DNA of 64,000 nt, taken from contig CP084166.1 in NCBI GenBank assembly GCA_021513695.1, positions 1,728,001 to 1,792,000 of the forward strand, written 5' to 3'. Positions 1 through 64,000 of the stretch are shown piece after piece. A program made the translations under genes and the position numbers. Positions within the stretch are counted from its first letter, which is position 1; every line of letters begins with the position of its first letter. Source of the DNA: Candidatus Heimdallarchaeum aukensis. GTDB lineage: Archaea; Asgardarchaeota; Heimdallarchaeia; Heimdallarchaeales; Heimdallarchaeaceae. The notes under the pieces are model-generated. The model was not told where the DNA came from. It did no database searches and saw only the letters and a program-made list of their open reading frames with translations.

Positions 1-144
1 ATTACGAGTGCTGAAATTGTAGAAATCTGCAATTTGGCGCCACGAACTGTTAGACATGGACTTAAGCTACTTGTAAGAGCTGGCCTAATAGAGAAACTAC
101 CTCACTTATTAGATATGAGATCAAGTAAATTTTATTGTGAATAA
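1..144 (+). CDS. 3' fragment of a winged-helix (MarR/ArsR-like) transcriptional regulator (partial, runs off window start)
   Basis: Frame-1 translation ...ITSAEIVEICNLAPRTVRHGLKLLVRAGLIEKLPHLLDMRSSKFYCE* ends at TAA 142-144; HTH recognition-helix-like pattern. Confidence 0.3.
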   Translation: MTSAEIVEICNLAPRTVRHGLKLLVRAGLIEKLPHLLDMRSSKFYCE

Positions 145-291
145 ATCCATCAAACTATTTATTTTAATTTTTAAAATATCTATTTTTGTTTTCTCTTTTA
201 GAAATACACTTACGGATACTCAAAAATTTTTTTCAATTTAGATGTTTGATTTTTTCAAAAAGCTTTAATTTGATTAAATTTCAATTGAAAA

Positions 292-1496
292 TGAATATCA
301 TGTTAATAGGAATTGTAGGAAAACCAAGTGCTGGAAAAAGTACATTTCTCAATGCACTTACCATGGTTGGAGCTAAAACTGGCTCTTACCCTTTTACGAC
401 TATTGAACCAAATAGAGGAACTGCTTATGTAAGAACAAAATGTAAATGTACAGAATTAGGTGTCAAAGATAATCCAAAAAATAGCATCTGTGAAAATGGT
501 TTTCGTTTTTTACCTATTCAATTTTTAGATGTTGCGGGTCTTGTTCCAGGTGCATCTGAAGGGAGGGGATTAGGAAATAAATTCTTGGACGATTTACGTC
601 AAGCTGATTTGTTGATTCATGTTGTTGATGCAAGTGGATCGTTAGATGCCGAAGGGAATCAAGTGGATAAAGGTAGCTGGGATCCATTGAAGGATGTTGA
701 GTTTTTGGAAAAAGAAATCGATTCTTGGATTAAGAACATAATTACTCGTGATTATGTAGGAATGAAAAAAAAGGCTGAAGCAGAAAAGATAAGGCTATCA
801 AAGTTATTAACTGAAAAACTTTCTGGATTAAAAATTTCTCCTTCTGATATTTCATCAGCTATCCTCGAATCAGACATCGTTGATGATGACCCTAAAACAT
901 GGGATGAAAATCTGGATAATCTTGTTACTATAATTCGAAAAAAATCCAAACCTATAATCGTAGTAGCGAACAAGATTGATCAAGAAACAGCACACAAAAA
1001 CTATGAAAGAATGAAAGAAATTCTAAAAGAAGATGTTTTTCCTGCTTCTGCACTTTCTGAGGTCGTATTGAGATCAGAGCAAGAAAAGGGTACTATTAGT
1101 TATACCCCTGGAGATTCGGATTTTAAAATATTAGATGAAGAAAAGTTGGGGAAGAAAAAAGAAATTTTGTTAAAGATAAAACATGAAATTTTAGAGAGAT
1201 ATGGATCAACTGGCATTCAAAAAATACTAAATTATATCGTATTTGATAAAATGAAAATGATTGTTGTATATCCTGTTGAGGACTTAACAAAGTACACTGA
1301 CAAAGATGGAAATGTCCTACCTGATGCTTTTTTAGTTCCGAAAGGTACTACAACTATTGAGTTTGCAGGAAAAATACATTCTGACTTTGCAAAAAACTTC
1401 ATCAATGGACAACTAGCCCCCTCGGGAAGAAGAGTTGGAGCAGATTATGAATTACAAAACAACGATATTATAAAGATAAATGCAGCAGTAAAATAA
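292..1496 (+). CDS. Obg-like GTPase of the YchF/OLA1/Ygr210 family with C-terminal TGS domain
   Basis: G1 GIVGKPSAGKST, PFTTIEPN switch region, DVAGLV G3, NKID G4; C-terminal TGS-like beta-grasp; ORF-track start at 186 is probably a 5' extension, ATG at 292 precedes MLIGIVGKPS. Confidence 0.8.
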
Positions 1497-1560
1497 ACTT
1501 ATTGCAATATAACAAGTAAATAAGGAATAAATAAGAAAAAATGACTATAAGTTAAAATCT

Positions 1561-3858
1561 TTAAAGTTCATAATCATGGGTATGAAACATTACATCGCGG
1601 TTTACAGCTGCTTTAAACATCTGTAGAAGTAATTCATTGTCTGTTCTAATTGCTACAGGCACAGCATCTGGCACCAAAAATGCAAAGATTGCTTCGTCAA
1701 AACCATCCTTAATACCACAGAAAACATCCTTTTTATCGTATTGTCTTAATTTCAAACCTACAAATCGTTCTTTCAAGTTAATTAGAGCATTTCTAAATTT
1801 TCCAGAAGAAAAATCAGAAACAAGTGTTACTCTATTTGCTTTGGTGAACATTGCCATTTCTTCTAACAATGATTCTTCCAGATACGGTGTTATTACTAAC
1901 AACTCTCTACTAGCTCGCATACTTAAATCAGTTAAACTTGCAAGAATTGCTTCTTCCCCAACAATCACTGATACATTGTGATGTCCTCGAATGTTAATAG
2001 AATTTGCTGCTTTATCAATCTGCTTTAACTCACCCTCTCTTGTATTTATTATTTGATAATAGGCTGATGCTTTTTCTTGTAACAAAGCGAGTGTTTCCAT
2101 TATTGCTTCATCAACATCCTTGATAACAGAAGCTACTTGAGCAACAATAGTATCTATTTGTACTTCTTCTGCCTCAATTATTTTAGATGTCAGTTGTTCC
2201 TTTATTTCTTCTGTTTTTTCTTCCATAATTTTTATATCATTGTTTATATGATTCGCAATTTTGTCTTTAGTCTTTAACACTTTGCTTGAAAAGTCTTTAT
2301 CAAACATGGCCAATTTTTCTTTGAAATCTCCACCAATTTTTTTAATATCATCTTTTGTTTTATTTAACTCTGTATTCACTTCATTCTTGAAATCTATCAT
2401 TGTTTTTGAATGCTCATCATGGAACTGCTGGACATTTCCTATAATGTTCGACGAAGTGTTGTCCATACTTTCGGAAATAGTCTTGATTAAATTTGAACTA
2501 ACATCTCTACATGATTCGTAAGAAGAGGTTACATATTTCTCGACTTCATTTTGGATTTTGTTCAGAAGTTCATCAGGGAGGAGTTCTATTTTTTCAGTTG
2601 TTTCTGCTATTATTTTACTCTTTTTTGTTTTAATACTTGTTACTCCACTTAGTTGAAAATGATCAATTTTTTCACGTAGTTTATCTTTTGTTTCGTTAAT
2701 TTTTAAGACGTGTTGATCTACTATTTGGAGACCACTTTCTGAAAAATTATTAGCAAGCAACCTCATTCCATCTCTTACTTCCTGTAGTTTCTCGATTAAC
2801 GGGCTTGCTTTCTTTTTCTTCAGATCTTCTGCGAGATGTAAAGCATCAACTATAGTAGAAGAAAGTTTGTTTATGTTTCTATCAATTTGTTCTACAGATC
2901 TTCTTAGTTCTTGTGTTTGGCGAGTTTGTTCTGTTAAGATGAGATTAATATCTTGCTGCAAGGATTCAGCCAGGTTACGACTCTCCTTAATCCAAGCTTC
3001 AAAAGTATCTTCCCATATTCTTCTATATTCTTTTAGAAACTCTTGTTGTAATTCATTTGCATAGTTTAAATGTTCCTTCAAGACATTATCAAGTTCTGGT
3101 GCAAACTTATCTAAAAAATCTTTATGATTCTCCGTATGTGACTCAAGACCATTCTTTAAGATTTTAAATAATTCTGAAAAATTAGCTGAAAGCTGTTGTT
3201 CTATATTTTTTTTGTTTAATTCACTTCTTTTTTTTGCAGAATGTTCAAACTGTTTTATGAAAGCATCTAATTCTTGCAAATAAGACTCCATTCTGAGAGA
3301 TATGGCAATAGATTGGTTCTGAGCTTCTGCAATTTCTTTAGAAATCAAATTAACTGTTTCATCAAGGATATTAAATGATTCATTTTCTATTGCTTCAGTC
3401 ATTTCTACAAATTGAGAATTAACAGAATCAGTAAGTTGCTTTATTAACCCACTTACAATATGGATATCAAATATGTGCTCATCACTTGAAGTATCTAGTT
3501 TACCACCAAATTGCTTTCGTTTTTCTTTATAAGATGCTGCGTCATTCTTTAAACTATTTATTATTCCTTCAATTGCATATAATGTATCACGTTCTACTGT
3601 TATATATTGTTTCAAAAAAGGAAAAACAGCGAGATATTGTGGAGTTAAACCTTGAATTTTTTTAAGAAAACCGATCTCTTCCAGATTTCTTACTGACTGA
3701 ACTGTTGATAGAGCATCTAGTTGAGTTATAACCATGATTTCGCCTATCGTCGCTTTTCCTAAGCCAAGTATTGTTGTATATATTTTTATATCATTTTCAT
3801 TTAGACCAATTCTGGTTAATAATGGAGGTAATATGTTAACATCACTCATTTGTTTCAC
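1561..3858 (-). CDS. TrmB-like wHTH regulator with ~550-aa central coiled-coil and TrmB-C-like C-terminal domain
   Basis: N-terminus LLTRIGLNENDIKIYTTILGLGKATIGEIMV... matches TrmB-type wHTH; long heptad-rich K/E/Q-rich middle; C-terminus ...LLVITPYLEESLLEEM... resembles TrmB C-domain. Confidence 0.45.
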   Translation of the reverse strand: MKQMSDVNILPPLLTRIGLNENDIKIYTTILGLGKATIGEIMVITQLDALSTVQSVRNLEEIGFLKKIQGLTPQYLAVFPFLKQYITVERDTLYAIEGIINSLKNDAASYKEKRKQFGGKLDTSSDEHIFDIHIVSGLIKQLTDSVNSQFVEMTEAIENESFNILDETVNLISKEIAEAQNQSIAISLRMESYLQELDAFIKQFEHSAKKRSELNKKNIEQQLSANFSELFKILKNGLESHTENHKDFLDKFAPELDNVLKEHLNYANELQQEFLKEYRRIWEDTFEAWIKESRNLAESLQQDINLILTEQTRQTQELRRSVEQIDRNINKLSSTIVDALHLAEDLKKKKASPLIEKLQEVRDGMRLLANNFSESGLQIVDQHVLKINETKDKLREKIDHFQLSGVTSIKTKKSKIIAETTEKIELLPDELLNKIQNEVEKYVTSSYESCRDVSSNLIKTISESMDNTSSNIIGNVQQFHDEHSKTMIDFKNEVNTELNKTKDDIKKIGGDFKEKLAMFDKDFSSKVLKTKDKIANHINNDIKIMEEKTEEIKEQLTSKIIEAEEVQIDTIVAQVASVIKDVDEAIMETLALLQEKASAYYQIINTREGELKQIDKAANSINIRGHHNVSVIVGEEAILASLTDLSMRASRELLVITPYLEESLLEEMAMFTKANRVTLVSDFSSGKFRNALINLKERFVGLKLRQYDKKDVFCGIKDGFDEAIFAFLVPDAVPVAIRTDNELLLQMFKAAVNRDVMFHTHDYEL

Positions 3859-4061
3859 TCACATATAAATTAAATTTTATTTATTCTTTTATCTCTAATG
3901 TCATATTAAGCAGTATAGATTTTAAATTTTTGTTCTCAAAAACAGAAAGCAGTTATAAAAAATACTGATTATATCTTGCCCTCTTTTAACTTACTATCAG
4001 CTATAAATATGTTATTTAGAAATACACTATAGTTATAGTAAAAAGTGGGATAAAAAGAAAA

Positions 4062-4625
4062 TTAAGCATATAGTTTCTCATAGAAAAGTACAATGTTTTT
4101 TAGCAGAGTTTTAAATGCTTCGTCCACGTTTTCACCAGTCTTTGCTGAAGTTTCAATATATGGAACTGCAAAACCTGACCAAGCTGATAACGATCTTGCA
4201 TATTCTTCTGCTTGTTCCCGTAAAATGGGGTCTTTTGCTGTGTCCCTTAAATCAGATTTATTTCCAATTAAAACAATTGGAACAACACGATTATGATTAT
4301 TTTTTAATAGTTCTGCAATCCACGCAGGTATGTTCTCAAAAGATGACCTACGAGATATATCAAAAACAAGCAGGCAACCAGATGTTCCACGATAATATAC
4401 CTCCCGTACTGCTGAAAATCTTTGTTGCCCAGCTAAATCCCATATTTGTGCTACAAAATCCTGTTGATCTATTTTCAATCTTTTTACCGCAAAATCTGCA
4501 CCTATTGTCATACTATATCCTTCTTTAAACCCCTCACCTAGGTATGTTTTTCTGAGTGATGTTTTTCCTACAGCACCGTCACCGAGTAATGTTACTTTGA
4601 AAATTTTTCGCTGTGATGAACTCAT
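4062..4625 (-). CDS. Ras-superfamily small GTPase (Rab/Ras-like; Asgard ESP)
   Basis: G1 GDGAVGKTS, switch I T, G3 DLAGQ, G4 GNKSD, G5 ETSAK; 187 aa; no C-terminal prenylation Cys. Confidence 0.8.
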   Translation of the reverse strand: MSSSQRKIFKVTLLGDGAVGKTSLRKTYLGEGFKEGYSMTIGADFAVKRLKIDQQDFVAQIWDLAGQQRFSAVREVYYRGTSGCLLVFDISRRSSFENIPAWIAELLKNNHNRVVPIVLIGNKSDLRDTAKDPILREQAEEYARSLSAWSGFAVPYIETSAKTGENVDEAFKTLLKNIVLFYEKLYA

Positions 4626-4835
4626 TATTTATTCCCCAATTAACTCCAATTAGTAATGACTAAATTAACACTATAAATTAATTACTTTGTAATGCTTTAA
4701 ATATTTTGCTTACTAGGAAAAGTTTTTTCAAACAATTGTAAAAAAAACAAAAATTCAAGTTTCAAAAACCATGACTGAAAAAAATAAGAAATTTTGTGAG
4801 GACAAGATAATTAAGCTTAAAAGTTTCTGAAAAAT

Positions 4836-5522
4836 ATGAAAAATATGAACAAGTTAGCTAATGTCGTTCTTGAAAGACTTTTAGAACACTATGACATCAA
4901 AAAAAAGGAATTTTTGAATAATTATTCAACTCCCTTTCAGTTACTAGTTGCAGCATTATTAAGTGCTCAAAGCACTGACAAACAAGTGAACACTGTTACT
5001 AACCAACTCTTTAAAAGATATCCAGATCCCCAATCTTTTGCACAATCATCTCCAGAAGAGATAGAACAATATATTAAAAGCGTGGGACTTTACAAGACTA
5101 AAGCCCGAAATATCCATAATCTTTCTAAAGTTTTACTAAGTGAATATAACTCTTCGGTACCTAAAACAATTTCAGAACTAATAAAATTGCCAGGAATTGG
5201 AAGAAAAACAGCTAATGTTGTTTTAAATGATTGGTTTCAAATAAATGAAGGAATAGCAGTAGATACTCATGTGCAAAGAATTAGTTATCGTATAGGCTTA
5301 ACAAAGCATACCAATCCAGAAAAAATAGAAAAAGACTTGATGCTTCTTTTTCCAAAAAATAGTTGGGGTATATTGACTCGTTTATTTATTTCACATGGAA
5401 GAGAAATTTGCTTAGCTCGCAATCCAAAGTGTGATAATTGTTTTTTAAGTGATATTTGTAAAAAAAACATTATCAGAAAAAACAAATCAAGTAAAAGAGA
5501 GAAAAATAATATTACTAAATAA
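4836..5522 (+). CDS. nth: Endonuclease III (HhH-GPD DNA glycosylase/AP lyase)
   Basis: HhH LPGIGRKTANVVL, catalytic region, C-terminal 4Fe-4S cluster CLARNPKCDNCFLSDIC. Confidence 0.85.
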   Translation: MKNMNKLANVVLERLLEHYDIKKKEFLNNYSTPFQLLVAALLSAQSTDKQVNTVTNQLFKRYPDPQSFAQSSPEEIEQYIKSVGLYKTKARNIHNLSKVLLSEYNSSVPKTISELIKLPGIGRKTANVVLNDWFQINEGIAVDTHVQRISYRIGLTKHTNPEKIEKDLMLLFPKNSWGILTRLFISHGREICLARNPKCDNCFLSDICKKNIIRKNKSSKREKNNITK

Positions 5523-6273
5523 CTGTTGTATCAAAATTTGGATCTAGTTCTACGGTATCATCCTCTTTAAGTTGTACTATCTTTATTTTTTCTAATTCCT
5601 TAAGGTATTGTTTTGTTTGACTTAGAGAGATACCTAATACAAAAGATAACTGCATTTGAGAAATTGATTGTAACTGTTTTAACATACTTATTATTTTATA
5701 TCTTGGATCTGTAGAAACTAGTTTTTGTGTTATCTCCTTGACTTTATTCCACTGTTCTTTTTCTTCTTTTAGATTCTTCAATTCTTTTTCAATTTCAGAT
5801 TTTTTTACAGAAAGAGCAACTACTTGATCAGATAATTCATATATTAGTTGTTCTCGTTCTTCTAACATGCTAATAAGTCTAGAAATGTATTCTTTTTGTT
5901 CTTCGACAATGGAAATCTGTTCTTCTTGATTTTCAGTTTCTTCTTGTTTTTTGTACTTCTGTCTATCAAAATCTAATTCTTTTAACAATTTTTCTTTTTC
6001 ATCGACATCAGAAGAACTATAGAATAGTGTAATTAGTCTATAAAACTCTGATTTTATTTCGCTCAAAAGAAATTTGGTGGAACCGTCAATTTGCTCTTTA
6101 ATCATATCAACAATTGAAGTAATTTCAAAAGGAAGATCTTTACTTGTACTTGTTTGTAAAATAGGTGGATATTTTGTTAAACTCTCTTTTAAAGCTTGTA
6201 TTTCATTTGATAATTTTATAATTTCAGTAAGTATTCTCTCTTTTTCATTGTTTTTATTTTCATCTATTGTCAT
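5515..6273 (-). CDS. coiled-coil protein with C-terminal winged-helix-like segment (hypothetical)
   Basis: E/K/Q-rich heptad repeats; C-terminus LSFVLGISLSQTKQYLKELEKIKIV HTH-like; last gene of Roadblock operon. Confidence 0.4.
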   Translation of the reverse strand: MTIDENKNNEKERILTEIIKLSNEIQALKESLTKYPPILQTSTSKDLPFEITSIVDMIKEQIDGSTKFLLSEIKSEFYRLITLFYSSSDVDEKEKLLKELDFDRQKYKKQEETENQEEQISIVEEQKEYISRLISMLEEREQLIYELSDQVVALSVKKSEIEKELKNLKEEKEQWNKVKEITQKLVSTDPRYKIISMLKQLQSISQMQLSFVLGISLSQTKQYLKELEKIKIVQLKEDDTVELDPNFDTTVI

Positions 6274-6281
6274 TTTTCACC

Positions 6282-7112
6282 CTATATCTTTGAGGTTGAT
6301 TCGATCTTGAATCCTTCTTCTTCTGATGGAGATACATCCAAAACTTCACTTATATATGCAACACCCATTAATTTACTTATAGAAAATGTATCTCTTAACC
6401 TTGAACCAATTCTATCTCTTGTAAAATAGAAAATTCCTTGAGCATAATTTAAAATAATTTGTTCTGCTACAGGATTCAGAATATTTTGAGGGAGTAAAAA
6501 AAAGTGCACTCCACCTATTTTTGAAAACATCTGAATTATCTCTTTCATAAAACTAATTAATGTGTTATGATCGTCATCCAATTGATCTTCCTTTAGCCAT
6601 AGAAGGTCATCGAAAACACTAAAACAATTCTTTTTCTGTGTTTCTTTAACATGCATAATCTTTTCTATAATACGTTTAACGTATGTTCTTCTTTTTACCT
6701 CAATTCGCCCTATTTTTAATGAAGTAGTTGTGCTGCTAGCCATATCATACATATTTTCAAAGAAAAAAGATTTGTCCTTTACACTCATTATATCCCAGTT
6801 GTATGCCGTATATGATTGTTTTACAAGCTCAAATGGTTTACTACTATGCACATAAAAAACACGGTTAAGATCAGTTTTTTGAGCCCAGTTAAGAACAATA
6901 CGTTGTACAAATAACAGAGGAATTACTGAAGATGCAGGGTAAGAAACGACAATTACAGAACCAGAAGGAATACCTTGTCTTGCAGACATCTCCATACCAA
7001 GCTTTTGATCTAAAGAACGAATTCCAGTTTTAATTAATCCTGTGGAAAGTGTAGATTCAGCGCCTACTTTACCTATTCTTTCTATATTTCCTCTTGTATT
7101 GTTGAAACTCAT
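6282..7112 (-). CDS. KaiC/RadA-like RecA-superfamily domain protein with degenerate Walker A (predicted inactive ATPase)
   Basis: TGIRSLDQKLG...GIPSGSVIVVSYPASS aligns to the KaiC TGIxGLDxxLGGGxPxGSxxLxxGxPGxGKT block but the GKT P-loop is replaced by SYPASS; downstream FYVHSS/NWDI blocks conserved. Confidence 0.5.
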   Translation of the reverse strand: MSFNNTRGNIERIGKVGAESTLSTGLIKTGIRSLDQKLGMEMSARQGIPSGSVIVVSYPASSVIPLLFVQRIVLNWAQKTDLNRVFYVHSSKPFELVKQSYTAYNWDIMSVKDKSFFFENMYDMASSTTTSLKIGRIEVKRRTYVKRIIEKIMHVKETQKKNCFSVFDDLLWLKEDQLDDDHNTLISFMKEIIQMFSKIGGVHFFLLPQNILNPVAEQIILNYAQGIFYFTRDRIGSRLRDTFSISKLMGVAYISEVLDVSPSEEEGFKIESTSKI

Positions 7113-7138
7113 CTTCTAACCCCGCATAGAGTAATTAT

Positions 7139-7666
7139 TTAGAATTCTTCTAGTTCTTTTAGTGCGAGTTCAAGATCAGATAAATACTCTTCTTGAACAG
7201 ATTCAACTTTTGGAGTTGGTTCAGCAGTTGAAACTTGTGTTGGTGTACTAACGGGTTGTTTTGCTTCTATGGGTTTTGTTTCAACATCCAATATTGCTCT
7301 GATATTTTCAGACTGTATTTTCATAGTTCGTCTAACCAAACCTAGTTGAATGCCTGCATCTGTTATAAGACAGAGTACAGAGCTACCACAACTAGCAACT
7401 AAAATAAATCCATCTTCAAATTCTGAGATAATAATATCCAAATTTTCTAGACCAACATTTGTTCCTTGTTGTTCAGAAGCTAAATATACTGCACTTGCTA
7501 TTGCTCCTAGAGCTTCTGTTTCAAACTCATCGAAAGCAAATCTTGAAGAATATGCCAGTGTCAACCCTGTTTTATCAGCTAAAATAACATGGTTTATTAA
7601 AGGATCACTTGTAATAATTTCATGGAGAATACTGTTTATCTTATCTACACCGATAATTCTTATCAC
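7139..7666 (-). CDS. Roadblock/LC7 (MglB-like) domain protein
   Basis: INHVILADKTGLTLAYSS...ALGAIASAVY...GFILVASCGSSVLCLITDAGIQLGLV matches Robl_LC7 profile; ~55-aa low-complexity C-terminal tail. Confidence 0.75.
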   Translation of the reverse strand: MIRIIGVDKINSILHEIITSDPLINHVILADKTGLTLAYSSRFAFDEFETEALGAIASAVYLASEQQGTNVGLENLDIIISEFEDGFILVASCGSSVLCLITDAGIQLGLVRRTMKIQSENIRAILDVETKPIEAKQPVSTPTQVSTAEPTPKVESVQEEYLSDLELALKELEEF

Positions 7667-7838
7667 CTTTACTAACTAATCATAGTTATTATATACTATT
7701 AATAATTAGTTATATAAGCGTTAGTCTCAGAAGAATAAAAATTTTACCAAAATAACGAGAAAGCTAGACATAAATTTAGAAAAAGCACATTTAAAATCCT
7801 AGAGCAAGATTTTTATTGGATTTACTATTGTATAATAT

Positions 7839-8519
7839 ATGAGAAAATTAGAATACCCAATCATTATTTTAAATTTTAAAAATTACAGTGAAGGAACAGG
7901 AGAAAAAGCATTAAAACTTGCAAAAATTGCAGAAGAAGTCTCAAAAAATAAAAATGTAAATATTGCTATTTGCCCTCAGACTGTCGATATTAGAATGATT
8001 TCACAAAATGTAGACTTACCTGTTTTAGCCCAACATGTGGATTCTAACAATCCAGGTAGTCATACTGGAAACAATCTAATTGATGCTATTATTGAAGCTG
8101 GTGCAGTGGGAACACTGGTCAACCACTCAGAACATCAACTAAAGATTTCAGAAATAGAAGCAATAATTGAAAAATCAAAAGAGAAAGGCTTCTTAACTTG
8201 TGTTTGTGCAAATAACATAAAAACAAGTATATCTTTAGCCGCGTTAGATCCAACTTGTTGTGCAATGGAACCTCCAGAGTTAATTGGGGGAGATGTTTCG
8301 GTTACAACAAAACCAGACTTGGTTAGAAAAACAGTAGAATCTATAAAAAATATTAATCCTAATGTAATTCCTTTAGTTGGAGCAGGAGTAAAAACAAGAG
8401 AGGATATAGAAAAAGCAATAAAATTAGGAGCTAAAGGTGTACTACTTGCTTCAGGTTTCGTTAAGGCAAAAAACCCAAAACAAGCTCTAGAAGAAATGGC
8501 AGAAGGAATTTTAAGTTGA
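7839..8519 (+). CDS. tpiA: Triosephosphate isomerase (archaeal short type)
   Basis: 226 aa; NHSEHQL catalytic His region, EPPELIGG (catalytic Glu), VGAGVKT phosphate loop. Confidence 0.85.
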   Translation: MRKLEYPIIILNFKNYSEGTGEKALKLAKIAEEVSKNKNVNIAICPQTVDIRMISQNVDLPVLAQHVDSNNPGSHTGNNLIDAIIEAGAVGTLVNHSEHQLKISEIEAIIEKSKEKGFLTCVCANNIKTSISLAALDPTCCAMEPPELIGGDVSVTTKPDLVRKTVESIKNINPNVIPLVGAGVKTREDIEKAIKLGAKGVLLASGFVKAKNPKQALEEMAEGILS

Positions 8520-8552
8520 TAAAAAAAGATAATATAAAAAATTCTCTTTTTT

Positions 8553-9017
8553 CTAATTTCTTTTCCACATTAATTTTCCATTTTGCTCGATTTTGCTTAA
8601 TACTCCGGCTTTCTCCATCTCTGAAAGAGTCTTTGTAAATTCTTCCTTCGATAAAGGTTGTTCTCCTTTCTTCATTCTAGAGAAAACACATGCCGTATAT
8701 AGCGCATCTTCATACATAAATTTGCTAGAGGAAAATGATTCTAGTATTAGGTTCATATTGGGAATTTTATGCTCTTTGACTACTGTTTCTACTTTTTGTA
8801 CAGATGGTGTAATTGTACTAATTTTTGAACTGAAAATATCTGTTAACAAATCTGAAAGTTTTTTTCCTGTTATGGTCTCTGAAAAACCATACAACTCAGC
8901 AAGACCAGACACTGCATGAAGGATAAAATGTTCAATAGATGTGAATTTACCCTCCTCAACTTTCTTTTCTATAAAACTATACAGTTCATCTGGTATGTTC
9001 AAGTTAAATTGTTTCAA
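8553..9017 (-). CDS. hypothetical protein with N-terminal ribbon-helix-helix (CopG/Arc-like) motif
   Basis: MKQFNLNIPDELYSFIEKKVEEGKFTSIEHFI resembles RHH beta-strand/helix pattern; remainder unassigned. Confidence 0.3.
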   Translation of the reverse strand: MKQFNLNIPDELYSFIEKKVEEGKFTSIEHFILHAVSGLAELYGFSETITGKKLSDLLTDIFSSKISTITPSVQKVETVVKEHKIPNMNLILESFSSSKFMYEDALYTACVFSRMKKGEQPLSKEEFTKTLSEMEKAGVLSKIEQNGKLMWKRN

Positions 9018-9312
9018 TGTTATTACCTCATAAATTATTAGAATCTATTATTAAAAACTCTTTCGCGAGTAAAATATTTTTTGAAATAACTGTCTCTTAA
9101 TTTAAAAAAAAAGATATTTGTATCTATTTTTTAACACAATTTCCTTTTATAACTTAACAAAAATAAAAAAAAGAATATTTAGCGGCATCATCCGGCTATC
9201 TTCTATCATTCAAGGAGTCTACGCCGTCTCATTTCATTCATTTGCCAATAAAAAACTAATGTTTAACCTAATAAACTTTTACAAAACATACAAAGAGGAA
9301 AGAGTAGATAAT

Positions 9313-9480
9313 TTAACTAAATTTACGACCACGTTTATACTGTGTGAAACCACATTTCCCACAAGTCCATCTGTCTTTGTGTTCCGCCATATATGTAGCT
9401 CCACCACATCTTTCACATACTTTTTTTATTCTTACTAACTTATCTCCTTCAATTTTATAATATTTATGAGCTTGAGTCAT
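9313..9480 (-). CDS. rps27ae: Ribosomal protein S27ae (eS31), zinc ribbon
   Basis: Not in ORF track (55 aa). Translation MTQAHKYYKIEGDKLVRIKKVCERCGGATYMAEHKDRWTCGKCGFTQYKRGRKFS*; CxxC...CxxC; terminal gene of conserved cluster. Confidence 0.85.
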   Translation of the reverse strand: MTQAHKYYKIEGDKLVRIKKVCERCGGATYMAEHKDRWTCGKCGFTQYKRGRKFS

Positions 9481-9490
9481 TTTTTCTCAC

Positions 9491-9790
9491 CTATTCTTCT
9501 TTTTCATCTTTAACTATGCCAGAACGTTTTAGCAAGTGAGGTCGCTCTACTTTTAGAGCGCGTTCTGCAGAATCGTATACATGAAATAGAGCATCTGATT
9601 GTCCAATACCATATTGAGCTTCCATTTTTATGAGAACAACTTGATTCCTTTCTTTGTTAAGTAAAGCAGCAAGTTTTGATAATACAGCATCCCTTGTAGG
9701 TACGGCTTCACCATGATGCTTAATTAATGCATAAACTTCTGTACGTTCTAGCAATTTATTGTTAATTTGTTTTTGTATTTCAATCTCCAT
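9491..9790 (-). CDS. rps24e: Ribosomal protein S24e
   Basis: MEIEIQKQINNKLLERTEV...HHGEAVPTR...GIGQSDALFHVYDSAE matches eS24. Confidence 0.9.
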   Translation of the reverse strand: MEIEIQKQINNKLLERTEVYALIKHHGEAVPTRDAVLSKLAALLNKERNQVVLIKMEAQYGIGQSDALFHVYDSAERALKVERPHLLKRSGIVKDEKEE

Positions 9791-10334
9791 TTTTTTTCAC
9801 CAGATATTTTTCTACTAATTTTTTTACAAATTGTTTTCTTTCCTCAGTAACGGATACGACTACTAGTCCTTCTTTTGGTTGCCCATATAAGACTTTTGAA
9901 TTCGTACTTACTTCAAATACTACTGGTAACACTAGTAAGTCTTCCTCTCCATCTATTTTTATAATAGTTTTGATTGAATCTAACTTTAATGCATCACGAA
10001 TTTTTTGACATGCACCTAGAGTTATCTCTCCAGGGGGATTAATTGCATCAACAATTTTATAATCATTAACTTCAATAATTGAAGTTTCCTTTCTTTCTAT
10101 TTGACCATCAATTATTATTAAGCGGGGATAGATTTTATTTTCTAACAATTTTTTTGTTGTTGCATCCCCTACAGATATTAATTCATTTTCTATATTGTTT
10201 TCTTTTATAAAATCAAAAAAAGAATTGATTTCAGAGTCTGTCTTCAACAGCTTCCCAAGTGGCTTTTTAAAAAAAGATCTATTTTTTGTTGGTAGAAAGT
10301 AATTTGTAGAAAAAAGAGAACACAACTTTTTCAC
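9780..10334 (-). CDS. DUF359 protein (GTP-dependent dephospho-CoA kinase family)
   Basis: Position between spt4 and rps24e is conserved across archaea for DUF359/COG1909; LIIIDGQ...GEITLGA...GEEDLLVLP motifs. Confidence 0.65.
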   Translation of the reverse strand: MKKLCSLFSTNYFLPTKNRSFFKKPLGKLLKTDSEINSFFDFIKENNIENELISVGDATTKKLLENKIYPRLIIIDGQIERKETSIIEVNDYKIVDAINPPGEITLGACQKIRDALKLDSIKTIIKIDGEEDLLVLPVVFEVSTNSKVLYGQPKEGLVVVSVTEERKQFVKKLVEKYLVKKNGD

Positions 10335-10519
10335 CGAACTCGTAGTGCATATCTTCCAGGAGTTGTAATATTCATTCTTTTCGCTATTTCGCTTCCTTCA
10401 ACGTTTAATATGAACACTTCACCAGTGTATTCTGAAGACAAATCTTGGACTCTGCAATGAGGGCAGATATTTACATTGTCTTCAACGATTATATGACATA
10501 CTCTACATGCTTTTGCCAT
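10331..10519 (-). CDS. spt4: Transcription elongation factor Spt4 / RNA polymerase subunit E''
   Basis: MAKACRVCHIIVEDNVNICPHCRVQDLSSEYTGEVFILNVEGSEIAKRMNITTPGRYALRV; zinc ribbon CxxC..CxxC, NGN-binding C-terminus. Confidence 0.85.
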   Translation of the reverse strand: MAKACRVCHIIVEDNVNICPHCRVQDLSSEYTGEVFILNVEGSEIAKRMNITTPGRYALRVR

Positions 10520-10524
10520 TTAAA

Positions 10525-11118
10525 TCACTTTTTTTCTTCTTCAGGTTTCTTATCGAAACTCTGTTTCCATTCTTCAATCCACTCATATGCGCCTAGAGCG
10601 TCTTGCTTCATTGTCAATCCTACCTGAATTTCTGTTTTTCTTACATTAACTGCGATTATTCGAGCTCGTACTCGTGTATTTACAACGAGATCTCTTTTAG
10701 TTTTATCTCCCCTAAGAAGGGCGTTTTTTGGAACATATCTAAAGTAATCGTCAGCTATTTGGGAAACATGACACAAAGCATCGATTGTTCCAATTCTGCA
10801 AAATGCTCCAAAATCTGTACATTCAATTACTATTCCTTCTACTATTTCATTAATTTCTGGGAGGTAAGTTAATAGATCAATGTCACATTCATAATATACA
10901 GCTCCATCATTCGGGACAATTTTCCCTCTATATACCTTATCAATTCTCGAAACTGCAACAATAATTCCTAATTCTGGATCAATCTTACCTTCAATACTTT
11001 CTCTTGCTATTTGAACAAGTACTTCCCTCAAATCTTCGCCAAAACGATTTGGAGGAACACGCAATGTTTCCCTGATTTTCGTATCATAGTAAATAAAAAT
11101 CACCCACTTTACAAACAA
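10525..11118 (-). CDS. rpoE: DNA-directed RNA polymerase subunit E' (Rpb7 homolog, S1 domain)
   Basis: RETLRVPPNRFGEDL...; C-terminal S1/OB fold GIVIECTDFGAFCRIG...; N-terminal residues of ORF may be an over-extension. Confidence 0.85.
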   Translation of the reverse strand: MFVKWVIFIYYDTKIRETLRVPPNRFGEDLREVLVQIARESIEGKIDPELGIIVAVSRIDKVYRGKIVPNDGAVYYECDIDLLTYLPEINEIVEGIVIECTDFGAFCRIGTIDALCHVSQIADDYFRYVPKNALLRGDKTKRDLVVNTRVRARIIAVNVRKTEIQVGLTMKQDALGAYEWIEEWKQSFDKKPEEEKK

Positions 11119-11300
11119 TCCTTCTAAAGAAGTAGTTTAGCTTTGCTTTAAAAATAAATCGCTTTTTGACTATTAAAAACAATATGAATTCTGCTGAAAG
11201 ATAAAGGCATAATCATTAAAATTTCAAAAATCTGTTTCAAATACAAAACAGTTAAAGTTAAAAACAGCATTATATTTATCGTTATGTCGAGGAATTACAG

Positions 11301-11999
11301 ATGAAGAAAAAGTTAAACTTTATTTCAATTGTAATCTTATTAACACTAGTAAATGTTTTTGTTCAACATTCAGTAGCGTATGTACCAGAGAACACCATTA
11401 TTGTCAATCAAATTGTTGACAAATATGAAGGCCCAGTTAATAGTAATATTTCAATGTCAATATCAGTAAAGAACTACATGAATTTCACTCTAACTAATAT
11501 TACTATTTCTCTTAATCTTTCTTCAAATACTGACCTTGAATCGGTAAAGTTTACCTCATGTGATTTCGGTCAACTATCAGGAGATAATGTAACACTTAAC
11601 GAAACAATATTATCTTCATCTGAGGGAATTTTCACTCCATTAAATATTACAGAGGGATACTTAACAGAAAAATATTTTGAAGTTAAAGTTGATAAAATGG
11701 AAAATGGAACAAAATTTTTAGTGAACTTAAACATAACAGCAGAAGAAGAAGGAGATTATACTATTCCCCGTGTTAAGGTTACATATTTGGACAATTGGGG
11801 AGATAAAAAGAAAACTGAATCTTCTAGAAATGTCCAATTATCATTTAAGAAAATAGAAAGTTGGTCAGAAGATGTTCCATATTGGAAAGGTGGAAAAAAA
11901 CTAACCCCTACAGTGGCTACTGTGATTTTTGCTTTAGCTCCAGTTTTAATAGCTATAGCTTCATCATACATTTTTACAATCAAAATAAGACGATACTAG
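11301..11999 (+). CDS. secreted/cell-surface protein with signal peptide, many N-glycosylation sequons and C-terminal TM anchor
   Basis: N-terminal hydrophobic LNFISIVILLTLVNVFV; >12 N-x-S/T sequons; C-terminal TVATVIFALAPVLIAIASSYIF + RRY. Confidence 0.4.
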   Translation: MKKKLNFISIVILLTLVNVFVQHSVAYVPENTIIVNQIVDKYEGPVNSNISMSISVKNYMNFTLTNITISLNLSSNTDLESVKFTSCDFGQLSGDNVTLNETILSSSEGIFTPLNITEGYLTEKYFEVKVDKMENGTKFLVNLNITAEEEGDYTIPRVKVTYLDNWGDKKKTESSRNVQLSFKKIESWSEDVPYWKGGKKLTPTVATVIFALAPVLIAIASSYIFTIKIRRY

Positions 12000-12161
12000 C
12001 CTTTTTTTCTCTTTTTCTTCTTAATTTGAAATAAGTGACCCAAAAATCAAGTTAATATAAAATACATACGTAAAGTTTACTTGGTCTAATTCTTTAAGAA
12101 TATTTAAAACAACTTTTTAATATAACAAAATCTTTATTTTTCCTCAAAATAACCAAAATAT

Positions 12162-12596
12162 ATGAGAAAACAACTTAAACCTCGTTCTACTATTGCAATC
12201 TATACAATGCAATATTCTTTAATTGTTATAGCTTCAATCTTTTTTATCATAGGAATTATGAGAGTAAAAGCGACTGAAACTATGGACGTTATTTCTTTGG
12301 TTTGGCTTCTTTCTGGAGCTTTTCTGTATGTTGCTTCATATATTTATGCAAAGAAAGGTGTTAAAATTATACAAACTGCTTGTCCTTATTGTTATGGAAC
12401 AGGATATATTGATATGGGTACAGGAAAAAATAAGAGACAAGAAACCTGTCCCGTCTGTCATGGGACTGGAAAAATGTTGGATAAAGCAACAATTGAACTA
12501 GAAAAAGAGAGAGAAAGAATTAAAAAAGAAAAAAAAGAGGAGAAAAAGTTACAAAACCCAGTACCCAAAGAAGAACAACAAAATAATAGCCCATGA
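12162..12596 (+). CDS. membrane protein with DnaJ-type CxxCxGxG zinc-finger repeat
   Basis: Two TM segments then CPYCYGTGY...CPVCHGTGKM; K/E-rich tail. Confidence 0.35.
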   Translation: MRKQLKPRSTIAIYTMQYSLIVIASIFFIIGIMRVKATETMDVISLVWLLSGAFLYVASYIYAKKGVKIIQTACPYCYGTGYIDMGTGKNKRQETCPVCHGTGKMLDKATIELEKERERIKKEKKEEKKLQNPVPKEEQQNNSP

Positions 12597-13169
12597 TATC
12601 ATTAGTAGAGCATTAACAACAAACCATGTACGAGTAGCTTTTTTGTTAAGTGTATTTTTTCCTTTAATACTAAAGGGATAAAAGTGTATTAGATAAGTCC
12701 CTTTTAATTTTGAATAAAGTTCTCTTCCTGATAAACCTGTTGTTAACCAAGCCATGGCATGAGCATCATCTTTTATTTTTCCATCTTTTTCTTCTTTCCA
12801 ACTTGGAAATAGGTCCAACAACAAATGAGATGCATTACCTATCAAAAAGAAACCAAAAACAGGTAAAAGGAAGTTAGTTCTTTCCGAAACAGCAATTACA
12901 GGTAGAGTTAAGATTGCTGGTAGTATTGCTGAATGAGTAAGGAAATATCTGTGATGAAAGACTTCTTTCCAAATTATGTCAAAATCTGGGAATTCAGCTC
13001 CGATTATGCATATCAAAGCAGATATAACAATCCATAACGAATTGTCCCAACTTGCGAAAAGATCTTTTTCCACGAAATAAAGAATAATAATAGTAACAAC
13101 CCAAAAAAAGAATCCACCAATTATATGATTTTTTCTATTCATATATATATATTCTAAAAAGATATACAA
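12549..13169 (-). CDS. membrane-bound metal-dependent hydrolase-like protein (DUF457/YdjM-like)
   Basis: Multiple TM helices, conserved His motifs HHRYFLTHS and NASHLLLD. Confidence 0.35.
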   Translation of the reverse strand: MYIFLEYIYMNRKNHIIGGFFFWVVTIIILYFVEKDLFASWDNSLWIVISALICIIGAEFPDFDIIWKEVFHHRYFLTHSAILPAILTLPVIAVSERTNFLLPVFGFFLIGNASHLLLDLFPSWKEEKDGKIKDDAHAMAWLTTGLSGRELYSKLKGTYLIHFYPFSIKGKNTLNKKATRTWFVVNALLMISWAIILLFFFGYWVL

Positions 13170-13266
13170 TAAGTTTTTGCATCACTTGACTTTTTCTTTT
13201 TTTACACAACAGTATTTTTCAAGTATTACATCGCTTTTTTTAAATTAAGAAAAATCGAGTGATGAG

Positions 13267-13824
13267 ATGGGAAAGGATATTGAAGTCAAATTTAGAGACT
13301 ATGAAGTGTACAAACTGAGTATCTGCGGACCAGGTCAAGCAGGAAAGACAAGTTTATGTAAAAGACTTGTACATAACAAATTTACCAAATCCTATAAAGA
13401 AACAGTGGGGGCAGAATTTTTTAGCTATAAATTTAACACAAAGAAAGGAAAAAATGTTGGCTTATTTTACGATTTTGCGGGACAACAACGATTTGTAAGT
13501 GTACGTAATGTTCTTTATCCTGGCACAGATGCTGCAGCAGTTGTATTTGATGTTACAAAAAGGGATTCTTTTCGTTCTGTTGCCCAATACATTAGAGAGT
13601 TAAGGACGAAACTTAAAGATGTTGAAATAACAATTGTTGGAAACAAAATTGATTCTAAAAAAAGAGAGATTTCATTTGAAGATGCAAAGAGAATAGCAGA
13701 AAAACTAGGTTGTAAGTACGTTGAAACCTCTGCTGCAACTGGTGAAGGATTAGGAGAATTTTTCAAAACATTAATACATTCTGCAATTTCATATAAAAAG
13801 AAAAAAATAAGTGTTGTAGAATGA
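13267..13824 (+). CDS. Ras-superfamily small GTPase (Asgard ESP)
   Basis: G1 GPGQAGKTS, G3 DFAGQ, G4 GNKID, G5 ETSAA; 185 aa. Confidence 0.8.
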   Translation: MGKDIEVKFRDYEVYKLSICGPGQAGKTSLCKRLVHNKFTKSYKETVGAEFFSYKFNTKKGKNVGLFYDFAGQQRFVSVRNVLYPGTDAAAVVFDVTKRDSFRSVAQYIRELRTKLKDVEITIVGNKIDSKKREISFEDAKRIAEKLGCKYVETSAATGEGLGEFFKTLIHSAISYKKKKISVVE

Positions 13825-13919
13825 ACAACTACTATCACTAAAACGCTTCATAGTTTTTAATTTATCAGAAAGATTATATCTTTACACAAATACTTTTTAA
13901 ATTAAAAAATAACAAAAAT

Positions 13920-14783
13920 TTGATTACTATGAGTCATCAGATTTCAAAAGTTGCGGTTATTGGAGCAGGAACAATGGGTGCGGGTATAGCACAAGTCCTA
14001 GCTCAAAAAGGATTACAGATATCATTAGTGGATATAAAGCAAGAATTCATAGATAAAGGCATTGAAAGAATCAAAAAATTTCTAGCAAGATCTGTAGAAA
14101 AAGGCAAAATCTCTGCCGAAGAGATGGATAATACAATTTCTAATATATCTCCTTTTGTTAATATTGAAGATGCGGTAAATGGAGTCGAACTTGTTATTGA
14201 AGCAATTGTGGAAAATGAAGAAATAAAGAAGGACCTTTTTAAAAAGCTCGACGATATTTGTTCTCCTGAAGTAATATTGGCAAGTAATACATCAGCTATT
14301 AGTATTACCGCGCTGAGTGAAGTAACAAATAGACCAGATAAGGTTCTAGGATTACACTTTTTCAACCCTCCGGCAATCATGAAACTTGTAGAAATAATTA
14401 AAGGAGAAAAAACAAGTGAAGAAACTATCCAGAAAGCTATTAAGTTCTGTGAATATCTTGGAAAAACTCCGGTACCATCCAATGAGGCACCCGGATTTAT
14501 AGTAAACAGGCTGTTATGGAAATTCCTTAATGAAGCATACAAGCTACTAGAAAATGGCGTAGCATCAAAAGAAGGAATTGATCAAGCCGTGAAACTTGGA
14601 TTAAACCATCCGATGGGGCCCTTTGAACTAAGTGACTACATTGGTTTAGATGTAATGCTTAACATTGGTGATTATATTGCATCAAAGTTAGGTGACGAAT
14701 ATAAGCCGTGTGATATTTTAAGAAATCTTGTTGAGCAAGGTAAGCTAGGTCGAAAAACTGGGGAAGGTTTTTACAAATATTGA
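13920..14783 (+). CDS. hbd: 3-hydroxyacyl-CoA (3-hydroxybutyryl-CoA) dehydrogenase
   Basis: Rossmann VAVIGAGTMGAGIA, NAD-binding and C-terminal dimerisation domain; matches Hbd/FadB family. Confidence 0.85.
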   Translation: MITMSHQISKVAVIGAGTMGAGIAQVLAQKGLQISLVDIKQEFIDKGIERIKKFLARSVEKGKISAEEMDNTISNISPFVNIEDAVNGVELVIEAIVENEEIKKDLFKKLDDICSPEVILASNTSAISITALSEVTNRPDKVLGLHFFNPPAIMKLVEIIKGEKTSEETIQKAIKFCEYLGKTPVPSNEAPGFIVNRLLWKFLNEAYKLLENGVASKEGIDQAVKLGLNHPMGPFELSDYIGLDVMLNIGDYIASKLGDEYKPCDILRNLVEQGKLGRKTGEGFYKY

Positions 14784-14803
14784 ATTATTTCTTTTTTATT
14801 TTA

Positions 14804-14813
14804 GGATAGAACT
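14804..14813. repeat. target-site duplication (left copy) GGATAGAACT flanking IS
   Basis: Identical 10-mer recurs at 15576-15585 immediately outside the right inverted repeat. Confidence 0.65.
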
Positions 14814-15575
14814 GGTAGTGTCTAGTTTTTATACCACCTCCTAGGTAAAAAGGAACTAAGGGGAGGATGTCCTAAGCTCTGATGAGGACGAACGAAATTA
14901 TAATAGAGCATAAAGAGAGTAAGAAAACCAGAAAGATGAGTAGAGCCATAGACGGCACGGATAGGACAAGTGCAGTGGAGAATAGAATGAAACCAACGAT
15001 AACTCTTAAGAGTAGCATTAAAACGTTCAATATAGGAGCGTAAACCACCTTTGATAACGGAGATTTTAATACCGAGACGAAGTAAGACAGGATACCATAC
15101 CCCTGCATCTGTAACGACAATACGAGGCTTAGAACCCCAACATTTGAACCAATAACGAAAAGTTAGTAAACATTCAAGATTACTCCGTCCTTTAGTAATA
15201 CTAAAACCCAGTAAAGTCTTGTTGTAAGGATCTAACGCGAACCACATGTACATTGAGCCTTGAGAGGTCTTAATCTCTGTTTCATCTACTACTATAATCT
15301 CTGGTATTCCCCCTCTCTCTGCTACAACTCTATGTAAACTTTCCCTAAAGAGGCTGAATTTCTTTACCCAATACCATAGTGCCTGGTGTGTTAAACCATT
15401 CTTCCATGCTACTGTCCTCAACCCATTCTTTGAACCGATATATTCATAAATAGCTCTTATGATTATTTTCTTGGGGATTCTGCTCCCTTTAAAAAGGGAG
15501 TATATTCTTAGTTTGTTCATATTTTCACATTAGAATCCCCAATAATATTTTTGTCGGGAGAAACTAGACACCACC
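14814..15575 (-). mobile_element. IS6-family insertion sequence (762 bp) with terminal inverted repeats and TSD
   Basis: IRL GGTAGTGTCTAGTTT (14814-14828) vs reverse complement of 15561-15575 GGTGGTGTCTAGTTT (14/15); single DDE transposase ORF; flanked by direct repeat GGATAGAACT. Confidence 0.75.
14822..15520 (-). CDS. IS6-family DDE transposase
   Basis: 232 aa; VVDETEIKTSQGSMYMWFALDP (DDE first-D region DETYxK...Y.W.A.D), later VVTDAG and IERFNATLK (E); size typical of IS6/IS26-like Tnp. Confidence 0.8.
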   Translation of the reverse strand: MNKLRIYSLFKGSRIPKKIIIRAIYEYIGSKNGLRTVAWKNGLTHQALWYWVKKFSLFRESLHRVVAERGGIPEIIVVDETEIKTSQGSMYMWFALDPYNKTLLGFSITKGRSNLECLLTFRYWFKCWGSKPRIVVTDAGVWYPVLLRLGIKISVIKGGLRSYIERFNATLKSYRWFHSILHCTCPIRAVYGSTHLSGFLTLFMLYYNFVRPHQSLGHPPLSSFLPRRWYKN

Positions 15576-15585
15576 GGATAGAACT
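15576..15585. repeat. target-site duplication (right copy) GGATAGAACT
   Basis: Matches 14804-14813. Confidence 0.65.
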
Positions 15586-15623
15586 ATAAGTCAAACTTAT
15601 ATAGTGGTCAGTTTTATATATCA

Positions 15624-16580
15624 ATGAAGAATATGCCCTACGATACTATTAACATATCTGGCGAGAATAAGACATCTTTACGACGTTGTCCAGATTGTAA
15701 CAGTACAAAATTAAATTTTGATTCACAACGAGGTGAAACAAGTTGTGCTATGTGTGGACTTGTAATTGAAGAAGGATTTATTGATACAAGTCAAGAGTGG
15801 CGGGCATACAACCATGATCAATTTGAAAAGCGAGCAAGAACAGGTTCTCCTAAAAACTTACTGACCTATGACAATTATGGGACTGTAATCAGTTATTCAA
15901 ATAAAGATATTTTTGGTAATAAAATTTCAGTTAAAAAAGCAAGTCAAATGTTTCGACTTCGAACATTACAAAGGAGAGCAGTTTTTCAGTATGGAACAGA
16001 AAGAAATCTACTATTTGCATTAAGCGAAATCAAGCGAATAGGAAGCCAATTAAATCTTCCACAGAAAATTCAAGAAACAGGTTCTATAATATATCGTAAA
16101 ATTCTGAAGACTGGACTAATTAGGGGGAGATCCACTGAATCTTTAGTTGCAGCCAGTGTATACTTAGCTTGTAGGTTAAATAAACAACCAGAGACACTAG
16201 ATGATGTAGCAAAAAAAACAAGACTATCTCGTAAAAAATTAGCAAGGAATTATCGTCTTTTATTGAAAAATCTAGATATAAAGATTCCTCTTGCTACTCC
16301 AGACACAAAATTAGAGAAATATGCTAGTATTCTTAATTTTCCTCCAGAAGTCGTTAATGAAGCCAAAGACATATTAGTCAAAGCAAAAGAAAAGAAGATA
16401 ACAGTAGGTAAAAACCCTAATTCTCTCGTTGCTGCTGCGTTGTACATATCTGCAATTAAAAATGGACATACTTGTGCACAAAAAACTATTTCTGAAGTTT
16501 GTCAAATTACCGAAGTAACGTTAAGAAATAGGTATAAACAGTTTCTTAAGACGCTAAAGATTAAGATTGTCTTGAAATAG
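15624..16580 (+). CDS. tfb: Transcription initiation factor IIB (TFB)
   Basis: N-terminal Zn ribbon CPDCNS...CAMCG, B-reader/linker, two cyclin-fold repeats. Confidence 0.9.
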   Translation: MKNMPYDTINISGENKTSLRRCPDCNSTKLNFDSQRGETSCAMCGLVIEEGFIDTSQEWRAYNHDQFEKRARTGSPKNLLTYDNYGTVISYSNKDIFGNKISVKKASQMFRLRTLQRRAVFQYGTERNLLFALSEIKRIGSQLNLPQKIQETGSIIYRKILKTGLIRGRSTESLVAASVYLACRLNKQPETLDDVAKKTRLSRKKLARNYRLLLKNLDIKIPLATPDTKLEKYASILNFPPEVVNEAKDILVKAKEKKITVGKNPNSLVAAALYISAIKNGHTCAQKTISEVCQITEVTLRNRYKQFLKTLKIKIVLK

Positions 16581-16671
16581 CTTTTAATTTTTAGTAAAAA
16601 GAGTTTTAATAAGTAGAATTTGTAAAACCATATAAAGTAGAGTTTTTATAATCAATTATTTTTATTACTCA

Positions 16672-17010
16672 GTGAGTATAATGAGTCTAAAAGAACGACT
16701 AGAGCAATTTGCTCAAGAAATGAAAGATTGGGAAACTCGAAAAACATCTATAATGGGAGTCGAAATTGCAAAGCTTCCCTCTAAAGAGGGAGAATTGAAT
16801 CTCGCCCTAAAAATAATTCCAACTGATGAAGAAGGAAAACCACTTAAAAGAAAAGGTGTTTTTATTACCAGTTTAGAACAATGGGATTCTATGAAACGTA
16901 TCTTTAATGACGAAAAAGCTACAGAGCTCATAGAGAATATAGAAAAAATGAGACAAAAACGAGAAATAAAAGAGGATAAAGAAGATACTGGAGAAGTATT
17001 TGAACTGTAA
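16672..17010 (+). CDS. hypothetical small K/E-rich protein
   Basis: ORF only; no recognisable motif. Confidence 0.3.
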   Translation: MSIMSLKERLEQFAQEMKDWETRKTSIMGVEIAKLPSKEGELNLALKIIPTDEEGKPLKRKGVFITSLEQWDSMKRIFNDEKATELIENIEKMRQKREIKEDKEDTGEVFEL

Positions 17011-17036
17011 TTTCTTTTTTTTCTTGAGGGTTTTAA

Positions 17037-18338
17037 ATGAAGGCTGTTATTCTCGCTGCAGGAAAAGGGGAAAGGCTAAGACCTTTAACAGAAACTACCC
17101 CAAAACCTATGTTAAAGCTTTTAGGAAAAACGATTATTGAGCGTCAATTTCTTGCTTTAGCAGAAGCTGGGGTAAAAGAATTCATTGTTGTTACAAATTA
17201 CATGGAAGAAAAAATACAAGAACATATTGCTTCAATTGCTCCACCCTACACATCTATAATTTTTGTTCATCAAAAGAAAGTTAGGGGGACTGCTGACGCA
17301 TTTCTAAGCGTGAAGCATTATCTTGATGAGGACTTCTTTATAGGTTTGAATGGGGACTGTGTATACTCGCCACAAACAATAGAAAAAGCTGTAAACATCC
17401 TGAAAGACAAGAAAATTGGATTAGGGGGCAGATTAGTAAAGGACACTCATAATTATGGAATAATACAGCTAGATGATGAATATCCTACCGCAATTATTGA
17501 GAAGCCTCCAAAAGGAGAAATAGAGGAAGGGTATGCAAATATCGGTATTTATGTATTACCAACTGGAATAATAGATATTTTAGAAGATATGATCAAACAA
17601 AAGGAAATCTCTTCAAGAGGAGAATATGAATTTCCAACAGCCATAAACAAGCTTATTTCCTATAGTGACTACAAAACTGCATTAATAAAGGTAGAAGAAA
17701 ACGATTATTGGTTTGATATTGGATTACCTTGGACTTTACTGGAAGCTAATCAGAAACTCCTTTCTTTATGTGAAGAAGAAAAAGAAGGAAAAATAGAAGA
17801 TAATGTTCATATTGAAGGAAAAGTTATCATAAAAAAAGGTGCTATTGTTAGAAGTGGAGCATATATACAAGGGCCAGTATTTATTGATGAAGGAGCAGAT
17901 ATTGGTCCAAATTGCTACATACGTAAATACACCTACTTAGGAAAAAACACTAGAATAGGAAATGCTTGTGAAGTGAAGAATTCTATTATCTATGATGGAA
18001 CACATGCAGGACACTTGTCTTATATTGGCGATAGCATAATTGGAGAAAATTCTAATTTCGGAGCTGGAACAATAACTGCTAATTTAAGACTGGACGATAG
18101 AACGGTTAAAATGTTTATCAAAAACGAGAGAGTCGACAGTCAAAGAAGAAAGCTAGGGGCAATCATAGGTGACAATGTAAAAACGGGTATTGGAGCATTG
18201 TTTATGCCTGGTGTAAAAATAGGACATGACACATGGATCGGAGCAGGAACAATCGTTAATGAAGATGTAGAATCTAAAATGATATATTATTCAAAACCTA
18301 AAAATATACAAAAAGGAAAAGAATCTAATGTTGGTTAG
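17037..18338 (+). CDS. sugar-1-phosphate nucleotidyltransferase with C-terminal left-handed beta-helix (archaeal GlmU/RmlA-like bifunctional)
   Basis: N-terminus MKAVILAAGKGERLRPLTETTPKPML; C-terminal hexapeptide repeats (IGxN.., VGxx..). Confidence 0.8.
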   Translation: MKAVILAAGKGERLRPLTETTPKPMLKLLGKTIIERQFLALAEAGVKEFIVVTNYMEEKIQEHIASIAPPYTSIIFVHQKKVRGTADAFLSVKHYLDEDFFIGLNGDCVYSPQTIEKAVNILKDKKIGLGGRLVKDTHNYGIIQLDDEYPTAIIEKPPKGEIEEGYANIGIYVLPTGIIDILEDMIKQKEISSRGEYEFPTAINKLISYSDYKTALIKVEENDYWFDIGLPWTLLEANQKLLSLCEEEKEGKIEDNVHIEGKVIIKKGAIVRSGAYIQGPVFIDEGADIGPNCYIRKYTYLGKNTRIGNACEVKNSIIYDGTHAGHLSYIGDSIIGENSNFGAGTITANLRLDDRTVKMFIKNERVDSQRRKLGAIIGDNVKTGIGALFMPGVKIGHDTWIGAGTIVNEDVESKMIYYSKPKNIQKGKESNVG

Positions 18339-19938
18339 AGAACAAAACGCAATAAAGAAAGAGTGGAACGAGGAAAAAATCAAAATCGGTTTAGTATATC
18401 CTCAAACTTATCGCGTGGCTATGACCTCATTAGCGATACAATTACTTTATTTTCTTTTTAATAGTTGGGATAATTTCATCTGCGAAAGAATATTTAAACC
18501 CTTAAACCCTACTCAAAACCCTTATTCTTTAGAAAGTCAGAAAAATATGAAAGATTTTGATATTATAGCTATTTCATGTCAATTTGAATTTGATTATATT
18601 TATGCAATAGAGATGCTTCAAAAAGCGGGAATAGAACCTGATGTGAGGAAAAGAAAAGAAAGTGATCCTCTCATTATGATAGGAGGACCATCTGTAACTG
18701 TAAACCCCTTCCCTATATTGTTTGTACCTGATATTTTTTTCTTAGGCGATTTTGAACCAGTTGAAAGACTATTCAGAAACGCGCTCAGCGAAAAGTCAAA
18801 GAGATTAAGAATTGAATCATTGTTAGATATCCCTGGTGTCATTGGCTATAATCATTCTTATGATAAAAATGGTAAATGGATAGGACAAAAAGCTAGATCG
18901 GTAAAGATTAAAGATTTCTCAAATACTTTTTACCCAATAAAGCAAATTATTCCTGAAAATGTTCAAGGAACAAAAAATGAACCTGTATTTGGAAAAGCAT
19001 ATTATTTAGAAACAGATAGAGGATGCAACCAAAGATGTAACTTTTGTATGGTTGGCCATTGCCGCTTTCCTAGAGTTGGTCGAACTCTGGAACAATTAAC
19101 TGAAATTATAGATCTTGCTTCAGAACAAAATGATTTTGATAAAGTTATAATTTACGGGAGTGCAGTAGCGCAATCAGGAAATTTGGACAAATTACTAGAG
19201 CATATTGTTAATTTAGGATACGAAGTCTCTTGTTCTTCATTCAGAGCTGACTATATAACAGAGGAACTACTCACAATTTTGAAGAATGGTGGCCAAAGAA
19301 CTTTAACTTTAGCTCCAGAAACAGGAGATGAAGAATTAAGATTAGACATAAACAAAATTATGTACGATGAAGATATTTTTAATGCTGTTGATATTGCATG
19401 GAAAACAGGATTTAGGCAATTAAAGCTATATATGATCTATGGTTTCCCCTTTGAAGACGAAATAGTAGAACAAAGAAATATTGATTTTGTTAAAAATATA
19501 AGAAAAAAATATTTTCCCACTGGAAAAATTTCAGTTTCAATTAATCAGTTTATTTCTAAAGCAAACACACCATTTCAATTTGCGCCAATGCTCACAATTA
19601 AAGATTCCAAGATGAAACAACAAAAGTACAAGAAAGAGATTTACCAAATAAAAAATACCACCCCTGGATTCTATGAACCAGAGTGGGCAGCTATCCAAAA
19701 GATACTATCATTAAGAGATCAAACTTACTTTCCATTTTTATTAGAAATAGCACAATTGAAGAATACTATTGGCAATTGGAAGAGATTATTAAAGAAAAAC
19801 AATAACAGTTTTGATAAAGAATTACTCTGGCATCCAGAAATAAAAGACGAACTGCCTTGGGACAACATAACACACAATCTGTCCAAAAAAACAGTAGTAG
19901 CAGCATATCTAAAATATCGGGACAAAAGAGCAAAATAG
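18328..19938 (+). CDS. radical SAM protein with N-terminal B12-binding-like domain (TIGR03960-like)
   Basis: CNQRCNFCMVGH (CxxxCxxC); N-terminal IGLVYPQTYRVAMTSLAIQLLY typical of this family. Confidence 0.7.
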   Translation: MLVREQNAIKKEWNEEKIKIGLVYPQTYRVAMTSLAIQLLYFLFNSWDNFICERIFKPLNPTQNPYSLESQKNMKDFDIIAISCQFEFDYIYAIEMLQKAGIEPDVRKRKESDPLIMIGGPSVTVNPFPILFVPDIFFLGDFEPVERLFRNALSEKSKRLRIESLLDIPGVIGYNHSYDKNGKWIGQKARSVKIKDFSNTFYPIKQIIPENVQGTKNEPVFGKAYYLETDRGCNQRCNFCMVGHCRFPRVGRTLEQLTEIIDLASEQNDFDKVIIYGSAVAQSGNLDKLLEHIVNLGYEVSCSSFRADYITEELLTILKNGGQRTLTLAPETGDEELRLDINKIMYDEDIFNAVDIAWKTGFRQLKLYMIYGFPFEDEIVEQRNIDFVKNIRKKYFPTGKISVSINQFISKANTPFQFAPMLTIKDSKMKQQKYKKEIYQIKNTTPGFYEPEWAAIQKILSLRDQTYFPFLLEIAQLKNTIGNWKRLLKKNNNSFDKELLWHPEIKDELPWDNITHNLSKKTVVAAYLKYRDKRAK

Positions 19939-20300
19939 TAAATAGAGCAAGCATAGAACTTTCTCGAGAGCAAGATTGGTGTACAATCATTTTTACAAAA
20001 ATCAAGTGGATAGTAATACAGATGTTTATAAAGAGAATGCAGTATCTTGCGTTAAGGTGGGGTTATTAGATGAGTGTCTTTACAAGAAGCACTTATCTTT
20101 TAGGCAGAGGAAGTTACCTTTTTGTCTACTGGAGAAACGATAATTATTCTCTCTTAAGGTAATATTTAAAAAAATACTCTATTCGTTTCTTTTAGAGGAT
20201 AAAAAGACAGTATAACAAATCAATAATTCGTCGGTTTATCCATTGAAACGCGAAGCTCGATTAATAATATCATTAATGTCGAGCGCCACGAAGAAAGATC

Positions 20301-20783
20301 GTGGGATCAAAAAAAAAGGTGATTAAGATTTCGCATGAATCTGGATTTAGGTATTTAGTACGTGTAATGAGCACTGATATAAAAGGTGATTTACCAATCC
20401 ATATAGGATTGACAAGAATAAAAGGAGTTAACAGGCGTTTAGCGACTCTTATTGCTAATAAACTTGAGATCTCTTTAGATACTAGAATTGGGACGCTTAC
20501 TGAAAAATCAATCAAAGATATTGAAGCTATTTTAGCGAACCCATTAGAATATAATATTCCTCCTTATCTGTTAAATCGTCGAAAAGATCGTTTTTCTGGT
20601 GAGGATAGGCATATTACTGAAGCACAGTTGGTCTTAACAACTAAACAAGATATCGAGAGGTATATTAGAACTCGTTCTCGTCGTGGAATTAGACACCAAT
20701 ATGGTTTGAAGGTTAGAGGTCAACGAACTAGAACACATGGTAAGAAAGGTACCACTGTGGGTGTTTCAAAGAAGAAAAAATAA
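20301..20783 (+). CDS. rps13: Ribosomal protein S13 (uS13)
   Basis: FRYLVRVMSTDIKGDLPI...LTRIKGVNRRLA...RGIRHQYGLKVRGQRTRT; start codon uncertain (GTG at 20301 or 20319). Confidence 0.85.
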   Translation: MGSKKKVIKISHESGFRYLVRVMSTDIKGDLPIHIGLTRIKGVNRRLATLIANKLEISLDTRIGTLTEKSIKDIEAILANPLEYNIPPYLLNRRKDRFSGEDRHITEAQLVLTTKQDIERYIRTRSRRGIRHQYGLKVRGQRTRTHGKKGTTVGVSKKKK

Positions 20784-20797
20784 GGAAGGTGTAGATA

Positions 20798-21439
20798 ATG
20801 GGTGGAATTCGTAGACACAGAAAGAAGATTGTAACTCCTGGTCATCCTTATGACAGTGAGAGATTGATTAATGAGCTTGTATTTGTTGGAGAGTATGGTC
20901 TCAGGAATAAGAGAGAATTGTGGAAAGCCAGAACTATTCTTTCTACAGCTAGAGCTCAAGCTAGAAGGCTCTTAGCCCAACCAGCTGATATTCGAGAACA
21001 AAGAGAAAAAGAATTGCTTTCAAGATTAACTCGTTTAGGTTTACTCCCTCCAGGAGCAGATTTAGATACTGTTCTAGCTCTTGATGTTAGATCAGTACTT
21101 AATCGTCGGTTACAAACTATTGTATTTAACAAAGGTTTAGCTCGTTCACCTTATCAAGCGAGACAATTTGTTGTACATCGCCATATTGCTTTAAACGGTA
21201 GAGTAGTTACTTCTCCAGGAAGATTAATTACTGTTGAAGAAGAAGATTTAATATCTTATGCACCCCGTTCACCTCTCAACAAAGATGATCATCCAGCAAG
21301 ACCTCAAGCAACTCCAGCTTTTGAAGAAAAAGGTAAAACTAAACCTGGTAGGTCTAAAGACAATATAAAAAATAATGATGAAAGTGCAGGACCAGAAAAC
21401 GCTGAGGAAGTAGAAACTCTAGAAAAAATTGAAGGATAA
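20798..21439 (+). CDS. rps4: Ribosomal protein S4 (uS4) with ~40-aa C-terminal extension
   Basis: MGGIRRHRKKIVTPGHPYDSERL...; S4 domain FVVHRHIALNGRVV. Confidence 0.85.
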   Translation: MGGIRRHRKKIVTPGHPYDSERLINELVFVGEYGLRNKRELWKARTILSTARAQARRLLAQPADIREQREKELLSRLTRLGLLPPGADLDTVLALDVRSVLNRRLQTIVFNKGLARSPYQARQFVVHRHIALNGRVVTSPGRLITVEEEDLISYAPRSPLNKDDHPARPQATPAFEEKGKTKPGRSKDNIKNNDESAGPENAEEVETLEKIEG

Positions 21440-21458
21440 AGGAGACGAGGTGTAAGAA

Positions 21459-21854
21459 ATGAGTAAGAAAAATATCAGATTTGGCATAGCTCATATTTAC
21501 AGCAGCTATAATGACACAATTGTTCATATAACTGATCTATCAGGAGCAGAAACATTTAGTAGAAAAAGCGGAGGAATGTTTGTAAAAGCAGATAGAAACG
21601 AGTCAAGCCCATATGCTGCAATGAAAGCTGCTAGTGAAGCGGCAAATGAAGCAATGGATAAGGGAATAACTGGTTTATATGTTCGCTATAGAGCACCTGG
21701 TGGTCATAAAAATAGAACTCCAGGACCAGGAGTTCAAGCTGCATTAAGAGCTTTAAAAAGAGCAGGAATGAGAATAGTTAGATTAGAAGATGTTACTCCT
21801 CTTCCAACTGATGGTACCAGAAGAAAAGGTGGCCGTCGAGGAAGAAGAATGTAA
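21459..21854 (+). CDS. rps11: Ribosomal protein S11 (uS11)
   Basis: [23 protein letters not shown]...[11 protein letters not shown]...[28 protein letters not shown]. Confidence 0.9.
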
Positions 21855-21962
21855 GACTTTTTTTCTTTCTTTATTTTTCATTTATTTTGAATTTACAAAT
21901 ACTATTTTAGACAGAATTTTTTCTAAATATTTATAATTTAGTTTTTAATAACTTTCTTCATA

Positions 21963-22847
21963 ATGGGTTTTCTAAAAGTGAGTGACAATTGTATCTTATG
22001 TGGAAGATGTGTAGATATATGCCCTAGATACATTTTTCAAATCGATAAAACAAAATCTAAGAAAGTAATAATTAATGAGAATGTTCAATATTGTCACGAT
22101 TGTGGACATTGTGTTGCAATCTGTCCCCAAGATGCAATAGTTAATACTAGAATGGGAGATAATCTGGATGTAGATTTTCCTTTAGTTCCTTCAAATATTG
22201 ATTATGAAAAAGCTTTATCTTTTATTCGCTTAAGAAGATCAATAAGGAAATTTAAATCAGAACTTATCTCTGAGGAAAAGGTTAAGCAACTCTTAGAATT
22301 TAGTAGATTTGCGCCTACTGGCCACAATACTAACGCAGTTGAGTATACGATAATTATTGGAAGAGACAAAATTGATGTCTTATGGGGAGAAACAATACAA
22401 TTGATGAAGGAAGTGATACGCAAAATTAACAATCCATTTTGGGTTGGAATAGCCTTTTTAGCTGGAAAAAAGAATTTTGTAAATGAAGCTAAAAAAAACG
22501 AATATAGATTAAATAGCCATATTATTAACTTTGAGAATAAGAAGGATACTATTTTCCATGGAGCACCTATGTTGATTTTACTGCACACAGGAAAAAAAGC
22601 TGCAAGCCCTATTGAAGATTGCGCGATCGCTTCAGAAAACATCATGCTAGGAGCGAATACATTGGGGTTAGGAGCAACAATTATTGGTTATTTTGTTAGA
22701 GCTTGGAAACATTCAAAAAAGATAAAAAAACTTGTAAACCTGCCAAAAGGCCATATTCTCCATTCTTGTTTAAGCGTGGGTGTTCCAACTTACAATTTTA
22801 GAAGACTAGTTCCGCGACCAGAGCCAAATATCTCTTTTATAAAATAG
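21963..22847 (+). CDS. 2x[4Fe-4S] ferredoxin-nitroreductase fusion protein
   Basis: CILCGRCVDICP and CHDCGHCVAICP cluster motifs followed by nitroreductase-fold region (LRRSIRKF..., GANTLGLGATIIGYF). Confidence 0.7.
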   Translation: MGFLKVSDNCILCGRCVDICPRYIFQIDKTKSKKVIINENVQYCHDCGHCVAICPQDAIVNTRMGDNLDVDFPLVPSNIDYEKALSFIRLRRSIRKFKSELISEEKVKQLLEFSRFAPTGHNTNAVEYTIIIGRDKIDVLWGETIQLMKEVIRKINNPFWVGIAFLAGKKNFVNEAKKNEYRLNSHIINFENKKDTIFHGAPMLILLHTGKKAASPIEDCAIASENIMLGANTLGLGATIIGYFVRAWKHSKKIKKLVNLPKGHILHSCLSVGVPTYNFRRLVPRPEPNISFIK

Positions 22848-22864
22848 AAATTAACAAAAGATGC

Positions 22865-23524
22865 TTAATATAGTTGTTCCAAGAGCCTATCAAGATGTTT
22901 TATCATTTCTTTTCTTAATACTTCTTTAGGTGGTTTTTCTAGAGTTTTAATAGCTGTCAAATCTTGTTCTAATATAATATGAGCTGCTATAGTACGAAGT
23001 ATATCATTGTACACACTTTCTGGAAGTTGATGTTCAACACTTGCTATAGGTTCTGCTTTGATCGTTTTTTTCTTTGCTCTAACCGTAGATTTAACAACAG
23101 CTTTTTCTTTTGGAACAATCATTTTTTCTCCAGAGACTAGTGCTCTTTCTTGTTCTTCTATTGCTTGAAAGGTTGTTTTTTCTGTCTTAATGTCTACTGG
23201 CTTCATTACCTCCCGTATTGTTTCTTTACCAAAATCTTCTAATTTTCCTGCAAATATCTCTTGCAATTTTTCTTCTGATTCTTCGTGCTCGATATTTACA
23301 ATCTTATACTTAGAAGAAAAGAATCTTGCATTTAGATTAGTTGCAGCTCTCCCTGCAGCATAAGCTAATGATCTGGTTATACCTGGTTTTCTGTATATCC
23401 AGATCTTTTTTGGTTCCCGAGCTAAAATTAAATATGCCCCATTACCTTTCTCCAAACTTGAAATATCAGCACCTACCTCTGAATAACTCCCATCTTTTTT
23501 TACCGAGAAGATTCTTATTGTCAT
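22865..23524 (-). CDS. gelsolin-like domain protein with C-terminal helical extension (putative Asgard gelsolin, 1-domain + X architecture)
   Basis: N-terminal ~100 aa align to a gelsolin repeat by eye: IRIFSVK.. / GAYLIL(DAYVIL) / IWIYRKPG..SLAYAAGRAATNLN (hYWhG..s..E.gaAA) / KIVNIEHEESEEKLQEIF (vqhREvqG.ES..F..yF); likely start is M9 of the track ORF. Confidence 0.4.
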   Translation of the reverse strand: MTIRIFSVKKDGSYSEVGADISSLEKGNGAYLILAREPKKIWIYRKPGITRSLAYAAGRAATNLNARFFSSKYKIVNIEHEESEEKLQEIFAGKLEDFGKETIREVMKPVDIKTEKTTFQAIEEQERALVSGEKMIVPKEKAVVKSTVRAKKKTIKAEPIASVEHQLPESVYNDILRTIAAHIILEQDLTAIKTLEKPPKEVLRKEMIKHLDRLLEQLY

Positions 23525-23607
23525 TGGATCCCCCTTAAAATTACACACTAGTAATATAATCAGAAGGGAATACTAAAATTTTTCCTTTTTTCTTCAAACT
23601 AAATGTA

Positions 23608-24327
23608 CTATTCTGCATAAAGAGTTTTATCTTCTATATTTGCATTTGAAAACGCTCTTTTTCTTCGTAAACAGCTTTCACATTTTCCGCAATGAATTGG
23701 TCTTCTATCTTTAGTCCATCCAGTAAGTCTGTAACATGAAGACGAAAACTCATATTTTGCACTTTTTTCATTTAGAAACAACACAATATCCTTTTTATCA
23801 GAAGCAATAAAAGGAGAAATAACTTTTACTTCATTCATACAACCAAGTTTCATAGCGGCATTCATTCGTTCAACAAAATCTTTGGTGTTGTCAGGAAAGG
23901 TTTCTCCCTCTTCTATATTTGCACCAAAGATGATATCTACTGTATTTTTTTCGCTGTCTGCTGCCGATGCAGCTATAGACAAAAATAGTAAATTTCTACC
24001 TGGAACCCACACTTTTTTTGCAGAATCTATGGTTATATCCTTGTCATCTAGTTTTTCAAATTCTTTAAATTCAGGGAGTTCTTCTACAGATTGAGAGAGA
24101 TTGGAACCTGCTTTAGCAGTAAACTCCTTTAGAAATGGCAGAGAGATAATTTTTGATTCTATAGAGAAAAAATCTGCAAATGTCTTATTAGTTCTCTCTA
24201 TTACTTCATCTTCTTTACTCCCATACAAGAATGATAGTAAAGAGACTGAATCATATTTTTCTAATGCCCAATACAAGCAAGCTGTAGAATCTAATCCTCC
24301 TGAAAATAATACTATGGCTTTTTTCAT
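23608..24327 (-). CDS. queC: 7-cyano-7-deazaguanine synthase
   Basis: PP-loop LFSGGLDST; C-terminal zinc Cys cluster CGKCESCLRRKRAF. Confidence 0.85.
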   Translation of the reverse strand: MKKAIVLFSGGLDSTACLYWALEKYDSVSLLSFLYGSKEDEVIERTNKTFADFFSIESKIISLPFLKEFTAKAGSNLSQSVEELPEFKEFEKLDDKDITIDSAKKVWVPGRNLLFLSIAASAADSEKNTVDIIFGANIEEGETFPDNTKDFVERMNAAMKLGCMNEVKVISPFIASDKKDIVLFLNEKSAKYEFSSSCYRLTGWTKDRRPIHCGKCESCLRRKRAFSNANIEDKTLYAE

Positions 24328-24366
24328 TGTGAAACAAGAATGGAAGATGTTTTTTTATTTTTCTGT

Positions 24367-25710
24367 TTAATCCTTTCTCAATTTTACTATGAAAAAGCCT
24401 TCTGTATTATGTAAGCTAGGAGTTAACATTTGTGCTTTATTTTCAAGTGATTCTATTCTTATCCCTATCATCGGTTCCATTTTTTCGATACTAAAATTTG
24501 TGTTCTTGGAGAGAAACTCCTCTATTACATATACATTTTCATCTTTAAATATTGAACAAGTTGAGTAGGTAATTTCTCCTCCGTCCTTAAGTACTCTTGC
24601 TGATTCATCCAACAACTTCTTTTGAATAGCTGTATAAAATTTCAGATCTCTCTTTTCCAATCGAAATTTCGTTTCAGGCCGGGTAGAATAAGTCCCAGAA
24701 CCTGTACATGGCGGATCAAGAAGTATTTTGTTAAACTTATTATTGAATAAACTTGATATCATTCTTGAATCAGTGTTTATAATCTCAATTCCATTAACTC
24801 CTAGAAGATCCATTCTCTTTTTTAAGATAGATACTCTTCGTTCATTTAACTCACAAGCAAAAATATTGTTTCCTGAATTATTTAGTGCAGCTAAATGAGA
24901 AGTTTTTTGTCCTGGTGCAGCACATACATCTAGAATAAGATCATGAGGCTTTGGTTTTACGATTAAAGAAACCAATGCTGAAGATTTTTGTTGAATTACT
25001 ATTTTTCCATTTTTGAAAATATCTAATCTAGGAAGAGCTACTGGAGACTTTTTAATTTGTATTAAGTTTGGTATATCCTTATCAACTTCATATTCAATGT
25101 CAAAAGAGGTTAATACTTGCTCTATTTCCTTCATTTCAGATTTTAAGGTGTTTACCCTTATGTATGTCGGAAGAACAGTTTGGATAGAATTAAGAAAATC
25201 CAGTGAAAAGTTCTCTCCCCATTGAGAAAATAACTTTCTGATGATCCATGTTGGAGTGTAATATTTCAGGGATAATAGGCTGATTTCATCTTTATTTCTT
25301 TCTAACATCTGCATTGACACAGATTCAATATTCTTCACAATGCCTTCAAAATCAAAATTTTTGTTGTTATTGAAGAGAGTGTTGAACTCTTTTTTTATGT
25401 CTCCTAACATCGAACTGTACACTTGAGCATATTTAACAATAAAAGTGATTAAACGTAACAATGCCTTTTTTTCGAATGAGAGTTTCTTTAGTGAGAAATA
25501 AGAAGAACTTTCTTTTATATAAAGATCTATCACATTTAATTTCCCAATAATATTAAAAACGAAGTAGTATATCCTTGCTTCTTCATCTTTGTTCAATGTA
25601 TATTCAGATCTAACCCTATTCATTGCGTTTCGAATAGAATCTCCCTTTTCTACTTGAACCAATGCAGAAAGAATGGGTTTTATGATTATGTTCATGTCGC
25701 TCCCTCTCAT
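24367..25710 (-). CDS. NOL1/NOP2/Sun-family RNA cytosine-C5 methyltransferase (RsmB/NSUN-like)
   Basis: N-terminal NusB-like region; SAM motifs DVCAAPGQKTSHLA, DPPCTGSGT, catalytic Cys TCSI; TEGFFIVKL C-terminus. Confidence 0.8.
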   Translation of the reverse strand: MRGSDMNIIIKPILSALVQVEKGDSIRNAMNRVRSEYTLNKDEEARIYYFVFNIIGKLNVIDLYIKESSSYFSLKKLSFEKKALLRLITFIVKYAQVYSSMLGDIKKEFNTLFNNNKNFDFEGIVKNIESVSMQMLERNKDEISLLSLKYYTPTWIIRKLFSQWGENFSLDFLNSIQTVLPTYIRVNTLKSEMKEIEQVLTSFDIEYEVDKDIPNLIQIKKSPVALPRLDIFKNGKIVIQQKSSALVSLIVKPKPHDLILDVCAAPGQKTSHLAALNNSGNNIFACELNERRVSILKKRMDLLGVNGIEIINTDSRMISSLFNNKFNKILLDPPCTGSGTYSTRPETKFRLEKRDLKFYTAIQKKLLDESARVLKDGGEITYSTCSIFKDENVYVIEEFLSKNTNFSIEKMEPMIGIRIESLENKAQMLTPSLHNTEGFFIVKLRKD

Positions 25711-25734
25711 TTTCAGCTTTTGTCTTAATTTACA

Positions 25735-26544
25735 TTAGTATTGGTCATAATCATGAGGAGTTTTTAATTTTATTGAATCTTGAGGGAGAAATAGCGTTGG
25801 TATCTCAACATCCAGCTGAATTGTTTGTGCAAGTTTTCTAAGTAATATATTCAAATAGTCAATGTGGTTCAAATATATTAGGTTTAAGTTTGCCTTTTTG
25901 TACAAAGGCAACTTTTGTGAATTTATATGAAAAGAGATTACAGTATCCACACCCGAATCCTTTATTACAAATATATCATCTATGGTAAATGGAGCAGAAG
26001 GATTTTCTACAATTAGTTTGGAGTTATCATCTTTCAAATCTAAAGACACCCAATTTTTTGAGAGATGAGAGAGAGATGTCATGAATTCGTCAAAAGAAAT
26101 AGGTGATACAGAGAATATTGTACTATTAGAATTATGTAAAGTGATAGGTTCTTCATCGAGATAATTCATCCCAATTGTATTTAGAAAATACTGAAAACCA
26201 GTTTTAAACAGCCAACTACGTGAAATATTGATTGTAATAATATTGTTAATTGCTAATGTCCTTATTAATTCATATTCTTTATCAATAAGCTGACCTTTCT
26301 CAGCCTTTGCAAAAGGTATAGACTCTGCTTTTAATACAAGATTCAATTTGTTTTCTAACATAAAACCGATATTGCTATTCGAAAAATAAGGAGTAACTAA
26401 TATACCAGATACATGAAGAGCTTTCAATCTTTCTTCATTAGTTGGAGCAAACTCAACAATAAAAGCTTGAGAGGACATATTATCAGTAATAAATGTTCTC
26501 TTGAGCTGTTTAAGAAATTGATAGAGTGAAGTGACCATGAACAA
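25735..26544 (-). CDS. hypothetical protein (gene Y of the 7-deazaguanine operon)
   Basis: ORF embedded between queD and the NSUN methyltransferase on the same strand with short gaps; no motif recognised. Confidence 0.3.
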   Translation of the reverse strand: MFMVTSLYQFLKQLKRTFITDNMSSQAFIVEFAPTNEERLKALHVSGILVTPYFSNSNIGFMLENKLNLVLKAESIPFAKAEKGQLIDKEYELIRTLAINNIITINISRSWLFKTGFQYFLNTIGMNYLDEEPITLHNSNSTIFSVSPISFDEFMTSLSHLSKNWVSLDLKDDNSKLIVENPSAPFTIDDIFVIKDSGVDTVISFHINSQKLPLYKKANLNLIYLNHIDYLNILLRKLAQTIQLDVEIPTLFLPQDSIKLKTPHDYDQY

Positions 26545-26590
26545 CGAATCATAAGAATGAATAAAAAAGATTTGGATAAAAATGGTTTTT

Positions 26591-27052
26591 TTATTCAGAA
26601 AAAACAGCTATACTTGTTGGAGTTTCCGATATAGAAACTGTGATTTTTAATTCTGGATAATTTTCTTTAATTAGATTATGGATATATCTTGCTAACAATT
26701 CTGCAGTAGTAGCTTCAATAGGAAGAATCAGCACATCTTCTTTTGGAAAACGATAATATTTATTTTCTGTAGTTAAAATTTTTACTTCCCGTTCATCAGT
26801 GGTTATATTAAATTCTTTACTATGTAAAGGCACTAGTACCTTATGATCAAATTGTTTTACGATGTTCTTAACTTTAGTTTTAAATTCTCCAAAATCTACC
26901 ACCATCTTTTTTTCATTTAACTGACCTTCGGCCTCAACCTTTAATCTATAGTTGTGCCCATGCAATCTAGAGCACTTATCATGGTGAGACAATATATGAG
27001 CTGCTGAAAACGAAAGTTTATCTCCTGAAATTTGTATCTTCATTTTTATCAC
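26591..27052 (-). CDS. queD: 6-carboxy-5,6,7,8-tetrahydropterin synthase
   Basis: AAHILSHHDKCSRLHGHNYRLKV (Cys-His-His zinc/catalytic motif of QueD/PTPS family); 153 aa. Confidence 0.85.
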   Translation of the reverse strand: MIKMKIQISGDKLSFSAAHILSHHDKCSRLHGHNYRLKVEAEGQLNEKKMVVDFGEFKTKVKNIVKQFDHKVLVPLHSKEFNITTDEREVKILTTENKYYRFPKEDVLILPIEATTAELLARYIHNLIKENYPELKITVSISETPTSIAVFSE

Positions 27053-27672
27053 TTGATTACTCTTGTTTTAACAATGTCATGTTTAACTTTATCTATTTCT
27101 TGAACATATTTTTTTGCTACAGAAATCGCGAATGACAATAGCTCTTCCTCTGAGAAACCTATTTCTTTTAAGCCTATTGCTTGAACATGGTTAGGCACTC
27201 CATCACTTGAGATGTTTATTCCAAAATGAATTTTTCCGCTATTTCCTCCTATTGTTGCAATACCCACATTTAGTTTTTTTCCATTAACGTAAATATCAGT
27301 TCCTTTACGTTGAATTAAGTTAACACCTTTTTCAACTAATGATTCTATAACAACAATTGTTAAAATTCTAAGTCTATAATACATAATTTCTAGATTTGGT
27401 GGCTGAACATCAAATTCTTCAACTATAAAATGAATTGCATCATCAGAACTAATTAGAACTTTAGCTAAATGAAATTCATTTAAAATATCTTTTAGATCAA
27501 GCATTTCTTTTGGGGTTAGTTTCATATCACCTCTAAATATAAGTACACTATTTCCAGGAACATTATAGTGTTCATATGTGTATAGAGACTGAATCTGTGA
27601 ACCATCGTAGCATATCTTTTCATTGAAATCCAGATATTTGATTGTATAATCTTCTAGTTTTTCTTCACTCAT
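27049..27672 (-). CDS. hypothetical protein (gene X of the 7-deazaguanine operon; possible BPL/LplA-like fold)
   Basis: Overlaps folE2 stop by 8 nt and queD start by 4 nt (translational coupling); segment KGTDIYVNGKKLNVGIATIGGNSGKIHFGINI weakly resembles biotin/lipoate-protein-ligase catalytic motif. Confidence 0.3.
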   Translation of the reverse strand: MSEEKLEDYTIKYLDFNEKICYDGSQIQSLYTYEHYNVPGNSVLIFRGDMKLTPKEMLDLKDILNEFHLAKVLISSDDAIHFIVEEFDVQPPNLEIMYYRLRILTIVVIESLVEKGVNLIQRKGTDIYVNGKKLNVGIATIGGNSGKIHFGINISSDGVPNHVQAIGLKEIGFSEEELLSFAISVAKKYVQEIDKVKHDIVKTRVIK

Positions 27673-28627
27673 CTTTTTTTTCCTCCAAGAGCTCTTTCTT
27701 CAAGTCTCCAATAGTTGTGCAAACTTCAGCTACTGCATCATGTTGGTGAATACTTTCATAATTAATCTGTTTTGCATATACTTGTACTTCATCGGGTAAA
27801 TGCCCAAACTTGAAAACTACATTCTGTAATAATGTTCTGATTACGTCTTCTACGAAACCAGGTTTTTTGTGAGCGTATAACACTACTGCTTGTTCATCTT
27901 TTCTTTTTAACACTTCATGAATTGGAGCGCTCATACTTATTTCCATTAGTGCTATAATATCATCTAACTCAATTCTCGGAGAGTCTTCAGGTAATTCAAA
28001 AAGAAGTATTGCTTTTGATCTTTGATTGTGTGCAGCAAGTGGAATTATATCCAAAATTTCATTAATTTGTTCATCTGAATAACCTTTTTTCTTTAATTGT
28101 TCTTTAGCAAAATCACGCGATAATTCCTCTGAACAGGGACAAACTGTAGTTCCTTGTACTTCAGCGCCTATAATTTTTTTAATTCTGATTTCTCCATTAA
28201 TAACTTCAGCTTTTGCTCCAGCTTTTAATTTATGAACACTTGATTTTTTCTTAAGCAAAGGTTCAGAAAAAGTTTCAGCTTCATAATCAGCTTCAAGTTT
28301 CACTTCTGAAAATTTAGCTCCATCTTGTATTTCTATAACTTTTCTTGCTATTCGGGAGCATAATACTTCTGTATCTGAAATAACTTCGCTCAGTAGTTCT
28401 GCCGTCACTTCATTTATTGCTTCAATATTTCGTGACATGTGTATTCCTCTTTGTGTAGAAACAAGGTCTACATACACATCTATTTTAGCTGATAACTCAT
28501 TATACGAGTTCTTCCATTTTCTTCTAATTATTTTAGGTATATTACTAACACCTACTCGCTGTAAACTTAACTTTATTAGTGCTTTATCAGCTTGCACATC
28601 AGAAATAATTTCACTATTTAAACTCAT
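27665..28627 (-). CDS. folE2: GTP cyclohydrolase I type 2 (FolE2/MptA family)
   Basis: Hallmark QRGIHMSR motif; ~320 aa; operon context with queD/queE/queC. Confidence 0.75.
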   Translation of the reverse strand: MSLNSEIISDVQADKALIKLSLQRVGVSNIPKIIRRKWKNSYNELSAKIDVYVDLVSTQRGIHMSRNIEAINEVTAELLSEVISDTEVLCSRIARKVIEIQDGAKFSEVKLEADYEAETFSEPLLKKKSSVHKLKAGAKAEVINGEIRIKKIIGAEVQGTTVCPCSEELSRDFAKEQLKKKGYSDEQINEILDIIPLAAHNQRSKAILLFELPEDSPRIELDDIIALMEISMSAPIHEVLKRKDEQAVVLYAHKKPGFVEDVIRTLLQNVVFKFGHLPDEVQVYAKQINYESIHQHDAVAEVCTTIGDLKKELLEEKKDE

Positions 28628-28635
28628 TTTTTCAC

Positions 28636-29460
28636 CTACAAGATATTGATTAATTTATGAACTTGAACTGAAAGTCCGATTTTTTCTGAAGAAAGATATT
28701 CACCTGCTATCTCGGTAAAAGACCTAATTTTTTTCCATGCGGGAGGTTGAATTTCAAGTCCTTTCTTTGGAGTAACAGGTTGAATTACTAAAGGGATTTG
28801 ATGCTTACCACACATACTAGAAATATAACGAAAATCTTCTTCAGTTGATTTGTTAGAGATTACAACTTTTGCAAATACTTTTACGCCATTTTTTTGAAGA
28901 ATTCTGCACATTTTGAGTTCTTGTTCAGCTAGTTTTTTCCAATCTTTAGCTGACTGTGCACTCCTATCTTTAATATCTACACAAGCGTAATCAATTTTAC
29001 TGGAAACCATCTCTAATTCACTAAGATTTTCAGTATAAGCTGTTTCCAAATATAAAAGATACCCCCGTTTCTTTAATTCATCAATAAGATTTGAGACGAA
29101 ATCAACCTGTAACAAGGGCTCTCCTCCCGTTAAACTAATAGAATGAAGATCTGGTGTTTTTAGGTTTTCTATAATTTCTACTAGTTGAGCGACTGAAATA
29201 GGGTTCTCAACTTTTTTAAATTCTTGCTCTCCAGCCTTCTTTTCAACAAAAAAGATTTTTGGTTTTAATATCTGAGCTTTGGGGCTATCACACCACACGC
29301 AACCTTTTGTTCCACAAGCCCCAAGTGCCAAAGGACAGCCTGCAAAACGGACAAATATCTGTCTTAAACCATAACAGCTACCAGAAAGTGAAGCACCTTC
29401 ACCTTGGAAAGAAGAGAATATTTCTTGTATAAAACCGTATTTAGTTAGCTCTTTTTTCAT
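28636..29460 (-). CDS. queE: 7-carboxy-7-deazaguanine synthase-like radical SAM enzyme
   Basis: Cys-rich cluster FAGCPLALGACGTKGCVWCD (variant CxnCxxC motif as in some QueE), SLTGGEPLL SAM-binding motif; operon context. Confidence 0.7.
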   Translation of the reverse strand: MKKELTKYGFIQEIFSSFQGEGASLSGSCYGLRQIFVRFAGCPLALGACGTKGCVWCDSPKAQILKPKIFFVEKKAGEQEFKKVENPISVAQLVEIIENLKTPDLHSISLTGGEPLLQVDFVSNLIDELKKRGYLLYLETAYTENLSELEMVSSKIDYACVDIKDRSAQSAKDWKKLAEQELKMCRILQKNGVKVFAKVVISNKSTEEDFRYISSMCGKHQIPLVIQPVTPKKGLEIQPPAWKKIRSFTEIAGEYLSSEKIGLSVQVHKLINIL

Positions 29461-29564
29461 TACTAGAAAACATATTTAGGGGTAAATAAAAATTCTCTTT
29501 TAACAGAAGAATAATTTTTCAAATTTACAAATAAAAAAATTAGAAAAGACGAAGGGTAAACAGT

Positions 29565-30398
29565 TCACTCATATTTTCTTTTAATTGCTGACAATACTCT
29601 TTCTTGCCAGTCAACTAGCTTTTCAGCGAGCTCTTTATGTAAATCGGGGTGTAAGGGGGCATCAGCTTTAAGTTTATCTATTTTTTTCAACCAACTATTA
29701 ATTTCATACAACATTGGGCTCATGCCCACGCTCGTTTCTACTTCATCACGCAACTCTTCAAGGTACTTTAGAACAGAGCTAGATATGGATTGTGGACTTA
29801 TCATTTGAGATATGTGTTTAAACTTATTCTTTATTGCGTCCATTGCAACTTGTGCATCAGCAGCAGCAGTAGAGATAACAGGTTCTTCTGCTATTCCGGG
29901 TGAGGTATATTCTGTACTAGTTTCTTTTTGGGGAGCATGTTCTTTTATCTCAAAATCATTGTTAAGTACTTCAGAACTAGATAAAGTAGTTGCAGGGGTA
30001 GGCTCTGAAGGAACTGGTTTAGGTTCAATCTTTTTAGAAATTTCTTGTTTTGATGCAACCTCAACTAATTTTTTATCAAGATTTGCAGTTAATTGCTCAA
30101 TCTTTGTTTCTAAAATTCCTAAAATATTTCGAATTGAAGGTATATCTGTAAGATATTGTAAATTTTCCAAGGAACCATTTGCTAATTTATCACTAACAAG
30201 AGAAAAAGTTTCGATCTTAGTTTTTATGTCATCAACTTTTGCATTCAATTCATTTAAATTAAATCCTGCTATTTGTTTCTCAAAATTTGATAATTGTTCA
30301 GAAAAATGACTTATTGTATTTTGAATTGCGTTTACAGATTCTGCTAGGGTGTTGATTGAATTAACTAATTCTACAAGTTTATTTTCAACATCACTCAT
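29565..30398 (-). CDS. hypothetical coiled-coil protein
   Basis: N-terminal ~120 aa heptad repeats, central P/S/T-rich linker, C-terminal helical region. Confidence 0.35.
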   Translation of the reverse strand: MSDVENKLVELVNSINTLAESVNAIQNTISHFSEQLSNFEKQIAGFNLNELNAKVDDIKTKIETFSLVSDKLANGSLENLQYLTDIPSIRNILGILETKIEQLTANLDKKLVEVASKQEISKKIEPKPVPSEPTPATTLSSSEVLNNDFEIKEHAPQKETSTEYTSPGIAEEPVISTAAADAQVAMDAIKNKFKHISQMISPQSISSSVLKYLEELRDEVETSVGMSPMLYEINSWLKKIDKLKADAPLHPDLHKELAEKLVDWQERVLSAIKRKYE

Positions 30399-30967
30399 TT
30401 AATTTCACTTACTTGATTTTAATATATATAACTATAAAAAATTTATTGCAAGAGTAATATTTATTTTTTTTAATAACGGTCTATATTCTCACTCGTTTTT
30501 ATAAGAAAATACTTTTTAGATTACAAAAAAAGGCGTAGATTCGATTAAATCTTATTTTTAGGAGAAGTCATAGCTTAAATAAAAATAGAAATAAAGATGA
30601 CTGATCATCTTTTTTGAAGTTCAAGCAGTATTAACAACAAGGCAGCAATTACACCTTTTTCATCACCAGCTAATTTTTTGAATTCATCACGCTCAAGCAT
30701 TTGAGCTACACTTCGCCATTGAATTAGAAGTTGAATAAGTTCTCTTTCCGACATAGCTATCAACGAAATAAATGTACAAATTAAATTGATAAGTTTTGTG
30801 TAAGAAAAAACAAAAAATTAAAAAGTCCTAACAGCTCACCAAAGCACAAAAAGCGTAAGATCTTGTGAATCGCTTTAAAAAATAAAAAAACAGAATTAAC
30901 ATAAAGGATAAAAATAAGAAAGATGTAAAAGAATTATTAATAGAGAAATTATCAAGGAAGAATCAAT

Positions 30968-31438
30968 ATGAGCTTGGATGAAGAAGAATTTTTTGCAAGA
31001 TTAGCTATTGAAGCAAATGAATTAAAACGTGAGCTTCCTACTTTTAAACCAGTTGATGGAGATATGACTCATTTACGTGGATTTATTTTTGGAACAGGAC
31101 TTTATGAAGGAGGAGTATTTGTTTTAGACATAATCATCCCTAGAGAATACCCATTTAAACCACCAAAAGTAGAATGTTTAACAAAAATTTTTCATCCTAA
31201 CTTCTTTAATAGAAGAATTTGTGTAGGGGTTTTAGGCGCAGATTGGACACCAGCAAATAACCTTGTTGATGTAATTGAGAGCATACGATTTTTGCTTGGT
31301 GAACCAAATCCTGACGATCCTTTAAATTCCACGGCAGCCAACTTAATGAAAAGAGATCTTAAAGCATTTGAACAAAAAGCCAGAGAATACGTGGAAAAAT
31401 ACGCATCATTTAGTCAAATACAAGAATATGGTTTATAA
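30968..31438 (+). CDS. Ubiquitin-conjugating enzyme E2 (UBC fold)
   Basis: HPN motif and active-site Cys: KIFHPNFFNRRICVGVL; downstream W..A..L..V..SI..LL.EPNPDDPLN pattern typical of UBC domain. Confidence 0.8.
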   Translation: MSLDEEEFFARLAIEANELKRELPTFKPVDGDMTHLRGFIFGTGLYEGGVFVLDIIIPREYPFKPPKVECLTKIFHPNFFNRRICVGVLGADWTPANNLVDVIESIRFLLGEPNPDDPLNSTAANLMKRDLKAFEQKAREYVEKYASFSQIQEYGL

Positions 31439-31736
31439 AAAAGATTTTTTTGTTCTTCTTTGAAAAACAGATTGGCGTACAAAAAATTGTACAAAAATCA
31501 AGTTGATGTAGTAGACTATTGAGAGCTTGAATAAAGATATCAATTATTTTTTTAATCTACTTACACAAATAAAAAAGTATTTTCAACAACTTGTTTTTCT
31601 TAAATATCCACTGTAATACGTGTGTGTTGTTTCTAATGTTACTTATTTTAAATTGTGTTAAGTACTAAGGTAGTATGAACAACTGTGTTCATAAAATAAT
31701 ATATCGTACAAATAAACTAGTTTAGGAAGTGAAAAA

Positions 31737-32345
31737 TTGAACCTTGATCAAGTAAAAGGAGTAATTGAGATTGCAGGAGTGAAGTTTAGTGCAGCTCAAT
31801 TAATAGAAAGTTTAGTAGATCAAGGTTTTTCAGTTTCTTTTATTAACGGGAATTTACGTGTTGGGCAAAGATTCTTAAAACCAGAAGTTTTTATTGACGA
31901 AGAATATAAAACGTGCCCAATTATTGATATATGTAAAAAGTATGATGAAATTATTAAGGATGCAAAAAGAAAAATTCAATTTCCCCAATATATCAACAAT
32001 AAGGAGTTAATTGAAAAATCTGCATGTAGGTCTGAGAACTATAAGCAAGGTACAATAATAAAAGATGAAATCTATGAGGATAATATTAACCTAGACGATG
32101 AAATTTTTGATTATCCACCGTTAAAGAAATCTTCATTTGGTTTTTCAGACAAAGAACAGGAAGCATCTCCTCTTACTTATAAGCAAGGTAAGACATTCAC
32201 TGAACCAAGAGAAATGATTGGAGTAGGAACTTTAACTTTTGGCCGTCCTTTATCATCAAATGGAACAACCTGCTCTAAATGTGGAGCAATTGTGAACGAA
32301 GGTTGGCAATATTGTGGAAAATGTGGAAGTTATATAGAAAGATAA
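31737..32345 (+). CDS. hypothetical protein with C-terminal zinc ribbon
   Basis: C-terminus CSKCGAIVNEGWQYCGKCGSY (CxxC-x9-CxxC). Confidence 0.3.
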   Translation: MNLDQVKGVIEIAGVKFSAAQLIESLVDQGFSVSFINGNLRVGQRFLKPEVFIDEEYKTCPIIDICKKYDEIIKDAKRKIQFPQYINNKELIEKSACRSENYKQGTIIKDEIYEDNINLDDEIFDYPPLKKSSFGFSDKEQEASPLTYKQGKTFTEPREMIGVGTLTFGRPLSSNGTTCSKCGAIVNEGWQYCGKCGSYIER

Positions 32346-32357
32346 GATCTATCTTAA

Positions 32358-33653
32358 TTATTCTGCATCCACACAACCTTCAGGAGTAATGGCGAAGATA
32401 GCCTCTGATTCTGGTAAAACAGGAGAGTCATAGACTCGAATGATTCTCTTTTCCCCCTTGCTTTTTCTTAGATAAAACCTTGTTGTAGCCCAGTGACCCA
32501 TAATGTTTCCTCCTATTGCTTGAGTTGGATCACCAAAAAAAGCTCCAGGATTTGATTGTACTTGATTCGTTATAACCACTGCAACATTATATGTGTCAGC
32601 TATTCTTCCTAGAATTCCTAAGTGGTAGTTCATAGTTTGCTGTCTTTCTGCTAATGTTCCTCTTCCTGCATATTCTGCTCGAAAGTGTGCTGTTGCAGAG
32701 TCAACAACCACAAGTCCATATTCATCTTTTTGGTTGAAAAACAGCTCTAACAGTCTTTCTGATAAAGTCATTTGATGGTCAGAATTATATGCCCTTGCAT
32801 AACTAATATCCTTTAACACATCTTCGAAAGATTTTTTCCATCCTAATTCTCTTTGAAAACGTTCATGGATTGCTTTTATTCTACTTGGCGAGAAGGTTCC
32901 TTCTGTATCAATAAACACCGCTTTCTTTCCAGCTCCTCCTAATTCAACTGGTAGTTGTACAGTAACGCAAAGTTGGTGACAAAGTTGAGATTTTCCTGAC
33001 CTAAATGGCCCAAAAAGTTCTATGGTTTCACCAAGTCTTACACCAGAAACCCCGAGTTCATCAATCGTAGTTAATGCATCAATGTTTTTTACACCATACG
33101 TAAAACTAAGAATAGATTTTTGCTTTTCTAAGACATCCAAAGCGTTAACAAACTCTATTCCTCCACGAAGTTCTTTTAACGCCTCTTTATATTTTTGTGC
33201 TGCAACAGCAGTTATACCATATTTTTCTTCTAATTCTCTAATTGGAGTTGTTTCTATTAAGTAGACATTAAGTCCTTTTTCTCTTAATGTTTCAGCAGTT
33301 TTTCCACCAATACCTGGTATGTCCTCTAAGTTTATTTCTTCTTTAAAATACTTATATTTAGGAACCATTTTCTTGATAGCTTCACGAATCTTTTTAGCTG
33401 TAGCTCTTTTTACACCCATAGATTGAAGTTCAAGAAGACTTGTTGTCATTATCTGATCGACATTTGTTATATTATTTTCTTCAAGAATCTTTGCTGTCTT
33501 ATCTCCAAGTCCAGGGATATCTTTTAGTGAAATACTTTCTATATCCACAAAAGATTCATCATTTTCTTTTTTTTCGTCAATAGATTCCTCATAGAACTCT
33601 TCAGCTTCCTTTACAAGATCTTCATTTTCATCTTTCTTACTCATATTTTGCAC
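32358..33653 (-). CDS. radA: DNA repair and recombination protein RadA (Rad51/RecA family) with extended N-terminus
   Basis: Walker A GPFRSGKSQLCHQL, Walker B VVVDS; N-terminal acidic tail plus two HhH-containing segments (IPGLGDKTAKIL..., IPGIGGKTAETL...). Confidence 0.85.
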   Translation of the reverse strand: MQNMSKKDENEDLVKEAEEFYEESIDEKKENDESFVDIESISLKDIPGLGDKTAKILEENNITNVDQIMTTSLLELQSMGVKRATAKKIREAIKKMVPKYKYFKEEINLEDIPGIGGKTAETLREKGLNVYLIETTPIRELEEKYGITAVAAQKYKEALKELRGGIEFVNALDVLEKQKSILSFTYGVKNIDALTTIDELGVSGVRLGETIELFGPFRSGKSQLCHQLCVTVQLPVELGGAGKKAVFIDTEGTFSPSRIKAIHERFQRELGWKKSFEDVLKDISYARAYNSDHQMTLSERLLELFFNQKDEYGLVVVDSATAHFRAEYAGRGTLAERQQTMNYHLGILGRIADTYNVAVVITNQVQSNPGAFFGDPTQAIGGNIMGHWATTRFYLRKSKGEKRIIRVYDSPVLPESEAIFAITPEGCVDAE

Positions 33654-33728
33654 CGATAACTCAATAAATTACCTTAACTAACATAGATAGATTAAGCTAT
33701 ATAAAGTTAGTATTTTTTTAAAAATTTT

Positions 33729-34235
33729 TTAATAGTCTACTCCCTTTCTTGCAGAAATTCCTTGCTGAAAGGGGTGCGCAATTTCTTTAATTACTAAGTC
33801 CAGATCTACGTCCTTGAAATCCCTAGATGCTAACCTCCCAGTAATAATTATTTTTTCATTTATTTTCTCAATTAATGAATAAATATCTTCAATTTGTATA
33901 AGATTATAATATAACGCAAATCCTAACTCATCGAGAATTAACACATCACTTTCTGTATCTTTAATAGAATCTTTTACAATAGATAGTTGCTCTTTAATGA
34001 ATTCTCTAAACTCGTTTTCATTTTTCTGTGGAATAAAGAACGTTTCTTTTCCTATAGTGAACCAATTAACATTAAATTTCTCTGTAATATATTTACACTC
34101 CCCACACTCTTTTCCTGTTTTCAAGAATTGAATTACTGTTACCTTTTTATTATCTATCAGGGATTTAATTATTTTACCAACAGCATTTGTTGTCTTTCCT
34201 CTACCTGTTCCCCTGATAATTTCGATTTGCACCAT
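33729..34235 (-). CDS. cobO: ATP:cob(I)alamin adenosyltransferase (CobO/CobA/BtuR family)
   Basis: IEIIRGTGRGKTTNAVGKIIKSLIDNKKVTVIQFLKTG...GE matches hVYTGnGKGKTTAA.G...RA.G.G..V.VVQF.KG...GE; LILDELGFAL and IITGR motifs. Confidence 0.75.
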   Translation of the reverse strand: MVQIEIIRGTGRGKTTNAVGKIIKSLIDNKKVTVIQFLKTGKECGECKYITEKFNVNWFTIGKETFFIPQKNENEFREFIKEQLSIVKDSIKDTESDVLILDELGFALYYNLIQIEDIYSLIEKINEKIIITGRLASRDFKDVDLDLVIKEIAHPFQQGISARKGVDY

Positions 34236-34426
34236 AAAAAAAGAAATTAAATGAATATATATTAAGATTATCAGATGATTTATTTTTCACATATTGATAA
34301 AACAAGTATCCCCATTTCAAATAAAATGAAAATAAATTTGATTCTATTATTTATTAACCCAAAACTTTTTTACAGATTTTTAACAAACTTGTACCATAAA
34401 GTAGCTTCATTCAAAATAATATAAAA

Positions 34427-35437
34427 GTGGTTACCGTGTCAGAAATAGTACAACAAATAATTGATTCTGGTGCAATTTATCTAGTTAATCCAGCTTTAAT
34501 TCAAACAACAGTAGATGACTTTTTAGATAAATATGGACATTTATTAGATGTAATTGGTTTATATGCAAAGGGGAGTAATGGTTTCACTTTTTTCCCCAGT
34601 AATAATGCCCCAAAACATCCAAATTTAAGTATTTATTTCCATTCCTTCTGCACTATTGCAGATAATATGGGAATAAAAGTTGATGCCTTTAGTCATGTAC
34701 ATCGAGATAGTTTTTTGGTTCAAAATGCAGATTTCAGGGAACAAAGTAGTGATGGAGAGAAAATTGATTTGTTCGCATGTCCAAGTCATCCTTACATTAA
34801 TCAGTATAACTCTGCCATTGTTTCAGAAATCGTACAATATCCAGTTAATAAACTAGTTTTGGATAATATTTTATTTGCAAATTTAAAAGCATGTTTCTGC
34901 GATAGATGTAGAAGGTTATTTGCACAAAAATGGAATATTGAACGAGATTTCAGTTATGATTTCTTAAAATCAAGAGATTTTTATGATAATTGGGTTGAGT
35001 TTAGAACAACACTAATAGAAAATACACTAAGAGAGATTACAGATTCAATGAAACAGATCAAGAATGTTGATTTGGCATTTGTCATCAAGGCAGATAAAGA
35101 AACTAGCTATTTAACAGGAACAGAGGAGAATTTTGGACAGAATATAGCAAATATGCTTAAAATTACAAATAACATAATAACCCATGTTAATCCTTGGACA
35201 GAGATTCCCTCAGCTGGCAGTGAAGACTTCCAAAATCTTGTTAATGCCCTTTCACCACTTTTAGAACTATCAAAAACAGGAGTTGAACATTCATTGCTTT
35301 TCTGGGGTGTTAATGACAAAGAAAAATTAGATCTTGTTTTAAAGTTAAGCGAAGATTTGAACCCAAACAATATCTACATCCAAGATATAAAGCCAACAGA
35401 CTTCACAAAGTTAAGGCAAATTAATTTAGGTTTTTAA
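34427..35437 (+). CDS. hypothetical protein
   Basis: 336 aa ORF; Cys pair CFCDRCRR; first gene of a tightly packed three-gene unit. Confidence 0.3.
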   Translation: MVTVSEIVQQIIDSGAIYLVNPALIQTTVDDFLDKYGHLLDVIGLYAKGSNGFTFFPSNNAPKHPNLSIYFHSFCTIADNMGIKVDAFSHVHRDSFLVQNADFREQSSDGEKIDLFACPSHPYINQYNSAIVSEIVQYPVNKLVLDNILFANLKACFCDRCRRLFAQKWNIERDFSYDFLKSRDFYDNWVEFRTTLIENTLREITDSMKQIKNVDLAFVIKADKETSYLTGTEENFGQNIANMLKITNNIITHVNPWTEIPSAGSEDFQNLVNALSPLLELSKTGVEHSLLFWGVNDKEKLDLVLKLSEDLNPNNIYIQDIKPTDFTKLRQINLGF

Positions 35438-35438
35438 A

Positions 35439-36881
35439 ATGAAGGGGATCGAAGACGCAGTCGAAGAAATAAAACAAATGTTCTGGGGAGTTTTAAAGGG
35501 AAGTTACAGCCCTGAGGAAGAAGAAGATGTAAAAGTAAGACTTATTACTGCTTTATCAAGTTTAACTGCATTTGCAAAATCTTTTTTGCCAGAAGAACAA
35601 CAGCAAGAATATGAAGAACAATTTTCTCAAGCACGTAACATTTTACAGCGGTTTGATTCAGCTGGCCCTTGGTTCAGAGAGCTTCCAGAGATGATTGATG
35701 CAGTGTACAATATTCTTACCTATGCAAATGTATTGCAGATAGAAGTACAGCGATATAAAGACATGAATAATGATGCGCTACAATACTATAACATAAAACT
35801 TGAAAAAATAGAAATGAAGTTAAATTCACTTGAAAATGAACTTAGAAAAATAAAAACTTATGTTAAAGAGAGGATTACCAAAGAAGATTTGGTTAAAGAA
35901 AGCGAAATAATTGAAATTGAAGAAAAAGAAGAAAAACTTCTTCAAACTCAAGAGATTTTAGGCGAAGAGACTAAACTTGAAACTGTTGAAAGAGCAGAAG
36001 ACTTAGAAGAAGCACTTGAATTAGTAAAAGAAGAACCAGAGCTGTTACAGGTTGATGAAGCCGTTGAGATGGAAGAACCAGAAACAGTAGATGAAACTGT
36101 AATGTCTAAATTAGAGGATATTACAACTGAAGATATTAGTAGCATACCTAAAGATATTTCTAAAGAAGACATAAATTTAATTGAAGGAATCGAACTAGCC
36201 TCAAAACTTGAAGAAGATCACATCCCTATAAAGGAGAGTTTAGAAACAGAAAGTGAAAGTCTGCAAAAACTTGCAAATTTACTTCAAGCTCTTGATCCAG
36301 GCGACGATCTAGTTCTTTCACCATTAACTCAAAAACTATTAGAGCTAAGTGGTGATGAAGGAAAAGCTGAGATAGCAGCAGAAAAAAAGCAAGAATTTCA
36401 AATTGATGTGCAAGAGCAAACTGGCACTGAAGTAGCGAAAGAAGCTGAAATGAAAGATGCTAGTGTTCCTTCGTCAGTTGATAGATTAAGTGACATTTTG
36501 GCTTCACCTGACAAAATACAAGATGCAGCAACATTCATTTCAGCAATCCGTGACACTATTGATCAAGTAGCAAAACAAACTGATGATGATTCAACATCTA
36601 CCCCCTTAACTAAAATAATTGAAGCAGAAACTGGTCAAACAGATGAAACACCTTTAAGCATTGCTGATATTGAGAATATTATTAGCCATTTAGAAAACAA
36701 AAGAGAAAACGCAATAGAACGGGTAAAGAAACTCGAAAAAATAATTGCTACAGAAAAAATGGATGAAGCAGAATGGCAAGATTTAATGATAAGTGCACAA
36801 CAACACCTCCTACGAATAGAAGATACTCTTGATGGTTACAAAAGGGTATTAAACAAATTAAGAATGCAATTAGAAAAATGA
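35439..36881 (+). CDS. acidic coiled-coil protein (hypothetical)
   Basis: 480 aa, E/D-rich, long predicted helical/coiled-coil segments; starts 1 nt after upstream stop. Confidence 0.35.
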   Translation: MKGIEDAVEEIKQMFWGVLKGSYSPEEEEDVKVRLITALSSLTAFAKSFLPEEQQQEYEEQFSQARNILQRFDSAGPWFRELPEMIDAVYNILTYANVLQIEVQRYKDMNNDALQYYNIKLEKIEMKLNSLENELRKIKTYVKERITKEDLVKESEIIEIEEKEEKLLQTQEILGEETKLETVERAEDLEEALELVKEEPELLQVDEAVEMEEPETVDETVMSKLEDITTEDISSIPKDISKEDINLIEGIELASKLEEDHIPIKESLETESESLQKLANLLQALDPGDDLVLSPLTQKLLELSGDEGKAEIAAEKKQEFQIDVQEQTGTEVAKEAEMKDASVPSSVDRLSDILASPDKIQDAATFISAIRDTIDQVAKQTDDDSTSTPLTKIIEAETGQTDETPLSIADIENIISHLENKRENAIERVKKLEKIIATEKMDEAEWQDLMISAQQHLLRIEDTLDGYKRVLNKLRMQLEK

Positions 36882-37303
36882 GAAAAATGGTCAATTTTGT
36901 TCATTTTTATTTTGGAGATGCTGATGAAACCTTTTATACAGGAATAGGAACCGCAATTAGAGCTTTAGGACATGGAAAAAAGGTTCAAGTTATTTTAACA
37001 GATAAAAAATTCTATTGGGTAGAAAAAATCTCTACAGAAACAGATGATTTTAGAATTTTTAAGCTGAAAACTAAGAACGACATTAATTTCTTGAAGGAAA
37101 TTATAAACTCCTCAGAACAAGAGTTAATATTGATTTCAGATATCGATCTTCTTATTCAAAATAATTGGATTACAGCAGAGCATTTGAAAGATATTGTGTT
37201 AAAACTAAAAGAAAAGAAGGAAGTAATTATTACAAGTATGTCTTTCTATAAATCGATAGCAAATATCGCAGACTATTGCTCTCATTTTTCAAAAGAGGGA
37301 TAA
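36878..37303 (+). CDS. CobO/BtuR-like protein with degenerate P-loop (predicted pseudo-enzyme)
   Basis: VHFYFGDADETFYTGIGTAIRALGHGKKVQVILT parallels CobO hVYTGnGKGKTTAA.G.A.RA.GHG..V.V.QF but GKGKT is replaced by DADETF; LILISDIDLL ~ LVILDEI; overlaps upstream stop by 4 nt. Confidence 0.4.
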   Translation: MRKMVNFVHFYFGDADETFYTGIGTAIRALGHGKKVQVILTDKKFYWVEKISTETDDFRIFKLKTKNDINFLKEIINSSEQELILISDIDLLIQNNWITAEHLKDIVLKLKEKKEVIITSMSFYKSIANIADYCSHFSKEG

Positions 37304-37486
37304 TAAGCAAGTCTAATTTTACTTTTTACAACAAAATAATCTTTAACAAAAAAGCAATTTTTTGATTTTTCTCTTCTACGATTATTTTCGTATATAACAA
37401 GGAGCTTATTATCCACTTTATTCTTCCTATTTCGTGTTTTTTAGAATCTTAGATAGTTTTTTATATTTTCATCAAAAAGAATAGCC

Positions 37487-37921
37487 ATGCAATTCAAGAT
37501 CGATTCTTCTAAAGGACTGCATTTTGTAAAATTAGAACCTGGAGAAGACATTCTCCCTGAACTTAAGAGATATTGTCAACAACACAATATAAAATCTGGT
37601 TTTATTCAAGGAATAGGCGCAGTAAAAGAGGCGACTCTTGGTTATTTTGATCTAGAAACAAAACAATATCTAAGAAATAATATGAAAATCAATGCTGAAA
37701 TGTTAAGTTGCATAGGTAATATTTCCAAGAACAAAGAAACAAGTGAATATATTATTCATTGTCATATCATTTTAGGAGATAATGAATTTAGAGTCATTGG
37801 TGGACATCTCTTCGAAAACACAATAATATCAGTTACAGGAGAATTCATTATTACAGAATCAAAAGAAGAAATTTATCGTTCTCTTGATGAACAATTCAAT
37901 CTTTCACTTCTTGAACTATAA
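37487..37921 (+). CDS. PPC/DUF296 domain protein
   Basis: LEPGEDILPELKRYCQQHNIKSGFIQGIGAVKEATLGYFD...IHCHIILGD..FRVIGGHL matches DUF296 pattern. Confidence 0.6.
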   Translation: MQFKIDSSKGLHFVKLEPGEDILPELKRYCQQHNIKSGFIQGIGAVKEATLGYFDLETKQYLRNNMKINAEMLSCIGNISKNKETSEYIIHCHIILGDNEFRVIGGHLFENTIISVTGEFIITESKEEIYRSLDEQFNLSLLEL

Positions 37922-37964
37922 AAAAAGATAATAAAGTAATTTCAAAAATTTCTTTTTTTGAAAT

Positions 37965-38924
37965 TTAAAAATCTAAGTTGATTACTTCGTGCTTTTCTAT
38001 ACTTTTCATCGCAGAAACTGCAATATTTAGAGCTTTGATACCATCATCAGAGCTAACAGGAAGGGTTTCATTATTTAAACAAGCAGAGACGAATGCATTT
38101 AATTCTGCACTTAATGGCTCCTTCCAGGGGGTTTTACGTTTTTTAATAAATTCACCATCTTCAACAACAAATTCTTGGCTCATGAAATCTGCTTCAACAA
38201 TGCCATGTTCGCATGTCAACATTAATTTTCTGAACTTATGAGGAGTTAAATAATTACTTTCAATGAATCCTGTTACTCCATCTCCAAAATCTAGAAGTAT
38301 TTCTGCATAGTCATAATATCTGTGACGTAATTTTCCTCCACGAGCGTAAACAGCCACAGGATCTTTCCCAACCATATACCTAAAACCATCTATGTCATGG
38401 ATACTAACATCACGTACAACGTCAACATCCTTAAGTCTATCAGGCCAGTAAGGACCTAATCTTCGGGCACTAAGTAGAACAACATCACCTAGTTCTTTGT
38501 TTTCAATTAGTTTTCTTGATCTCTGTGTAACTGGATTAAAACGCTCAATAAAACCGACTCCTACTTTCCTCCCACTTTCTTTCTCTACTTCAATTACTTT
38601 CTTAGCTTCTTCAATAGTACTAGTCATTGGTTTTTCAATAAAAACATGTTTTCCAGCTTCAAGAGCTTTTATGGCTAATTCAGCATGTGTTGTTGTAGGA
38701 GACGCAATTGAGACCATTTCTATCTCTTCGTTTTTTAGCAAAGAATCTAAATCAGGAAATGTATTAACTTTATACTGTTTTGCTAATGCTTTTGCACGTT
38801 CTTCAGAAGCATCGTAAATACCCACCAAATTGGCTTTTTCGGATTCACTGTAAACTCGAACATGATTTTTTCCCCAACTCCCTGTTCCTATTACTGCAAC
38901 GCCTAATTTTTTCATAATAAACAC
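37965..38924 (-). CDS. Gfo/Idh/MocA-family NAD(P)-dependent oxidoreductase
   Basis: N-terminal Rossmann LGVAVIGTGSWGKNHV; EKP motif HVFIEKPM. Confidence 0.8.
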   Translation of the reverse strand: MFIMKKLGVAVIGTGSWGKNHVRVYSESEKANLVGIYDASEERAKALAKQYKVNTFPDLDSLLKNEEIEMVSIASPTTTHAELAIKALEAGKHVFIEKPMTSTIEEAKKVIEVEKESGRKVGVGFIERFNPVTQRSRKLIENKELGDVVLLSARRLGPYWPDRLKDVDVVRDVSIHDIDGFRYMVGKDPVAVYARGGKLRHRYYDYAEILLDFGDGVTGFIESNYLTPHKFRKLMLTCEHGIVEADFMSQEFVVEDGEFIKKRKTPWKEPLSAELNAFVSACLNNETLPVSSDDGIKALNIAVSAMKSIEKHEVINLDF

Positions 38925-39021
38925 TATTTACTTTTTTTGAGTTAAATAGAGTTAATTTGCTTATAAATATTTCTTTATGCATAAAATTAATACAAAAAAA
39001 GAATAGAAAGGTAATGTAAAA

Positions 39022-39798
39022 TTAATTATTTTGTAACAATACGAATATATTATCTTTACCTGATTTTCCTCCAAGGAGAGAAATATCGACAATCTTAAAA
39101 TCAGTTTTCCTTATTAACTTAACCAGTTCACGACGTGAAAAAAGGTGATAATAGCGTTTTGCAATAACTAAACCTTCAGAATTCTTCCAAGGTAAATAAT
39201 AATCACCAAAGCGCCAATTACTGTTAAACAATTTCTTAATCGGGAATAGGATTAAATCTAAAATCATCTTAAGTCGCGTATCTTTTTTCCATTTATACCA
39301 AACTGAAAGAATAAAAAAGCCGTTTTTTTGTAATATTTTTTTTATTTCAGTAAATGCACAGATAACATCCGTTTGGTTATTCAGATGATGTATTGCTGCA
39401 ATTGACAGAACTAAGTCATAAGATTCTTTTCTAAAAGGTAAGGAAGTCATTTCTAGATTAACTAGATGGTTAGCAGAGTTTAGTAATAGTACGGAATTTT
39501 TTAGCAACTTGAATGATAGGTCACACAATATAAATTGGCTTTTATATTCTTGAAATAAAAGAAGATTTCTCCCATTTCCACCACCAACATCACATATGAG
39601 ATGTTTTTTTGATAAATCAATTAAATTGGAGATCTTAAGCAAATATTCTTTGAAATCCTTCCATGGCTTGCGCTTTGTTCTTATATAGTATTCACTTATT
39701 GTTGAATAAGCTGACATTAAATTATTCAGGTTTGACTCATTATTTTGCATAGGGAGCACTGAAATTAGTAAATGTTTCTTATAAAAAAAAGGAATCAT
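39022..39798 (-). CDS. class I SAM-dependent methyltransferase
   Basis: Motif I ICDVGGGNGRN; Methyltransf_11-like layout. Confidence 0.7.
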   Translation of the reverse strand: MIPFFYKKHLLISVLPMQNNESNLNNLMSAYSTISEYYIRTKRKPWKDFKEYLLKISNLIDLSKKHLICDVGGGNGRNLLLFQEYKSQFILCDLSFKLLKNSVLLLNSANHLVNLEMTSLPFRKESYDLVLSIAAIHHLNNQTDVICAFTEIKKILQKNGFFILSVWYKWKKDTRLKMILDLILFPIKKLFNSNWRFGDYYLPWKNSEGLVIAKRYYHLFSRRELVKLIRKTDFKIVDISLLGGKSGKDNIFVLLQNN

Positions 39799-39865
39799 AA
39801 GGTTTTTAATTTAATCATTCTCGTTAAAAATAACGATATAAAATAACGGAAAGAGGATTATTAAG

Positions 39866-40492
39866 ATGGGATTTTGGTCTGACTGGTTGGATGCTATCGC
39901 ACGATGGATTTCTAACAATAATTGGAATCAACTACCGCAATCTGTGCTATTTATCACACTCACTAGTATTTCTATTTCAGCGTTTTCTGCAATAATTACG
40001 AAACTGTTAGTGGATACAGAATCACTTAACGAAGACATGCAAAAAATAAACAAATGGAATCAAAAAAGAAAAATGGCAATGGAAAGAGCAGATAAAAAAT
40101 TATGGCTAAGTGTTAAACGAGAAGAAGATGCAATAAAGCGTTTACAACAGAGTATGATGATGAAAAGAATGAAGCCAATGTTAGTTACATTTATTCCATT
40201 TATGGTTATCTTTGCAATCTTAAGAAGAGCTTTTAATGGACATTATTATGCTTGGATACCATTCAATATGGGTAGTTTTCCATGGATAGGTAAGACACCA
40301 TGGAGCGAACAAGTAACTTATGATGGACATGTTTATTCAAAGATTAGCTTTACATTCTGGTATTTCCTATCAAGCTTCGCATTTGGTTCTCTAATATCAC
40401 GTATATTAGGAACAAACCCCCAAGGAGCAGTAAGCACAGATAGTAAGAAGAAATCAAAAACATCCAAAAAAACGGTTAAAAAAAATAAATAA
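39866..40492 (+). CDS. DUF106 family membrane protein (archaeal Oxa1/EMC3/Get1-like insertase homolog)
   Basis: TM1, coiled-coil MQKINKWNQKRKMAMERADKK...QQSMMMKRMKPM, then TM2/TM3 (VTFIPFMVIFAIL); matches DUF106 topology and M/K/Q-rich motif. Confidence 0.5.
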   Translation: MGFWSDWLDAIARWISNNNWNQLPQSVLFITLTSISISAFSAIITKLLVDTESLNEDMQKINKWNQKRKMAMERADKKLWLSVKREEDAIKRLQQSMMMKRMKPMLVTFIPFMVIFAILRRAFNGHYYAWIPFNMGSFPWIGKTPWSEQVTYDGHVYSKISFTFWYFLSSFAFGSLISRILGTNPQGAVSTDSKKKSKTSKKTVKKNK

Positions 40493-40633
40493 GCAAGGTT
40501 TCCTTGCTTTATTTATAACAAGCTAACTTTCCACTGACAAATTAAAAAATGTATTTTGTCATCAAAATATATATTTAAAAATAATCTTCTTTCCATGAAA
40601 GTATAGTATTCAGAAACAAAAAGAGGATTTTCA

Positions 40634-40891
40634 ATGAGACCTAATTTAAGAGTTAGTAAAAAGCGCATGGTTCGAACCCCAGGTGGTGTTCGCGTTAAGA
40701 GATTAAAGAAGAAAACAAGTAAAGCTCATTGTGGAGAGTGTGGTGCTATTCTAGGTGGCGTCGCTTTTGGTAATCAGAACGAAGTTAGAAAACTTCCTAG
40801 GTCCAGAAGATTGCCTTCAAGAGTTCATGCTGGTTATCTTTGTCCTGAGTGTTTAAAAAGGAAGATCAAAGCAAAAGTCAGAAGCGTATAG
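40634..40891 (+). CDS. rpl34e: Ribosomal protein L34e
   Basis: MRPNLRVSKKRMVRTPGG...CGECGAIL...CPECLKRKIK. Confidence 0.85.
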   Translation: MRPNLRVSKKRMVRTPGGVRVKRLKKKTSKAHCGECGAILGGVAFGNQNEVRKLPRSRRLPSRVHAGYLCPECLKRKIKAKVRSV

Positions 40892-40916
40892 CTGATTTAA
40901 TAATTAGGTGTAACCT

Positions 40917-41447
40917 TTGCCAATTATTGCTATCTCTGGACAACATGGTAGCGGTAAAACAACCGCAGCAAAAATGTTAGCAGAAAGTCTTAATTATAGG
41001 TACCTTTCTGCAGGTTCTATTTTTAGAGAAATGGCAGAAAAAAAGGGTTACACCTTAGAAGAATTTACTGCACTTGCAGAAAAAGATACTTCAATTGATG
41101 AATATATTGATAGAAAAACAGTAGAAATTGCAAAATCTGAAAAAGATTTGATTGTTGATGCGCAACTAGCCGGTTGGTTACTTAAGGATATTGCAGATCT
41201 TTCGATTTGTATTTCTGCAAGTTTTGATAAAAGAATAGAACGTATTGCAAAAAGAGAGAACAGAACAATTGAAGAAGTTTTTAAAGAAACAAAAACAAGA
41301 GAAAAATCAGAAAAAGAGCGATACGCTTCGTTATATTCTTTTGATTTAAGTGATTTAAGTATTTATGATTTAATAATTAATACTGACAGGTTAGAAGCAC
41401 AAACAGTCGTAAAGATAATATTGGCAGCAATAAAGGAAAGAGATTGA
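40917..41447 (+). CDS. cmk: Cytidylate kinase (archaeal type)
   Basis: P-loop ISGQHGSGKTTAAKMLAE; conserved position between rpl34e and rpl14e; TTG start. Confidence 0.8.
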   Translation: MPIIAISGQHGSGKTTAAKMLAESLNYRYLSAGSIFREMAEKKGYTLEEFTALAEKDTSIDEYIDRKTVEIAKSEKDLIVDAQLAGWLLKDIADLSICISASFDKRIERIAKRENRTIEEVFKETKTREKSEKERYASLYSFDLSDLSIYDLIINTDRLEAQTVVKIILAAIKERD

Positions 41448-41627
41448 AATATATTTCAGTTCAATTAATGTATAAAGTTTTTTCATACAATTCATTTCTA
41501 AATCAGATTCTCAAATTTCAGAATCTTTTAATATATACTCTTATTGTGGAACTTAACCAAACGATTATCCACTAATTATCAATTAATTAGTGTGGATTAG
41601 TTGGTGACAATTAATCGAGGTGCAAAA

Positions 41628-41903
41628 ATGACAGCAATTCAAATTGGAAGAATAGTTGTAAAAACAGCAGGCAGAGAAGCTGGTAAAAAAGCTATTATTG
41701 CAGATTTAATTGATCAGAATTATGTTTTAATTACTGGTCCTAAAGATTTAACAAAAGTACGAAGAAGAAAAGTAAACGTTGGACACATTGAATTAACTGA
41801 TAAAGTTGTTTCCATTAAACGCAGTGCTTCTGATGATGAAATAATAAAAGCAATAGATGAGGCCGGCCTTACTGATTTTATGAAAGAGGAAATTGTTCCT
41901 TAA
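41628..41903 (+). CDS. rpl14e: Ribosomal protein L14e (KOW)
   Basis: MTAIQIGRIVVKTAGREAGKKAIIADLIDQNYVLITGPK...RRRKVNVGHIELTDK; track ORF start 41601 likely over-extended. Confidence 0.85.
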   Translation: MTAIQIGRIVVKTAGREAGKKAIIADLIDQNYVLITGPKDLTKVRRRKVNVGHIELTDKVVSIKRSASDDEIIKAIDEAGLTDFMKEEIVP

Positions 41904-41963
41904 CTCAATAAAAATGTATCACTACATTTTTATTACTTTATTCTTTTTATTTTTTCGCATACA

Positions 41964-42977
41964 GTGATTTATATGACACTAATTTTTGAACCACCAGAGA
42001 TAGAATTAGTAGACGAAACCATTCCTATTATAACTCTATCTTCTGAAACAACGGATTATCGCTATGGTAAATCACCATTAAATAGATCAATAGAGGAACT
42101 CCTCAACTATGGAATTATTAACCTAGATAAACCACCAAATCCAACAAGTCACGAAGTTGTGAGTTTTGTAAAGAAAATTTTAGAAATTCCTCGAGCTGGA
42201 CATTCTGGTACTCTTGATCCGGCAGTTACTGGTGTCTTACCTATTGCTCTAAATAAAGCAACAAGAATTCTGGACACTTTACTTCTAGCAGGAAAGGAAT
42301 ATGTTTCTATAATGCAAGTACATCAGGATATCTCCCATGATAAAATAAAGGAAGTTATGCTTGAATATGTTGGAGAAATCTTCCAGAGACCCCCAATTAG
42401 AGCAAGTGTAAAAAGAGTTTTAAGAAAACGTAAAATCTATGAATTAAAAATTCTGGAAATAGATGATCGCCAAGTATTATTCAAAATGTCATGTCAAGCA
42501 GGAACATACGTACGAAAATTCGCCCACGACATAGGTCAATCTTTAGGTTGTGGAGCTCATATGAAAGAACTAAGAAGAACAAGAACGGGACCATTTACAG
42601 AGGAAACTTTCTTGTCCACTTTACATGGCCTTTATGACGCCTTTATGTGGTATAAAGAAGAAAAAGATGAAATCCCACTGAGAAATATTATTTTGCCTAT
42701 GGAGTTTGCGGTAAAACATTTACCTAAAATTTATGTTAAAGACAATGCAGTAGACTCCATATGTCACGGAGCACCTGTTGCTTTACCTGCAATTTCCAAA
42801 TTCACTTCAAATTTTAAGGAAGGAGATACAGTAGCAATTCATTCGCTAAAAAATGAATTAGTAGCCTTAGGAGATGCACAAGTGGATGCAAGTAAACTAG
42901 AAAAGATGGATTCTGGCCTTATTGTTAAAACAAAAAGAGTTCTAATGCCAACAGGTACTTATCCTAAACAAAATTAA
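41964..42977 (+). CDS. cbf5: tRNA/rRNA pseudouridine synthase Cbf5 (TruB family, H/ACA RNP catalytic subunit)
   Basis: TruB catalytic motif AGHSGTLDPAVTGVLPIAL; C-terminal PUA domain; canonical position after rpl14e. Confidence 0.85.
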   Translation: MIYMTLIFEPPEIELVDETIPIITLSSETTDYRYGKSPLNRSIEELLNYGIINLDKPPNPTSHEVVSFVKKILEIPRAGHSGTLDPAVTGVLPIALNKATRILDTLLLAGKEYVSIMQVHQDISHDKIKEVMLEYVGEIFQRPPIRASVKRVLRKRKIYELKILEIDDRQVLFKMSCQAGTYVRKFAHDIGQSLGCGAHMKELRRTRTGPFTEETFLSTLHGLYDAFMWYKEEKDEIPLRNIILPMEFAVKHLPKIYVKDNAVDSICHGAPVALPAISKFTSNFKEGDTVAIHSLKNELVALGDAQVDASKLEKMDSGLIVKTKRVLMPTGTYPKQN

Positions 42978-42986
42978 AAGACTGCA

Positions 42987-43601
42987 TTATTGACTGATTT
43001 TTGAAAGAATTATATTTTTAAATATTTTATATGAAACATCGAAGGTGTGAAAAGGCCATAATCTATCTTCTGTTATTATTATTCTTTCACTTAATGCAAT
43101 GGCATTTCCGATTCCTAAACCAATTTCTCTTTTATCTCGACTTATGAAATTATCCCAAACTGCTAAATCTTTATCTTCTTTTGTTTTTTCTCGATGTTTT
43201 CCAGAAACCTTAAACCTATCAGGATTTTTCACCCGTAGGAATCGTGTTTTTTGGCTTGCATGAAAACCTAAAACTGTTACATTTTCTCGTCCAAACCTTT
43301 TTTTTGTGTATTCAATTTCAGAAGGAGATTTTACTCCATTCAAAATCAAAACATTGGAATCACAATAAATGTTCTTTTCAGCATCTAAAATCGTTCTAGC
43401 AAAAGCCACTGGGTCTCTTGATAAAAGATCTTTTATTACCATCGTTGTATTTTTATGAGTAACTTCTAGTTTTCTTCTCTTAAGTTCGTGGTAAACAGCG
43501 TGACCTGTTTCAACCATTGGTATATTTTCCTCTTCACGAAGCTTATGTCCGTGTGATGACTTACCGCTTAGTTGAAATCCCACTAAAATAAATACCTTCA
43601 T
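42987..43601 (-). CDS. P-loop nucleotide kinase-like protein (UPF0200/dephospho-CoA-kinase-like)
   Basis: N-terminal MKVFILVGFQLSGKSSHG P-loop; ~200 aa. Confidence 0.4.
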   Translation of the reverse strand: MKVFILVGFQLSGKSSHGHKLREEENIPMVETGHAVYHELKRRKLEVTHKNTTMVIKDLLSRDPVAFARTILDAEKNIYCDSNVLILNGVKSPSEIEYTKKRFGRENVTVLGFHASQKTRFLRVKNPDRFKVSGKHREKTKEDKDLAVWDNFISRDKREIGLGIGNAIALSERIIITEDRLWPFHTFDVSYKIFKNIILSKISQ

Positions 43602-43748
43602 CTTTTACAATGTAGGGATTGAAGTTCAATCAAAAGTTTTTCGGAAATGAAGAAATGTTTTATAATTAGATAGTTCTTTTTAGTTAGAGCAATAATCATA
43701 ATGTTTAAATTATGAATTACAAGAGTAAAAATAGTCTCCGTTAAGTTT

Positions 43749-43859
43749 GCCAGGATACTCAAGCGGTAAGAGGTATGCCTGGAGAGTAATAATTCCAAGG
43801 TTTACCCATTAAGCATATGCCTTTATGGCTCCGGGGTTCAAATCCCCGTCCTGGCTCCA
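43749..43859 (+). tRNA. tRNA-Ser (anticodon GGA) with 27-nt intron in anticodon loop, long variable arm, encoded CCA
   Basis: Acceptor GCCAGGA/TCCTGGC (7 bp), T-arm CGGGG-TTCAAAT-CCCCG, anticodon stem TATGC/GCATA flanking CTGGAG[intron 43785-43811]A giving loop CUGGAGA, variable arm GCC-TTTAT-GGC; discriminator U then CCA. Confidence 0.6.
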
Positions 43860-43899
43860 TTTCTAAAAAACTTAAGTTGTAGATATTTCCTAGAAATAA

Positions 43900-44622
43900 C
43901 TATATAACAAACTTAAACGATTTCTGATAAGATCTAAGAATATCTATTGTTTCAATAGTTGTTGACTTTGCTACAATTTCTGGCAGTTGCCCTGTTATCC
44001 AATTTAATGTGTCTTCAAGATTTTTTCTCATTTCAGGATCAGTTTTTTTGAATATATCTACAAGGGTATCAAAATCTACTTTTTCAGAGGAAGAAAAGAC
44101 ATATATCCACTGTTTCAATGTTTCTACTCTTTGTGAAGGATAAATGAAACTCAAAGAATTATCACTTTTAGAATAACTAACTAGTCCTTTGATTTTTACT
44201 GGCATTAAAGAAATGAATTTTGAACCTAGCAGAGATCTAAAGAGTAAACTTAGTATCTGCTCTTTTGAGGGGATACGTAAGCGAGAAGAAACAAATTCAT
44301 AATTAATTAATGTTGTTCCGAAGTAAAAATACTGATTATTTTGATTAATACTCAAAGCACAGAAATCATCTAGTTTAGAATGTAAATCACCTAATTCTAC
44401 TTGAAACTTAACACTAACGAAATCAATATCATCAATTACAATCTTGTTCAAGAAATTATCTAGCTCTCCTTCAATAATCAAATCATCACATGAAGCAGAA
44501 AAACGACGGTCAAAAATCCTTCTTATTACCACTTTTTCTCCTTCGAGCGCATCGTATATTCTCTCTAAAGCAGAATTAGATAATTTTTTCTGATTCATAC
44601 GTATCATTATTGTTTTTACCAT
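43900..44622 (-). CDS. hypothetical protein
   Basis: 240-aa ORF directly downstream of polB on the same strand (13-nt gap); no motif recognised. Confidence 0.3.
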   Translation of the reverse strand: MVKTIMIRMNQKKLSNSALERIYDALEGEKVVIRRIFDRRFSASCDDLIIEGELDNFLNKIVIDDIDFVSVKFQVELGDLHSKLDDFCALSINQNNQYFYFGTTLINYEFVSSRLRIPSKEQILSLLFRSLLGSKFISLMPVKIKGLVSYSKSDNSLSFIYPSQRVETLKQWIYVFSSSEKVDFDTLVDIFKKTDPEMRKNLEDTLNWITGQLPEIVAKSTTIETIDILRSYQKSFKFVI

Positions 44623-44635
44623 ACCATTTCACCGT

Positions 44636-47600
44636 TTAGCTAAAGAATGTGTCTAAACTTTTTATTCCCTCAACTTCTTTCCATGAGATCCCAAGTGTAT
44701 CCAATAGTTGTCCGAATGTTGATTGTACTAACTCTTTCATTTTTTTCACATCTACATCAGATTTAGTTGCAAGTTCAATAGGTTTGACGGAACACTCATC
44801 ACTTAAACTAATCTTATCATTTAGTAGACCGGAAGGTACTTTTATCTTAAAGGGTTTTGTTTTAACGAATGTTATAGTTGAGCCTACGGCTATATCACTA
44901 TTAGGATTTTTAATTAATAACTGTATTGCTGCTTGTAATGGTTGTGTCCAGCTCTCATAATCTTTTAATCTTTTGGAAAGAGTAACTGAAATAGCTAGGT
45001 CCTCAAGCTTAAACGATCTTTCATCGAGCCTTCTCATTGTTCGCTGGACAATACTGATTATTTTCTCTTTTGCAGTCTCCAATTCTTCAGGAGAATTAAC
45101 ATCAGAAAGAATTTTTAAAACTCTATCAAAAGCACGTTTGATTAGAGAAGGAGTGTTCTTTTTCTTGCCCATTAGGCCTTTTACAATTGGTGTTCCTTTT
45201 GTTGTTATTCCAAAGTAATTTTTCTTTCGATCTGAAAGGCAACAATATCTAAAAACGTAGTCAATCCCTAATTCAATTTGAAAATTATCTAAACTCCATT
45301 TCTTTAGTTCTTCAATATCACTTGATTTTGGTTGGTAGACAAATATGCTATCTGTATCACCATATAACACAGGAATTCCCAAATCTTTTTCACAGTGCTC
45401 TTTCGTTTTTGAAATTGCTTCTCTAGCCAAAGCAGTGGTCGATTCTGCCACTGGAGGACAATATAAAGCAAAGTTATCTGAACCTAAAACACCATATGAA
45501 TTGTGAACAACAATGCCAGTATCGCTTACAAACCAACCGTTTGATGTTTGAATGTCGTATACTGGTTCACTTGAAGAAGCGCGGATGTCTCTAATTCGAG
45601 TGGGAATTGTTCCATTATAGGATACAAAATCTTGCTTTTTACTATTGTATAGTTTACCAGACTGTTCAACAACTTGATAAATAGTTTGAATCACTTTACC
45701 ATTTTCAATCCGTTCGTCTCTACGAATATTTACAAATCTACCTGTTGCATTCGCAACCATAACAAGATCAGTAGCCAATTGTTTACTTACAGTTGTATAT
45801 TGAATATTATTACCTGTCATAGCTCTTTCATTATCTTTGAAGCATTCTTCTATGAAAATCTCGGCTCTGGATTTATTTAACAAATGAAGAGGAATTTTCC
45901 TATTGCTCATGTACTTTCCACAAAGCTGTTCTAGAATCCTAGACCAAATTTTAGAGTTTATTACAAATCCTTTTTCACTAGCATTAAAATTAAGATTCAT
46001 GCGAGATAAAACTTCATTAATCTTTTTCCATTTTTCTGGACTCTTATCTTGATTTTGAGAAATAAATATATGATTTTTCTGAATATTCCCTTCAGCGATA
46101 ACCCAAGCAATCAATCGAATGAGATCGTCATCAATTGATATTCTGGCATTATACCATAAACTTTCATCATCTCCAAGTGCAACTTTTATCTCTTCTGAAA
46201 GATTTTTTCTAATGGTTTCTCTTTCATACTCTTTTAGCTCAATCCATCTTGCTTTACATAATTTCAATTTTTTACTTTGACAGAATCGCTCTTTAATAGT
46301 ATGTATGCTTGGTTTGTCAACTGGTTGATTTATTTTGTTAGAAAAATTTTCAAAATCAGCTCTTGAGAATCCTATATACAACTCTTGATCATGAATTAAA
46401 TCTGGAATAAAGAGAGTTTCAGGAGGATTTTGAGTCAATGGAATATTTTGAACAACTAAAATTTTATCATTAATCTTCAATTCCCCAGCATATTTCTCAT
46501 CAACTTGAAAATTTGATAGTAGTACAGGAACTCTATGATTAGCTGTTAGTCTAATAGCTCTCCCATCCTCAAGTATAATTTTTATTAAGTCAGCAGGTGA
46601 CCTTTCCCAGTAACCTTCTATGTCCACAAATATAGGAGAACCAAAAGTTTCATCTTCTTCTCGAGAGATTGATAATATCTGATAATCTTGCCAACAGTCT
46701 GCGAGTTCTCCAATTGGGAGTTTAGTTACTATTTTTGTCTGCTTGTCCCTTACAATTACTTCTGCATCATAGGGCAAACAAGCATTTATGAGAACTTTCA
46801 ATGATGCTTGCATTACATTGCTTAGAACCCTTAGTGCTTTATCGACAGTCTGATCCTTTGCTTTTTCTTTAAACCAGTAGACCCTGATATCACGGATAAA
46901 GCCAATCAACATGGACATTATCCCAACTTTTTTTGTACATACCCAGTGATTTGTTTCTGGTATTTTATTTAGTTCCTTACATTCTTTATGCTTACACCTA
47001 ATAGTTTCATATGAAAGATTACGTGTCTTGATTATAGAGGGATAAAGACTGGCATAATCCAGGACATAAACATCCCACCATACTCCAGCTTTTGGTTGAA
47101 TAACAATGGCGCCTTGGTATTTCTTTCCTTTTATAATCGCCTCAGTAGATACCTCTCCTTTGGCTCGTAGTATGTCTTCTGGTAAAGGAATAAGATAGTT
47201 CCTTTTTCTGTGTTCATAATAGAACCAATTTTGTATCCAAATACTTACACTTGAACGGATAAAATCATCGATAGGCATCTTCGTCATTCTTGAAAGCATA
47301 AAGATAAGTTCCATCACTTGATTTTGACTAAAAGTAGTAAGTTCAAGAGTGATTACAGCGTCTTGGGCGTTATATTCTATAAGTTCCTCTAAACTTAGAT
47401 CCCAAATATCTTTTTCATGTTCAACCTTATGTTTGCCTAAGAGAGTTGAACCTAACTCATCTAAAGTTACCCTGTCATATTTTGCTCCAAAAGCATAAAT
47501 TCTCATCGATGCTTGCCTGAAAAAACGATAAAGATCAAGATGCAATCCATATTCAAGATAAGTATCATTCTGAGTTGAAGTTGTAGTTATAATTGGATTT

Positions 47601-48652
47601 TTCATGTCATTTATGCCCAAGTTTTTTGCACGTTTGTTTAAGTAAGGTAAGTCAAAATTATCTCCATTAAAAGTTATAATTATAGGATATTCATTTATTT
47701 TCTTAAAAACAGCTTCAATCAATTCTTTTTCATTTTCAAATTCAATAACTTTTATTTTCTCATCTTTTTTCTGAATAGACGTTTTTTCTTCATTTAAAAC
47801 ATATATTGACACATCACCACTTGTGTCGGCAAAGCCCACGGAGATAATTTTGTCATTAGCTACCTTGGGATCAGGAATCCTTCCTTTATCACTTTTTACT
47901 TCAATATCAAGAGAACAACGGGGAATATCAGGAATTGGTGAAAAAAATGTAGGAAAATAAGATAAAACCAATTCATGTATTTCACTAGGTTGACTAGAGA
48001 AAATTTTTGTTATTTCGTCCTTAATGGAAGGATCGATTTCTGGTTCTACTTGAATTATTTTTCCGTCCTTAATTTCATATAGCAATCCTGGAACAAGTAA
48101 ATTATCGTAGATATAATTGAGATGGTAACGGATATTAGCTTCATAGGAGGGCTTGATAAATTCTCTGAAGCTGTTTGATTTTCCTCCTATAGCTAGAGGA
48201 TTAGTACCATAAACTTTTGTAAGAGAAATAGAACTATCAGTTAACAAATTGTATTTTTCTACAGTTTCACAACCCACAAATTCCTTATTACCTTGTAGGA
48301 TACTTTCTACTTCACTAATAGTTTTTGTAGTCAACAAATAGGGTTTATGTTCTGTTTTGTCGTAAAAACGGTAAACTTTTCCATCTTCAGGATTATAAAA
48401 TTTCATGTATGCTTGCTCTTTTTCACCATCATAATTTACAGAAATAAGATAAGATGCAGGAAGATCAGAATGGACAACTAAAATATTAGAATTATCATCA
48501 AGGAAAGTGATGTTACTACTATCTGAATCGCTGGAAGACGATTCTTTAACTTCAACCCCTTTGATTTCTGAAACCTTTGTAGGAGAAGAGGATTTTTTAT
48601 TTCTCTCTATATTGGGGCGAGACAAAAATTTCTCTAAATTCATTTGACCCAT
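44636..48652 (-). CDS. polB: Family B DNA polymerase (intein-containing)
   Basis: Exo II FNGDNFDLPYL, Exo III YNAQDAVITLEL, Pol motif A DYASLYPSI, motif B split KVLINA|intein|SYGVLGS, motif C LYGDTDSIFV. Confidence 0.9.
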   Translation of the reverse strand: MGQMNLEKFLSRPNIERNKKSSSPTKVSEIKGVEVKESSSSDSDSSNITFLDDNSNILVVHSDLPASYLISVNYDGEKEQAYMKFYNPEDGKVYRFYDKTEHKPYLLTTKTISEVESILQGNKEFVGCETVEKYNLLTDSSISLTKVYGTNPLAIGGKSNSFREFIKPSYEANIRYHLNYIYDNLLVPGLLYEIKDGKIIQVEPEIDPSIKDEITKIFSSQPSEIHELVLSYFPTFFSPIPDIPRCSLDIEVKSDKGRIPDPKVANDKIISVGFADTSGDVSIYVLNEEKTSIQKKDEKIKVIEFENEKELIEAVFKKINEYPIIITFNGDNFDLPYLNKRAKNLGINDMKNPIITTTSTQNDTYLEYGLHLDLYRFFRQASMRIYAFGAKYDRVTLDELGSTLLGKHKVEHEKDIWDLSLEELIEYNAQDAVITLELTTFSQNQVMELIFMLSRMTKMPIDDFIRSSVSIWIQNWFYYEHRKRNYLIPLPEDILRAKGEVSTEAIIKGKKYQGAIVIQPKAGVWWDVYVLDYASLYPSIIKTRNLSYETIRCKHKECKELNKIPETNHWVCTKKVGIMSMLIGFIRDIRVYWFKEKAKDQTVDKALRVLSNVMQASLKVLINACLPYDAEVIVRDKQTKIVTKLPIGELADCWQDYQILSISREEDETFGSPIFVDIEGYWERSPADLIKIILEDGRAIRLTANHRVPVLLSNFQVDEKYAGELKINDKILVVQNIPLTQNPPETLFIPDLIHDQELYIGFSRADFENFSNKINQPVDKPSIHTIKERFCQSKKLKLCKARWIELKEYERETIRKNLSEEIKVALGDDESLWYNARISIDDDLIRLIAWVIAEGNIQKNHIFISQNQDKSPEKWKKINEVLSRMNLNFNASEKGFVINSKIWSRILEQLCGKYMSNRKIPLHLLNKSRAEIFIEECFKDNERAMTGNNIQYTTVSKQLATDLVMVANATGRFVNIRRDERIENGKVIQTIYQVVEQSGKLYNSKKQDFVSYNGTIPTRIRDIRASSSEPVYDIQTSNGWFVSDTGIVVHNSYGVLGSDNFALYCPPVAESTTALAREAISKTKEHCEKDLGIPVLYGDTDSIFVYQPKSSDIEELKKWSLDNFQIELGIDYVFRYCCLSDRKKNYFGITTKGTPIVKGLMGKKKNTPSLIKRAFDRVLKILSDVNSPEELETAKEKIISIVQRTMRRLDERSFKLEDLAISVTLSKRLKDYESWTQPLQAAIQLLIKNPNSDIAVGSTITFVKTKPFKIKVPSGLLNDKISLSDECSVKPIELATKSDVDVKKMKELVQSTFGQLLDTLGISWKEVEGIKSLDTFFS
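45500..46780 (-). other. Intein (427 aa) with LAGLIDADG-type homing endonuclease region, inserted in PolB motif B
   Basis: Begins CLPYDAEV (Cys1) after KVLINA, block B LTANH, LAGLIDADG-like LIRLIAWVIAEGN, ends IVVHN followed by +1 Ser (SYGVLGS). Confidence 0.8.
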
Positions 48653-48773
48653 AGTATCAAAACTAAATTCAATTTACAATATATTAAAGTTAGTGTGTTT
48701 AAGAGGAATCTAATTAAGAAAAAAATAAATTTTAAACAAATAAAAGCAAATTAAAAATAAAAAAGGGTAAATA

Positions 48774-50216
48774 TTATTTCTTGATACCCAAGAAACCAGC
48801 TAATGCTGGAACTGTTTCTGCTACTTGTTCACTGGCAAAAATCTCATAATATTGTTTCAAGATTCCGACAGTAAGCAAAATTCCAGTACCCGTTCCTAAT
48901 GCGCCTAGAAAGTCAGCAAAGGCCGCTAATACACCTATAAAGAAACCTCCTAACCAAGCTGCAGTAGGAATATATCTATCCAGGTATTTTTCGACAATAC
49001 GAGGGTTACGACGAAAACCAGGAATTTGCATATCAGCATCAAGTAATTGCTTGGCAACATTACGAGAACTCATACCTGCAGTATCAATCCAAATCCTAGA
49101 AAAGACACCACAGAGGATAACCATCAAAATAAAGTATGTAACAGCTTGCCAAGGTTGTTCAACTATTTGTTCCGGACCATATGGAGCAGTAGTAAAGGAA
49201 GCTAAACCATTGATTGGCCGGCTTTGTTGTGTATCTCCGATGGTATCCCATTCACCAAAAAAGGTGACCAAGAATCCACGAATTCCTGGATCGTTTGCAT
49301 CCCATTTATTATCCAGGAGATTGCTGATAAAGTAGATATTTGCAAATAGGGCACTAACTAAAATAACTGGGATGTTGGATGTATAGAGGAATTTGATAGG
49401 ATAACGAGCAGGCATTTTGTATTGACTATGTTGAACAGGAATCTCTATTCGAATACCATCAACATACATAACCATAGCAAAGACAACAATTGTAGCTACC
49501 AATCCAATAATGTCAGGAGTACGTCCAGTACGATTGATAGATTGCATAACGGTATTTTCTTCACGAATAATGCTCTGGAAAAAGGCGATAACAGCTCCAC
49601 GAGCTAAACCATACTGATCAGGGGTGAGATTGAACATACCATCAACAATGTTAAAACTAACACTAGTGGCAATAAAGAGAGAAATACCACTACCTAAACC
49701 ATAACCCTTCTGGATGACTTCATCCATCATCATGATAACAAAACCAGCAGCAACAAGCTGAACTAAAAAGAGAGTCTGTTGAGCGAAACCTAAATCTTCA
49801 CCATAAGCGCCACCAAGAATATAAGCAAGAGCTTCAAAAAGAAGCATAAGAATAGACATAATCTTTTGAGCACCAGTGTACAAAGCACGCTCTTCAGGGT
49901 TACTAAAATCAACCTTGATAATTTGGGAACCCACGAGGAGTTGCATGATTAAGCCGGCAGTTACGATTGGACCGATCCCTAACTCTGCTAATGTTCCTCT
50001 TTGCGAGGCTAATATTGCTCTCATTGCATAAAATGGGTCTGTTCCTTGTGTTTCTTTAAATCCTACAAGGGGTATATTTAGCATTGCCAGATACAGTATC
50101 AATATTCCGAATGTCCAGAATAATTTTGCTTTGAATGACAGTTTTCTTTCTGGTTTTTTCACTTCAAAAGTAAATCTTTGAAAAGGTTTGAATATTGCTA
50201 AGAATTTACTTGCCAC
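48774..50216 (-). CDS. secY: Preprotein translocase subunit SecY (Sec61 alpha)
   Basis: 480 aa, 10 TM topology, conserved position after rpl15. Confidence 0.9.
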   Translation of the reverse strand: MASKFLAIFKPFQRFTFEVKKPERKLSFKAKLFWTFGILILYLAMLNIPLVGFKETQGTDPFYAMRAILASQRGTLAELGIGPIVTAGLIMQLLVGSQIIKVDFSNPEERALYTGAQKIMSILMLLFEALAYILGGAYGEDLGFAQQTLFLVQLVAAGFVIMMMDEVIQKGYGLGSGISLFIATSVSFNIVDGMFNLTPDQYGLARGAVIAFFQSIIREENTVMQSINRTGRTPDIIGLVATIVVFAMVMYVDGIRIEIPVQHSQYKMPARYPIKFLYTSNIPVILVSALFANIYFISNLLDNKWDANDPGIRGFLVTFFGEWDTIGDTQQSRPINGLASFTTAPYGPEQIVEQPWQAVTYFILMVILCGVFSRIWIDTAGMSSRNVAKQLLDADMQIPGFRRNPRIVEKYLDRYIPTAAWLGGFFIGVLAAFADFLGALGTGTGILLTVGILKQYYEIFASEQVAETVPALAGFLGIKK

Positions 50217-50334
50217 TTTTTACTCCTCTTTCTTTTTTCTTTTCTCTGTCTTTTTCAGAAAAATCGTACCTTTAAAAGCCTTTTCTCTTTGTCTTTTTCT
50301 AACAAAATAAGTTAAATAAAAAGTAAAAAAGAGT

Positions 50335-50787
50335 TTATTCTGGAAGAACTACTTTTCCCCCAGCTTCTTCTATTTTCTTGATTGCACGTTCTGAAGCCTT
50401 CTTCACCTTTATCTCTACAGGAGAAGATATTGCTCCTTGAGCGAGAAGCTTAGTGTAACCTAGCGCTCCGAGATCGATAACAATATTTTTCCCTTTTTTC
50501 TCAGCTTGTCCTTTAGCTATTAAATTAGGGATCATAGCATCAATCTGGGAGATATTGATAACTTTATCTTTCTTGACCACTGCAGGGGGACGAGTAAAAC
50601 CATGTTTTCCTATAGGCTTTCGTCGACCTAGAATTACTAGCATCTTGTGTCGAGTTTTGGGTCCACATTTTCCTACACCTCCGCGAATACCGCTATTTTT
50701 GTGTCCTTTTTGTTTTCCCCATCCATGATGCTGAGAACCTCTAAGTCTTCTTACTCTTTTCTTGAATCTTACTACCATTTTTCTCAC
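50335..50787 (-). CDS. rpl15: Ribosomal protein L15 (uL15)
   Basis: RKKRVRRLRGSQHHGWGKQKGHKNSGIRGGVGKCG N-terminus typical of uL15/L27a. Confidence 0.85.
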   Translation of the reverse strand: MRKMVVRFKKRVRRLRGSQHHGWGKQKGHKNSGIRGGVGKCGPKTRHKMLVILGRRKPIGKHGFTRPPAVVKKDKVINISQIDAMIPNLIAKGQAEKKGKNIVIDLGALGYTKLLAQGAISSPVEIKVKKASERAIKKIEEAGGKVVLPE

Positions 50788-51245
50788 GCCATCCTCACAA
50801 TTAATTCATTTATTGCTTCGCCTCTGTAGCCTAGATCTCCGCCTTCATTGTATCCTCTTTTCACACTCTTGAAACCTTTTCTTGGTGGATGTAACCTGAA
50901 GAATTTCTTCAGCCCTGGAACATCGCTCAATTTTGCTTTTCCTTCGTATACTGCTTTTGCAAAATCTTTTATGCTTTTATACTCTGAATTTTCTTTTATG
51001 TATTCATCAGTAAGTCTTTGCTTTCCTCTTAGTTCTCCTCTTTTTTCTAGTAAATAGGTTAGGGTTTCAAGATTTATTTCTCCATATGTGATAGTATCTT
51101 TTGCTCTTTTTAGCATACCCATATATGATGGTGTATTAGGTATTATAGTCATATAGTTTTTTCTTCTAATGTTAAGCATATCTAGTGTTTCTTTTATTTT
51201 ATAATAAAATCCTACAGTTCCTCTTATTCTTATTACTGCTAGCAT
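50784..51245 (-). CDS. rpl30: Ribosomal protein L30 (uL30)
   Basis: MLAVIRIRGTVGFYYKIKETLDMLNIRR; track ORF start (51269) likely 8 codons too long. Confidence 0.85.
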   Translation of the reverse strand: MLAVIRIRGTVGFYYKIKETLDMLNIRRKNYMTIIPNTPSYMGMLKRAKDTITYGEINLETLTYLLEKRGELRGKQRLTDEYIKENSEYKSIKDFAKAVYEGKAKLSDVPGLKKFFRLHPPRKGFKSVKRGYNEGGDLGYRGEAINELIVRMA

Positions 51246-51279
51246 TGTCTTTTTTTCATCTTTGCTCATTTTTTCTCAC

Positions 51280-51927
51280 CTATTGTTTTGTCCAATCGTA
51301 TGGTGCTACTACTGAGTAAGTGTTTTTTAGTGCTTCAAAAGTTGCTTTTGCGAAATTGTTTGTAGTTCTTGTTTCTCCGAATGTTTTACTCCACACATCA
51401 TCTATTCCTGCTAATCTTAGAACCGTTTTTGCTACATCTCCCACCACTAGTCCTAGTCCTCTTGGTGCTGGAATTAGTACTACTTTTGTTGAACCGCATT
51501 TTCCTTCTACTTTATATGGTACTGTGTGATTTCCTCCACAAGAGCATTCCCAGCTTCCACAAGATCTTCTTACTGGTCTAATGTTCAATTTTGCATTTGT
51601 TATGGCTTTCTTTATTGCAGGACCGATTTCTTTAAGTTTTGCTTCTCCTACACCTACATATCCGTTCTTATTTCCTACCACTACAGTAGCTCTAAATCTT
51701 CTTTTTCTTCCTGCATCTGATTGCCTTTGTACTAATTTAATATCAATAACTTCGTCCTCAAGGTCAGGTAATAAAATATCAATTATTTCTGCTTCTTGTA
51801 TTTTCAAGTTTTGCGCAAATATTTCGTCGATGCTTGTTATTTGTCCCTCTTTTACCATTCTTCCTAATCTAGTCAGTGGTTCCCATTCTTCATAATCTAA
51901 AAAATCATTACTACTCATTTTACTCAC
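51280..51927 (-). CDS. rps5: Ribosomal protein S5 (uS5)
   Basis: [25 protein letters not shown]...; C-terminal S5 domain. Confidence 0.9.
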
Positions 51928-52576
51928 TTTCCTCTATTTTTGTTTTTGTTTCTTCGAAGTAAGTCTGTATTTCCTCTGGCTTTTTATTCACTTGAAGATA
52001 TTTACCAAAGTATCGCTTATACTTCTCTTTATCCTCTTTTGCCAAGAGTCTTCCGTAATTTGCTATATGCTCTCCTCTAATTCGCTCTTCATCAGGGATC
52101 ATTTTTTCTCCATAAGGTATATCTACTCCAGCATCGACTATTCCTTTCAACGCTGCAAATAACCTTGTTTTAGGTAATGCTTCCAAGGTTCCAATATCTA
52201 GTATCGCTTCATCTATATCCGCTTTTAGCGCTCTTTTGCCTGCTAAAAATCCAGTTAAATAGGCTGCAGGCATATTAGATGTTGCTATGTCCCAACCATA
52301 TTGTGCTAAATCTTTTGATAACACTTGGGTGATGGTTTGGTCACCACCTTGTTTGGAACGGATAAATTGAATACGTAGAGCTTTATTAGAGGGGCGTATT
52401 GCAACACGAATTTTTCCTGATTTTAACAATCTTGTTCGCTGCCCATAGTCTGTTTTTTGCTCTCTTCTTCGCCTGAAAGGCATTCTATAGAGAGGACCAT
52501 GTTTCTTTTGTGGTGGAGGACTTTTTCTCTTCCTATATCTCTTTCTTCGTTTCATTGCTTTTTTTGACATTGACAT
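51920..52576 (-). CDS. rpl18: Ribosomal protein L18 (uL18)
   Basis: [42 protein letters not shown]. Confidence 0.85.
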
Positions 52577-52590
52577 TTTTCAGTCACCTC

Positions 52591-53061
52591 TTATTTTAAG
52601 TCAGGAAGGCGTTTCTTAGCCAACCCATGTTCCTCGATGTAGGTTCTAAGATATCGTACACTCCTAAATAAGCCACCTTTAGCTTGTAAATAGAGTTTCC
52701 TGTAAACAGATTTTTCTATATATCCTTCATCTCTCAGCTTAGCAAGGTATTTTCGTTGAGCTCGAATGTGATTAATCCAACGGGTTTTCCTTGGAAGTCT
52801 TGAGTATTTTGGACCCTCTCTGCTTCCAGGACCTTTTCTTTGACCTTTTCTCTTTTTAGCGGCATTAGCTCGAGCTCTTCCTCGACTTACACCTTTTATT
52901 TTTCGCTTCTTTATATCTCCGGTGTCTATGTGCCCTCTAATATCTTCTCTTGTAATAGCTAGTGAGAGATCTTGTAGGCTGTCAGGATCAATTTTAACTC
53001 TATTTTTACCAACCTTTAATATTTTGGCAGCAATTCTTCTTTGTGATTTTACATCAGTCAT
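52591..53061 (-). CDS. rpl19e: Ribosomal protein L19e
   Basis: MTDVKSQRRIAAKILKVGKNRVKIDPD...; full-length eL19 pattern. Confidence 0.9.
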   Translation of the reverse strand: MTDVKSQRRIAAKILKVGKNRVKIDPDSLQDLSLAITREDIRGHIDTGDIKKRKIKGVSRGRARANAAKKRKGQRKGPGSREGPKYSRLPRKTRWINHIRAQRKYLAKLRDEGYIEKSVYRKLYLQAKGGLFRSVRYLRTYIEEHGLAKKRLPDLK

Positions 53062-53091
53062 TCTTTTTCACGCCCATATTCGCACTATGTA

Positions 53092-53631
53092 TCATTCTGA
53101 AGATTCTTGCTCTGAATCTTCATCTTCTAGAGCTTCCTCAGGTTCTTCTTCAAAATCTTCTTCAAATTCGAATTCGTCTTCACCTAGTAACTCGTATTCT
53201 TCTACTTCTTCACCAAATTCAGCTACTTCAACGGCTTTAACTGGTAAATTAAGTACCTTTATGTGAAGATCTTCAGCTCGTTCAATTATTTGTTGTCTTT
53301 TTCTTAAACCGACTGTTCGTTGAATCATAACGGCATCTGTTTCTGGATCAAGTCCTTCTAATTGTGAAACATTGCTTACGTGTTTCACTGAATAACCTGA
53401 AGGATGCATACCACGAACTGCTTTAGGCCCTCTATAGCCAACGCCAGCCATTTTTGGATAACCTTTTATCTTTTTACGCATTTTGTTGTCGATACCCTTT
53501 GGACGACGCCAATTGCTCTTAAGACGTTTGTATCTCCAAGATTCTGGCCGAACGAAATTGGGCCTTCTTGCATTTATTTTTTGCTTTATACGCAATAACC
53601 GTAATCGTTCTTTATTTTCTGTCATCGTCAA
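53092..53631 (-). CDS. rpl32e: Ribosomal protein L32e with acidic C-terminal extension
   Basis: RPNFVRPESWRYKRLKSNWRRPKGIDNKMR core; ~45-aa tail EEYELLGEDEFEFEEDFEEEPEEALEDEDSEQESSE. Confidence 0.85.
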   Translation of the reverse strand: MTMTENKERLRLLRIKQKINARRPNFVRPESWRYKRLKSNWRRPKGIDNKMRKKIKGYPKMAGVGYRGPKAVRGMHPSGYSVKHVSNVSQLEGLDPETDAVMIQRTVGLRKRQQIIERAEDLHIKVLNLPVKAVEVAEFGEEVEEYELLGEDEFEFEEDFEEEPEEALEDEDSEQESSE

Positions 53632-53861
53632 TCAACTATTAACGTCAATAACGTGGTGTAAGTAAAATCTCCACTGTCCTTTTTTAATCATTATCATTGT
53701 TGTTTTTTTGAAACAAAAAAGAGATAATTTCATTTTGGGGGTTATAAGTATAATAGAATGCATTAATTACGGAAACTGAAAAAATAACAAAAAGCTTGAC
53801 TAAAATGAGATAACAAAAAATAAGTTAATGGATAAAAGAAAACAAAAAAATAGATGAGGAA

Positions 53862-54419
53862 TTACTCTTTCTCGTAAACCCAGACTCCATCCATGAAAAC
53901 TTCAGGATCCTTCTTTCTCTTTCCTCTTAATCTACATATTTCTTGCATATTTGCTACTGTTTGTCCTACTGCTTCTTTATCTATTCCTGTTGTGATAACG
54001 TCTTCTTTGTCAACTGTAACTTTAGTATCATCGCCTACTATTTTTGCTTTTAGTAATTTTCTACCACCATAAAGGTTCTTTATTATTACTTCTCTCTTCT
54101 TATTATCTGGTTCTACAGTAATAGGAAAGTGGGAAAATACTATTTTAGATTTGTATGTATAACCCTTCCTTGTTCCTTCGATCATATTGCTAAATAATCC
54201 AACGGCAGAAAGAATCTTTGCTTTCTTTCTTCTGTTTAAGTTGTATGCACTGAATTTCATTTTGGAGCCTTCTAGGCTAATATATGTTTCATCAAATCTA
54301 CTAAAATCTTTTGTCAATTTTCCTTTAGGACCTTCTACAGTAATAATTTTTCCATCTAGGGTTACTTTTACGTCTTCGGGTATTTCTATTTCTCTTTCTA
54401 TAACTACAGTTTTTGTCAT
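53862..54419 (-). CDS. rpl6: Ribosomal protein L6 (uL6)
   Basis: Two uL6 alpha/beta repeats; IPEDVKVTLDGKIITVEGPKGKL. Confidence 0.9.
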   Translation of the reverse strand: MTKTVVIEREIEIPEDVKVTLDGKIITVEGPKGKLTKDFSRFDETYISLEGSKMKFSAYNLNRRKKAKILSAVGLFSNMIEGTRKGYTYKSKIVFSHFPITVEPDNKKREVIIKNLYGGRKLLKAKIVGDDTKVTVDKEDVITTGIDKEAVGQTVANMQEICRLRGKRKKDPEVFMDGVWVYEKE

Positions 54420-54429
54420 TTTACGTCAC

Positions 54430-54822
54430 CTAGTAGATATATGCTAATAATCTCCCGCCTATTCCTTTTTCTTTTGCATCGTCATGACTCATAACTCCTT
54501 CAGGGGTTGTAACAACAAGCACTCCAAAATTTTTAGCGGGTAAATATTTTTGCTCCCATTCTTCAAATTCATCTTTTGCTACAGGATAACGAGGTTTTAT
54601 TACTCCACACTTATTAATTCGTCCCATTAACTGAACTTCAAATATTCCTCCTCGATGGTCATTGATATATTCTAATTCACCCAGATAACCAGCTCTTTGT
54701 GCAGTTCTAAGAACATTTGCCACTAGTTTACTCGCGGGTTTAATAGATACTTTTTTCTTTCCTGTTCTTTCAGCATTCAATATAGAATTTAGAGCATCTG
54801 CTAAAGGATCAACTTGTACCAT
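54430..54822 (-). CDS. rps8: Ribosomal protein S8 (uS8)
   Basis: [29 protein letters not shown]...; preferred ATG at 54822 (track GTG at 54831 would overlap uS14). Confidence 0.9.
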
Positions 54823-54823
54823 T

Positions 54824-54991
54824 TTATCCACCTCTACTCCCGGTTTTCTTAAAACCTATTTTATCATATATTTCTCTAATACATCGTCTGCAAATCATTA
54901 GGTCAGCTCTTCTAATTACTCCTTGATGTGTACCACAACGTTGGCATTGGCGGGATCCTTTTCCATATTTTATTTCTCTTCTTTCTTGCAT
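54824..54991 (-). CDS. rps14: Ribosomal protein S14 (uS14, zinc-ribbon type)
   Basis: Not in ORF track (55 aa). [55 protein letters not shown]; CxxC..CxxC; canonical position between rpl5 and rps8. Confidence 0.85.
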
Positions 54992-54996
54992 TTTTA

Positions 54997-55569
54997 TCAC
55001 TTCACAATTTTAATGTTAAACTCTTTAGAAGCGAATTCCATTGCTTCCTCTTTTGTAATCAGATGTTTCTTTGGTATTTTCTTTCTTTGATTTCGTCTGT
55101 ACTTCAGTCTATATCCTGGCCTTTCTAGTTTAACAACAACATTAAACCCTATTGTTCCTAACATTGGATCAAAAGGTGCATCTCGGATATCTACATGTTC
55201 AGTTATACCAAAACTGAAGTTACCTTGCTGATCAAACGCTTTCTGCTTTATAATATAGTCTTTTGCATACAAACATCTGTCTAGCATTTCTTTTGCTTCT
55301 TCTCCCCGCAGAGTAACAATGGCTGCGATAGGCTCTCCTTTTCTTATTCCAAAGTCTCTGATACTTTTCTTTGCTGGTCGTTCGGAGGGAACTCGTCCTG
55401 TAATTTGAGATAGTATGGTTTTAGCTCTCTCGAATCTTGGACCAGATTCACCTACTGCAGCGTTCAATATTACTTCTTTCAAGTATGGTTTTCTCATGGG
55501 ATGTTTTTCCCATTCTTTTGAGTATTTTTCTTCGATTTCAACTTCTTCTAAAGGTTCTCCAAAAAGCAT
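54997..55569 (-). CDS. rpl5: Ribosomal protein L5 (uL5)
   Basis: KEVILNAAVGESGPRFERAKTILSQITG...; uL5 core. Confidence 0.9.
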   Translation of the reverse strand: MLFGEPLEEVEIEEKYSKEWEKHPMRKPYLKEVILNAAVGESGPRFERAKTILSQITGRVPSERPAKKSIRDFGIRKGEPIAAIVTLRGEEAKEMLDRCLYAKDYIIKQKAFDQQGNFSFGITEHVDIRDAPFDPMLGTIGFNVVVKLERPGYRLKYRRNQRKKIPKKHLITKEEAMEFASKEFNIKIVK

Positions 55570-56327
55570 TAGTTATCCACCTCCGGTAAACCAACATCTT
55601 GATCTGGAGTTTCTTTTCCAATAACGAAAATGTAACGATACAAAGTTTCAATAGTAGTTCCTGATGTTGTACGAATAGTAGCAGTTTTTGTTTTTGATGT
55701 TCCGTGAGTACTAATATTTTCTATTACTCCATGTTGACCCATACCACGACCACTAATTATTAATCCATAATTACCGACTTCTAAATCGAATTTGTCAATT
55801 ATTTTTTGTTCAGGTATAGATATTTTTACTGTTGCATGAGTTGAATATTCTGCAGCGATCTTATAGTCATCTTCTGAAAGGATAATATTTCTTCCATCAT
55901 GAAGATTTAATTGTGTTTTTCCTCCTTTTAATGTGGTCTTGTTAACAATTTGACAGAATTTTACCTTTGCCTTTTCTTCATCTATAGGTACAAGACGTAA
56001 ACCAATTTTTGGTATGTATAGCATCCTATAATGTTCATTTATTTTAGGTAAACTAAAAACATCCATAAAACCGACAGGATATTTTCGGTCAAGTTTTACA
56101 CGTCCATCAACGAGAACGTTACGTTCATAAATTATTTTTTTAACTTCACTGATGTTTCGAGCATATTTTAAGAGATCTCTTAAAATTATAGCTGTAGGAA
56201 TACAATCATCTGCAGCATGTGGTCCTGGAGATGGTCTAACTGAAAAGGTGTATTCTTTTTTGTGTATGGGGTAATGCTCAGAAACAACTAATCTTTTCAA
56301 GTGTTTTTTTCCGCCTGATTTTGTCAT
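55569..56327 (-). CDS. rps4e: Ribosomal protein S4e
   Basis: GGKKHLKRLVVSEHYPIHKKEY...; S4 and KOW domains. Confidence 0.9.
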   Translation of the reverse strand: MTKSGGKKHLKRLVVSEHYPIHKKEYTFSVRPSPGPHAADDCIPTAIILRDLLKYARNISEVKKIIYERNVLVDGRVKLDRKYPVGFMDVFSLPKINEHYRMLYIPKIGLRLVPIDEEKAKVKFCQIVNKTTLKGGKTQLNLHDGRNIILSEDDYKIAAEYSTHATVKISIPEQKIIDKFDLEVGNYGLIISGRGMGQHGVIENISTHGTSKTKTATIRTTSGTTIETLYRYIFVIGKETPDQDVGLPEVDN

Positions 56328-56839
56328 TATTCATTCTCCTCCTCTGTAGAATCTTCTTCAAAATCTTCTTCGAAATCTTCTTCGAAATCATAATCTTCGT
56401 CTAAGGTTTCTTCTACTTCTGTTTCTTCATCAAATATGCTTTCTTCTAAGTCTTCATCTGTTAGATCTTTCACAGAACGTCGTTTCAATAATTCTTTTCT
56501 CTTCTTATCCTTCAAATTCAGACTTGTAATAATGATATTTGAGGGTTTTACTGGAAAAGATTTTATTGTTCCGTCAGCTTTCTCTTTACTATGACCTTCA
56601 ATGTGAATTGCATATTTTTGAGGAAGACATCTGATAACTTTTCCTTTTATCTCATCTTCTTCTCTAATAGCTTTAACTACAACAACTTTATCTCCGCGAA
56701 CAACAGGAATTCTTTTTACTCCATATTTTTCTTGTAATTCTTTGGAGAGTCTTGCAGTCATGCCTTTTTTACGTTGGTGCAAAGGACGATTGAAATATCG
56801 TTTTCTTTGTTTCCCAGGTTTAATTGTCTTTGTTTTCAT
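56327..56839 (-). CDS. rpl24: Ribosomal protein L24 (uL24) with acidic C-terminal extension
   Basis: KOW VVRGDKVVVVKAIREEDEIKGKV; ~50-aa tail ...EDLEESIFDEETEVEETLDEDYDFEEDFEEDFEEDSTEEENE. Confidence 0.85.
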   Translation of the reverse strand: MKTKTIKPGKQRKRYFNRPLHQRKKGMTARLSKELQEKYGVKRIPVVRGDKVVVVKAIREEDEIKGKVIRCLPQKYAIHIEGHSKEKADGTIKSFPVKPSNIIITSLNLKDKKRKELLKRRSVKDLTDEDLEESIFDEETEVEETLDEDYDFEEDFEEDFEEDSTEEENE

Positions 56840-56849
56840 TGTAAATCAC

Positions 56850-57266
56850 CTACACAATTATTGATGCTCGATGAGCAATCCTTGGCCAGTGTTCTGCAGC
56901 TTCTTTAGCAATAGGTCCACGAATTTCGGTTCCTAAGGGGTCTCCTACTTCATTTGTCAAGACTATTCCATTTTCTTCAAATTGTATCCATGTACCATCT
57001 GGTCTTCTGAAAGGAGCTCTTTGTCTAACTACAACAGCATGATAAATTTGTTTCCTTCTTTTAGGAGAACCTTTTTTCACACTAACAATACACATAGTTC
57101 CTACTGTTGCCCAAGGAATACGATTTAATCTTCCTCTATATCCTTTGACAGCAATAATCTCCACTTCTCTAGCTCCTGAATTATCAGCACACTTCACTCT
57201 ACTACCAACAATAAGTGATGGCTTTCTTCTTTTTAATGGACGTCCAACTGTCTTACGTTTCGCCAT
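56850..57266 (-). CDS. rpl14: Ribosomal protein L14 (uL14)
   Basis: MAKRKTVGRPLKRRK...VKCADNSGAREVEIIAVKGY; preferred start M6 of track ORF. Confidence 0.9.
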   Translation of the reverse strand: MAKRKTVGRPLKRRKPSLIVGSRVKCADNSGAREVEIIAVKGYRGRLNRIPWATVGTMCIVSVKKGSPKRRKQIYHAVVVRQRAPFRRPDGTWIQFEENGIVLTNEVGDPLGTEIRGPIAKEAAEHWPRIAHRASIIV

Positions 57267-57277
57267 AATCACACACC

Positions 57278-57616
57278 TCAAGCGGATTTAAGTTTTTCAA
57301 TTACAACAAAAGAAACAGTCTTAGAGAGAGGACGACATTCTGCTGCGCGTACTAAATCTCCTTCTTTTACATTAAGGCAAGGAGGATTATGTGCACTTAT
57401 TTTTCCATGCTCTCTCTGGTATCTCTTATATTTCTTAACGTATCGTAAGAAATCTCTTCGAATAACGACAGTTCTTCGCATTTTGTCAGATACAACACGT
57501 CCAACAAATATTCTTCCCCTCACTGGCAATTTCCCATGAAATGGACATCTAGGGTCATCACAAGTTGTTGTGGGGGGTTCTACATCAATTCCAATATTCC
57601 GTACTTTACTACTCAT
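57278..57616 (-). CDS. rps17: Ribosomal protein S17 (uS17)
   Basis: GRVVSDKMRRTVVIRRDFLRYVKKYKRYQREHGKISAHNP. Confidence 0.85.
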   Translation of the reverse strand: MSSKVRNIGIDVEPPTTTCDDPRCPFHGKLPVRGRIFVGRVVSDKMRRTVVIRRDFLRYVKKYKRYQREHGKISAHNPPCLNVKEGDLVRAAECRPLSKTVSFVVIEKLKSA

Positions 57617-57802
57617 ATGATCAACTCCAATAAGCGTCTTATACCCATGGTAAGTTCTACCAATTTTGGCTCTAGATAACTAGAGTAAGACGTCTTATTT
57701 TACGTATATTTAACAATTAATTATACTAATTACAGCCAAAATTTTTCCTTTTTAATTGTTTTTATTGTTAAGATTTTTCAAACTAAAAAAATAATCTTCT
57801 CC

Positions 57803-58108
57803 CTACCAAGAATGAATTTTTTTCTTCATTCTATCTTCTGGTTTTCCTAAAAGATTCTCTCCATTAACTTTAACTGTTAACCCAGGTTCAATAGTAATTT
57901 TAAAAACGAACCCTTTTTTTGGAATAGAACGAATCTTGTCTTGAAAGCGAATTTTTATCATATGAGCTGTTTCGTCAATAACTACTCCACTAAGATTTGT
58001 AAGTGATTCCATAGGGCTTTTAACAATTTCAATGTGATATCCATAGAGACCAACAGCAAGTTTTGCCCATATATACAACTTTTTTTTAAAAATCAAGTTC
58101 ATCTCCAT
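57803..58108 (-). CDS. rnp1: RNase P protein subunit Rpp29 (Rnp1)
   Basis: GLYGYHIEIVKS...LSGVVIDETAHMIKI Sm-like fold pattern; canonical position between rpl29 and rps17. Confidence 0.7.
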   Translation of the reverse strand: MEMNLIFKKKLYIWAKLAVGLYGYHIEIVKSPMESLTNLSGVVIDETAHMIKIRFQDKIRSIPKKGFVFKITIEPGLTVKVNGENLLGKPEDRMKKKIHSW

Positions 58109-58209
58109 TTAATTAGTACTTACACAAACAATTCCAGATTCTACTTATAAATATTCAACCAAAGTAAATTAAAAAATGTATTTTATAAAAGGGAGAGAGA
58201 AAATAAAAA

Positions 58210-58413
58210 TTAAAGTTCTCCTTCTTCAGTTAATATAGTTAAAATACGAGCAATTGTTCTTTTATATTCTCGGATTTGTCCTGGATTCTCAATACTTCCT
58301 CCAGATGCTAACTCCGATTTTACTTTGAAGAGTTTTTGTTTATACTCTTCTAACTTTTTTAATTTTTGCTCTCTTGTTAATTTTCTTATTTCTGCGGGTT
58401 TAAGTTCAGCCAT
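58210..58413 (-). CDS. rpl29: Ribosomal protein L29 (uL29)
   Basis: MAELKPAEIRKLTREQKLKKLEEYKQKLFKVKSELASGG. Confidence 0.85.
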   Translation of the reverse strand: MAELKPAEIRKLTREQKLKKLEEYKQKLFKVKSELASGGSIENPGQIREYKRTIARILTILTEEGEL

Positions 58414-58426
58414 ATTTTACACCTTT

Positions 58427-59410
58427 TTATTCATTATTTATTTTCTCGACATATTTTAGAATTGTTTTTCTAGTATCCCCTTCAACAAACTTGTGTATTT
58501 CTTCAGGAGTCATTTTTTCCATTAATACTTTTGCTTCCTTGACAGTATAGTCTTTTGATTTTTTGATGTCTTCAACTTCTACTTCCTCTTTCTTGATTTC
58601 ACCTTCAGTTTCGCTGATTTCGTCAAGTTCAGCCATTTCATCAATTTCACTGACTCCGGTTTCGTCAAGTTCAGCCATTTCATCTAACTCTTCAATTTCT
58701 TCTAATTCTTCAGAATATTCCTCGATTTCTGTCTCACCAGCAACTTCTTCTTCACCTATGGATACTTCTTTAGTATCTCTTGCAGTTGGTTCAGCAATTA
58801 TCTCAATATCATCGGGTAATATTGCATCTGGGCGCATAATTCTGACTTTCACACCGATTTTTCCTCTTCGGATAATAGCTGTAGCTTTTCCTTCATCAAC
58901 GAATTCAGTTGCTGGAGCACCACATTTAGCTACAAAACCCGCTCGAAAAGTTTCTACTCTAGCTCTTTGACTCGTAATTTTTCCGCTTATTATTACTTCA
59001 ACGCCCTTTGCTCCAGCACTTAATATTCTACGCATGATTCCGTGAGCAGAACGTCGAAAATGTCTCCCTCTCTCCAAAGAAGAGGCCAATCTATAAGCCA
59101 TGACTCTTGCGTCGAGATCAGGGTTTTCTACTTGTGATACTTCAATCTGAGGGTTATCTAACTTAAATTGTTCTCTTAATGTATTGGTGATTGATCTAAT
59201 GGTTTTTCCTCGACCACCAATTGCAAGTCCAACACGACCTGCTCTCAAAATGACCCTATCTCCCAAGGGAGTACGTCTAATTTCACACCCTCCATACTCT
59301 GCAGTCTTAAGCTTTTTAGCTAAATATTCATCAATAGCGTTTCTTTTAATTTTTCTTGCGATAAAATCCTTTGTTGCTGGCATAACTTCACCTATAATCT
59401 TAATCCTCAA
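58427..59410 (-). CDS. rps3: Ribosomal protein S3 (uS3) with ~100-aa acidic repeat-containing C-terminal extension
   Basis: KH domain GRVGLAIGGRGKTIRSI and uS3 C-domain; tail contains duplicated DEMAELDE(T/I) units encoded by 24-bp direct repeat. Confidence 0.9.
   Translation of the reverse strand: MRIKIIGEVMPATKDFIARKIKRNAIDEYLAKKLKTAEYGGCEIRRTPLGDRVILRAGRVGLAIGGRGKTIRSITNTLREQFKLDNPQIEVSQVENPDLDARVMAYRLASSLERGRHFRRSAHGIMRRILSAGAKGVEVIISGKITSQRARVETFRAGFVAKCGAPATEFVDEGKATAIIRRGKIGVKVRIMRPDAILPDDIEIIAEPTARDTKEVSIGEEEVAGETEIEEYSEELEEIEELDEMAELDETGVSEIDEMAELDEISETEGEIKKEEVEVEDIKKSKDYTVKEAKVLMEKMTPEEIHKFVEGDTRKTILKYVEKINNE
58619..58684. repeat. 24-bp direct repeat x2 (TTCGTCAAGTTCAGCCATTTCATC) within rps3 3' extension
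   Basis: Copies at 58619-58642 and 58661-58684 (spacing 42 bp, in frame); encode DEMAELDE on minus strand. Confidence 0.7.
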
Positions 59411-59861
59411 TTTCTGCTACAAGTTCTATATGAACATATTGTCGAACTTTTGGAGTTGACCTTCCGTGAGCCCTATAAAAGTAACGAACTTCTTTAGAAC
59501 CTTTCAAAGAAACAGCATGGATTATCTTAGCTTTATCAACTTGAAGCTGATTTGCCTCGACGTTGTTTTCCAAATTTTCAACAACCTTTAAGATTTCTTT
59601 GGCAGCTTTAACGGGGTAACGTCCTGCAGCCCATCCTTGTAAATCACTTTTATGTCCAACGTTTCGCTTATATCGTCTGTATGGAACACTTCGCTTCTTA
59701 GCGATGACATCCTCAAGATATTCTTTACACTGATCAATCTTCATACCTTTAATTGCTCTAAGAATCTCTCTAGCAGCTTTTGGTGATATGTCAATATCCC
59801 TAGCTGAAGCTTTTGCGCTACGATCAGGGTCAGTTATTATACTGTATTTATATGAAGGCAA
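59400..59861 (-). CDS. rpl22: Ribosomal protein L22 (uL22)
   Basis: ISPKAAREILRAIKGMKIDQCKEYLEDV...; first gene of the cluster in this window. Confidence 0.85.
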   Translation of the reverse strand: MPSYKYSIITDPDRSAKASARDIDISPKAAREILRAIKGMKIDQCKEYLEDVIAKKRSVPYRRYKRNVGHKSDLQGWAAGRYPVKAAKEILKVVENLENNVEANQLQVDKAKIIHAVSLKGSKEVRYFYRAHGRSTPKVRQYVHIELVAEIED

Positions 59862-60094
59862 CTTAATATCTCCTTTCTTATTATCTCTCTAAAGTGTGTG
59901 GTGAGTATCCAATTTTTAAGGTTTGTTTTTACTCACTTTAATTCAAAGTGACAACCACACACTGAACATTTTCAACTTTTAAAAAATGTTTAAAACAATT
60001 TGGTTTGTCGAGAAAAAAAAATCATGAAAAATTGATAAAAAATGAAAGTTTTAACATAAATTTTTGAATAAAAGGTGAAAAGAAAGAAGAATTA

Positions 60095-62557
60095 CTAAAA
60101 TTCGAGATAAATGAATTGATTCTTATCTTCATCAAGAACAATCTTCTTGGAATTTTGGCCAAATGAAGAAGAATCGTTGATTAAAGTCTCAATTGAGTGC
60201 ATAGCTTTTAAATCAGCTGAAAAATCGTTTAATTCTTGAGGAATAAAAGCACGTTTAATGGGAGTCTTAAGAGACAATCCCAGATCCTTCTTTTGTTTCC
60301 AAATAGTAGAATTTAATTTCAATATCAACTCAGTACTTTCAGTAAACCTTGATTCACGAATTACATCATCTGGTTGAGGCATAGATTCTGTATGAACGGT
60401 TTTCTCATACAATTCTCTATAAATGAAGTCAGTAACAAAAGGTATTATCGGAGCAAAAGCTTTCAGTAAAATGTCTAAGACTTTATGAAGAGTATAATGA
60501 GCAGACTTCTGTTCCAGTTCTGTGAATTCATTATTTCGATTATAGGCCCGACCTTTTACAATTTCCAAGTAATTAGAAGCAAAAAGCTCCCAAGTAAATT
60601 TTCGTAAAGCTCGAGCAGGTTTGTGAAAATCAAATATTTCATAACCTTGTAAAGCATCCTCAATTGCCAAGCGCAATTCAGACAAAATCCATACATCTGT
60701 AGGAGTAAGAGAATTTTCATCCATATCCTCAGCAGATGGAAAACCGCTAACAAATTTAGCAATGTTGTAAAACTTATTGATAAACTTAGCAATACCTTGT
60801 AATTTCTGCTCACTAAAACGGATATCACTACCATGACTGGCTTCAGAAGCACCAAATAGGCGTAAAGCATCACCGCCGTATTTAGCAATCATCTTCTCAG
60901 GTTTAACAATGTTACCTTTAGATTTACTCATTTTCTCTCCTTTATTATCAACAACATGCCCAGATATCCAAGTCTCTTTGAAAGCAGGTTTGTTGTACAA
61001 CTGTAATGCACGAAGCATTGTATAATGAAGCCAAGTCCTAACTATGTCTTTACCTTGAGGACGCATATCACAGATATAAGGGCGAGAATTAAGTTTTTCA
61101 AATAATTCAAGATCTTTTTTATTATAAGGATACATTTGAATATAAATTTCAGAAATAGATGAATCCATCCAAGTATCAAAAGTCCGTGTATCACCGATAA
61201 AACCTTTAGATTCTCCACAGTGCTCACATTTATCAAAAGGAGGATCATCTTTCCAAGGTTGATAATAAGGACCAGGTTCAGGTAAACAAGGCTTTCCACA
61301 AGATTTACAATACCAAATAGGAATCTCGGTACCATAATATCTTCTTCTACTGATTGGCCAGTCAATAGAAACCCTATCTAACCAATCTAACCATATCTGC
61401 TTCATAAATTCAGGATAAAAAGTTAATTTGTCAGCATAAGAGCGTAAAGTGTCAATGTAGTCAGTTTGTTTAAGATAATATTCAGGCATAGCCAAAAATT
61501 CGACAGGATTATCGCAGCGAGAACAAATAGGAAAGTTATGAGGAACATCAGTTTCAGATTTAATGAAACCAAGCTCTCGAAGTTTATCAGCAATTTGTTT
61601 ACGAGCTTCTTTTACTTTCAAACCTTGAAATTCAGGAACATTTTCGTTAATTTTACCATCAGTATCAATGACAGTCCTAGGCTCTAGTTGAAATTCACGA
61701 AAAATCTGCACATCGCCAATATCACCATAAGCACAAACCATCAAAATACCAGTACCGAAATCCATTTTAGCATAATGATGAGAGCGAATAGGAACTTCAA
61801 CGTTGAAGTAAGGAGCAATAGCTGTTTTGCCCTCCAAATGCTTGTAACGCTCATCTTTAGGATTAAAAATGACTACACCAATAGCAGGAATTAATTCAGG
61901 ACGAGAAGTTGCGATAATTAATTCTTCACCAGTCTCTTTAACCTTAAAAGCAATATCATATAAAATATGAGTACCTGGTTTATAATCAATCTCATTATCA
62001 GCTATAGTAGTTTTACAACGAGTACAGTAGTTATTGGGACGATCATCTTCATAAACCAAACCTTCACGGAAAAGCTTGATAAAAGTGCTTTGAGTAAGAG
62101 CACGGTATTGAGGGTGATCAGTCTTGTAAATTTCATCCCACTCAAAAGAATAGTTACTAAAGCCGAGAAATTTACAAACATTTAAGATTTCATCGCCAAC
62201 ACGATCTAAGATAATACGACATTTATCAAGAAATTCCTCTCGAGGAATATCATGCATAGATATTTTAAACTCTTTTTCAGTTTGTACCTCAACAGGAAGA
62301 CCATTGCGATCTAAACACATAGGAAAAAGAACTTCATGACCAGTCATGCGTTTATAGCGAGCGATCATATCAATACCGCTATAATGAATAGCTCCACCCA
62401 TATGCCAAGGGGCGTTCGCATAAGGGGGAGGGGTGTCGACACTATAAATAGGCTTGCCAGAGTTCTTATTGAAGGCATAAGTTTTCTCTTTTTGCCATAA
62501 TTCAAAGATTAACTGCTCATCTTTTAATGGGTCATATCGTTTCTTTAATCGATTCAA
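60095..62557 (-). CDS. valS: Valyl-tRNA synthetase (class I, Ile/Val/Leu subfamily)
   Basis: N-terminus YDP..E..IFELW...Y..DTPPPYAN..WHMGG...D.IARYKRMTG..VLFP.CLDRNGLPVE..TEKEFKI matches archaeal ValRS; KMSKSKGN present; HIGH motif reads HMGG. Confidence 0.7.
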   Translation of the reverse strand: MNRLKKRYDPLKDEQLIFELWQKEKTYAFNKNSGKPIYSVDTPPPYANAPWHMGGAIHYSGIDMIARYKRMTGHEVLFPMCLDRNGLPVEVQTEKEFKISMHDIPREEFLDKCRIILDRVGDEILNVCKFLGFSNYSFEWDEIYKTDHPQYRALTQSTFIKLFREGLVYEDDRPNNYCTRCKTTIADNEIDYKPGTHILYDIAFKVKETGEELIIATSRPELIPAIGVVIFNPKDERYKHLEGKTAIAPYFNVEVPIRSHHYAKMDFGTGILMVCAYGDIGDVQIFREFQLEPRTVIDTDGKINENVPEFQGLKVKEARKQIADKLRELGFIKSETDVPHNFPICSRCDNPVEFLAMPEYYLKQTDYIDTLRSYADKLTFYPEFMKQIWLDWLDRVSIDWPISRRRYYGTEIPIWYCKSCGKPCLPEPGPYYQPWKDDPPFDKCEHCGESKGFIGDTRTFDTWMDSSISEIYIQMYPYNKKDLELFEKLNSRPYICDMRPQGKDIVRTWLHYTMLRALQLYNKPAFKETWISGHVVDNKGEKMSKSKGNIVKPEKMIAKYGGDALRLFGASEASHGSDIRFSEQKLQGIAKFINKFYNIAKFVSGFPSAEDMDENSLTPTDVWILSELRLAIEDALQGYEIFDFHKPARALRKFTWELFASNYLEIVKGRAYNRNNEFTELEQKSAHYTLHKVLDILLKAFAPIIPFVTDFIYRELYEKTVHTESMPQPDDVIRESRFTESTELILKLNSTIWKQKKDLGLSLKTPIKRAFIPQELNDFSADLKAMHSIETLINDSSSFGQNSKKIVLDEDKNQFIYLEF

Positions 62558-62690
62558 TAATTGTCACCCTTTAACCTTTTGTAAAAGTGTTCTTTTTTAA
62601 ATTGAATGGTTAACAACATGTTCTAGAAAAAATTGGATAATGTAAACTAGAACAAACTTAATTTATTCTTTAAGAAAATATAAACGTAGA

Positions 62691-64000
62691 ATGAAAAAAG
62701 AAGAGAGATTAGAAATAGATATTTTTGAAAATTCAGAGAATGGAATAGGAATTGCAGACAAAGAAAATAAGTTCATATACGTAAACAAAGCAGTTTGTAA
62801 TCTTTTTTCATATACTAAAGAAGAGTTTCTGGAAGGAAAAATAAAAGTAAGCGATCTATTTCCAAAAATATATCTAAAAAACCCAGCAGAGAAAGAGTTT
62901 GTCCCATTAACAGAATATGAGATGCTAACTAAAAATGGAGAATTTATTAATATAGCGGTAAGTATTTCAAAAATAGCTAATTCAGAACTAAAGTTACTTA
63001 TATTTCAAGATATGAGCATAATAAATGAAGCAAAAAGATTAGGTCTTTTAGAAATAATAAATTATGCAAAAAAGAATATTGGTATAATACATTATGCATT
63101 TGAGAAAACAGGCCCAGAGTTAATAGCAGGGGTAGATACAGAAAACTACTCTGAAGAGGTCATTAGAGCGCTGCAATCAATGGGATTGTATTATATGACA
63201 GCAATACAGAACAAGAAAGGATTATTTGGACCATTACCCTTACCAGTAAAAGAAGAAGATTACTTAGCAATAGTCTATAGCTATGAAATAGAAGCAAAAG
63301 AAGAAGAAATAGATAAAAGATTAAAGCAAAGAAAGCCATGTTTAATTACAATAGTTTTCCCAAGAGTTATAGAATCGCTATTATCAAACAGGAGATATAT
63401 AAGAGAAACAATATCAGAAGTAATAACAGCAAATCACCATAGCACAATGGATATACAAAGTATAAAAAATACCTTAAGTAAAATAAAAACAAATCTTTTT
63501 AAAAATATAGAAAAACAAAAAGAAGAAAATACATTTGAAAGAAAGGTAGTACAAATAAATCAATTCATAACCAGTTTTTCAGATGTAAAGATTAATGAGC
63601 AATTATATTCAAGAATATTGAAAATGGCTAAAAAAATATGCGATTTTAAAAGAATATCAATATTATTAATGGATTATCAAGTAAATGGGCTAAGGGTGGT
63701 AGAAGCAAGTGGATATGAAGAGAATATTATAGATATGATAATAGATATAGACGCAAAGTCAATCGTAGCTAGAGCAGCTAGAACAAGGCAAACACAAAAC
63801 ATTCAGAACGTTCAGAAAGACAAGGACTATATAATGGTTGATCCAAGCGTGTTATCAGAATTAGCAGTACCAGTAATATCACCAGTTAATGATAAAACAG
63901 TAGGAGTAATAAACATTGAAAGCGAAATGGAAAAAGCTTTCAACCAAGAAGACGTGATATTGTTCGAGATGTTGGCAGAAAAAATAGCACTAGTATTGGC
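62691..64000 (+). CDS. PAS-GAF domain sensor protein (5' part; runs off window end)
   Basis: Open frame from ATG 62691 to window end (not in ORF track); N-terminal PAS-like (IGIADKENKFIYVNKAVCNLFSYTKEEF...), C-terminal GAF-like (ISILLMDYQVNGLRVVEASGYEEN...AVPVISPVNDKTVGVINIESE). Confidence 0.5.
   Translation, partial: MKKEERLEIDIFENSENGIGIADKENKFIYVNKAVCNLFSYTKEEFLEGKIKVSDLFPKIYLKNPAEKEFVPLTEYEMLTKNGEFINIAVSISKIANSELKLLIFQDMSIINEAKRLGLLEIINYAKKNIGIIHYAFEKTGPELIAGVDTENYSEEVIRALQSMGLYYMTAIQNKKGLFGPLPLPVKEEDYLAIVYSYEIEAKEEEIDKRLKQRKPCLITIVFPRVIESLLSNRRYIRETISEVITANHHSTMDIQSIKNTLSKIKTNLFKNIEKQKEENTFERKVVQINQFITSFSDVKINEQLYSRILKMAKKICDFKRISILLMDYQVNGLRVVEASGYEENIIDMIIDIDAKSIVARAARTRQTQNIQNVQKDKDYIMVDPSVLSELAVPVISPVNDKTVGVINIESEMEKAFNQEDVILFEMLAEKIALVL

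Follow-up and report, generated by a model that had tools for sequence, protein, structure and literature searches.

The question raised by this locus is whether a long archaeal ORF whose two ends resemble a sugar-responsive regulator encodes a repressor or a protein that organises DNA, and what the very long helical region between those ends might be. The ORF lies on the minus strand of a 64,000 nt stretch of the Candidatus Heimdallarchaeum aukensis genome (hereafter the window), and is a single reading frame of 765 aa when counted from the listed GTG at 3858. Its product is 100% identical to K9W45_07485, a 762 aa hypothetical protein of Ca. Heimdallarchaeum aukensis. Homologues begin at the position of M4 of the query in 16 of 16 cases and therefore the true start is probably the ATG at 3849, which would give a protein of 762 aa. 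On the evidence of its sequence, we read this as a TrmB/TrmBL2-type DNA-binding protein with a long helical insert between two conserved modules. Relatives are found across the Asgard archaea, with rods of about 100 to >1,200 aa. This architecture, in which TrmBL2-like modules are split by a putative hendecad hairpin, is not previously described. The features discussed below are collected in Table 1.

Table 1. Features of the ORF and its upstream region, in coordinates of the window; residues are counted from the GTG at 3858.
Feature	Position	Strand	Basis
Whole ORF	1561..3858	-	GTG 3858 listed start; stop codon 1561-1563
Conserved upstream promoter/leader region	3850..3944	-	H. aukensis vs H. 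endolithica comparison
TrmB-type winged helix-turn-helix (wHTH) DNA-binding domain, residues 14-78	3625..3819	-	PF01978 and profile matches
Helix after the wHTH, residues ~80-116	3511..3621	-	Profile alignment, AF2 helices, TrmB/TrmBL2 domain order
Stalk arm 1, residues 127-341	2836..3480	-	AF2 DSSP, periodicity, charge, invariant columns
Turn/tip of the putative hairpin, residues 342-357	2788..2835	-	Indel map, conservation, AF2 break, symmetry centre
Stalk arm 2, residues 358-573	2140..2787	-	AF2 DSSP, periodicity, charge, invariant columns
Conserved connector from stalk base to C-domain, residues 574-621	1996..2139	-	Block identity, AF2
Non-catalytic PLD-like domain of TrmB/TrmBL2 type, residues 622-765	1564..1995	-	Profile A3, Foldseek, absence of HKD motif

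The two terminal modules

The N-terminal module was recognised directly. Its wHTH matches PF01978 with 29.4 bits, above the Pfam gathering score of 25.6, whilst a diverse profile of the N-module matched TrmB (3QPH, E=6.8e-12) and TrmBL2 (5BPD, E=1.6e-8). Block identity in this domain is 0.87-0.95 among orthologues whose overall identity is 47%. Moreover, the profile alignment extends past the wHTH as far as residue 130 of TrmB and 109 of TrmBL2, over a region in which AF2 places helices at 81-86, 90-105 and 107-116 and which is closed by an invariant G118-G119. Given the domain order of TrmB and TrmBL2, which includes a dimerisation helix (PMC4877046), we take this region to be the equivalent of their amphipathic dimerisation helix; dimerisation itself is predicted.

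The C-terminus was far harder to place. The block LLVITPYLEE sits within a C-terminal domain of 145 aa, for which single-sequence and close-family profiles gave no TrmB-like match in either the PDB or Pfam. In the Pfam profile search PF11495 was not matched by the query alone, and was reached by short relatives with 22.7 bits (cutoff 22.2) and over profile positions 2-136 of 233 only. Recovery of TrmBL2 and TrmB was achieved solely by a diverse profile of the C-domain (A3), which aligned to TrmBL2 (5BPD/5BOX/5BQT) with E=5.5e-5 across chain residues 116-263, the entire C-domain, and to TrmB (2F5T/3QPH) with E~2e-3. TrmBL2 is thus the best profile match for this module, aligned end to end. It also has one of the two top Foldseek E-values for the C-domain (5BPI_D, E=1.4e-6, TMq 0.67, rmsd 3.3 Å). 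The TrmB structure 2F5T superposes with TMq 0.70 and rmsd 2.9 Å, and further PLD-fold proteins match as well. When the full-length model was used in the fold search, TrmBL2 ranked first (E=2e-7). The assignment of both termini to the TrmB type, proposed in an earlier sequence-only reading of this DNA, therefore stands.

Two elements are missing from the C-terminal module. The HxKxxxxD (HKD) motif was found in 0/23 aligned family C-domains, and the strand equivalent to its position reads Y-D-K-K-D-V-F-C, which rules out identity as a PLD enzyme. Secondly, the sugar-binding subdomain, which makes up the second half of PF11495, is absent: nothing follows the PLD-like domain, which aligns with TrmBL2 right up to the end of that protein. 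Because this subdomain is missing, the core is closer to TrmBL2, a chromatin protein, than to TrmB, a sugar sensor.

A comparison with both proteins makes the point. TrmB of P. furiosus and T. litoralis (3QPH, 2F5T) has the PF01978 wHTH and the dimerisation helix in common with the query, and the first half of its effector domain is PLD-like too; however, it carries the C-terminal sugar-binding subdomain, whereas the query carries a giant insert instead. TrmBL2 (TK0471 / PF0496; 5BPD, 5BOX, 5BPI, 5BQT) shares the module order, the extended wHTH, the amphipathic dimerisation helix, a terminal PLD-like C-domain and the lack of a sugar subdomain. The two proteins nonetheless differ in sequence, with an identity of only about 13-16%, and in distribution, TrmBL2 belonging to the Thermococcales and the present family to Asgard archaea. 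They also differ in length. TrmBL2 has 264 aa, with about 8 residues leading from its helix to its C-domain, whereas about 500 residues are inserted here between the equivalents of residues 109 and 117. TrmBL2 is an abundant, tetrameric chromatin protein that has no sugar domain, coats DNA with low specificity and forms stiff filaments (PMC4877046, PMC3031468). With the sugar-binding subdomain absent and a chromatin protein as the nearest solved relative, there is support for the suggestion that the protein is something other than a simple sugar-responsive repressor.

The hendecad stalk and its midpoint

Between the two modules AF2 (DSSP) gives a helical region of ~500 aa. The very long helical insert described previously is therefore real, although shorter than the ~550 aa then claimed. 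Its make-up and periodicity also depart from that description, which held it to be a K/E/Q/L-rich, continuous heptad repeat. The rod is rich in E, K, I and L, not in Q, and is poor in Gly and Pro (about 490 aa contain 3 Pro). The Fourier power of its hydrophobicity is 41.9 at a period of 3.66, against a maximum of 12.2 over 200 shuffles, whereas the power at the heptad period of 3.5 is 0.8, the background level. A peak at 3.66-3.67 and not at 3.5 excludes a canonical heptad (7/2) coiled coil.

The rod instead has hendecad (11/3) periodicity of 3.67 residues, with a predicted a-d-e-h core in which hydrophobic occupancy is 0.52, 0.57, 0.41 and 0.67, respectively. The phase is coherent from about residue 130 to 615 (~480 residues). 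The same signal is present in 17/17 orthologues, where P(3.5) is at most 2.2, and nearly all distant relatives have a periodicity of 3.62-3.70. Within the window it is unique to this ORF among 62 ORFs of at least 150 aa. There is no discrete 11- or 22-mer sequence unit, as BLOSUM autocorrelation at offset 11 does not exceed that at 7, 18 or 26; a reading as tandem 11-/22-mer repeats was dropped, the autocorrelation being that of helical periodicity only.

Nor is the rod unbroken. AF2 interrupts the helix at 349-351 and at 422-428, and the first of these breaks separates two equal halves, although the full-length monomer model in which they are seen is of low confidence (mean pLDDT 59, pTM 0.26). 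The first half is one helix of 222 aa (127-348) with an invariant A253-P254, and the corresponding arm has a net charge of -15. The second spans 222 aa (352-573) as helices 352-421 and 429-573, separated by an invariant L426-L427-P428 kink, in an arm with a net charge of -8. Beyond it the connector has a block identity of 0.83-0.92 and AF2 helices, at low model confidence, at 593-606 and 608-618.

The position of the central break coincides with other features of the alignment. In orthologues of 47% identity, rod indels are confined to residues 342-357, with none elsewhere over 480 residues, and the most conserved blocks of the rod (321-340 and 361-380) border this site. The tip itself has the apex sequence LKKKKASPL, in which a conserved Pro comes after a basic cluster (KKKK; in relatives KLGKARK), and its charge is +2. 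Moreover, conservation along the rod is mirror-symmetric about residue 347.5 (r=0.78-0.83, 194 pairs; best direct-shift control 0.49). The size of r is not significant by itself, being reached by 47/400 and 38/400 surrogates, but its coincidence with the indel site is: an equal or higher r together with a centre on that site occurred in 0/400 surrogates. A subfamily of ~680 aa repeats the pattern, with its centre at 310 inside an indel site at 306-319 (joint event in 1/400 surrogates), whilst a mixed class of ~760 aa, which aligns poorly, gave an off-centre result. Symmetric indels between length classes were not seen by hhalign. The loop tracked the midpoint instead, falling at query position 374 against a midpoint prediction of 375, although alignments of periodic rods can slip; this suggests that the loop follows the geometric midpoint from one length class to another.

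Lastly, the place of the insert within the TrmBL2 fold is informative. It falls between TrmBL2 residues ~109 and ~117, a junction of 8 residues, and therefore the two ends of the insert must be adjacent. Taken together, these four independent lines (equal AF2 helices, indels at the break, mirror conservation and the 8-residue junction) favour an antiparallel hairpin that folds back on itself (2 x 222 residues, ~33 nm), with predicted packing, over an extended, SMC-like or filament-forming rod.

A proposed DNA-anchored strut and the competing explanations

The overall reading that we prefer, with about even confidence, is that of a TrmBL2-like protein with an inserted hendecad hairpin acting as an architectural, DNA-anchored strut. 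An alpha-helical hairpin of about 450-500 residues would have been inserted at the short stretch where the dimerisation helix meets the C-domain. Its two arms of ~222 residues, each ~33 nm long, would carry an 11-residue hydrophobic stripe (a-d-e-h) that leaves the helices essentially straight, without heptad-type supercoiling. The arms would pack antiparallel and return the chain to the base, so that the TrmBL2-like head stays intact. Homology suggests that the protein forms a dimer, or higher oligomers via the C-domain as in TrmBL2, and this oligomer would set paired wHTH domains on DNA. Two hairpins probably join into an acidic four-helix strut with the conserved basic turn at its distal end; being acidic, the strut would be repelled from DNA. 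Of fixed, lineage-specific length, it could space, bridge or tether DNA through the conserved tip. We infer that such an architectural role is most likely, rather than sugar-responsive repression.

There are partial precedents for such a strut. Tetrabrachion is a right-handed hendecad coiled coil, and the cytoplasmic hairpin of MCPs is long and antiparallel, dimerises into a four-helix bundle, has a conserved turn and comes in discrete length classes across lineages. The proposed stalk resembles the MCP hairpins in being a long hairpin with a conserved turn, and gives weak profile matches to MCP structures. However, MCPs are heptad-based, sit in the membrane and pass their signal to CheA/CheW; apart from periodic helices the two have no homology, and four-helix packing is in our case a prediction. 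The E-G peripheral stalk of A/V-type ATPases is, like the rod, built on 11/3 periodicity with an a-d-e-h core, and is a straight, stiff strut (PMC3293630). Together with tetrabrachion it provides an archaeal precedent for hendecad rods as mechanical elements, although both are parallel hetero- or homo-oligomers that do not fold back, have no DNA-binding head and show no sequence homology to the query. The stalk described here would be 2-3 times longer than the E-G stalk.

The same hairpin could instead belong to a sequence-specific transcription factor, as a sensory or partner-binding stalk: the protein would bind a few operators, its own included, and a regulator bound to the tip would control DNA binding. 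In favour of this, the majority of TrmB-family proteins are specific regulators, conservation of the wHTH is very strong, and the flanks of the tip are highly conserved, as in the partner-binding tips of MCP hairpins. The region upstream of the gene also bears on this. H. aukensis and H. endolithica share a block of ~95 bp at nearly 100% identity, beyond which the distal spacer is heavily diverged, and the block contains a palindrome (TTTTTG-AGAA-CAAAAA, 3927-3942). This could indicate autoregulation, although the comparison covers only two closely related genomes. Furthermore, TrmBL2 itself represses some promoters (PMC3031468). On the other hand, the known effector (sugar) subdomain is missing, a rigid, length-conserved strut of 33 nm would be unusual for ligand sensing, and outside synteny in the Heimdall group a comparison across Asgard lineages gave no conserved neighbouring partner or target operon. 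In Heimdall-group genomes a small GTPase and a Roadblock/KaiC-like/wHTH trio lie nearby, in varying order and orientation. This proximity is absent at three Promethearchaeota loci and therefore we treat it as synteny and not as operon partnership. A dedicated regulator is on balance unlikely.

Less probable still is an extended rod, in which the ~500 aa helix forms a parallel dimeric coiled coil of ~70 nm with the wHTH and C-domains at opposite ends, as a filament or SMC-like scaffold. The sequence-only reading had leaned this way, and the region is indeed almost wholly helical with few Gly or Pro residues. The hendecad register is kept across the central break, as is possible in a continuous coiled coil, and Foldseek gave weak, non-significant matches to the coiled coils of Rad50 and MukB. 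Those coiled coils, however, are themselves antiparallel fold-backs. An extended rod would also tear apart the TrmB/TrmBL2 arrangement of helix and C-domain, and it does not account for the coincidence of indel site, AF2 break and mirror centre at the exact midpoint, repeated in a second subfamily. As for the SMC/Rad50/MukB proteins, the query is like them in having a DNA-binding head, a long intramolecular antiparallel coiled coil (here predicted) and an apex that could bridge, and P254 and P428 may be conserved, elbow-like prolines comparable to those of their arms. It differs from them in that they have an ABC ATPase head, a hinge, a CxxC zinc hook and an irregular arm, whereas the ORF has no Pfam or NCBIfam match to P-loop, ABC or SMC families, no hinge or zinc hook, no CxxC at its apex and a regular hendecad arm; fold matches to these proteins are not significant.

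We give an equally low probability to the view that the amphipathic helices bind a lipid surface (a membrane or lipid body), in the manner of apolipoproteins or perilipins, possibly opening from a bundle, and so anchor DNA to a membrane. The 11/3 periodicity seen in the rod is a hallmark of exchangeable apolipoproteins, perilipins and synucleins. The exchangeable apolipoproteins (apoA-I, A-IV, E; apoLp-III; PF01442) share this 11-residue amphipathic periodicity and provide the best sequence-level matches to the rod, and their lipid-free states are elongated helical bundles not unlike the proposed stalk. PF01442 (Apolipoprotein) was hit below threshold by the query (28.2 bits, residues 475-600) and by many relatives (up to 51 bits), and profiles matched apoA-IV, apoA-I, apoE and apoLp-III with E=4e-4 (close family) and 1.8e-16 (diverse profile). 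However, every PF01442 score is far under the gathering threshold of 90 bits, and the same profiles match tape-measure proteins, ZorA tails, SMC6, MCPs and designed bundles equally well; the similarity is therefore periodic and compositional, and not one of homology to apolipoproteins. Apolipoproteins are built from proline-punctuated 22-mers, whereas the rod has neither this punctuation nor a discrete 11- or 22-mer unit, and is of strictly conserved length and fused to DNA-binding modules. Its 480 indel-free residues and position-specific, mirror-symmetric conservation would suit a defined, folded strut better. Kinship with Zorya ZorA or phage tape-measure proteins, and with it a defence-system or phage origin, was rejected, as the likeness is confined to the rod, which only the helical tail parts of these models match (E 1e-7 to 3e-4), the ORF has no MotA/ExbB membrane domain, and the neighbouring genes are housekeeping genes with no phage tail context.

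If the strut model is right, this is an undescribed design of DNA-binding protein, in which a chromatin-type TrmBL2 head is joined to a straight, length-defined hairpin strut of 33 nm, and its conservation spans the archaeal lineage that gave rise to eukaryotes. Work on Asgard chromatin and cell architecture is active, and this family may have escaped notice there because its members are annotated only as "hypothetical" or "HTH domain-containing". What the hairpin model predicts is testable: the length of the rod, contacts between the arms (i+j of about 695), the coating or bridging of DNA, and a partner for the tip. For coiled-coil structural biology the protein would also be a clean case, found in nature, of an antiparallel hendecad hairpin of great length. 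A bolder extension, which we regard as rather improbable, is that Asgard archaea hold a whole class of DNA-anchored struts, with TrmBL2-like heads and rigid hendecad hairpins of lineage-specific length, from about 10 to >90 nm. Through conserved basic tips they would attach to a second DNA duplex, a membrane or a cytoskeletal element, and so set inter-DNA spacing or tether the nucleoid. Were this true, the closest relatives of eukaryotes would possess a prokaryotic precursor, or analogue, of systems that tether and space chromatin.

In annotating this family one is misled both by coiled-coil predictors that assume heptads and by the Pfam label "Apolipoprotein", and a search with the full-length family alignment was dominated by unrelated long helical proteins.

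TrmB-type modules at both ends of the protein

The TrmB-rod product is 100% identical to K9W45_07485, a hypothetical protein (762 aa) of Candidatus Heimdallarchaeum aukensis. The mechanical ORF start is GTG 3858, and the homologues and the GenBank protein start at ATG 3849; because 16/16 retrieved homologues begin at the fourth residue of the query (MS..ILPPLL), ATG 3849 is probably the true start. The 17 orthologues are 762-767 aa long and share ~47% identity, with internal rod indels confined to one spot. Judged by its sequence, the gene is real and purifying selection acts on it.

The sequence-only reading held that both termini are TrmB-like, which proved correct. Pfam places a TrmB winged helix-turn-helix (wHTH) at residues 14-78 (29.4 bits, curated threshold 25.6), and a diverse N-module profile matched TrmB (3QPH, E=6.8e-12, residues 8-130) and the chromatin protein TrmBL2 (E=1.6e-8, residues 1-109), each match spanning the wHTH and the dimerisation helix. 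Single-sequence and close-family profile searches with the C-terminus gave no match. A profile built from 23 diverse family C-domains matched TrmBL2 (5BPD, 5BOX, 5BQT; E=5.5e-5) over chain residues 116-263, the whole C-domain out to the C-terminus, and TrmB (2F5T, 3QPH) with E ~2e-3. Modelled with AF2 (pLDDT 72), the C-domain resembles TrmBL2 (TMq 0.67, rmsd 3.3 A) and TrmB (TMq 0.70, rmsd 2.9 A), and matches generic PLD-fold proteins too. The catalytic HxKxxxxD motif is absent from every family member checked, and short relatives reach Pfam Regulator_TrmB only at profile positions 2-136 of 233. Taken together, the profile matches, fold match, missing motif and partial Regulator_TrmB coverage identify the C-module as the non-catalytic PLD-like half of the TrmB C-terminal region, the sugar-binding half being missing. 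TrmBL2 is built in the same way, without the effector domain; in Thermococcales it coats DNA as a chromatin protein and acts as a global repressor (PMC4877046, PMC3031468).

Its N- and C-modules place the protein in the TrmB family. The absence of the sugar-binding subdomain sets it apart from sugar-sensing TrmB, and it is not TrmBL2 itself either, given the 500-aa insert, ~15% identity and different phylum, and it is no PLD enzyme, SMC/Rad50 protein or apolipoprotein. What it has is a TrmBL2-type head without sugar sensor, carrying a hendecad helical insert at the junction of helix and C-domain.

Periodicity and topology of the rod

The long helical middle region, the rod, had been taken for a heptad coiled coil, a claim that Fourier analysis of hydrophobicity (residues 96-620) contradicts: power at period 3.5 was at background (0.8), whereas a very sharp peak of 41.9 stood at 3.66; the highest power that any of 200 shuffles reached anywhere on the period grid was 12.2. 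Between residues ~130 and ~615 the 11/3 wave keeps its phase within narrow limits. In an 11-residue register, four positions with a 3-1-3-4 spacing have the highest hydrophobic occupancy (0.52, 0.57, 0.41, 0.67); this is the hendecad a-d-e-h pattern. The rod contains no discrete repeated sequence unit, the autocorrelation peaks at 4, 7, 8, 11, 15, 18, 22 and 26 being of similar height. This hendecad property is common to all orthologues, and nearly all distant relatives have a best period of 3.62-3.70; of the window's 62 ORFs with 150 aa or more, only the TrmB-rod ORF shows the 11/3 signal.

The only other notable Pfam match in the ORF is a sub-threshold "Apolipoprotein" (residues 475-600, 28 bits vs 90), and the rod also matches tape-measure proteins, ZorA tails, SMC6, chemoreceptors and designed bundles. 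We reject homology here, as all these matches reflect periodicity. The rod profile also draws in unrelated very long helical proteins (P0124, P0122-P0138; PADLOC and PHROGs matches) with sub-threshold 'Apolipoprotein' or 'Baculo_PEP_C' Pfam labels, examples being a 'SpiroCoCo family coiled-coil protein' of Spirochaetota, phage tape-measure proteins and ZorA tails. There may be a broad structural class of non-heptad periodic rods that is poorly annotated.

Several independent observations converge on a fold-back hairpin, which we infer as the rod topology. AF2, at low overall confidence, predicts helices at 127-348 and 352-573, each spanning 222 residues, the second kinked at 422-428. Within ~490 rod residues, indels among the orthologues occur only at 342-357, and on its two sides lie the rod blocks with the highest conservation (321-340 and 361-380, column identity 0.95 each). 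This midpoint turn is conserved, with a basic cluster followed by Pro, and conservation is mirror-symmetric around it (centre 347.5, r=0.78-0.83 over 194 residue pairs; best direct-shift control 0.49). The mirror r alone is unremarkable, being reached by 47/400 spectrum-preserving surrogates, but 0/400 combined an equal or higher r with a centre at the indel site. Moreover, an independent ~680-aa subfamily has its mirror centre at 310, within its largest indel site (306-319), a joint event seen in 1/400 surrogates. When the profiles of the two length classes are aligned (probability 100%, E=4e-65), the indels prove asymmetric, the ~680-aa class lacking net ~70 residues in arm 1 and ~14 in arm 2. 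Its loop aligns at query ~374, where a midpoint-seeking turn is predicted at 347+28=375, although periodic-rod alignments can slip. The insert lies between the equivalents of TrmBL2 residues 109 and 117; if a TrmBL2-like head is preserved, the insert must start and finish at adjacent points. The arms are ~33 nm long each and acidic (net charge -15 and -8). The proposed hairpin would bring invariant P254 and P428 roughly face to face (254+428=682 vs 695 for exact pairing); together they may make up a conserved elbow, ~12-14 nm away from the tip.

Family distribution and proposed role

Searched exhaustively with phmmer, 1.8 billion representatives yielded 64 relatives, ~30 of them full-length (646-765 aa, 19-27% identity), together with short forms of ~360 aa and giants of 941, 1,302 and 1,474 aa; relatives of every length share the N- and C-terminal modules. 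All named members are Asgard archaea (Heimdall-, Hod-, Kari-, Hermod-, Prometh(Loki)-, Thor-, Njord-, Ran-, Frey- and Sigynarchaeota), annotated throughout as "hypothetical" or "helix-turn-helix domain-containing". Rods fall into classes of ~100-157, 240, 364, 420-430, 480, 510-540, 640-690 and >1,000 aa. Since length is strictly conserved within a lineage and discrete between lineages, the data suggest that rod length is itself functional, as a spacer or ruler.

Our best estimate is an architectural, nucleoid-associated role in spacing, bridging or tethering; the main functional rival is a sequence-specific regulator with a docking stalk. By homology, paired wHTH domains would bind DNA, the helix at residues ~80-116 would dimerise and the C-domain would drive higher, TrmBL2-like oligomerisation. 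From the anatomy of the rod, two hairpins per dimer would form a straight four-helix strut of ~33 nm, projecting away from DNA because it is acidic, whose conserved basic tip might contact a second DNA duplex, a second tip, a protein partner or the membrane.

Tetrabrachion is another long hendecad strut, and chemoreceptors provide precedent for hairpins with a conserved tip. The peripheral stalks of A/V-ATPases, long hendecad struts, are a structural precedent (PMC3293630). In the searchable literature, no account turned up of a TrmBL2-type head combined with a probable hendecad hairpin insert, or of the TrmB-rod family itself.

Gene neighbourhood and upstream region

Coordinates of the TrmB-rod gene and associated features (window positions unless a locus in another genome, L001 to L011, is named)
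Feature	Position	Strand	Remark
TrmB-rod ORF	1561-3858	minus	single ORF, 765 aa
Invariant P254	~3095-3097	minus	one per arm
Invariant P428	~2573-2575	minus	one per arm
Conserved upstream block	3850-3944	read on minus	palindrome 3927-3942
Small GTPase / endonuclease III region	4062-4625, 4836-5522	minus, plus
Trio	5515-7666	minus
Trio elsewhere	L001 3565-5738; L002 4014-6226; L004 14131-16265; L006 10182-12282; L011 3174-5327
ABCE1/RLI	L004 10022-11875; L006 6328-8184		617-618 aa; beside ~680-aa-class gene

In Heimdall-group genomes a conserved trio (Roadblock/LC7, a KaiC-like protein and a coiled-coil wHTH protein) lies 2-4 kb from the TrmB-rod gene, with a small GTPase and endonuclease III also nearby, in variable order and orientation. 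These neighbours are absent at three Promethearchaeota loci, whose flanks are other housekeeping genes. Because of both the variation and these absences, we read the gene context as synteny and do not adopt an operon reading.

The trio keeps one gene order in five Heimdall-group genomes and looks like a module in its own right. It comprises the Roadblock/LC7 protein (175 aa), the KaiC-like protein (~276 aa, 42% identical to its L004 homologue), whose Walker A position reads 'SYPASS' and which is unlikely to be an active ATPase, and a coiled-coil protein of ~250 aa whose C-terminus carries a MarR/HTH_24-like wHTH. In both Heimdallarchaeum species the GTPase, of the Ras/Arf family, is encoded on the strand of the TrmB-rod gene and 200 bp upstream of it. 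Other Heimdallarchaeaceae have the GTPase and endonuclease III exchanged in place and orientation, a local inversion in a region whose synteny is conserved in other respects. At ~680-aa-class loci in two distant Heimdall-group genomes, the TrmB-rod gene is convergent with the ABCE1/RLI gene, with a 4-bp overlap.

Over the ~95 bp next to the ATG on its upstream side, H. aukensis and H. endolithica are nearly 100% identical, while they differ heavily in the distal half of the spacer. The proximal block contains an inverted-repeat palindrome (TTTTTG-AGAA-CAAAAA) and AT-rich TATA-like elements, and it may serve as an operator for autoregulation or as a conserved leader. Lastly, at window positions 50001-60000, GC skew (-0.17 to -0.23) and AT skew (-0.16 to -0.30) are sustained over 10 kb and much more strongly negative than in the remainder of the window, suggesting one or more very large minus-strand genes of biased composition.

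Follow-up and report, generated by a model that had tools for sequence, protein, structure and literature searches.

What does a Roadblock/LC7 protein of an Asgard archaeon work with when its gene is followed by those for an inactivated KaiC-like protein and for a coiled-coil protein with a winged helix at its C-terminus? This question is raised by a locus of Candidatus Heimdallarchaeum aukensis, which we analysed within a stretch of 64,000 nucleotides of contig CP084166.1, referred to below as the window. A first-pass annotation of this DNA had read the three genes as a regulatory operon, in which a catalytically dead KaiC module stands in the place of the small GTPase with which Roadblock domains are usually paired. 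To evaluate this proposal, we considered the sequence families, predicted structures and gene neighbourhoods of the three proteins and of their surroundings.

Organization of the locus

The open reading frames agree with the three-gene arrangement that had been proposed. All on the minus strand, gene 1 (7139-7666) encodes a Roadblock/LC7 protein of the MglB-like type (175 aa, pI 4.3), gene 2 (6282-7112) an inactivated, single-domain KaiC-like protein with a RecA fold (276 aa, pI 9.1; pseudo-KaiC or pKaiC, of the class termed iKaiC), and gene 3 (5515-6273) an acidic protein (252 aa, pI 4.9) in which a presumed coiled coil precedes a winged helix at the C-terminus. The stop codon of the Roadblock gene and the ATG of pKaiC are 26 nt apart, and 8 nt separate the pKaiC stop from the ATG of gene 3; both gaps contain a Shine-Dalgarno-like motif, GGGGT and GGTGA, respectively. 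In orthologous loci the former gap is typically 22-29 nt; gene 3 adjoins pKaiC in about 28 loci, with 0 or -1 nt between them in most. The region between the Roadblock gene and the divergent tpiA (7667-7838, with no strand assigned) is presumably the promoter of the operon, as read directly from its sequence: a TATA-like TTATATAA lies some 45-50 nt 5' of the Roadblock start, and a similar CTTTAAATA is also present upstream in orthologous loci. As described before, a gene for a Rab-like small GTPase (4062-4625) is found on the same strand about 2.5 kb from the Roadblock gene, with nth (4836-5522, plus strand) in between; the start of the GTPase gene is 890 nt from the end of gene 3.

The Roadblock protein and its acidic tail

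The assignment of gene 1 as a Roadblock/LC7 protein, probably MglB-like, holds, since the protein scores 31.5 bits against PF03259 (cutoff 23) and the profile built from its orthologs finds MglB from Myxococcus xanthus as the top match (6izw_B, E of 8.8e-7 over 130 aa), followed by LAMTOR2 (about 5e-4). The single sequence gives the opposite order, with LAMTOR2 (0.011) ahead of MglB (0.3). All 14 diverse orthologs investigated match PF03259, and 12 of these 14 also match MAPKK1_Int, the MP1/LAMTOR3 family. The core domain (residues 18-101, 7364-7615 on the minus strand, following the Pfam envelope) is strongly conserved, and its motif ADKTGLT...GAISAVYLASEQQG is invariant among orthologs. Past a variable, Pro-rich linker, about 27 species share the identical tail VQDEFISDLELALRELEQF, and the last 24 residues of the orthologs have a net charge of -5 to -7. 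On the basis of this conservation and charge, the end of the protein (VQEEYLSDLELALKELEEF, 7142-7198, minus strand) is probably a helix and a putative docking peptide, as in MglB, where a D/E-rich Ct-helix binds its GTPase MglA (PMC6785124).

Gene 2 encodes a KaiC-like protein without a P-loop

Profile, structure-prediction and fold-search tests all bear out the KaiC-type RecA fold that had been ascribed to gene 2. PF06745 did not match the pKaiC from the window even at E up to 1, and 17 of 22 orthologs match this model at E up to 0.1. The claimed replacement of Walker A by SYPASS was likewise substantiated. In an hhalign comparison (probability of 92%), residues 57-65, S-Y-P-A-S-S-V-I-P (6918-6944, minus strand), fall residue by residue on GPAGAGKS of an active KaiC paralog; they also align to GGPGTGKT of PH0284, and a GK[ST] signature is absent from all 22 aligned orthologs. 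The catalytic acidic pair is missing as well, a loss that was absent from the first-pass annotation: at residues 89-92 (6837-6848, minus strand) H-S-S-K, or H-S-S-R in some orthologs, aligns to LEEH of PH0284 and to SFDE of the active paralog, with S90 invariant in the 22 orthologs. What has been retained is a Walker-B-like hydrophobic strand ending in Asp (F-S-V-F-D-D-L-L-W, residues 164-172, 6597-6623 on the minus strand; predicted strand 162-167), in which F164, D168, L170 and W172 are invariant in the 22 orthologs. Replacement of both P-loop and catalytic acids in all orthologs shows, at the level of sequence, that pKaiC should be unable to hydrolyse ATP by the canonical mechanism. Residues 127-137 form a conserved Ser/Thr-rich loop, modelled with low confidence, in which S131 is invariant.

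These features, namely a KaiC fold with nucleotide-binding motifs disrupted throughout the family, place pKaiC among the iKaiC proteins. Inactivated KaiC domains have been proposed to act as archaeal signal-transduction modules, and the examples described occur in fusions with REC, HalOD1 or MEDS-type modules, at least as summarised in PMC5847659, which cites Makarova, Galperin and Koonin (2017). Like these, pKaiC combines the fold of the KaiC superfamily with a disrupted ATPase site; unlike them, it is unfused, its P-loop is further degraded, with no glycine left, and its partners are a Roadblock protein and a coiled-coil winged-helix protein. The Walker A lysine is likewise missing from its closest relatives beyond the family, which have GxPGSG[F/Y/I] there and carry DUF7125/PF23442. 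GTPases flank one such sister iKaiC in Hodarchaeales, which we counted in favour of a GTPase partner, and in Borrarchaeum another forms a pair with an active KaiC gene. We also compared pKaiC with the single-domain archaeal KaiC-like proteins SSO2452, PH0284 and ArlH/FlaH, and in the alignments PH0284 has an intact P-loop (GGPGTGKT) and SSO2452 the motif GEPGTGKT at this position, whereas pKaiC has neither P-loop nor catalytic acids. A bona fide circadian KaiC was considered and rejected, as the protein is a single domain of 276 aa with no CI/CII duplication and no KaiB-like gene occurs in the neighbourhood. Nothing points to a specific relationship with Elp4/5/6 of eukaryotic Elongator other than the common fold; the locus includes no Elp3 or tRNA-modification context, and any KaiC-like model would probably match Elp4 at a similar level.

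A long helix followed by a winged helix

The prediction that gene 3 encodes a coiled coil ending in a winged helix was supported by its AF2 model. Residues 90-184 (5722-6006, minus strand) form an uninterrupted helix of 95 residues, with pLDDT above 90 over residues 130-180 or so, and hydrophobic residues occupy 0.48 of its a/d positions, as opposed to 0.31 overall, so that the modelled helix presumably pairs as a dimeric coiled coil. Residues 139-150 of this helix contain the invariant motif E-R-E-x-L-I-Y-E-L-S-D-Q. Residues 190-243 (5545-5706, minus strand) then adopt the H-S-H-H-S-S topology of a winged helix-turn-helix (wHTH), that is, helix 190-201, strand 203-205, helices 206-213 and 217-229, and strands 233-235 and 240-243. 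The best Foldseek matches of this domain are MarR, CzrA (ArsR), CadC and IclR, with E of about 4e-3 and a probability of 1.0. In Pfam, however, all winged-helix models remain below their cutoffs for gene 3 (HTH_24, 18.7 of 21.9 bits; MarR, 15.9 of 24.6; HVO_A0114, 15.6 of 27.6), and a homolog from a deep lineage, L001, reaches 26.1 against a cutoff of 27.6 with a wHTH family model.

Whether this domain binds DNA is uncertain from its sequence. Its net charge is between 0 and +2 in Heimdallarchaeaceae, and most orthologs have an acidic wing (NEDGTVSL), which together would be unusual for a DNA binder; in the clade of L003, L033 and L034, in contrast, the charge is +5 to +6 and the wing is basic. 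The predicted recognition helix keeps the polar and basic residues S-L-S-Q-T-K/R-K/R-Y. With a median identity of 37.6%, gene 3 is the fastest-evolving member of the trio.

Conservation of the trio across Heimdallarchaeia

Chance does not explain the arrangement of the trio, which is found again in about 30 species-level genomes of Heimdallarchaeia. Some 28 of these loci belong to Heimdallarchaeaceae, where at least ten genes, tpiA, nth and genes for ribosomal proteins among them, form a syntenic block; since synteny is this broad and extends to housekeeping genes, adjacency within the family amounts to approximately one evolutionary event. In the L003 clade the trio stays together amid unrelated flanking genes, and in Kariarchaeaceae (L042) its genes are rearranged yet clustered and the outer flanks differ. 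In the deepest lineages (L001/L037, L035 and L036), the trio is dispersed and the pKaiC gene stands alone. Therefore, the expected co-conservation of the three genes holds for Heimdallarchaeaceae, the L003 clade and, as a cluster, Kariarchaeaceae, but not for the deepest lineages. In L001, the wHTH homolog adjoins an active KaiC paralog with intact Walker A instead of pKaiC, which we counted as support for a link between the wHTH protein and the KaiC fold.

Other genes accompany the trio. The small protein p154 (8553-9017, minus strand), whose N-terminus resembles RHH and whose C-terminus resembles a winged helix, gives only weak matches to ParD, VapB and Cdc6_C. It is a neighbour conserved in two families: in Heimdallarchaeaceae its gene is found near the trio, and in L042 it lies immediately downstream of the Roadblock gene. 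The gene for a 765-aa protein with a TrmB-type wHTH (PF01978, 29.4 bits, cutoff 25.6) and a long helical region (1561-3858, minus strand) is present in Heimdallarchaeaceae loci and lies divergent from the Roadblock gene in L042. The divergent neighbour tpiA also recurs in two families, and genes for the A/V-ATPase B (and A) subunits directly adjoin the module in three deep lineages, in differing orientations. PADLOC models of known anti-phage defence systems gave no matches for the trio, the GTPase or p154.

A Rab-like GTPase as a probable additional partner

The GTPase (187 aa, pI 9.1; PF00071, 1.7e-49) has as its best PDB match a Rab from Thorarchaeota (3e-39), followed by Ypt7/Rab7 and Rab11. 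Its G1, G3, G4 and G5 motifs are intact (GDGAVGKT, DLAGQ, NKSD and SAK), and no C-terminal Cys prenylation motif is present in its end (...LFYEKLYA). In 26 related species, its ortholog directly adjoins the trio in convergent orientation, an adjacency missed by the first-pass annotation; the genome of the window differs only by a local inversion, which puts nth between the trio and the GTPase. At a median identity of 92.5% it is the most conserved gene locally, as compared with 62% for TIM and 61% for pKaiC. Another Rab-like GTPase is encoded co-directionally with the pKaiC and wHTH genes in L042, although it must be a paralog, since it is only 31% identical to the GTPase of the window. Some adjacency is expected by chance, because small GTPases are frequent (two in the 64-kb window), and no GTPase was found within 5 kb of the trio in the L003 clade.

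The adjacency in 26 species, the co-directional gene in Kariarchaeaceae and the MglB-like layout of gene 1 speak against the idea that a dead KaiC takes the place of the GTPase. On these genomic grounds, the Rab-like protein is more likely an additional and probable functional partner than a replaced one. The closest parallel is MglA-MglB of Myxococcus and Thermus: the Roadblock profile finds MglB best, both proteins consist of a core, a linker that is disordered in MglB and a D/E-rich C-terminal segment that is helical in MglB and probably so here, and both are encoded near a small GTPase of the Ras superfamily. However, the GTPase at this locus is Rab-like rather than MglA-like and is convergent or separated rather than co-transcribed, and MglAB has nothing that corresponds to pKaiC or to the coiled-coil wHTH protein. 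Ragulator-Rag offers a second comparison, through the LAMTOR2 and MP1/LAMTOR3 matches of the Roadblock protein, the neighbouring GTPase and a scaffold-like third protein. Against it, MglB outscores LAMTOR2 in the ortholog profile, and no LAMTOR1-like protein is encoded. Membership in Ragulator-Rag was rejected, as the GTPase consists of a Rab-like G domain only, with no C-terminal Roadblock domain in its 187 aa, and the window has a single Roadblock gene.

A possible signalling complex and its alternatives

Given the protein assignments and the co-conservation of the trio, it is reasonable to infer, as had been suggested, a signalling or regulatory unit rather than an enzyme. We favour, at a probability of roughly 0.45, a non-enzymatic signalling or adaptor complex of the GTPase, the Roadblock protein, the inactivated KaiC as scaffold and the coiled-coil protein as output, with the trio encoded in one operon. 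The isoelectric points are complementary, 4.3 and 4.9 for the Roadblock and wHTH proteins versus 9.1 for both pKaiC and the GTPase. One side of the basic pKaiC would bind the dimer of the acidic Roadblock protein, possibly via the C-terminal helix of the latter, and the other side the acidic coiled-coil dimer, possibly via the invariant ERE-LIYELSDQ patch. In analogy to MglB and MglA, the Roadblock protein would serve the neighbouring GTPase as a platform with GAP or GEF function, and the nucleotide state of the GTPase would decide whether the coiled-coil winged-helix protein is held or released. Should the winged helix bind DNA, transcription would be the output; otherwise a further partner would be recruited. 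An action of pKaiC on a wHTH protein has its closest functional analogy in the gas-vesicle regulation of haloarchaea, where the KaiC-like GvpD controls the transcription activator GvpE by direct binding. Nevertheless, GvpD has an intact P-loop that is needed for its function, GvpE is not a coiled-coil wHTH protein of the gene 3 family, and neither a Roadblock protein nor a GTPase takes part. We counted against the complex the dispersal of the trio in the deepest lineages, the paralogy of the L042 GTPase and the lack of a GTPase near the trio of the L003 clade.

The same complex could serve a different output, in which the coiled-coil protein is a tether or adaptor resembling a Rab effector, localised or regulated by the Roadblock protein and pKaiC, with a winged helix that binds protein instead of DNA. 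Long coiled coils are common among eukaryotic Rab effectors, the winged helices of ESCRT-II bind protein, and a Rab-like neighbour, the acidity of gene 3 throughout, its nearly uncharged winged helix with an acidic wing and its sub-threshold Pfam matches would all fit; but the best structural matches are all DNA-binding regulators (MarR, ArsR/CzrA and IclR), the recognition helix conserves its polar and basic residues, and the domain turns basic in the L003 clade. We regard tethering with no transcriptional output as unlikely. In another reading, pKaiC may be a non-catalytic mediator of the RadA/Rad55 type, comparable to Rad51 paralogs, that assists DNA repair or replication together with a DNA-binding coiled-coil protein, which seems to us quite unlikely.

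Two further readings dispense with the GTPase or with any function in common. It is improbable, but conceivable, that pKaiC joins an active KaiC-like ATPase from another locus as the inactive subunit of a mixed ring or pair that acts as a phosphorylation switch with the Roadblock protein as input and the wHTH protein as output. The active KaiC genes beside the Borrarchaeum sister iKaiC and beside the L001 wHTH homolog are consistent with this, as is the Ser/Thr-rich loop around S131, which could accept phosphate, whereas no active KaiC paralog is present in the 64-kb window or within 6 kb in the approximately 30 loci. That the genes are neighbours by inherited synteny, with no functional link, may seem to follow from the syntenic block of Heimdallarchaeaceae and from the splitting of the trio in deep lineages. 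This is very improbable, as the same-strand gaps are kept at 0 or -1 nt and 22-29 nt, the trio of the L003 clade is intact despite unrelated flanks, and that of L042 survives a rearrangement while its outer flanks differ.

The most far-reaching reading, for which we see the faintest prospect, would make the module a prokaryotic forerunner of Ragulator-type nutrient and energy signalling. An MglB/LAMTOR-like Roadblock protein, a near-invariant Rab/Rag-like GTPase and a pseudo-NTPase scaffold would then detect the state of metabolism or of the A/V-ATPase and pass it on to gene regulators. This reading is hinted at by the adjoining A/V-ATPase genes, the divergent tpiA, the TrmB-family regulator that travels with the cluster and the frequent MP1/LAMTOR3 matches of the Roadblock orthologs.

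Implications for Asgard GTPase regulation

Inactivated KaiC domains and Roadblock-GTPase pairs are each already known, and we found no description in the literature of a Roadblock protein combined with an inactivated KaiC, a coiled-coil wHTH protein and a GTPase, although the 2017 iKaiC study might mention a Roadblock neighbourhood. Small GTPases number in the dozens in Asgard archaea, Roadblock and longin proteins are numerous as well, and which of these regulates which is unsettled. In a structural survey of MK-D1, GTPase genes were generally outside operons with Roadblock, longin and TRAPPC3 genes, and GTPase-regulator pairs are therefore hard to predict from genome layout (PMC10933270). 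The trio-GTPase locus departs from this pattern and offers the rare case of an Asgard GTPase whose candidate regulators can be tested. It occurs in Heimdallarchaeia, which according to PMC8813620 stand phylogenetically nearest to eukaryotes among Asgard clades. The locus nominates one Roadblock protein, whose putative docking helix is of the MglB kind, as the regulator of one extremely conserved Rab-like GTPase, and adds two unexpected partners, pKaiC and the coiled-coil wHTH protein. As the four proteins are of small size and look soluble, and paired alignments for modelling can draw on about 30 sets of orthologs, the proposal is directly testable in vitro. If confirmed, the complex would join KaiC-like hubs with Roadblock-GTPase switches, two themes that so far have been treated apart.

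Organisation of the locus

The three minus-strand open reading frames of this locus have exactly the coordinates proposed in the first-pass annotation, namely, a Roadblock gene at 7139-7666 (175 aa, GTG start), the gene of a KaiC-fold protein with lost ATPase motifs, termed pKaiC, at 6282-7112 (276 aa), and the gene of a protein combining a coiled coil with a C-terminal winged helix, termed the wHTH protein, at 5515-6273 (252 aa). The gaps between them, 26 nt (Roadblock-pKaiC) and 8 nt (pKaiC-wHTH), are too short for internal promoters, and both contain a Shine-Dalgarno-like motif (GGGGT, GGTGA). Upstream of Roadblock, a region of 172 nt (7667-7838) is shared with the divergent tpiA gene and includes a TATA-like sequence, TTATATAA, at ~45-50 nt 5' of the Roadblock start; at the opposite end, the 3' end of the wHTH gene and the convergent nth gene share 8 nt. 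The GC content of the window is ~30%. When compared with the locus of Candidatus Heimdallarchaeum endolithica PR6 (L007, CP084167.1), identities were 96.6% for Roadblock, 97.8% for pKaiC, 90.5% for the wHTH protein and 98.9% for a nearby Rab-like GTPase, by which measure the source genome, a member of the Heimdallarchaeaceae, is very close to PR6.

The GTG start of Roadblock sits within an AGGTGA Shine-Dalgarno-like motif (7655-7670, minus strand). Since an ATT codon at 7657 would yield an N-terminus, M-I-G-V-D-K-I-N, of the same length as the M-F/Y-G-A-D-Q-I-N of its orthologs, the true start may be non-canonical.

pKaiC has a KaiC-type fold and a replaced Walker A motif

Searches with the single pKaiC sequence were uninformative, with no Pfam or NCBIfam match and only chance-level matches to DSN1 in the PDB, so that profiles and structure prediction were needed. 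We found 56 relatives, and every source name that bears an organism refers to Heimdall-group archaea. Many of these relatives carry precomputed matches to PF06745 (KaiC) and PF23442 (DUF7125), and PF06745 was matched by 17 of 22 aligned orthologs upon scanning. The ortholog profile retrieved PH0284, SSO2452 and FlaH from the PDB. In the fold ranking, SSO2452 (23.7), PH0284 (23.5), KaiC (23.0) and FlaH (22.4 and 21.8) came before Elp4 (19.2) and before the Rad51, RadA and RadB types (15.5-18.6), and therefore the fold of pKaiC is of the KaiC type, not of the recombinase type.

The replacement of Walker A, previously noted for the window protein, extends to every ortholog, with S-Y/F-P-S/A-x-T/S-V-I-P at the corresponding position. 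This site aligns residue by residue onto the GPAGAGKS of an active paralog (hhalign probability 92%), and also to the GGPGTGKT of PH0284, such that the three glycines, the lysine and the Ser/Thr are all substituted. The catalytic acidic pair is likewise substituted, by H-S-S-K/R; a Walker-B-like strand, F-S-V-F-D-D, is kept, with an invariant D168. Because both the Walker A residues and the catalytic acids are replaced, canonical ATP hydrolysis is ruled out across the family, and nucleotide binding appears unlikely. A Ser/Thr-rich loop, SSTTTSLKIG (residues 127-137; 6702-6734, minus strand), was modelled with low confidence, although its S131, G135 and I137 are fully or almost fully conserved; the loop is possibly a phospho-acceptor or a partner-binding site.

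The Roadblock and winged-helix partners

The Roadblock/LC7 assignment of the first gene holds, with a Pfam score of 31.5 bits against a cutoff of 23. A profile built from 14 diverse orthologs had MglB from Myxococcus xanthus as its top match (6izw_B, E 8.8e-7, 130 aligned residues), followed by LAMTOR2/p14 (E ~5e-4); the MP1/LAMTOR3 family was also matched by 12 of the 14. A PDB search with the single sequence ranked LAMTOR2 over MglB, and for this reason the assignment to an MglB-like subfamily is a soft one. The opposite label, LAMTOR2-like rather than MglB-like, came from that single sequence and was discarded, as the family profile reverses the order. The orthologs consist of a strongly conserved core, a Pro-rich linker variable in sequence and length, and a C-terminal peptide, VQDEFISDLELALRELEQF, identical in ~27 species and with a net charge of -5 to -7. 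This organisation of core, linker and acidic C-terminal peptide equals that of M. xanthus MglB, whose C-terminal helix, rich in D and E residues, binds in an MglA pocket and promotes the exchange of nucleotide (PMC6785124).

For the third protein, a word-index homolog search provided seven relatives usable for modelling, other orthologs being taken from the loci. The AlphaFold2 model built on this shallow seven-sequence alignment (mean pLDDT 74, pTM 0.29) has two N-terminal helices, a single helix at 90-184 (pLDDT >90 over ~130-180) and, as the first reading of the sequence had anticipated, a predicted compact winged helix of H-S-H-H-S-S topology at residues 190-243. The best Foldseek matches of this compact part, MarR, CzrA, CadC and IclR (E ~4e-3, probability 1.0), are all DNA-binding winged helices; against Pfam HTH models, the protein scored under the cutoff. 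Binding of DNA is plausible but tentative, since the net charge of the winged helix is 0 to +2 with an acidic wing in Heimdallarchaeaceae, as opposed to +5 to +6 in the clade of loci L003, L033 and L034. Within the long helix, the motif E-R-E-x-L-I-Y-E-L-S-D-Q is invariant and marks a candidate patch for binding a partner.

Conservation of the trio in Heimdallarchaeia

To evaluate co-conservation, 34 species-representative loci with a pKaiC relative, together with loci reached via distant homologs, were scored with profile HMMs. The claim that the trio is co-conserved stands for ~28 Heimdallarchaeaceae loci and for the L003 clade, holds for a cluster with rearrangement in the Kariarchaeaceae locus L042, and fails in the deepest lineages, where the trio is dispersed. 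The Heimdallarchaeaceae loci, whose synteny weighs as roughly one evolutionary event, read p154>, <tpiA, Roadblock>, pKaiC>, wHTH>, <GTPase, nth>, TrmB-like 765-aa>, typically with 22-29 nt between Roadblock and pKaiC and, in most of them, 0 or -1 nt between pKaiC and wHTH. In the L003/L033/L034 clade, with a pKaiC 47% identical, the trio is intact amid unrelated flanks (A/V-ATPase B subunit, MFS transporter, RLI), and this retention is the strongest evidence that the trio is a functional unit. L042 has the same seven gene kinds as Heimdallarchaeaceae, rearranged as <TrmB-like, Roadblock>, p154>, <GTPase, <wHTH, <pKaiC, tpiA>, with different outer flanks. In the deep-branching L001 and L037, pKaiC adjoins a gene for an RFC subunit; at 3 kb from pKaiC, the wHTH homolog neighbours an active KaiC whose Walker A is intact, and the Roadblock ortholog maps to the same contig at a distance of ~13 kb. 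In L035 and L036, pKaiC is solo. A metagenome scan with deep-branching wHTH homologs for a general wHTH-KaiC pairing yielded nothing beyond one contig that was already known and a fragment of 1 kb.

Several neighbours recur around the module. The tpiA gene (triosephosphate isomerase; 7839-8519, plus strand) is its divergent immediate neighbour in both families, adjoining Roadblock in Heimdallarchaeaceae and pKaiC in Kariarchaeaceae. The p154 gene (8553-9017, minus strand) encodes 154 aa that are RHH-like at the N-terminus and winged-helix-like at the C-terminus; the gene is conserved near the module in Heimdallarchaeaceae and directly downstream of Roadblock in L042, and its product is possibly a fourth component of the system. 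The 765-aa protein (1561-3858, minus strand) begins with a TrmB-type winged helix, has ~600 residues of helical repeats, and is conserved near the module in both families. A PADLOC scan led us to reject a defence-system identity; the ZorA matches obtained for the 765-aa protein map to its long helical region, where they most likely reflect similarity between coiled coils. Genes for A/V-type ATPase B (and A) subunits adjoin the module or a solo pKaiC, in differing orientations, in three deep-branching lineages (L003, 3771-5207; L034, 7903-9339; L035, 6815-8587 and 9225-10670), and none is found within 6 kb in Heimdallarchaeaceae loci or the window. Elsewhere in the window, Rfam reports a tRNA of 108 nt at 43749-43856 (plus strand, 44.5 bits), a length that could hold an intron, and an ARAGORN scan of the window found no tRNA.

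A highly conserved Rab-like GTPase

A Rab-like GTPase gene is present at 4062-4625, as previously described, where it was mentioned only as a distant neighbour; in 26 related species, from which the window genome differs by an inverted nth-GTPase block, the ortholog directly follows the wHTH gene in convergent orientation. The inversion (4626-5522 in the window, compared with 7666-9764 in L005) is common to the window genome and PR6, and both lack the DUF6512 gene that separates nth from the GTPase in other Heimdallarchaeaceae.

The GTPase is the most conserved gene of the neighbourhood, with a median identity to the window of 92.5%, followed by Roadblock (72.3%), tpiA (61.8%), pKaiC (61.4%), nth (59.9%), p154 (49.5%), the TrmB-like protein (47.1%) and the fast-evolving wHTH protein (37.6%). 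Over the 26 species its identity ranges from 89.6 to 94.0%, where tpiA has ~62% and nth ~60%, values that point to a constraint unusually strong for a small GTPase. Its G1, G3, G4 and G5 motifs are intact, a prenylation cysteine is absent, and its best solved relatives are a Thorarchaeota Rab, Ypt7/Rab7 and Rab11. The window encodes a second small GTPase of Ras-like type (13267-13824, plus strand), which is 36% identical to the first. The GTPase of L042 was considered as an ortholog and rejected, being equally far from this second GTPase; because it is just 31% identical to the window GTPase, it is a different Rab-like paralog and its adjacency a second, independent one. Small GTPases are common in these genomes, and therefore some adjacency by chance is expected.

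pKaiC within a wider inactivated KaiC-like family

When 1.84 billion cluster representatives were searched exhaustively with the profile, the pKaiC family showed a sharp boundary, with two full-length representatives at 496 and 377 bits, a few fragments, and the remainder at or below 83 bits. The nearest non-members (P0136-P0149; L044-L048) also lack the Walker A lysine, having G-x-P-G-S-G followed by F/Y/I instead of K, and thus the Heimdall pKaiC can be placed as a further-degenerated branch within a wider inactivated KaiC-like (iKaiC) group. Such "iKaiC" domains are an established concept in archaeal signal transduction (PMC5847659). The sister proteins carry DUF7125/PF23442, occur in Hodarchaeales, Sifarchaeia/Borrarchaeum, other Heimdall-group archaea, Methanofastidiosia and Theionarchaea, and have heterogeneous gene contexts: active KaiC; AMMECR1 and an RsgA-like GTPase with a Ras-like GTPase upstream; the RFC large subunit and an XPD-like helicase (L046, 2966-4555 and 4690-6528); type-IV-pilus genes; NAC and SSB. 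None of the sister loci examined has a Roadblock or trio-type wHTH gene, and thus the trio is an innovation within Heimdallarchaeia. An RFC small subunit gene lies directly 3' of the pKaiC homolog in L001 (6866-7801), and RFC adjacency in L001 and L046 hints at a replication/repair link for part of the wider family.

Proposed function

The comparisons establish that the trio forms a conserved operon, coding for an MglB-like Roadblock protein with an acidic tethered helix, a KaiC fold whose active site is dead and a winged-helix protein with a long helix, and that a nearly invariant Rab-like GTPase is encoded next to it. Beyond this, we propose, with a probability of roughly 0.45 for the reading as a whole, that pKaiC acts as a scaffold joining a Roadblock dimer to a coiled-coil dimer, that Roadblock would additionally serve as a platform with GAP or GEF function towards the GTPase, and that the state of the GTPase would control whether the wHTH protein is released or active. 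The isoelectric points are complementary, 4.3 for Roadblock and 4.9 for the wHTH protein versus 9.1 for both pKaiC and the GTPase.

The same complex could have a non-transcriptional tether or effector as its output, which we regard as unlikely. A role as recombination or replication accessory is suggested by 'RAD55 family' labels and by the nth and RFC neighbours, but the ranking of KaiC over Rad51 folds and the Roadblock partner speak against it and leave it distinctly improbable. That pKaiC serves as the inactive subunit of a mixed KaiC switch is more doubtful still, and mere synteny, given the retention of the trio in the L003 clade, seems the least probable account.

With respect to the proposed scaffold and GTPase-gated module, both iKaiC signalling modules and Roadblock-GTPase pairs are already known. 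A structural survey of GTPases and Roadblock proteins of Asgard archaea reported that operons combining the two kinds of gene are generally absent from MK-D1, so that pairings are hard to predict (PMC10933270), and the genome paper on H. endolithica names these families only as a group. The literature searched, outside the primary 2017 iKaiC paper, contains no link between Roadblock and KaiC-like or iKaiC proteins in Asgard archaea. What appears to be new is their combination, and with it a specific, testable pairing of a Roadblock protein and a Rab-like GTPase in Heimdallarchaeia.

What the first reader, a model, noticed from the sequence alone, without database searches (positions are those of the whole stretch)
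22865..23548. Gelsolin-like actin-regulator candidate (single gelsolin repeat plus unknown C-terminal domain)
The N-terminal ~100 residues reproduce the gelsolin repeat landmarks in order: IRIFSVK (compare LQIWRVE), GAYLIL (compare DAYVIL), IWIYRKPG..AYAAGRAATNLN (compare [25 protein letters not shown]), and KIVNIEHEESEEKLQEIF (compare VQHREVQGFESATFLGYF). This is followed by a ~120-aa K/E-rich helical domain with no recognisable family. This is the one-gelsolin-domain-plus-X architecture reported for some Asgard gelsolins. It would be an actin-cytoskeleton regulator and a eukaryotic-signature protein.
Basis: partly seen in the sequence, partly recalled or inferred. Interest (0 to 1): 0.65.

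Follow-up and report, generated by a model that had tools for sequence, protein, structure and literature searches.

The report
Divergent single-domain gelsolin of Heimdallarchaeia
This gene from a Heimdall-group Asgard archaeon encodes a real but highly divergent gelsolin-type domain followed by a floppy linker and a previously undescribed two-helix tail, so it is probably a calcium-independent actin regulator that annotation pipelines have missed; it is a new variant of a known Asgard protein type, not a new kind of system.

Summary

- The "120-aa helical domain" is a ~70-aa disordered, variable linker with one conserved short motif, then a conserved ~54-aa two-helix module ending in ...LL-x-LY. 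The module matches no known family.
- The domain lacks the gelsolin D-W-G signature (A35/Y44/K46) and all side-chain Ca2+ ligands, like Ca-free ProGel.

The family is "hypothetical protein" everywhere and confined to Heimdallarchaeia, with a Wukongarchaeota relative. In 18/18 Heimdallarchaeaceae loci it lies directly downstream of QueC in a preQ0 (archaeosine precursor) cluster.

Actin regulation is the best-supported function but is inferred, not shown. Verdict: new variant of the known Asgard "one gelsolin domain plus X" type; moderate interest.

The parts
22865..23524 (-). Complete CDS (219 codons plus TAA stop) of the gelsolin-domain protein; the true start is ATG at 23524, not the upstream GTG at 23548
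   Evidence: ORF list; all homologues start at the equivalent Met; coordinates and codons verified; 34 synonymous versus 15 non-synonymous codon differences from the H. endolithica orthologue
23249..23524 (-). Gelsolin-fold domain, residues 1-92 (strand-strand-short helix-strand-strand-long helix-strand-helix)
23324..23374 (-). Long helix, residues 51-67 (RSLAYAAGRAATNLNAR). This is the most conserved segment of the protein and corresponds to the actin-binding helix of gelsolin/cofilin domains
   Evidence: Column conservation 0.85 versus 0.74 for the whole domain; 11 of residues 53-65 are invariant in A1; aligned to the long helices of ProGel, 2DGel and human G1
23387..23422 (-). Degenerate D-W-G signature region, residues 35-46: A35 (Asp in most of the family, including the 93%-identical orthologue), Y44 in place of Trp, K46 in place of Gly
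   Evidence: Reference alignment with ProGel, Loki and Thor 2DGel and human gelsolin G1; family alignment; motif definition from PMC7444086 and PMC9433394
23030..23248 (-). K/E-rich linker, residues 93-165, predicted disordered; its length varies from 46 to 100 residues among relatives
   Evidence: pLDDT below 50 in both models; conservation 0.40; linker lengths and composition; 10 of the 15 amino-acid differences from H. endolithica fall here
23114..23143 (-). Conserved short linear motif inside the linker, residues 128-137 (ALVSGEKMIV; family consensus hydrophobic x3, then [Y/S]-G-E-K)
   Evidence: The only well-conserved columns in the linker across 23 distinct orthologues
22868..23029 (-). 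Conserved C-terminal module, residues 166-219: two amphipathic helices joined by a K-P-P-K turn, ending in invariant ...LL-x-LY at or within three residues of the C-terminus in all but one relative; no known family
   Evidence: Helices 169-186 and 200-218, pLDDT 66-85; essentially ungapped alignment across Heimdallarchaeaceae, Kariarchaeaceae and other relatives with L203, L215 and Y219 invariant; no Pfam or PDB sequence match
23528..23534 (-). Shine-Dalgarno-like GGGGGAT, 10 nt upstream of the ATG
   Evidence: Read directly from the sequence; GGGG motifs at the same place in orthologous loci
23552..23559 (-). TATA-box-like TTATATTA in the 83-bp QueC-X spacer; a possible own promoter (weak evidence in a 32% GC genome)
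   Evidence: Sequence; a comparable BRE/TATA-like element GAAAAAATGTTTTTATG lies ~40 nt upstream of the start in most orthologous loci
23608..24327 (-). QueC (7-cyano-7-deazaguanine synthase), the invariably adjacent upstream gene on the same strand. Included as conserved context, not as a proven functional partner
   Evidence: Pfam PF06508, E 1.4e-52; QueC then X adjacency in 18/18 Heimdallarchaeaceae loci in three gene orders

Best explanation
The gene encodes a three-part protein found in Heimdallarchaeia, with a relative in Wukongarchaeota. (1) An N-terminal single gelsolin/cofilin-type domain that is a true but highly divergent homologue of the Asgard gelsolins; its closest structural match is Thorarchaeota ProGel. 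(2) A 50-100-residue flexible K/E/S/T-rich linker carrying one conserved short motif (hydrophobic x3, then Y/S-G-E-K). (3) A conserved ~54-residue C-terminal pair of amphipathic helices ending in ...LL-x-LY. [quoted passage not shown] Binding would not depend on calcium, because every acidic Ca2+ ligand is replaced. The tethered C-terminal helical module, and possibly the linker motif, would supply a second contact: filament side-binding, self-association or a partner protein. That second contact would convert a weak monomer-face binder into a severing, bundling or capping factor, as proposed for domain X of Thor 1DGelX. Shown here: the gene is real, the fold and homology of the N-domain, the absence of Ca2+ ligands and of the D-W-G motif, the domain anatomy, the phyletic range and the conserved locus. 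Inferred: actin binding and everything about the tail's role.
Confidence: 0.6

Rival explanations
1. A gelsolin-fold protein that no longer acts on actin. It would serve as an adaptor or scaffold linked to the RNA-modification genes it is always found with: the preQ0/archaeosine-precursor pathway (QueE, FolE2, DUF366, QueD, QueC) and/or the RsmB-type m5C methyltransferase and its unknown 269-aa partner. It could, for example, tether or localise these enzymes through the conserved long helix and the C-terminal helices.
For: QueC then X adjacency on the same strand, with a 58-86 bp gap, holds in 18/18 Heimdallarchaeaceae loci in three different local gene orders, although the X proteins are only 37-49% identical. 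In Kariarchaeaceae (~26% identity) X still lies between the preQ0 operon and the unk268/RsmB pair while the outer flanks differ. The WxG signature and the Ca2+ ligands are lost. A canonical gelsolin domain co-exists in Kariarchaeaceae. Sec23/24 show that the fold can be reused for non-actin binding.
Against: There is no precedent for a gelsolin domain in nucleoside or tRNA modification. QueC is not adjacent in Kariarchaeaceae, and the Wukongarchaeota homologue has no preQ0 context at all. A BRE/TATA-like element plus a Shine-Dalgarno motif in the QueC-X spacer suggests an independent promoter. Local inversions tend to keep neighbours close without any selection. The closest structural and sequence relatives are all actin binders.
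Confidence: 0.17
2. An actin-binding protein in which the C-terminal helices are mainly regulatory, not a second actin site. They would fold back onto the long helix as an autoinhibitory latch, analogous to the C-terminal latch helix of gelsolin, or they would mediate dimerisation so that two gelsolin domains cross-link filaments.
For: The tail consists of amphipathic helices with an invariant hydrophobic face and an invariant Tyr at or near the C-terminus. It is tethered by a long flexible linker that would allow fold-back. Thor domain X was predicted to be a coiled coil, and ProGel and 1DGelX bundle filaments (PMC7444086). The Wukong homologue carries two tandem copies of a condensed version of the helix-turn-helix.
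Against: No inter-domain confidence measure (PAE) or coordinates were available, and pTM is only 0.41-0.44. There is no calcium switch to release a latch. This reading is purely analogical.
Confidence: 0.2
3. A chance ORF, or a chance resemblance to gelsolin in an AT-rich genome.
For: No single-sequence hit in Pfam, NCBIfam or the PDB.
Confidence: 0.01

Closest known systems
Thorarchaeota ProGel (PDB 7c2f; Akil et al. 2020, PMC7444086)
   Different: ProGel is the domain alone (~92 aa) and keeps the D-W-G signature (D..W-R-G). This protein has A35 (Asp in relatives), Y44 and K46, and adds a ~70-aa linker and a 54-aa helical tail. Structure-based sequence identity is only 17-18%.
Asgard 1DGelX architecture class (Thor 1DGelX; also reported for Loki, Odin and Heimdall; PMC7444086, PMC9433394)
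   Same: One N-terminal gelsolin domain followed by a non-gelsolin C-terminal region with predicted helical or coiled-coil character. Thor 1DGelX acts without calcium, as predicted here from the missing ligands.
   Different: The class is defined only by its layout. The one-domain-plus-X proteins I could recover (P0021, P0022, P0025, P0028, P0029, P0031 and P0032, including Odinarchaeum WEU39881.1) share a different, apparently beta-rich C-terminal domain and keep W-K-G. Homology of this tail to Thor domain X could not be tested. This family also has a fixed genomic position next to QueC.
Asgard two-domain gelsolins (Thor 2DGel 7c2g/7c2h, Loki 7whg, Heimdall 7whf) and eukaryotic gelsolin, villin, adseverin and fragmin
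   Different: Those proteins have 2-6 repeats, type I and/or II Ca2+ sites, the WxG motif and, in 2DGel, a WH2-like LRRV linker motif. None of these is present here. Villin's C-terminal headpiece (PF02209) is not detectable in this tail.
ADF/cofilin (ADF-H) domains and the gelsolin-like domains of Sec23/Sec24
   Different: Both score clearly lower than gelsolin repeats. Cofilins have extra helices and a WP motif. Sec23/24 domains are embedded in large multidomain COPII proteins and are not known to bind actin.

Membership tests
Gelsolin repeat / gelsolin-ADF-H superfold | Mixed beta-sheet (five strands in this model) packed between a long helix roughly parallel to the strands and a shorter C-terminal helix, in the order strand-strand-strand-strand-long helix-strand-helix | tested here: met
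Gelsolin repeat / gelsolin-ADF-H superfold | Sequence homology to recognised gelsolin repeats | tested here: met
   The family profile retrieves PF00626-positive Asgard proteins at E 4e-6 to 8e-4 in 1.84 billion sequences. hhalign of the core family against that group: 99.2%, E 7e-20, 90 columns
Pfam Gelsolin PF00626 | Score at or above the 21-bit gathering threshold of the Pfam HMM | tested here: not met
   No PF00626 match at E<=10 for the query or for any of the 8 closest family members. Many bona fide ProGel orthologues also lack a precomputed PF00626 hit, so the model is insensitive for Asgard domains
Gelsolin family proper (as opposed to cofilin) | D-W-G / WxG signature motif (PMC7444086, PMC9433394) | tested here: not met
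   The aligned positions are A35 (Asp in most relatives), Y44 (invariant Tyr in the core family) and K46. A Gly follows two residues later at G48
Calcium-regulated gelsolins | Type II Ca2+ site side chains (human G1 D66 and E97 equivalents) | tested here: not met
   D66 aligns to G29 and E97 to L53, both invariant in the closest family members (A1). The Ca-binding Loki and Thor 2DGel domains keep D and E at these columns, while Ca-free ProGel has K and K
Calcium-regulated gelsolins | Type I Ca2+ site side chain (human G1 D109 equivalent, shared with actin E167) | tested here: not met
   D109 aligns to N65, which is Asn in most of the family and Lys in some
Actin-binding gelsolin/cofilin proteins | Physical binding to G- or F-actin through the long helix | not testable with these tools
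   Indirect only: the long helix is the most conserved segment (0.85). Complex prediction and biochemistry were not available
Asgard 1DGelX architecture (Akil et al. 2020) | A single N-terminal gelsolin domain followed by a non-gelsolin C-terminal region | tested here: met
   Domain anatomy. No second gelsolin repeat in the protein or in the window
Asgard 1DGelX architecture (Akil et al. 2020) | C-terminal 'domain X' homologous to that of the characterised Thor 1DGelX | not tested
Against the other Asgard one-domain-plus-X proteins retrieved, the tails are visibly different, and profile matches do not extend into their C-terminal domains
Villin-type (gelsolin repeats plus headpiece) and WH2-containing actin binders | C-terminal villin headpiece (PF02209) or WH2 motif (PF02205) | tested here: not met
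   No Pfam hit for the whole protein or for the isolated tail of 15 family members at E<=10. No PDB sequence hit for the tail profile
preQ0 / archaeosine-precursor biosynthesis operon | Conserved co-location with QueC, QueD, QueE and FolE2 | tested here: met
   18/18 Heimdallarchaeaceae loci have QueC then X on the same strand. Kariarchaeaceae have X divergent from QueE. Not so in Wukongarchaeota
preQ0 / archaeosine-precursor biosynthesis operon | Co-transcription with the pathway genes or a biochemical role in the pathway | tested here: inconclusive
   The 58-86 bp spacer contains a BRE/TATA-like element and a Shine-Dalgarno motif. No intrinsic terminator-like site was found, but that scan uses bacterial consensus patterns. 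No similarity to any enzyme family

The most novel reading that the evidence does not exclude
The strictly conserved position of this gelsolin-fold gene, at the end of or beside the preQ0 (archaeosine-precursor) operon and the RsmB-type methyltransferase across Heimdallarchaeaceae and Kariarchaeaceae, reflects a real functional coupling. Either a gelsolin domain has been recruited to organise RNA-modification enzymes, or the protein physically links the actin cytoskeleton to the tRNA/ribosome-modification machinery in the archaeal class that contains the closest known relatives of eukaryotes. Its novel C-terminal helical module and the linker motif would be the docking elements.
Probability: 0.1. 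Interest if true: 0.75.

Novelty: new variant of a known kind. Interest (0 to 1): 0.45.

Why it matters
Asgard gelsolins are central evidence that a regulated actin cytoskeleton predates eukaryotes. Published surveys located them by BLAST and the WxG signature (PMC9433394), and genome annotation relies on Pfam or InterPro. This family is invisible to both. It is labelled "hypothetical protein" with no Pfam domain in every source, yet it is a conserved gene in all 13 Heimdallarchaeota species-representative genomes that the scan recovered, including a complete Heimdallarchaeum genome. It therefore adds to the known gelsolin repertoire of Heimdallarchaeia. It shows that a gelsolin domain can lose W-x-G and all Ca2+ ligands and stay under strong selection. 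It also supplies two new candidate interaction elements for experiments: a C-terminal two-helix module and a short linker motif. If the protein regulates actin, it is a new Ca-independent regulator in the archaeal class that contains the closest known relatives of eukaryotes. If it does not, it is an early example of the gelsolin fold being reused outside actin biology. The fixed linkage to QueC is unexplained and cheap to test.

Tried and rejected
- Single-sequence searches of Pfam, NCBIfam and the PDB gave nothing meaningful. The apparent PDB hit to an adhesin (6xi3, E 1.4e-5) is a repeated 20-residue peptide match (DGSYS..G.DISSL) with no significant individual domain, and it falls to E 0.13 with the family profile, so I rejected it. 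The weak TnsA_C hit (E 0.02, below the cut-off) was also rejected.
- The profile of the 8 closest homologues did not reach PDB gelsolins on its own. The link needed the exhaustive representative search and the bridging sequences.
- The search for related loci with the 15-sequence alignment failed because no stretch was conserved enough. I repeated it with the 8-sequence alignment.
- The AFDB50 fold library was unavailable.
- The supplements of PMC7444086 were not held, and the supplements of PMC8813620 do not mention gelsolin. I therefore could not see whether the genome paper counted this gene as its "gelsolin", nor obtain the Thor 1DGelX sequence.
- The C-terminal module was tested alone against the PDB and Pfam with no credible hit. 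I considered a WH2-like reading (amphipathic helix followed by h-K-x-h) and an ESCRT MIM-like reading by eye and dropped both, because the conserved positions do not coincide with those motifs.
- The last homology search, with a canonical Asgard gelsolin-domain profile, was dominated by Thor ProGel orthologues. It only finds proteins that share exact words with the query, so it cannot show whether Heimdallarchaeaceae also have WxG-type gelsolins. It did reveal one in Kariarchaeaceae (P0110).
- The promoter and terminator scan uses bacterial consensus patterns and is uninformative for an archaeon.
- tblastn with beta-actin, and with all the gelsolin N-domains, found no actin and no second gelsolin domain in the window.

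Full report
1. THE OBSERVATION

An ORF of 227 codons from a GTG start lies at 22865-23548 on the minus strand. Every homologue starts at the position of the internal Met (MxxR[IV]FSV...). A GGGGGAT Shine-Dalgarno-like motif lies 10 nt upstream of that ATG. The real CDS is therefore 22865-23524, 219 aa. The gene is not a chance ORF. Against the 93%-identical orthologue in the complete genome of Ca. Heimdallarchaeum endolithica PR6 there are 34 synonymous and 15 non-synonymous codon differences, and 10 of the 15 replacements fall in the central linker. The window itself (GC about 32%) is probably from a sister species. The two published Heimdallarchaeum species share 90% amino-acid identity (PMC8813620).

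2. IS THE N-TERMINUS A GELSOLIN DOMAIN? YES

Single-sequence searches are blind to it. There is no PF00626 hit even at E<=10 for the protein or for its seven closest relatives, nothing in NCBIfam, and nothing credible among PDB sequences. Three independent lines nevertheless agree.

(b) Bridging sequences. A profile of the family, searched exhaustively against 1.84 billion representatives, finds 30 proteins. Beyond the core family, the hits at E 4e-6 to 8e-4 are Asgard proteins. Thirteen of them show PF00626 matches, and four are above the 21-bit gathering score (P0029, P0032, P0033, P0034). One is the Odinarchaeum LCB_4 protein that UniRef names "Gelsolin-like domain-containing protein", and another is a 91-aa Thorarchaeota protein of ProGel size.

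(c) Direct profile-profile comparison. The 11 core-family N-domains compared with the 12 distant relatives, most of which match PF00626, give 99.2% probability, E 7e-20, over 90 aligned columns with a single one-residue gap. The pooled N-domain profile then reaches PDB Thor 2DGel3 (1e-15), ProGel (3.5e-15), Loki 2DGel, villin, Heimdall 2DGel (1.5e-9) and human gelsolin (about 1e-7).

3. WHAT KIND OF GELSOLIN DOMAIN?

I added ProGel, Loki 2DGel D1, Thor 2DGel3 D2 and human G1 to the alignment. Human G1 numbering is from established knowledge.
- The type II Ca2+ ligands D66 and E97 align with G29 and L53, both invariant in the eight closest family members.
- The type I ligand D109 aligns with N65.
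- The Ca-binding 2DGel domains keep D, E and D at these columns. Ca-free ProGel has K, K and S.
- The "DWG" signature that the Robinson group uses to distinguish gelsolins from cofilins (PMC7444086; "WxG" in PMC9433394) reads A35 (Asp in most relatives, including the 93% orthologue), Y44 and K46, with a Gly displaced to position 48.

The domain is therefore ProGel-like and predicted to be calcium-independent, and it has lost the signature motif. That loss, together with a weak Pfam model, plausibly explains why it is "hypothetical protein" in every source. Many true ProGel orthologues also lack a precomputed PF00626 hit. The most conserved stretch of the whole protein is the long helix (column conservation 0.85, against 0.74 for the domain; 11 of residues 53-65 are invariant in A1). 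[quoted passage not shown]

4. THE REST OF THE PROTEIN

- Residues 93-165 are K/E-rich (12 K and 11 E in the 71 residues counted, 95-165). They are modelled below pLDDT 50 in both runs, vary from 46 to 100 residues among relatives and are poorly conserved (0.40). Within this linker one short motif is conserved across 23 distinct orthologues: three hydrophobic residues followed by [Y/S]-G-E-K (ALVSGEKMIV, residues 128-137).
- Residues 166-219 form a conserved module (0.62) of two amphipathic helices (169-186 and 200-218; pLDDT 66-85) joined by a K-P-P-K turn. The module ends in ...LL-x-LY, which lies at or within three residues of the C-terminus in all relatives but one. L203, L215 and Y219 are invariant even in relatives that are 21-26% identical. 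It aligns essentially without gaps across Heimdallarchaeaceae, Kariarchaeaceae and other relatives. The Wukongarchaeota relative carries two tandem condensed copies of a similar helix-turn-helix. A profile of the module finds nothing in the PDB or Pfam. It is not a villin headpiece, not a WH2 motif and not a second gelsolin repeat.
- The other Asgard "one gelsolin domain plus X" proteins recovered here (P0021, P0022, P0025, P0028, P0029, P0031 and P0032) keep W-K-G and share a different C-terminal domain. This tail therefore defines a separate subfamily.

5. DISTRIBUTION AND GENOMIC CONTEXT

- The core family occurs only in Heimdallarchaeota MAGs and genomes: 13 GTDB species representatives, including AB_125 and the complete Heimdallarchaeum genome, plus metagenomic copies. 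More distant full-length members occur in Kariarchaeaceae. P0018 and P0019 could not be assigned to a taxon, and a partial relative occurs in Wukongarchaeota.
- In all 18 Heimdallarchaeaceae loci examined, the gene lies immediately downstream of QueC on the same strand, 58-86 bp away. This holds in three different local gene orders:
  - QueE-FolE2-DUF366-QueD-QueC-X, then convergent RsmB and unk269 (most loci);
  - QueC-X inverted together with the RsmB block (L001);
  - unk269-RsmB inserted between QueD and QueC (the window and H. endolithica).
- In Kariarchaeaceae the gene is transcribed divergently from QueE and is followed by the unk268 and RsmB genes. QueC is not adjacent, and the outer flanks differ.
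- In Wukongarchaeota there is no such context.
- The spacer upstream of the gene has a BRE/TATA-like element and a Shine-Dalgarno motif in most lineages, so it may be transcribed on its own.
- The window contains no actin gene and no other gelsolin domain. Its other genes are housekeeping: ribosomal proteins, SecY, an intein-containing PolB, RadA, a class I aminoacyl-tRNA synthetase and an E2-like protein.
- Kariarchaeaceae also encode a canonical D..W-I-G gelsolin domain (P0110), so this family is a distinct paralogous lineage and not simply "the" gelsolin of the class.

6. MECHANISM

Best explanation (confidence about 0.6 overall; about 0.95 for the fold and homology, about 0.55 for actin regulation): the protein is a calcium-independent actin regulator. 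The ProGel-like domain would bind the barbed-face cleft of actin through its conserved long helix. The flexibly tethered C-terminal helices, and perhaps the G-E-K motif, would provide a second contact: filament side, self-association or a partner. That second contact would give severing or bundling activity, as Akil et al. proposed for Thor 1DGelX, which severs and nucleates without calcium while the bare ProGel domain binds only weakly (PMC7444086). Only the anatomy is shown here. The binding is inferred.

The main rival (about 0.17) is that the fold has been reused for a non-actin role connected with the RNA-modification genes it always accompanies. The synteny and the loss of WxG favour this. 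The lack of precedent, the probable own promoter and the absence of the linkage in Wukongarchaeota count against it. A sub-variant of the main model (about 0.2) has the tail acting as an autoinhibitory latch or a dimeriser. It cannot be judged without inter-domain confidence data.

7. COMPARISON AND NOVELTY

The domain works like, and is homologous to, Asgard ProGel and the gelsolin repeat. It fails three family-defining tests: the Pfam threshold, the D-W-G signature and the Ca2+ sites. I therefore file it as a divergent member of the gelsolin superfamily with the loose 1DGelX layout, not as a canonical gelsolin. Asgard gelsolins and the one-domain-plus-X layout are already published, so this is not a new kind of system. 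What is new is the subfamily: WxG-less, Ca-ligand-less, with its own tail module and linker motif, confined to Heimdallarchaeia (with a Wukongarchaeota relative), unannotated, and locked to the QueC locus. I found no paper describing it.

Verdict: new variant of a known kind; interest 0.45.

Noticed in passing
window 27049-27672 (-): A DUF366 (PF04017) gene sits between FolE2/GCHY-1 and QueD/PTPS inside the preQ0 operon in every Heimdallarchaeaceae locus and also in Kariarchaeaceae. This makes the uncharacterised family a candidate component of 7-deazaguanine/archaeosine-precursor synthesis.
   Followed up: partly
window 25735-26544 (-) and 24367-25710 (-): A 269-aa protein with no Pfam match is always paired with the RsmB/F-type m5C RNA methyltransferase, in all Heimdallarchaeaceae gene orders. 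Kariarchaeaceae have a 268-aa Pfam-less protein in the same position beside RsmB. It may be a partner or specificity subunit.
   Followed up: partly
window 30968-31438 (+): An E2-like ubiquitin-conjugating enzyme (UQ_con, E 8e-33), a eukaryotic-signature protein, lies beside the preQ0 cluster. A UQ_con gene also lies next to QueE in loci L001 and L003.
   Followed up: partly
window 44636-48652 (-): A 1338-aa family B DNA polymerase is interrupted by an intein (the Intein_splicing match spans residues 646-1051).
   Followed up: no
window 34427-35437 (+) and 35439-36881 (+): Two adjacent, apparently translationally coupled ORFs of 336 and 480 aa have no Pfam match at E<=1e-4.
   Followed up: no
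window 1561-3858 (-); L019 1-1563: A 765-aa protein has an N-terminal TrmB-type HTH and a long apolipoprotein-like helical region. A 769-aa protein with the same Pfam make-up lies about 6 kb from the gelsolin-family gene in Kariarchaeaceae.
   Followed up: no
proteins P0021, P0022, P0025, P0028, P0029, P0031, P0032 (not in the window): A second Asgard 'one gelsolin domain plus X' group, which includes Odinarchaeum LCB_4 WEU39881.1, shares a conserved Pfam-less C-terminal domain (VPPG..RE.IIIGD..Y.V.E..FFG...PPEG.FF.E.Y.PRV...G.V..IEFLK) after a Pro/Thr-rich linker.
   Followed up: no
window 23420-23422 (-), residue 35: The Asp of the D-W-G motif, kept in most of the family and in the 93%-identical H. 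endolithica orthologue, is Ala in this genome. This is a lineage-specific change at a signature position.
   Followed up: partly
one search hit list (not in the window): Many close orthologues of the crystallised Thor ProGel carry no precomputed PF00626 hit, so the Pfam gelsolin model under-detects Asgard gelsolin domains in general.
   Followed up: no
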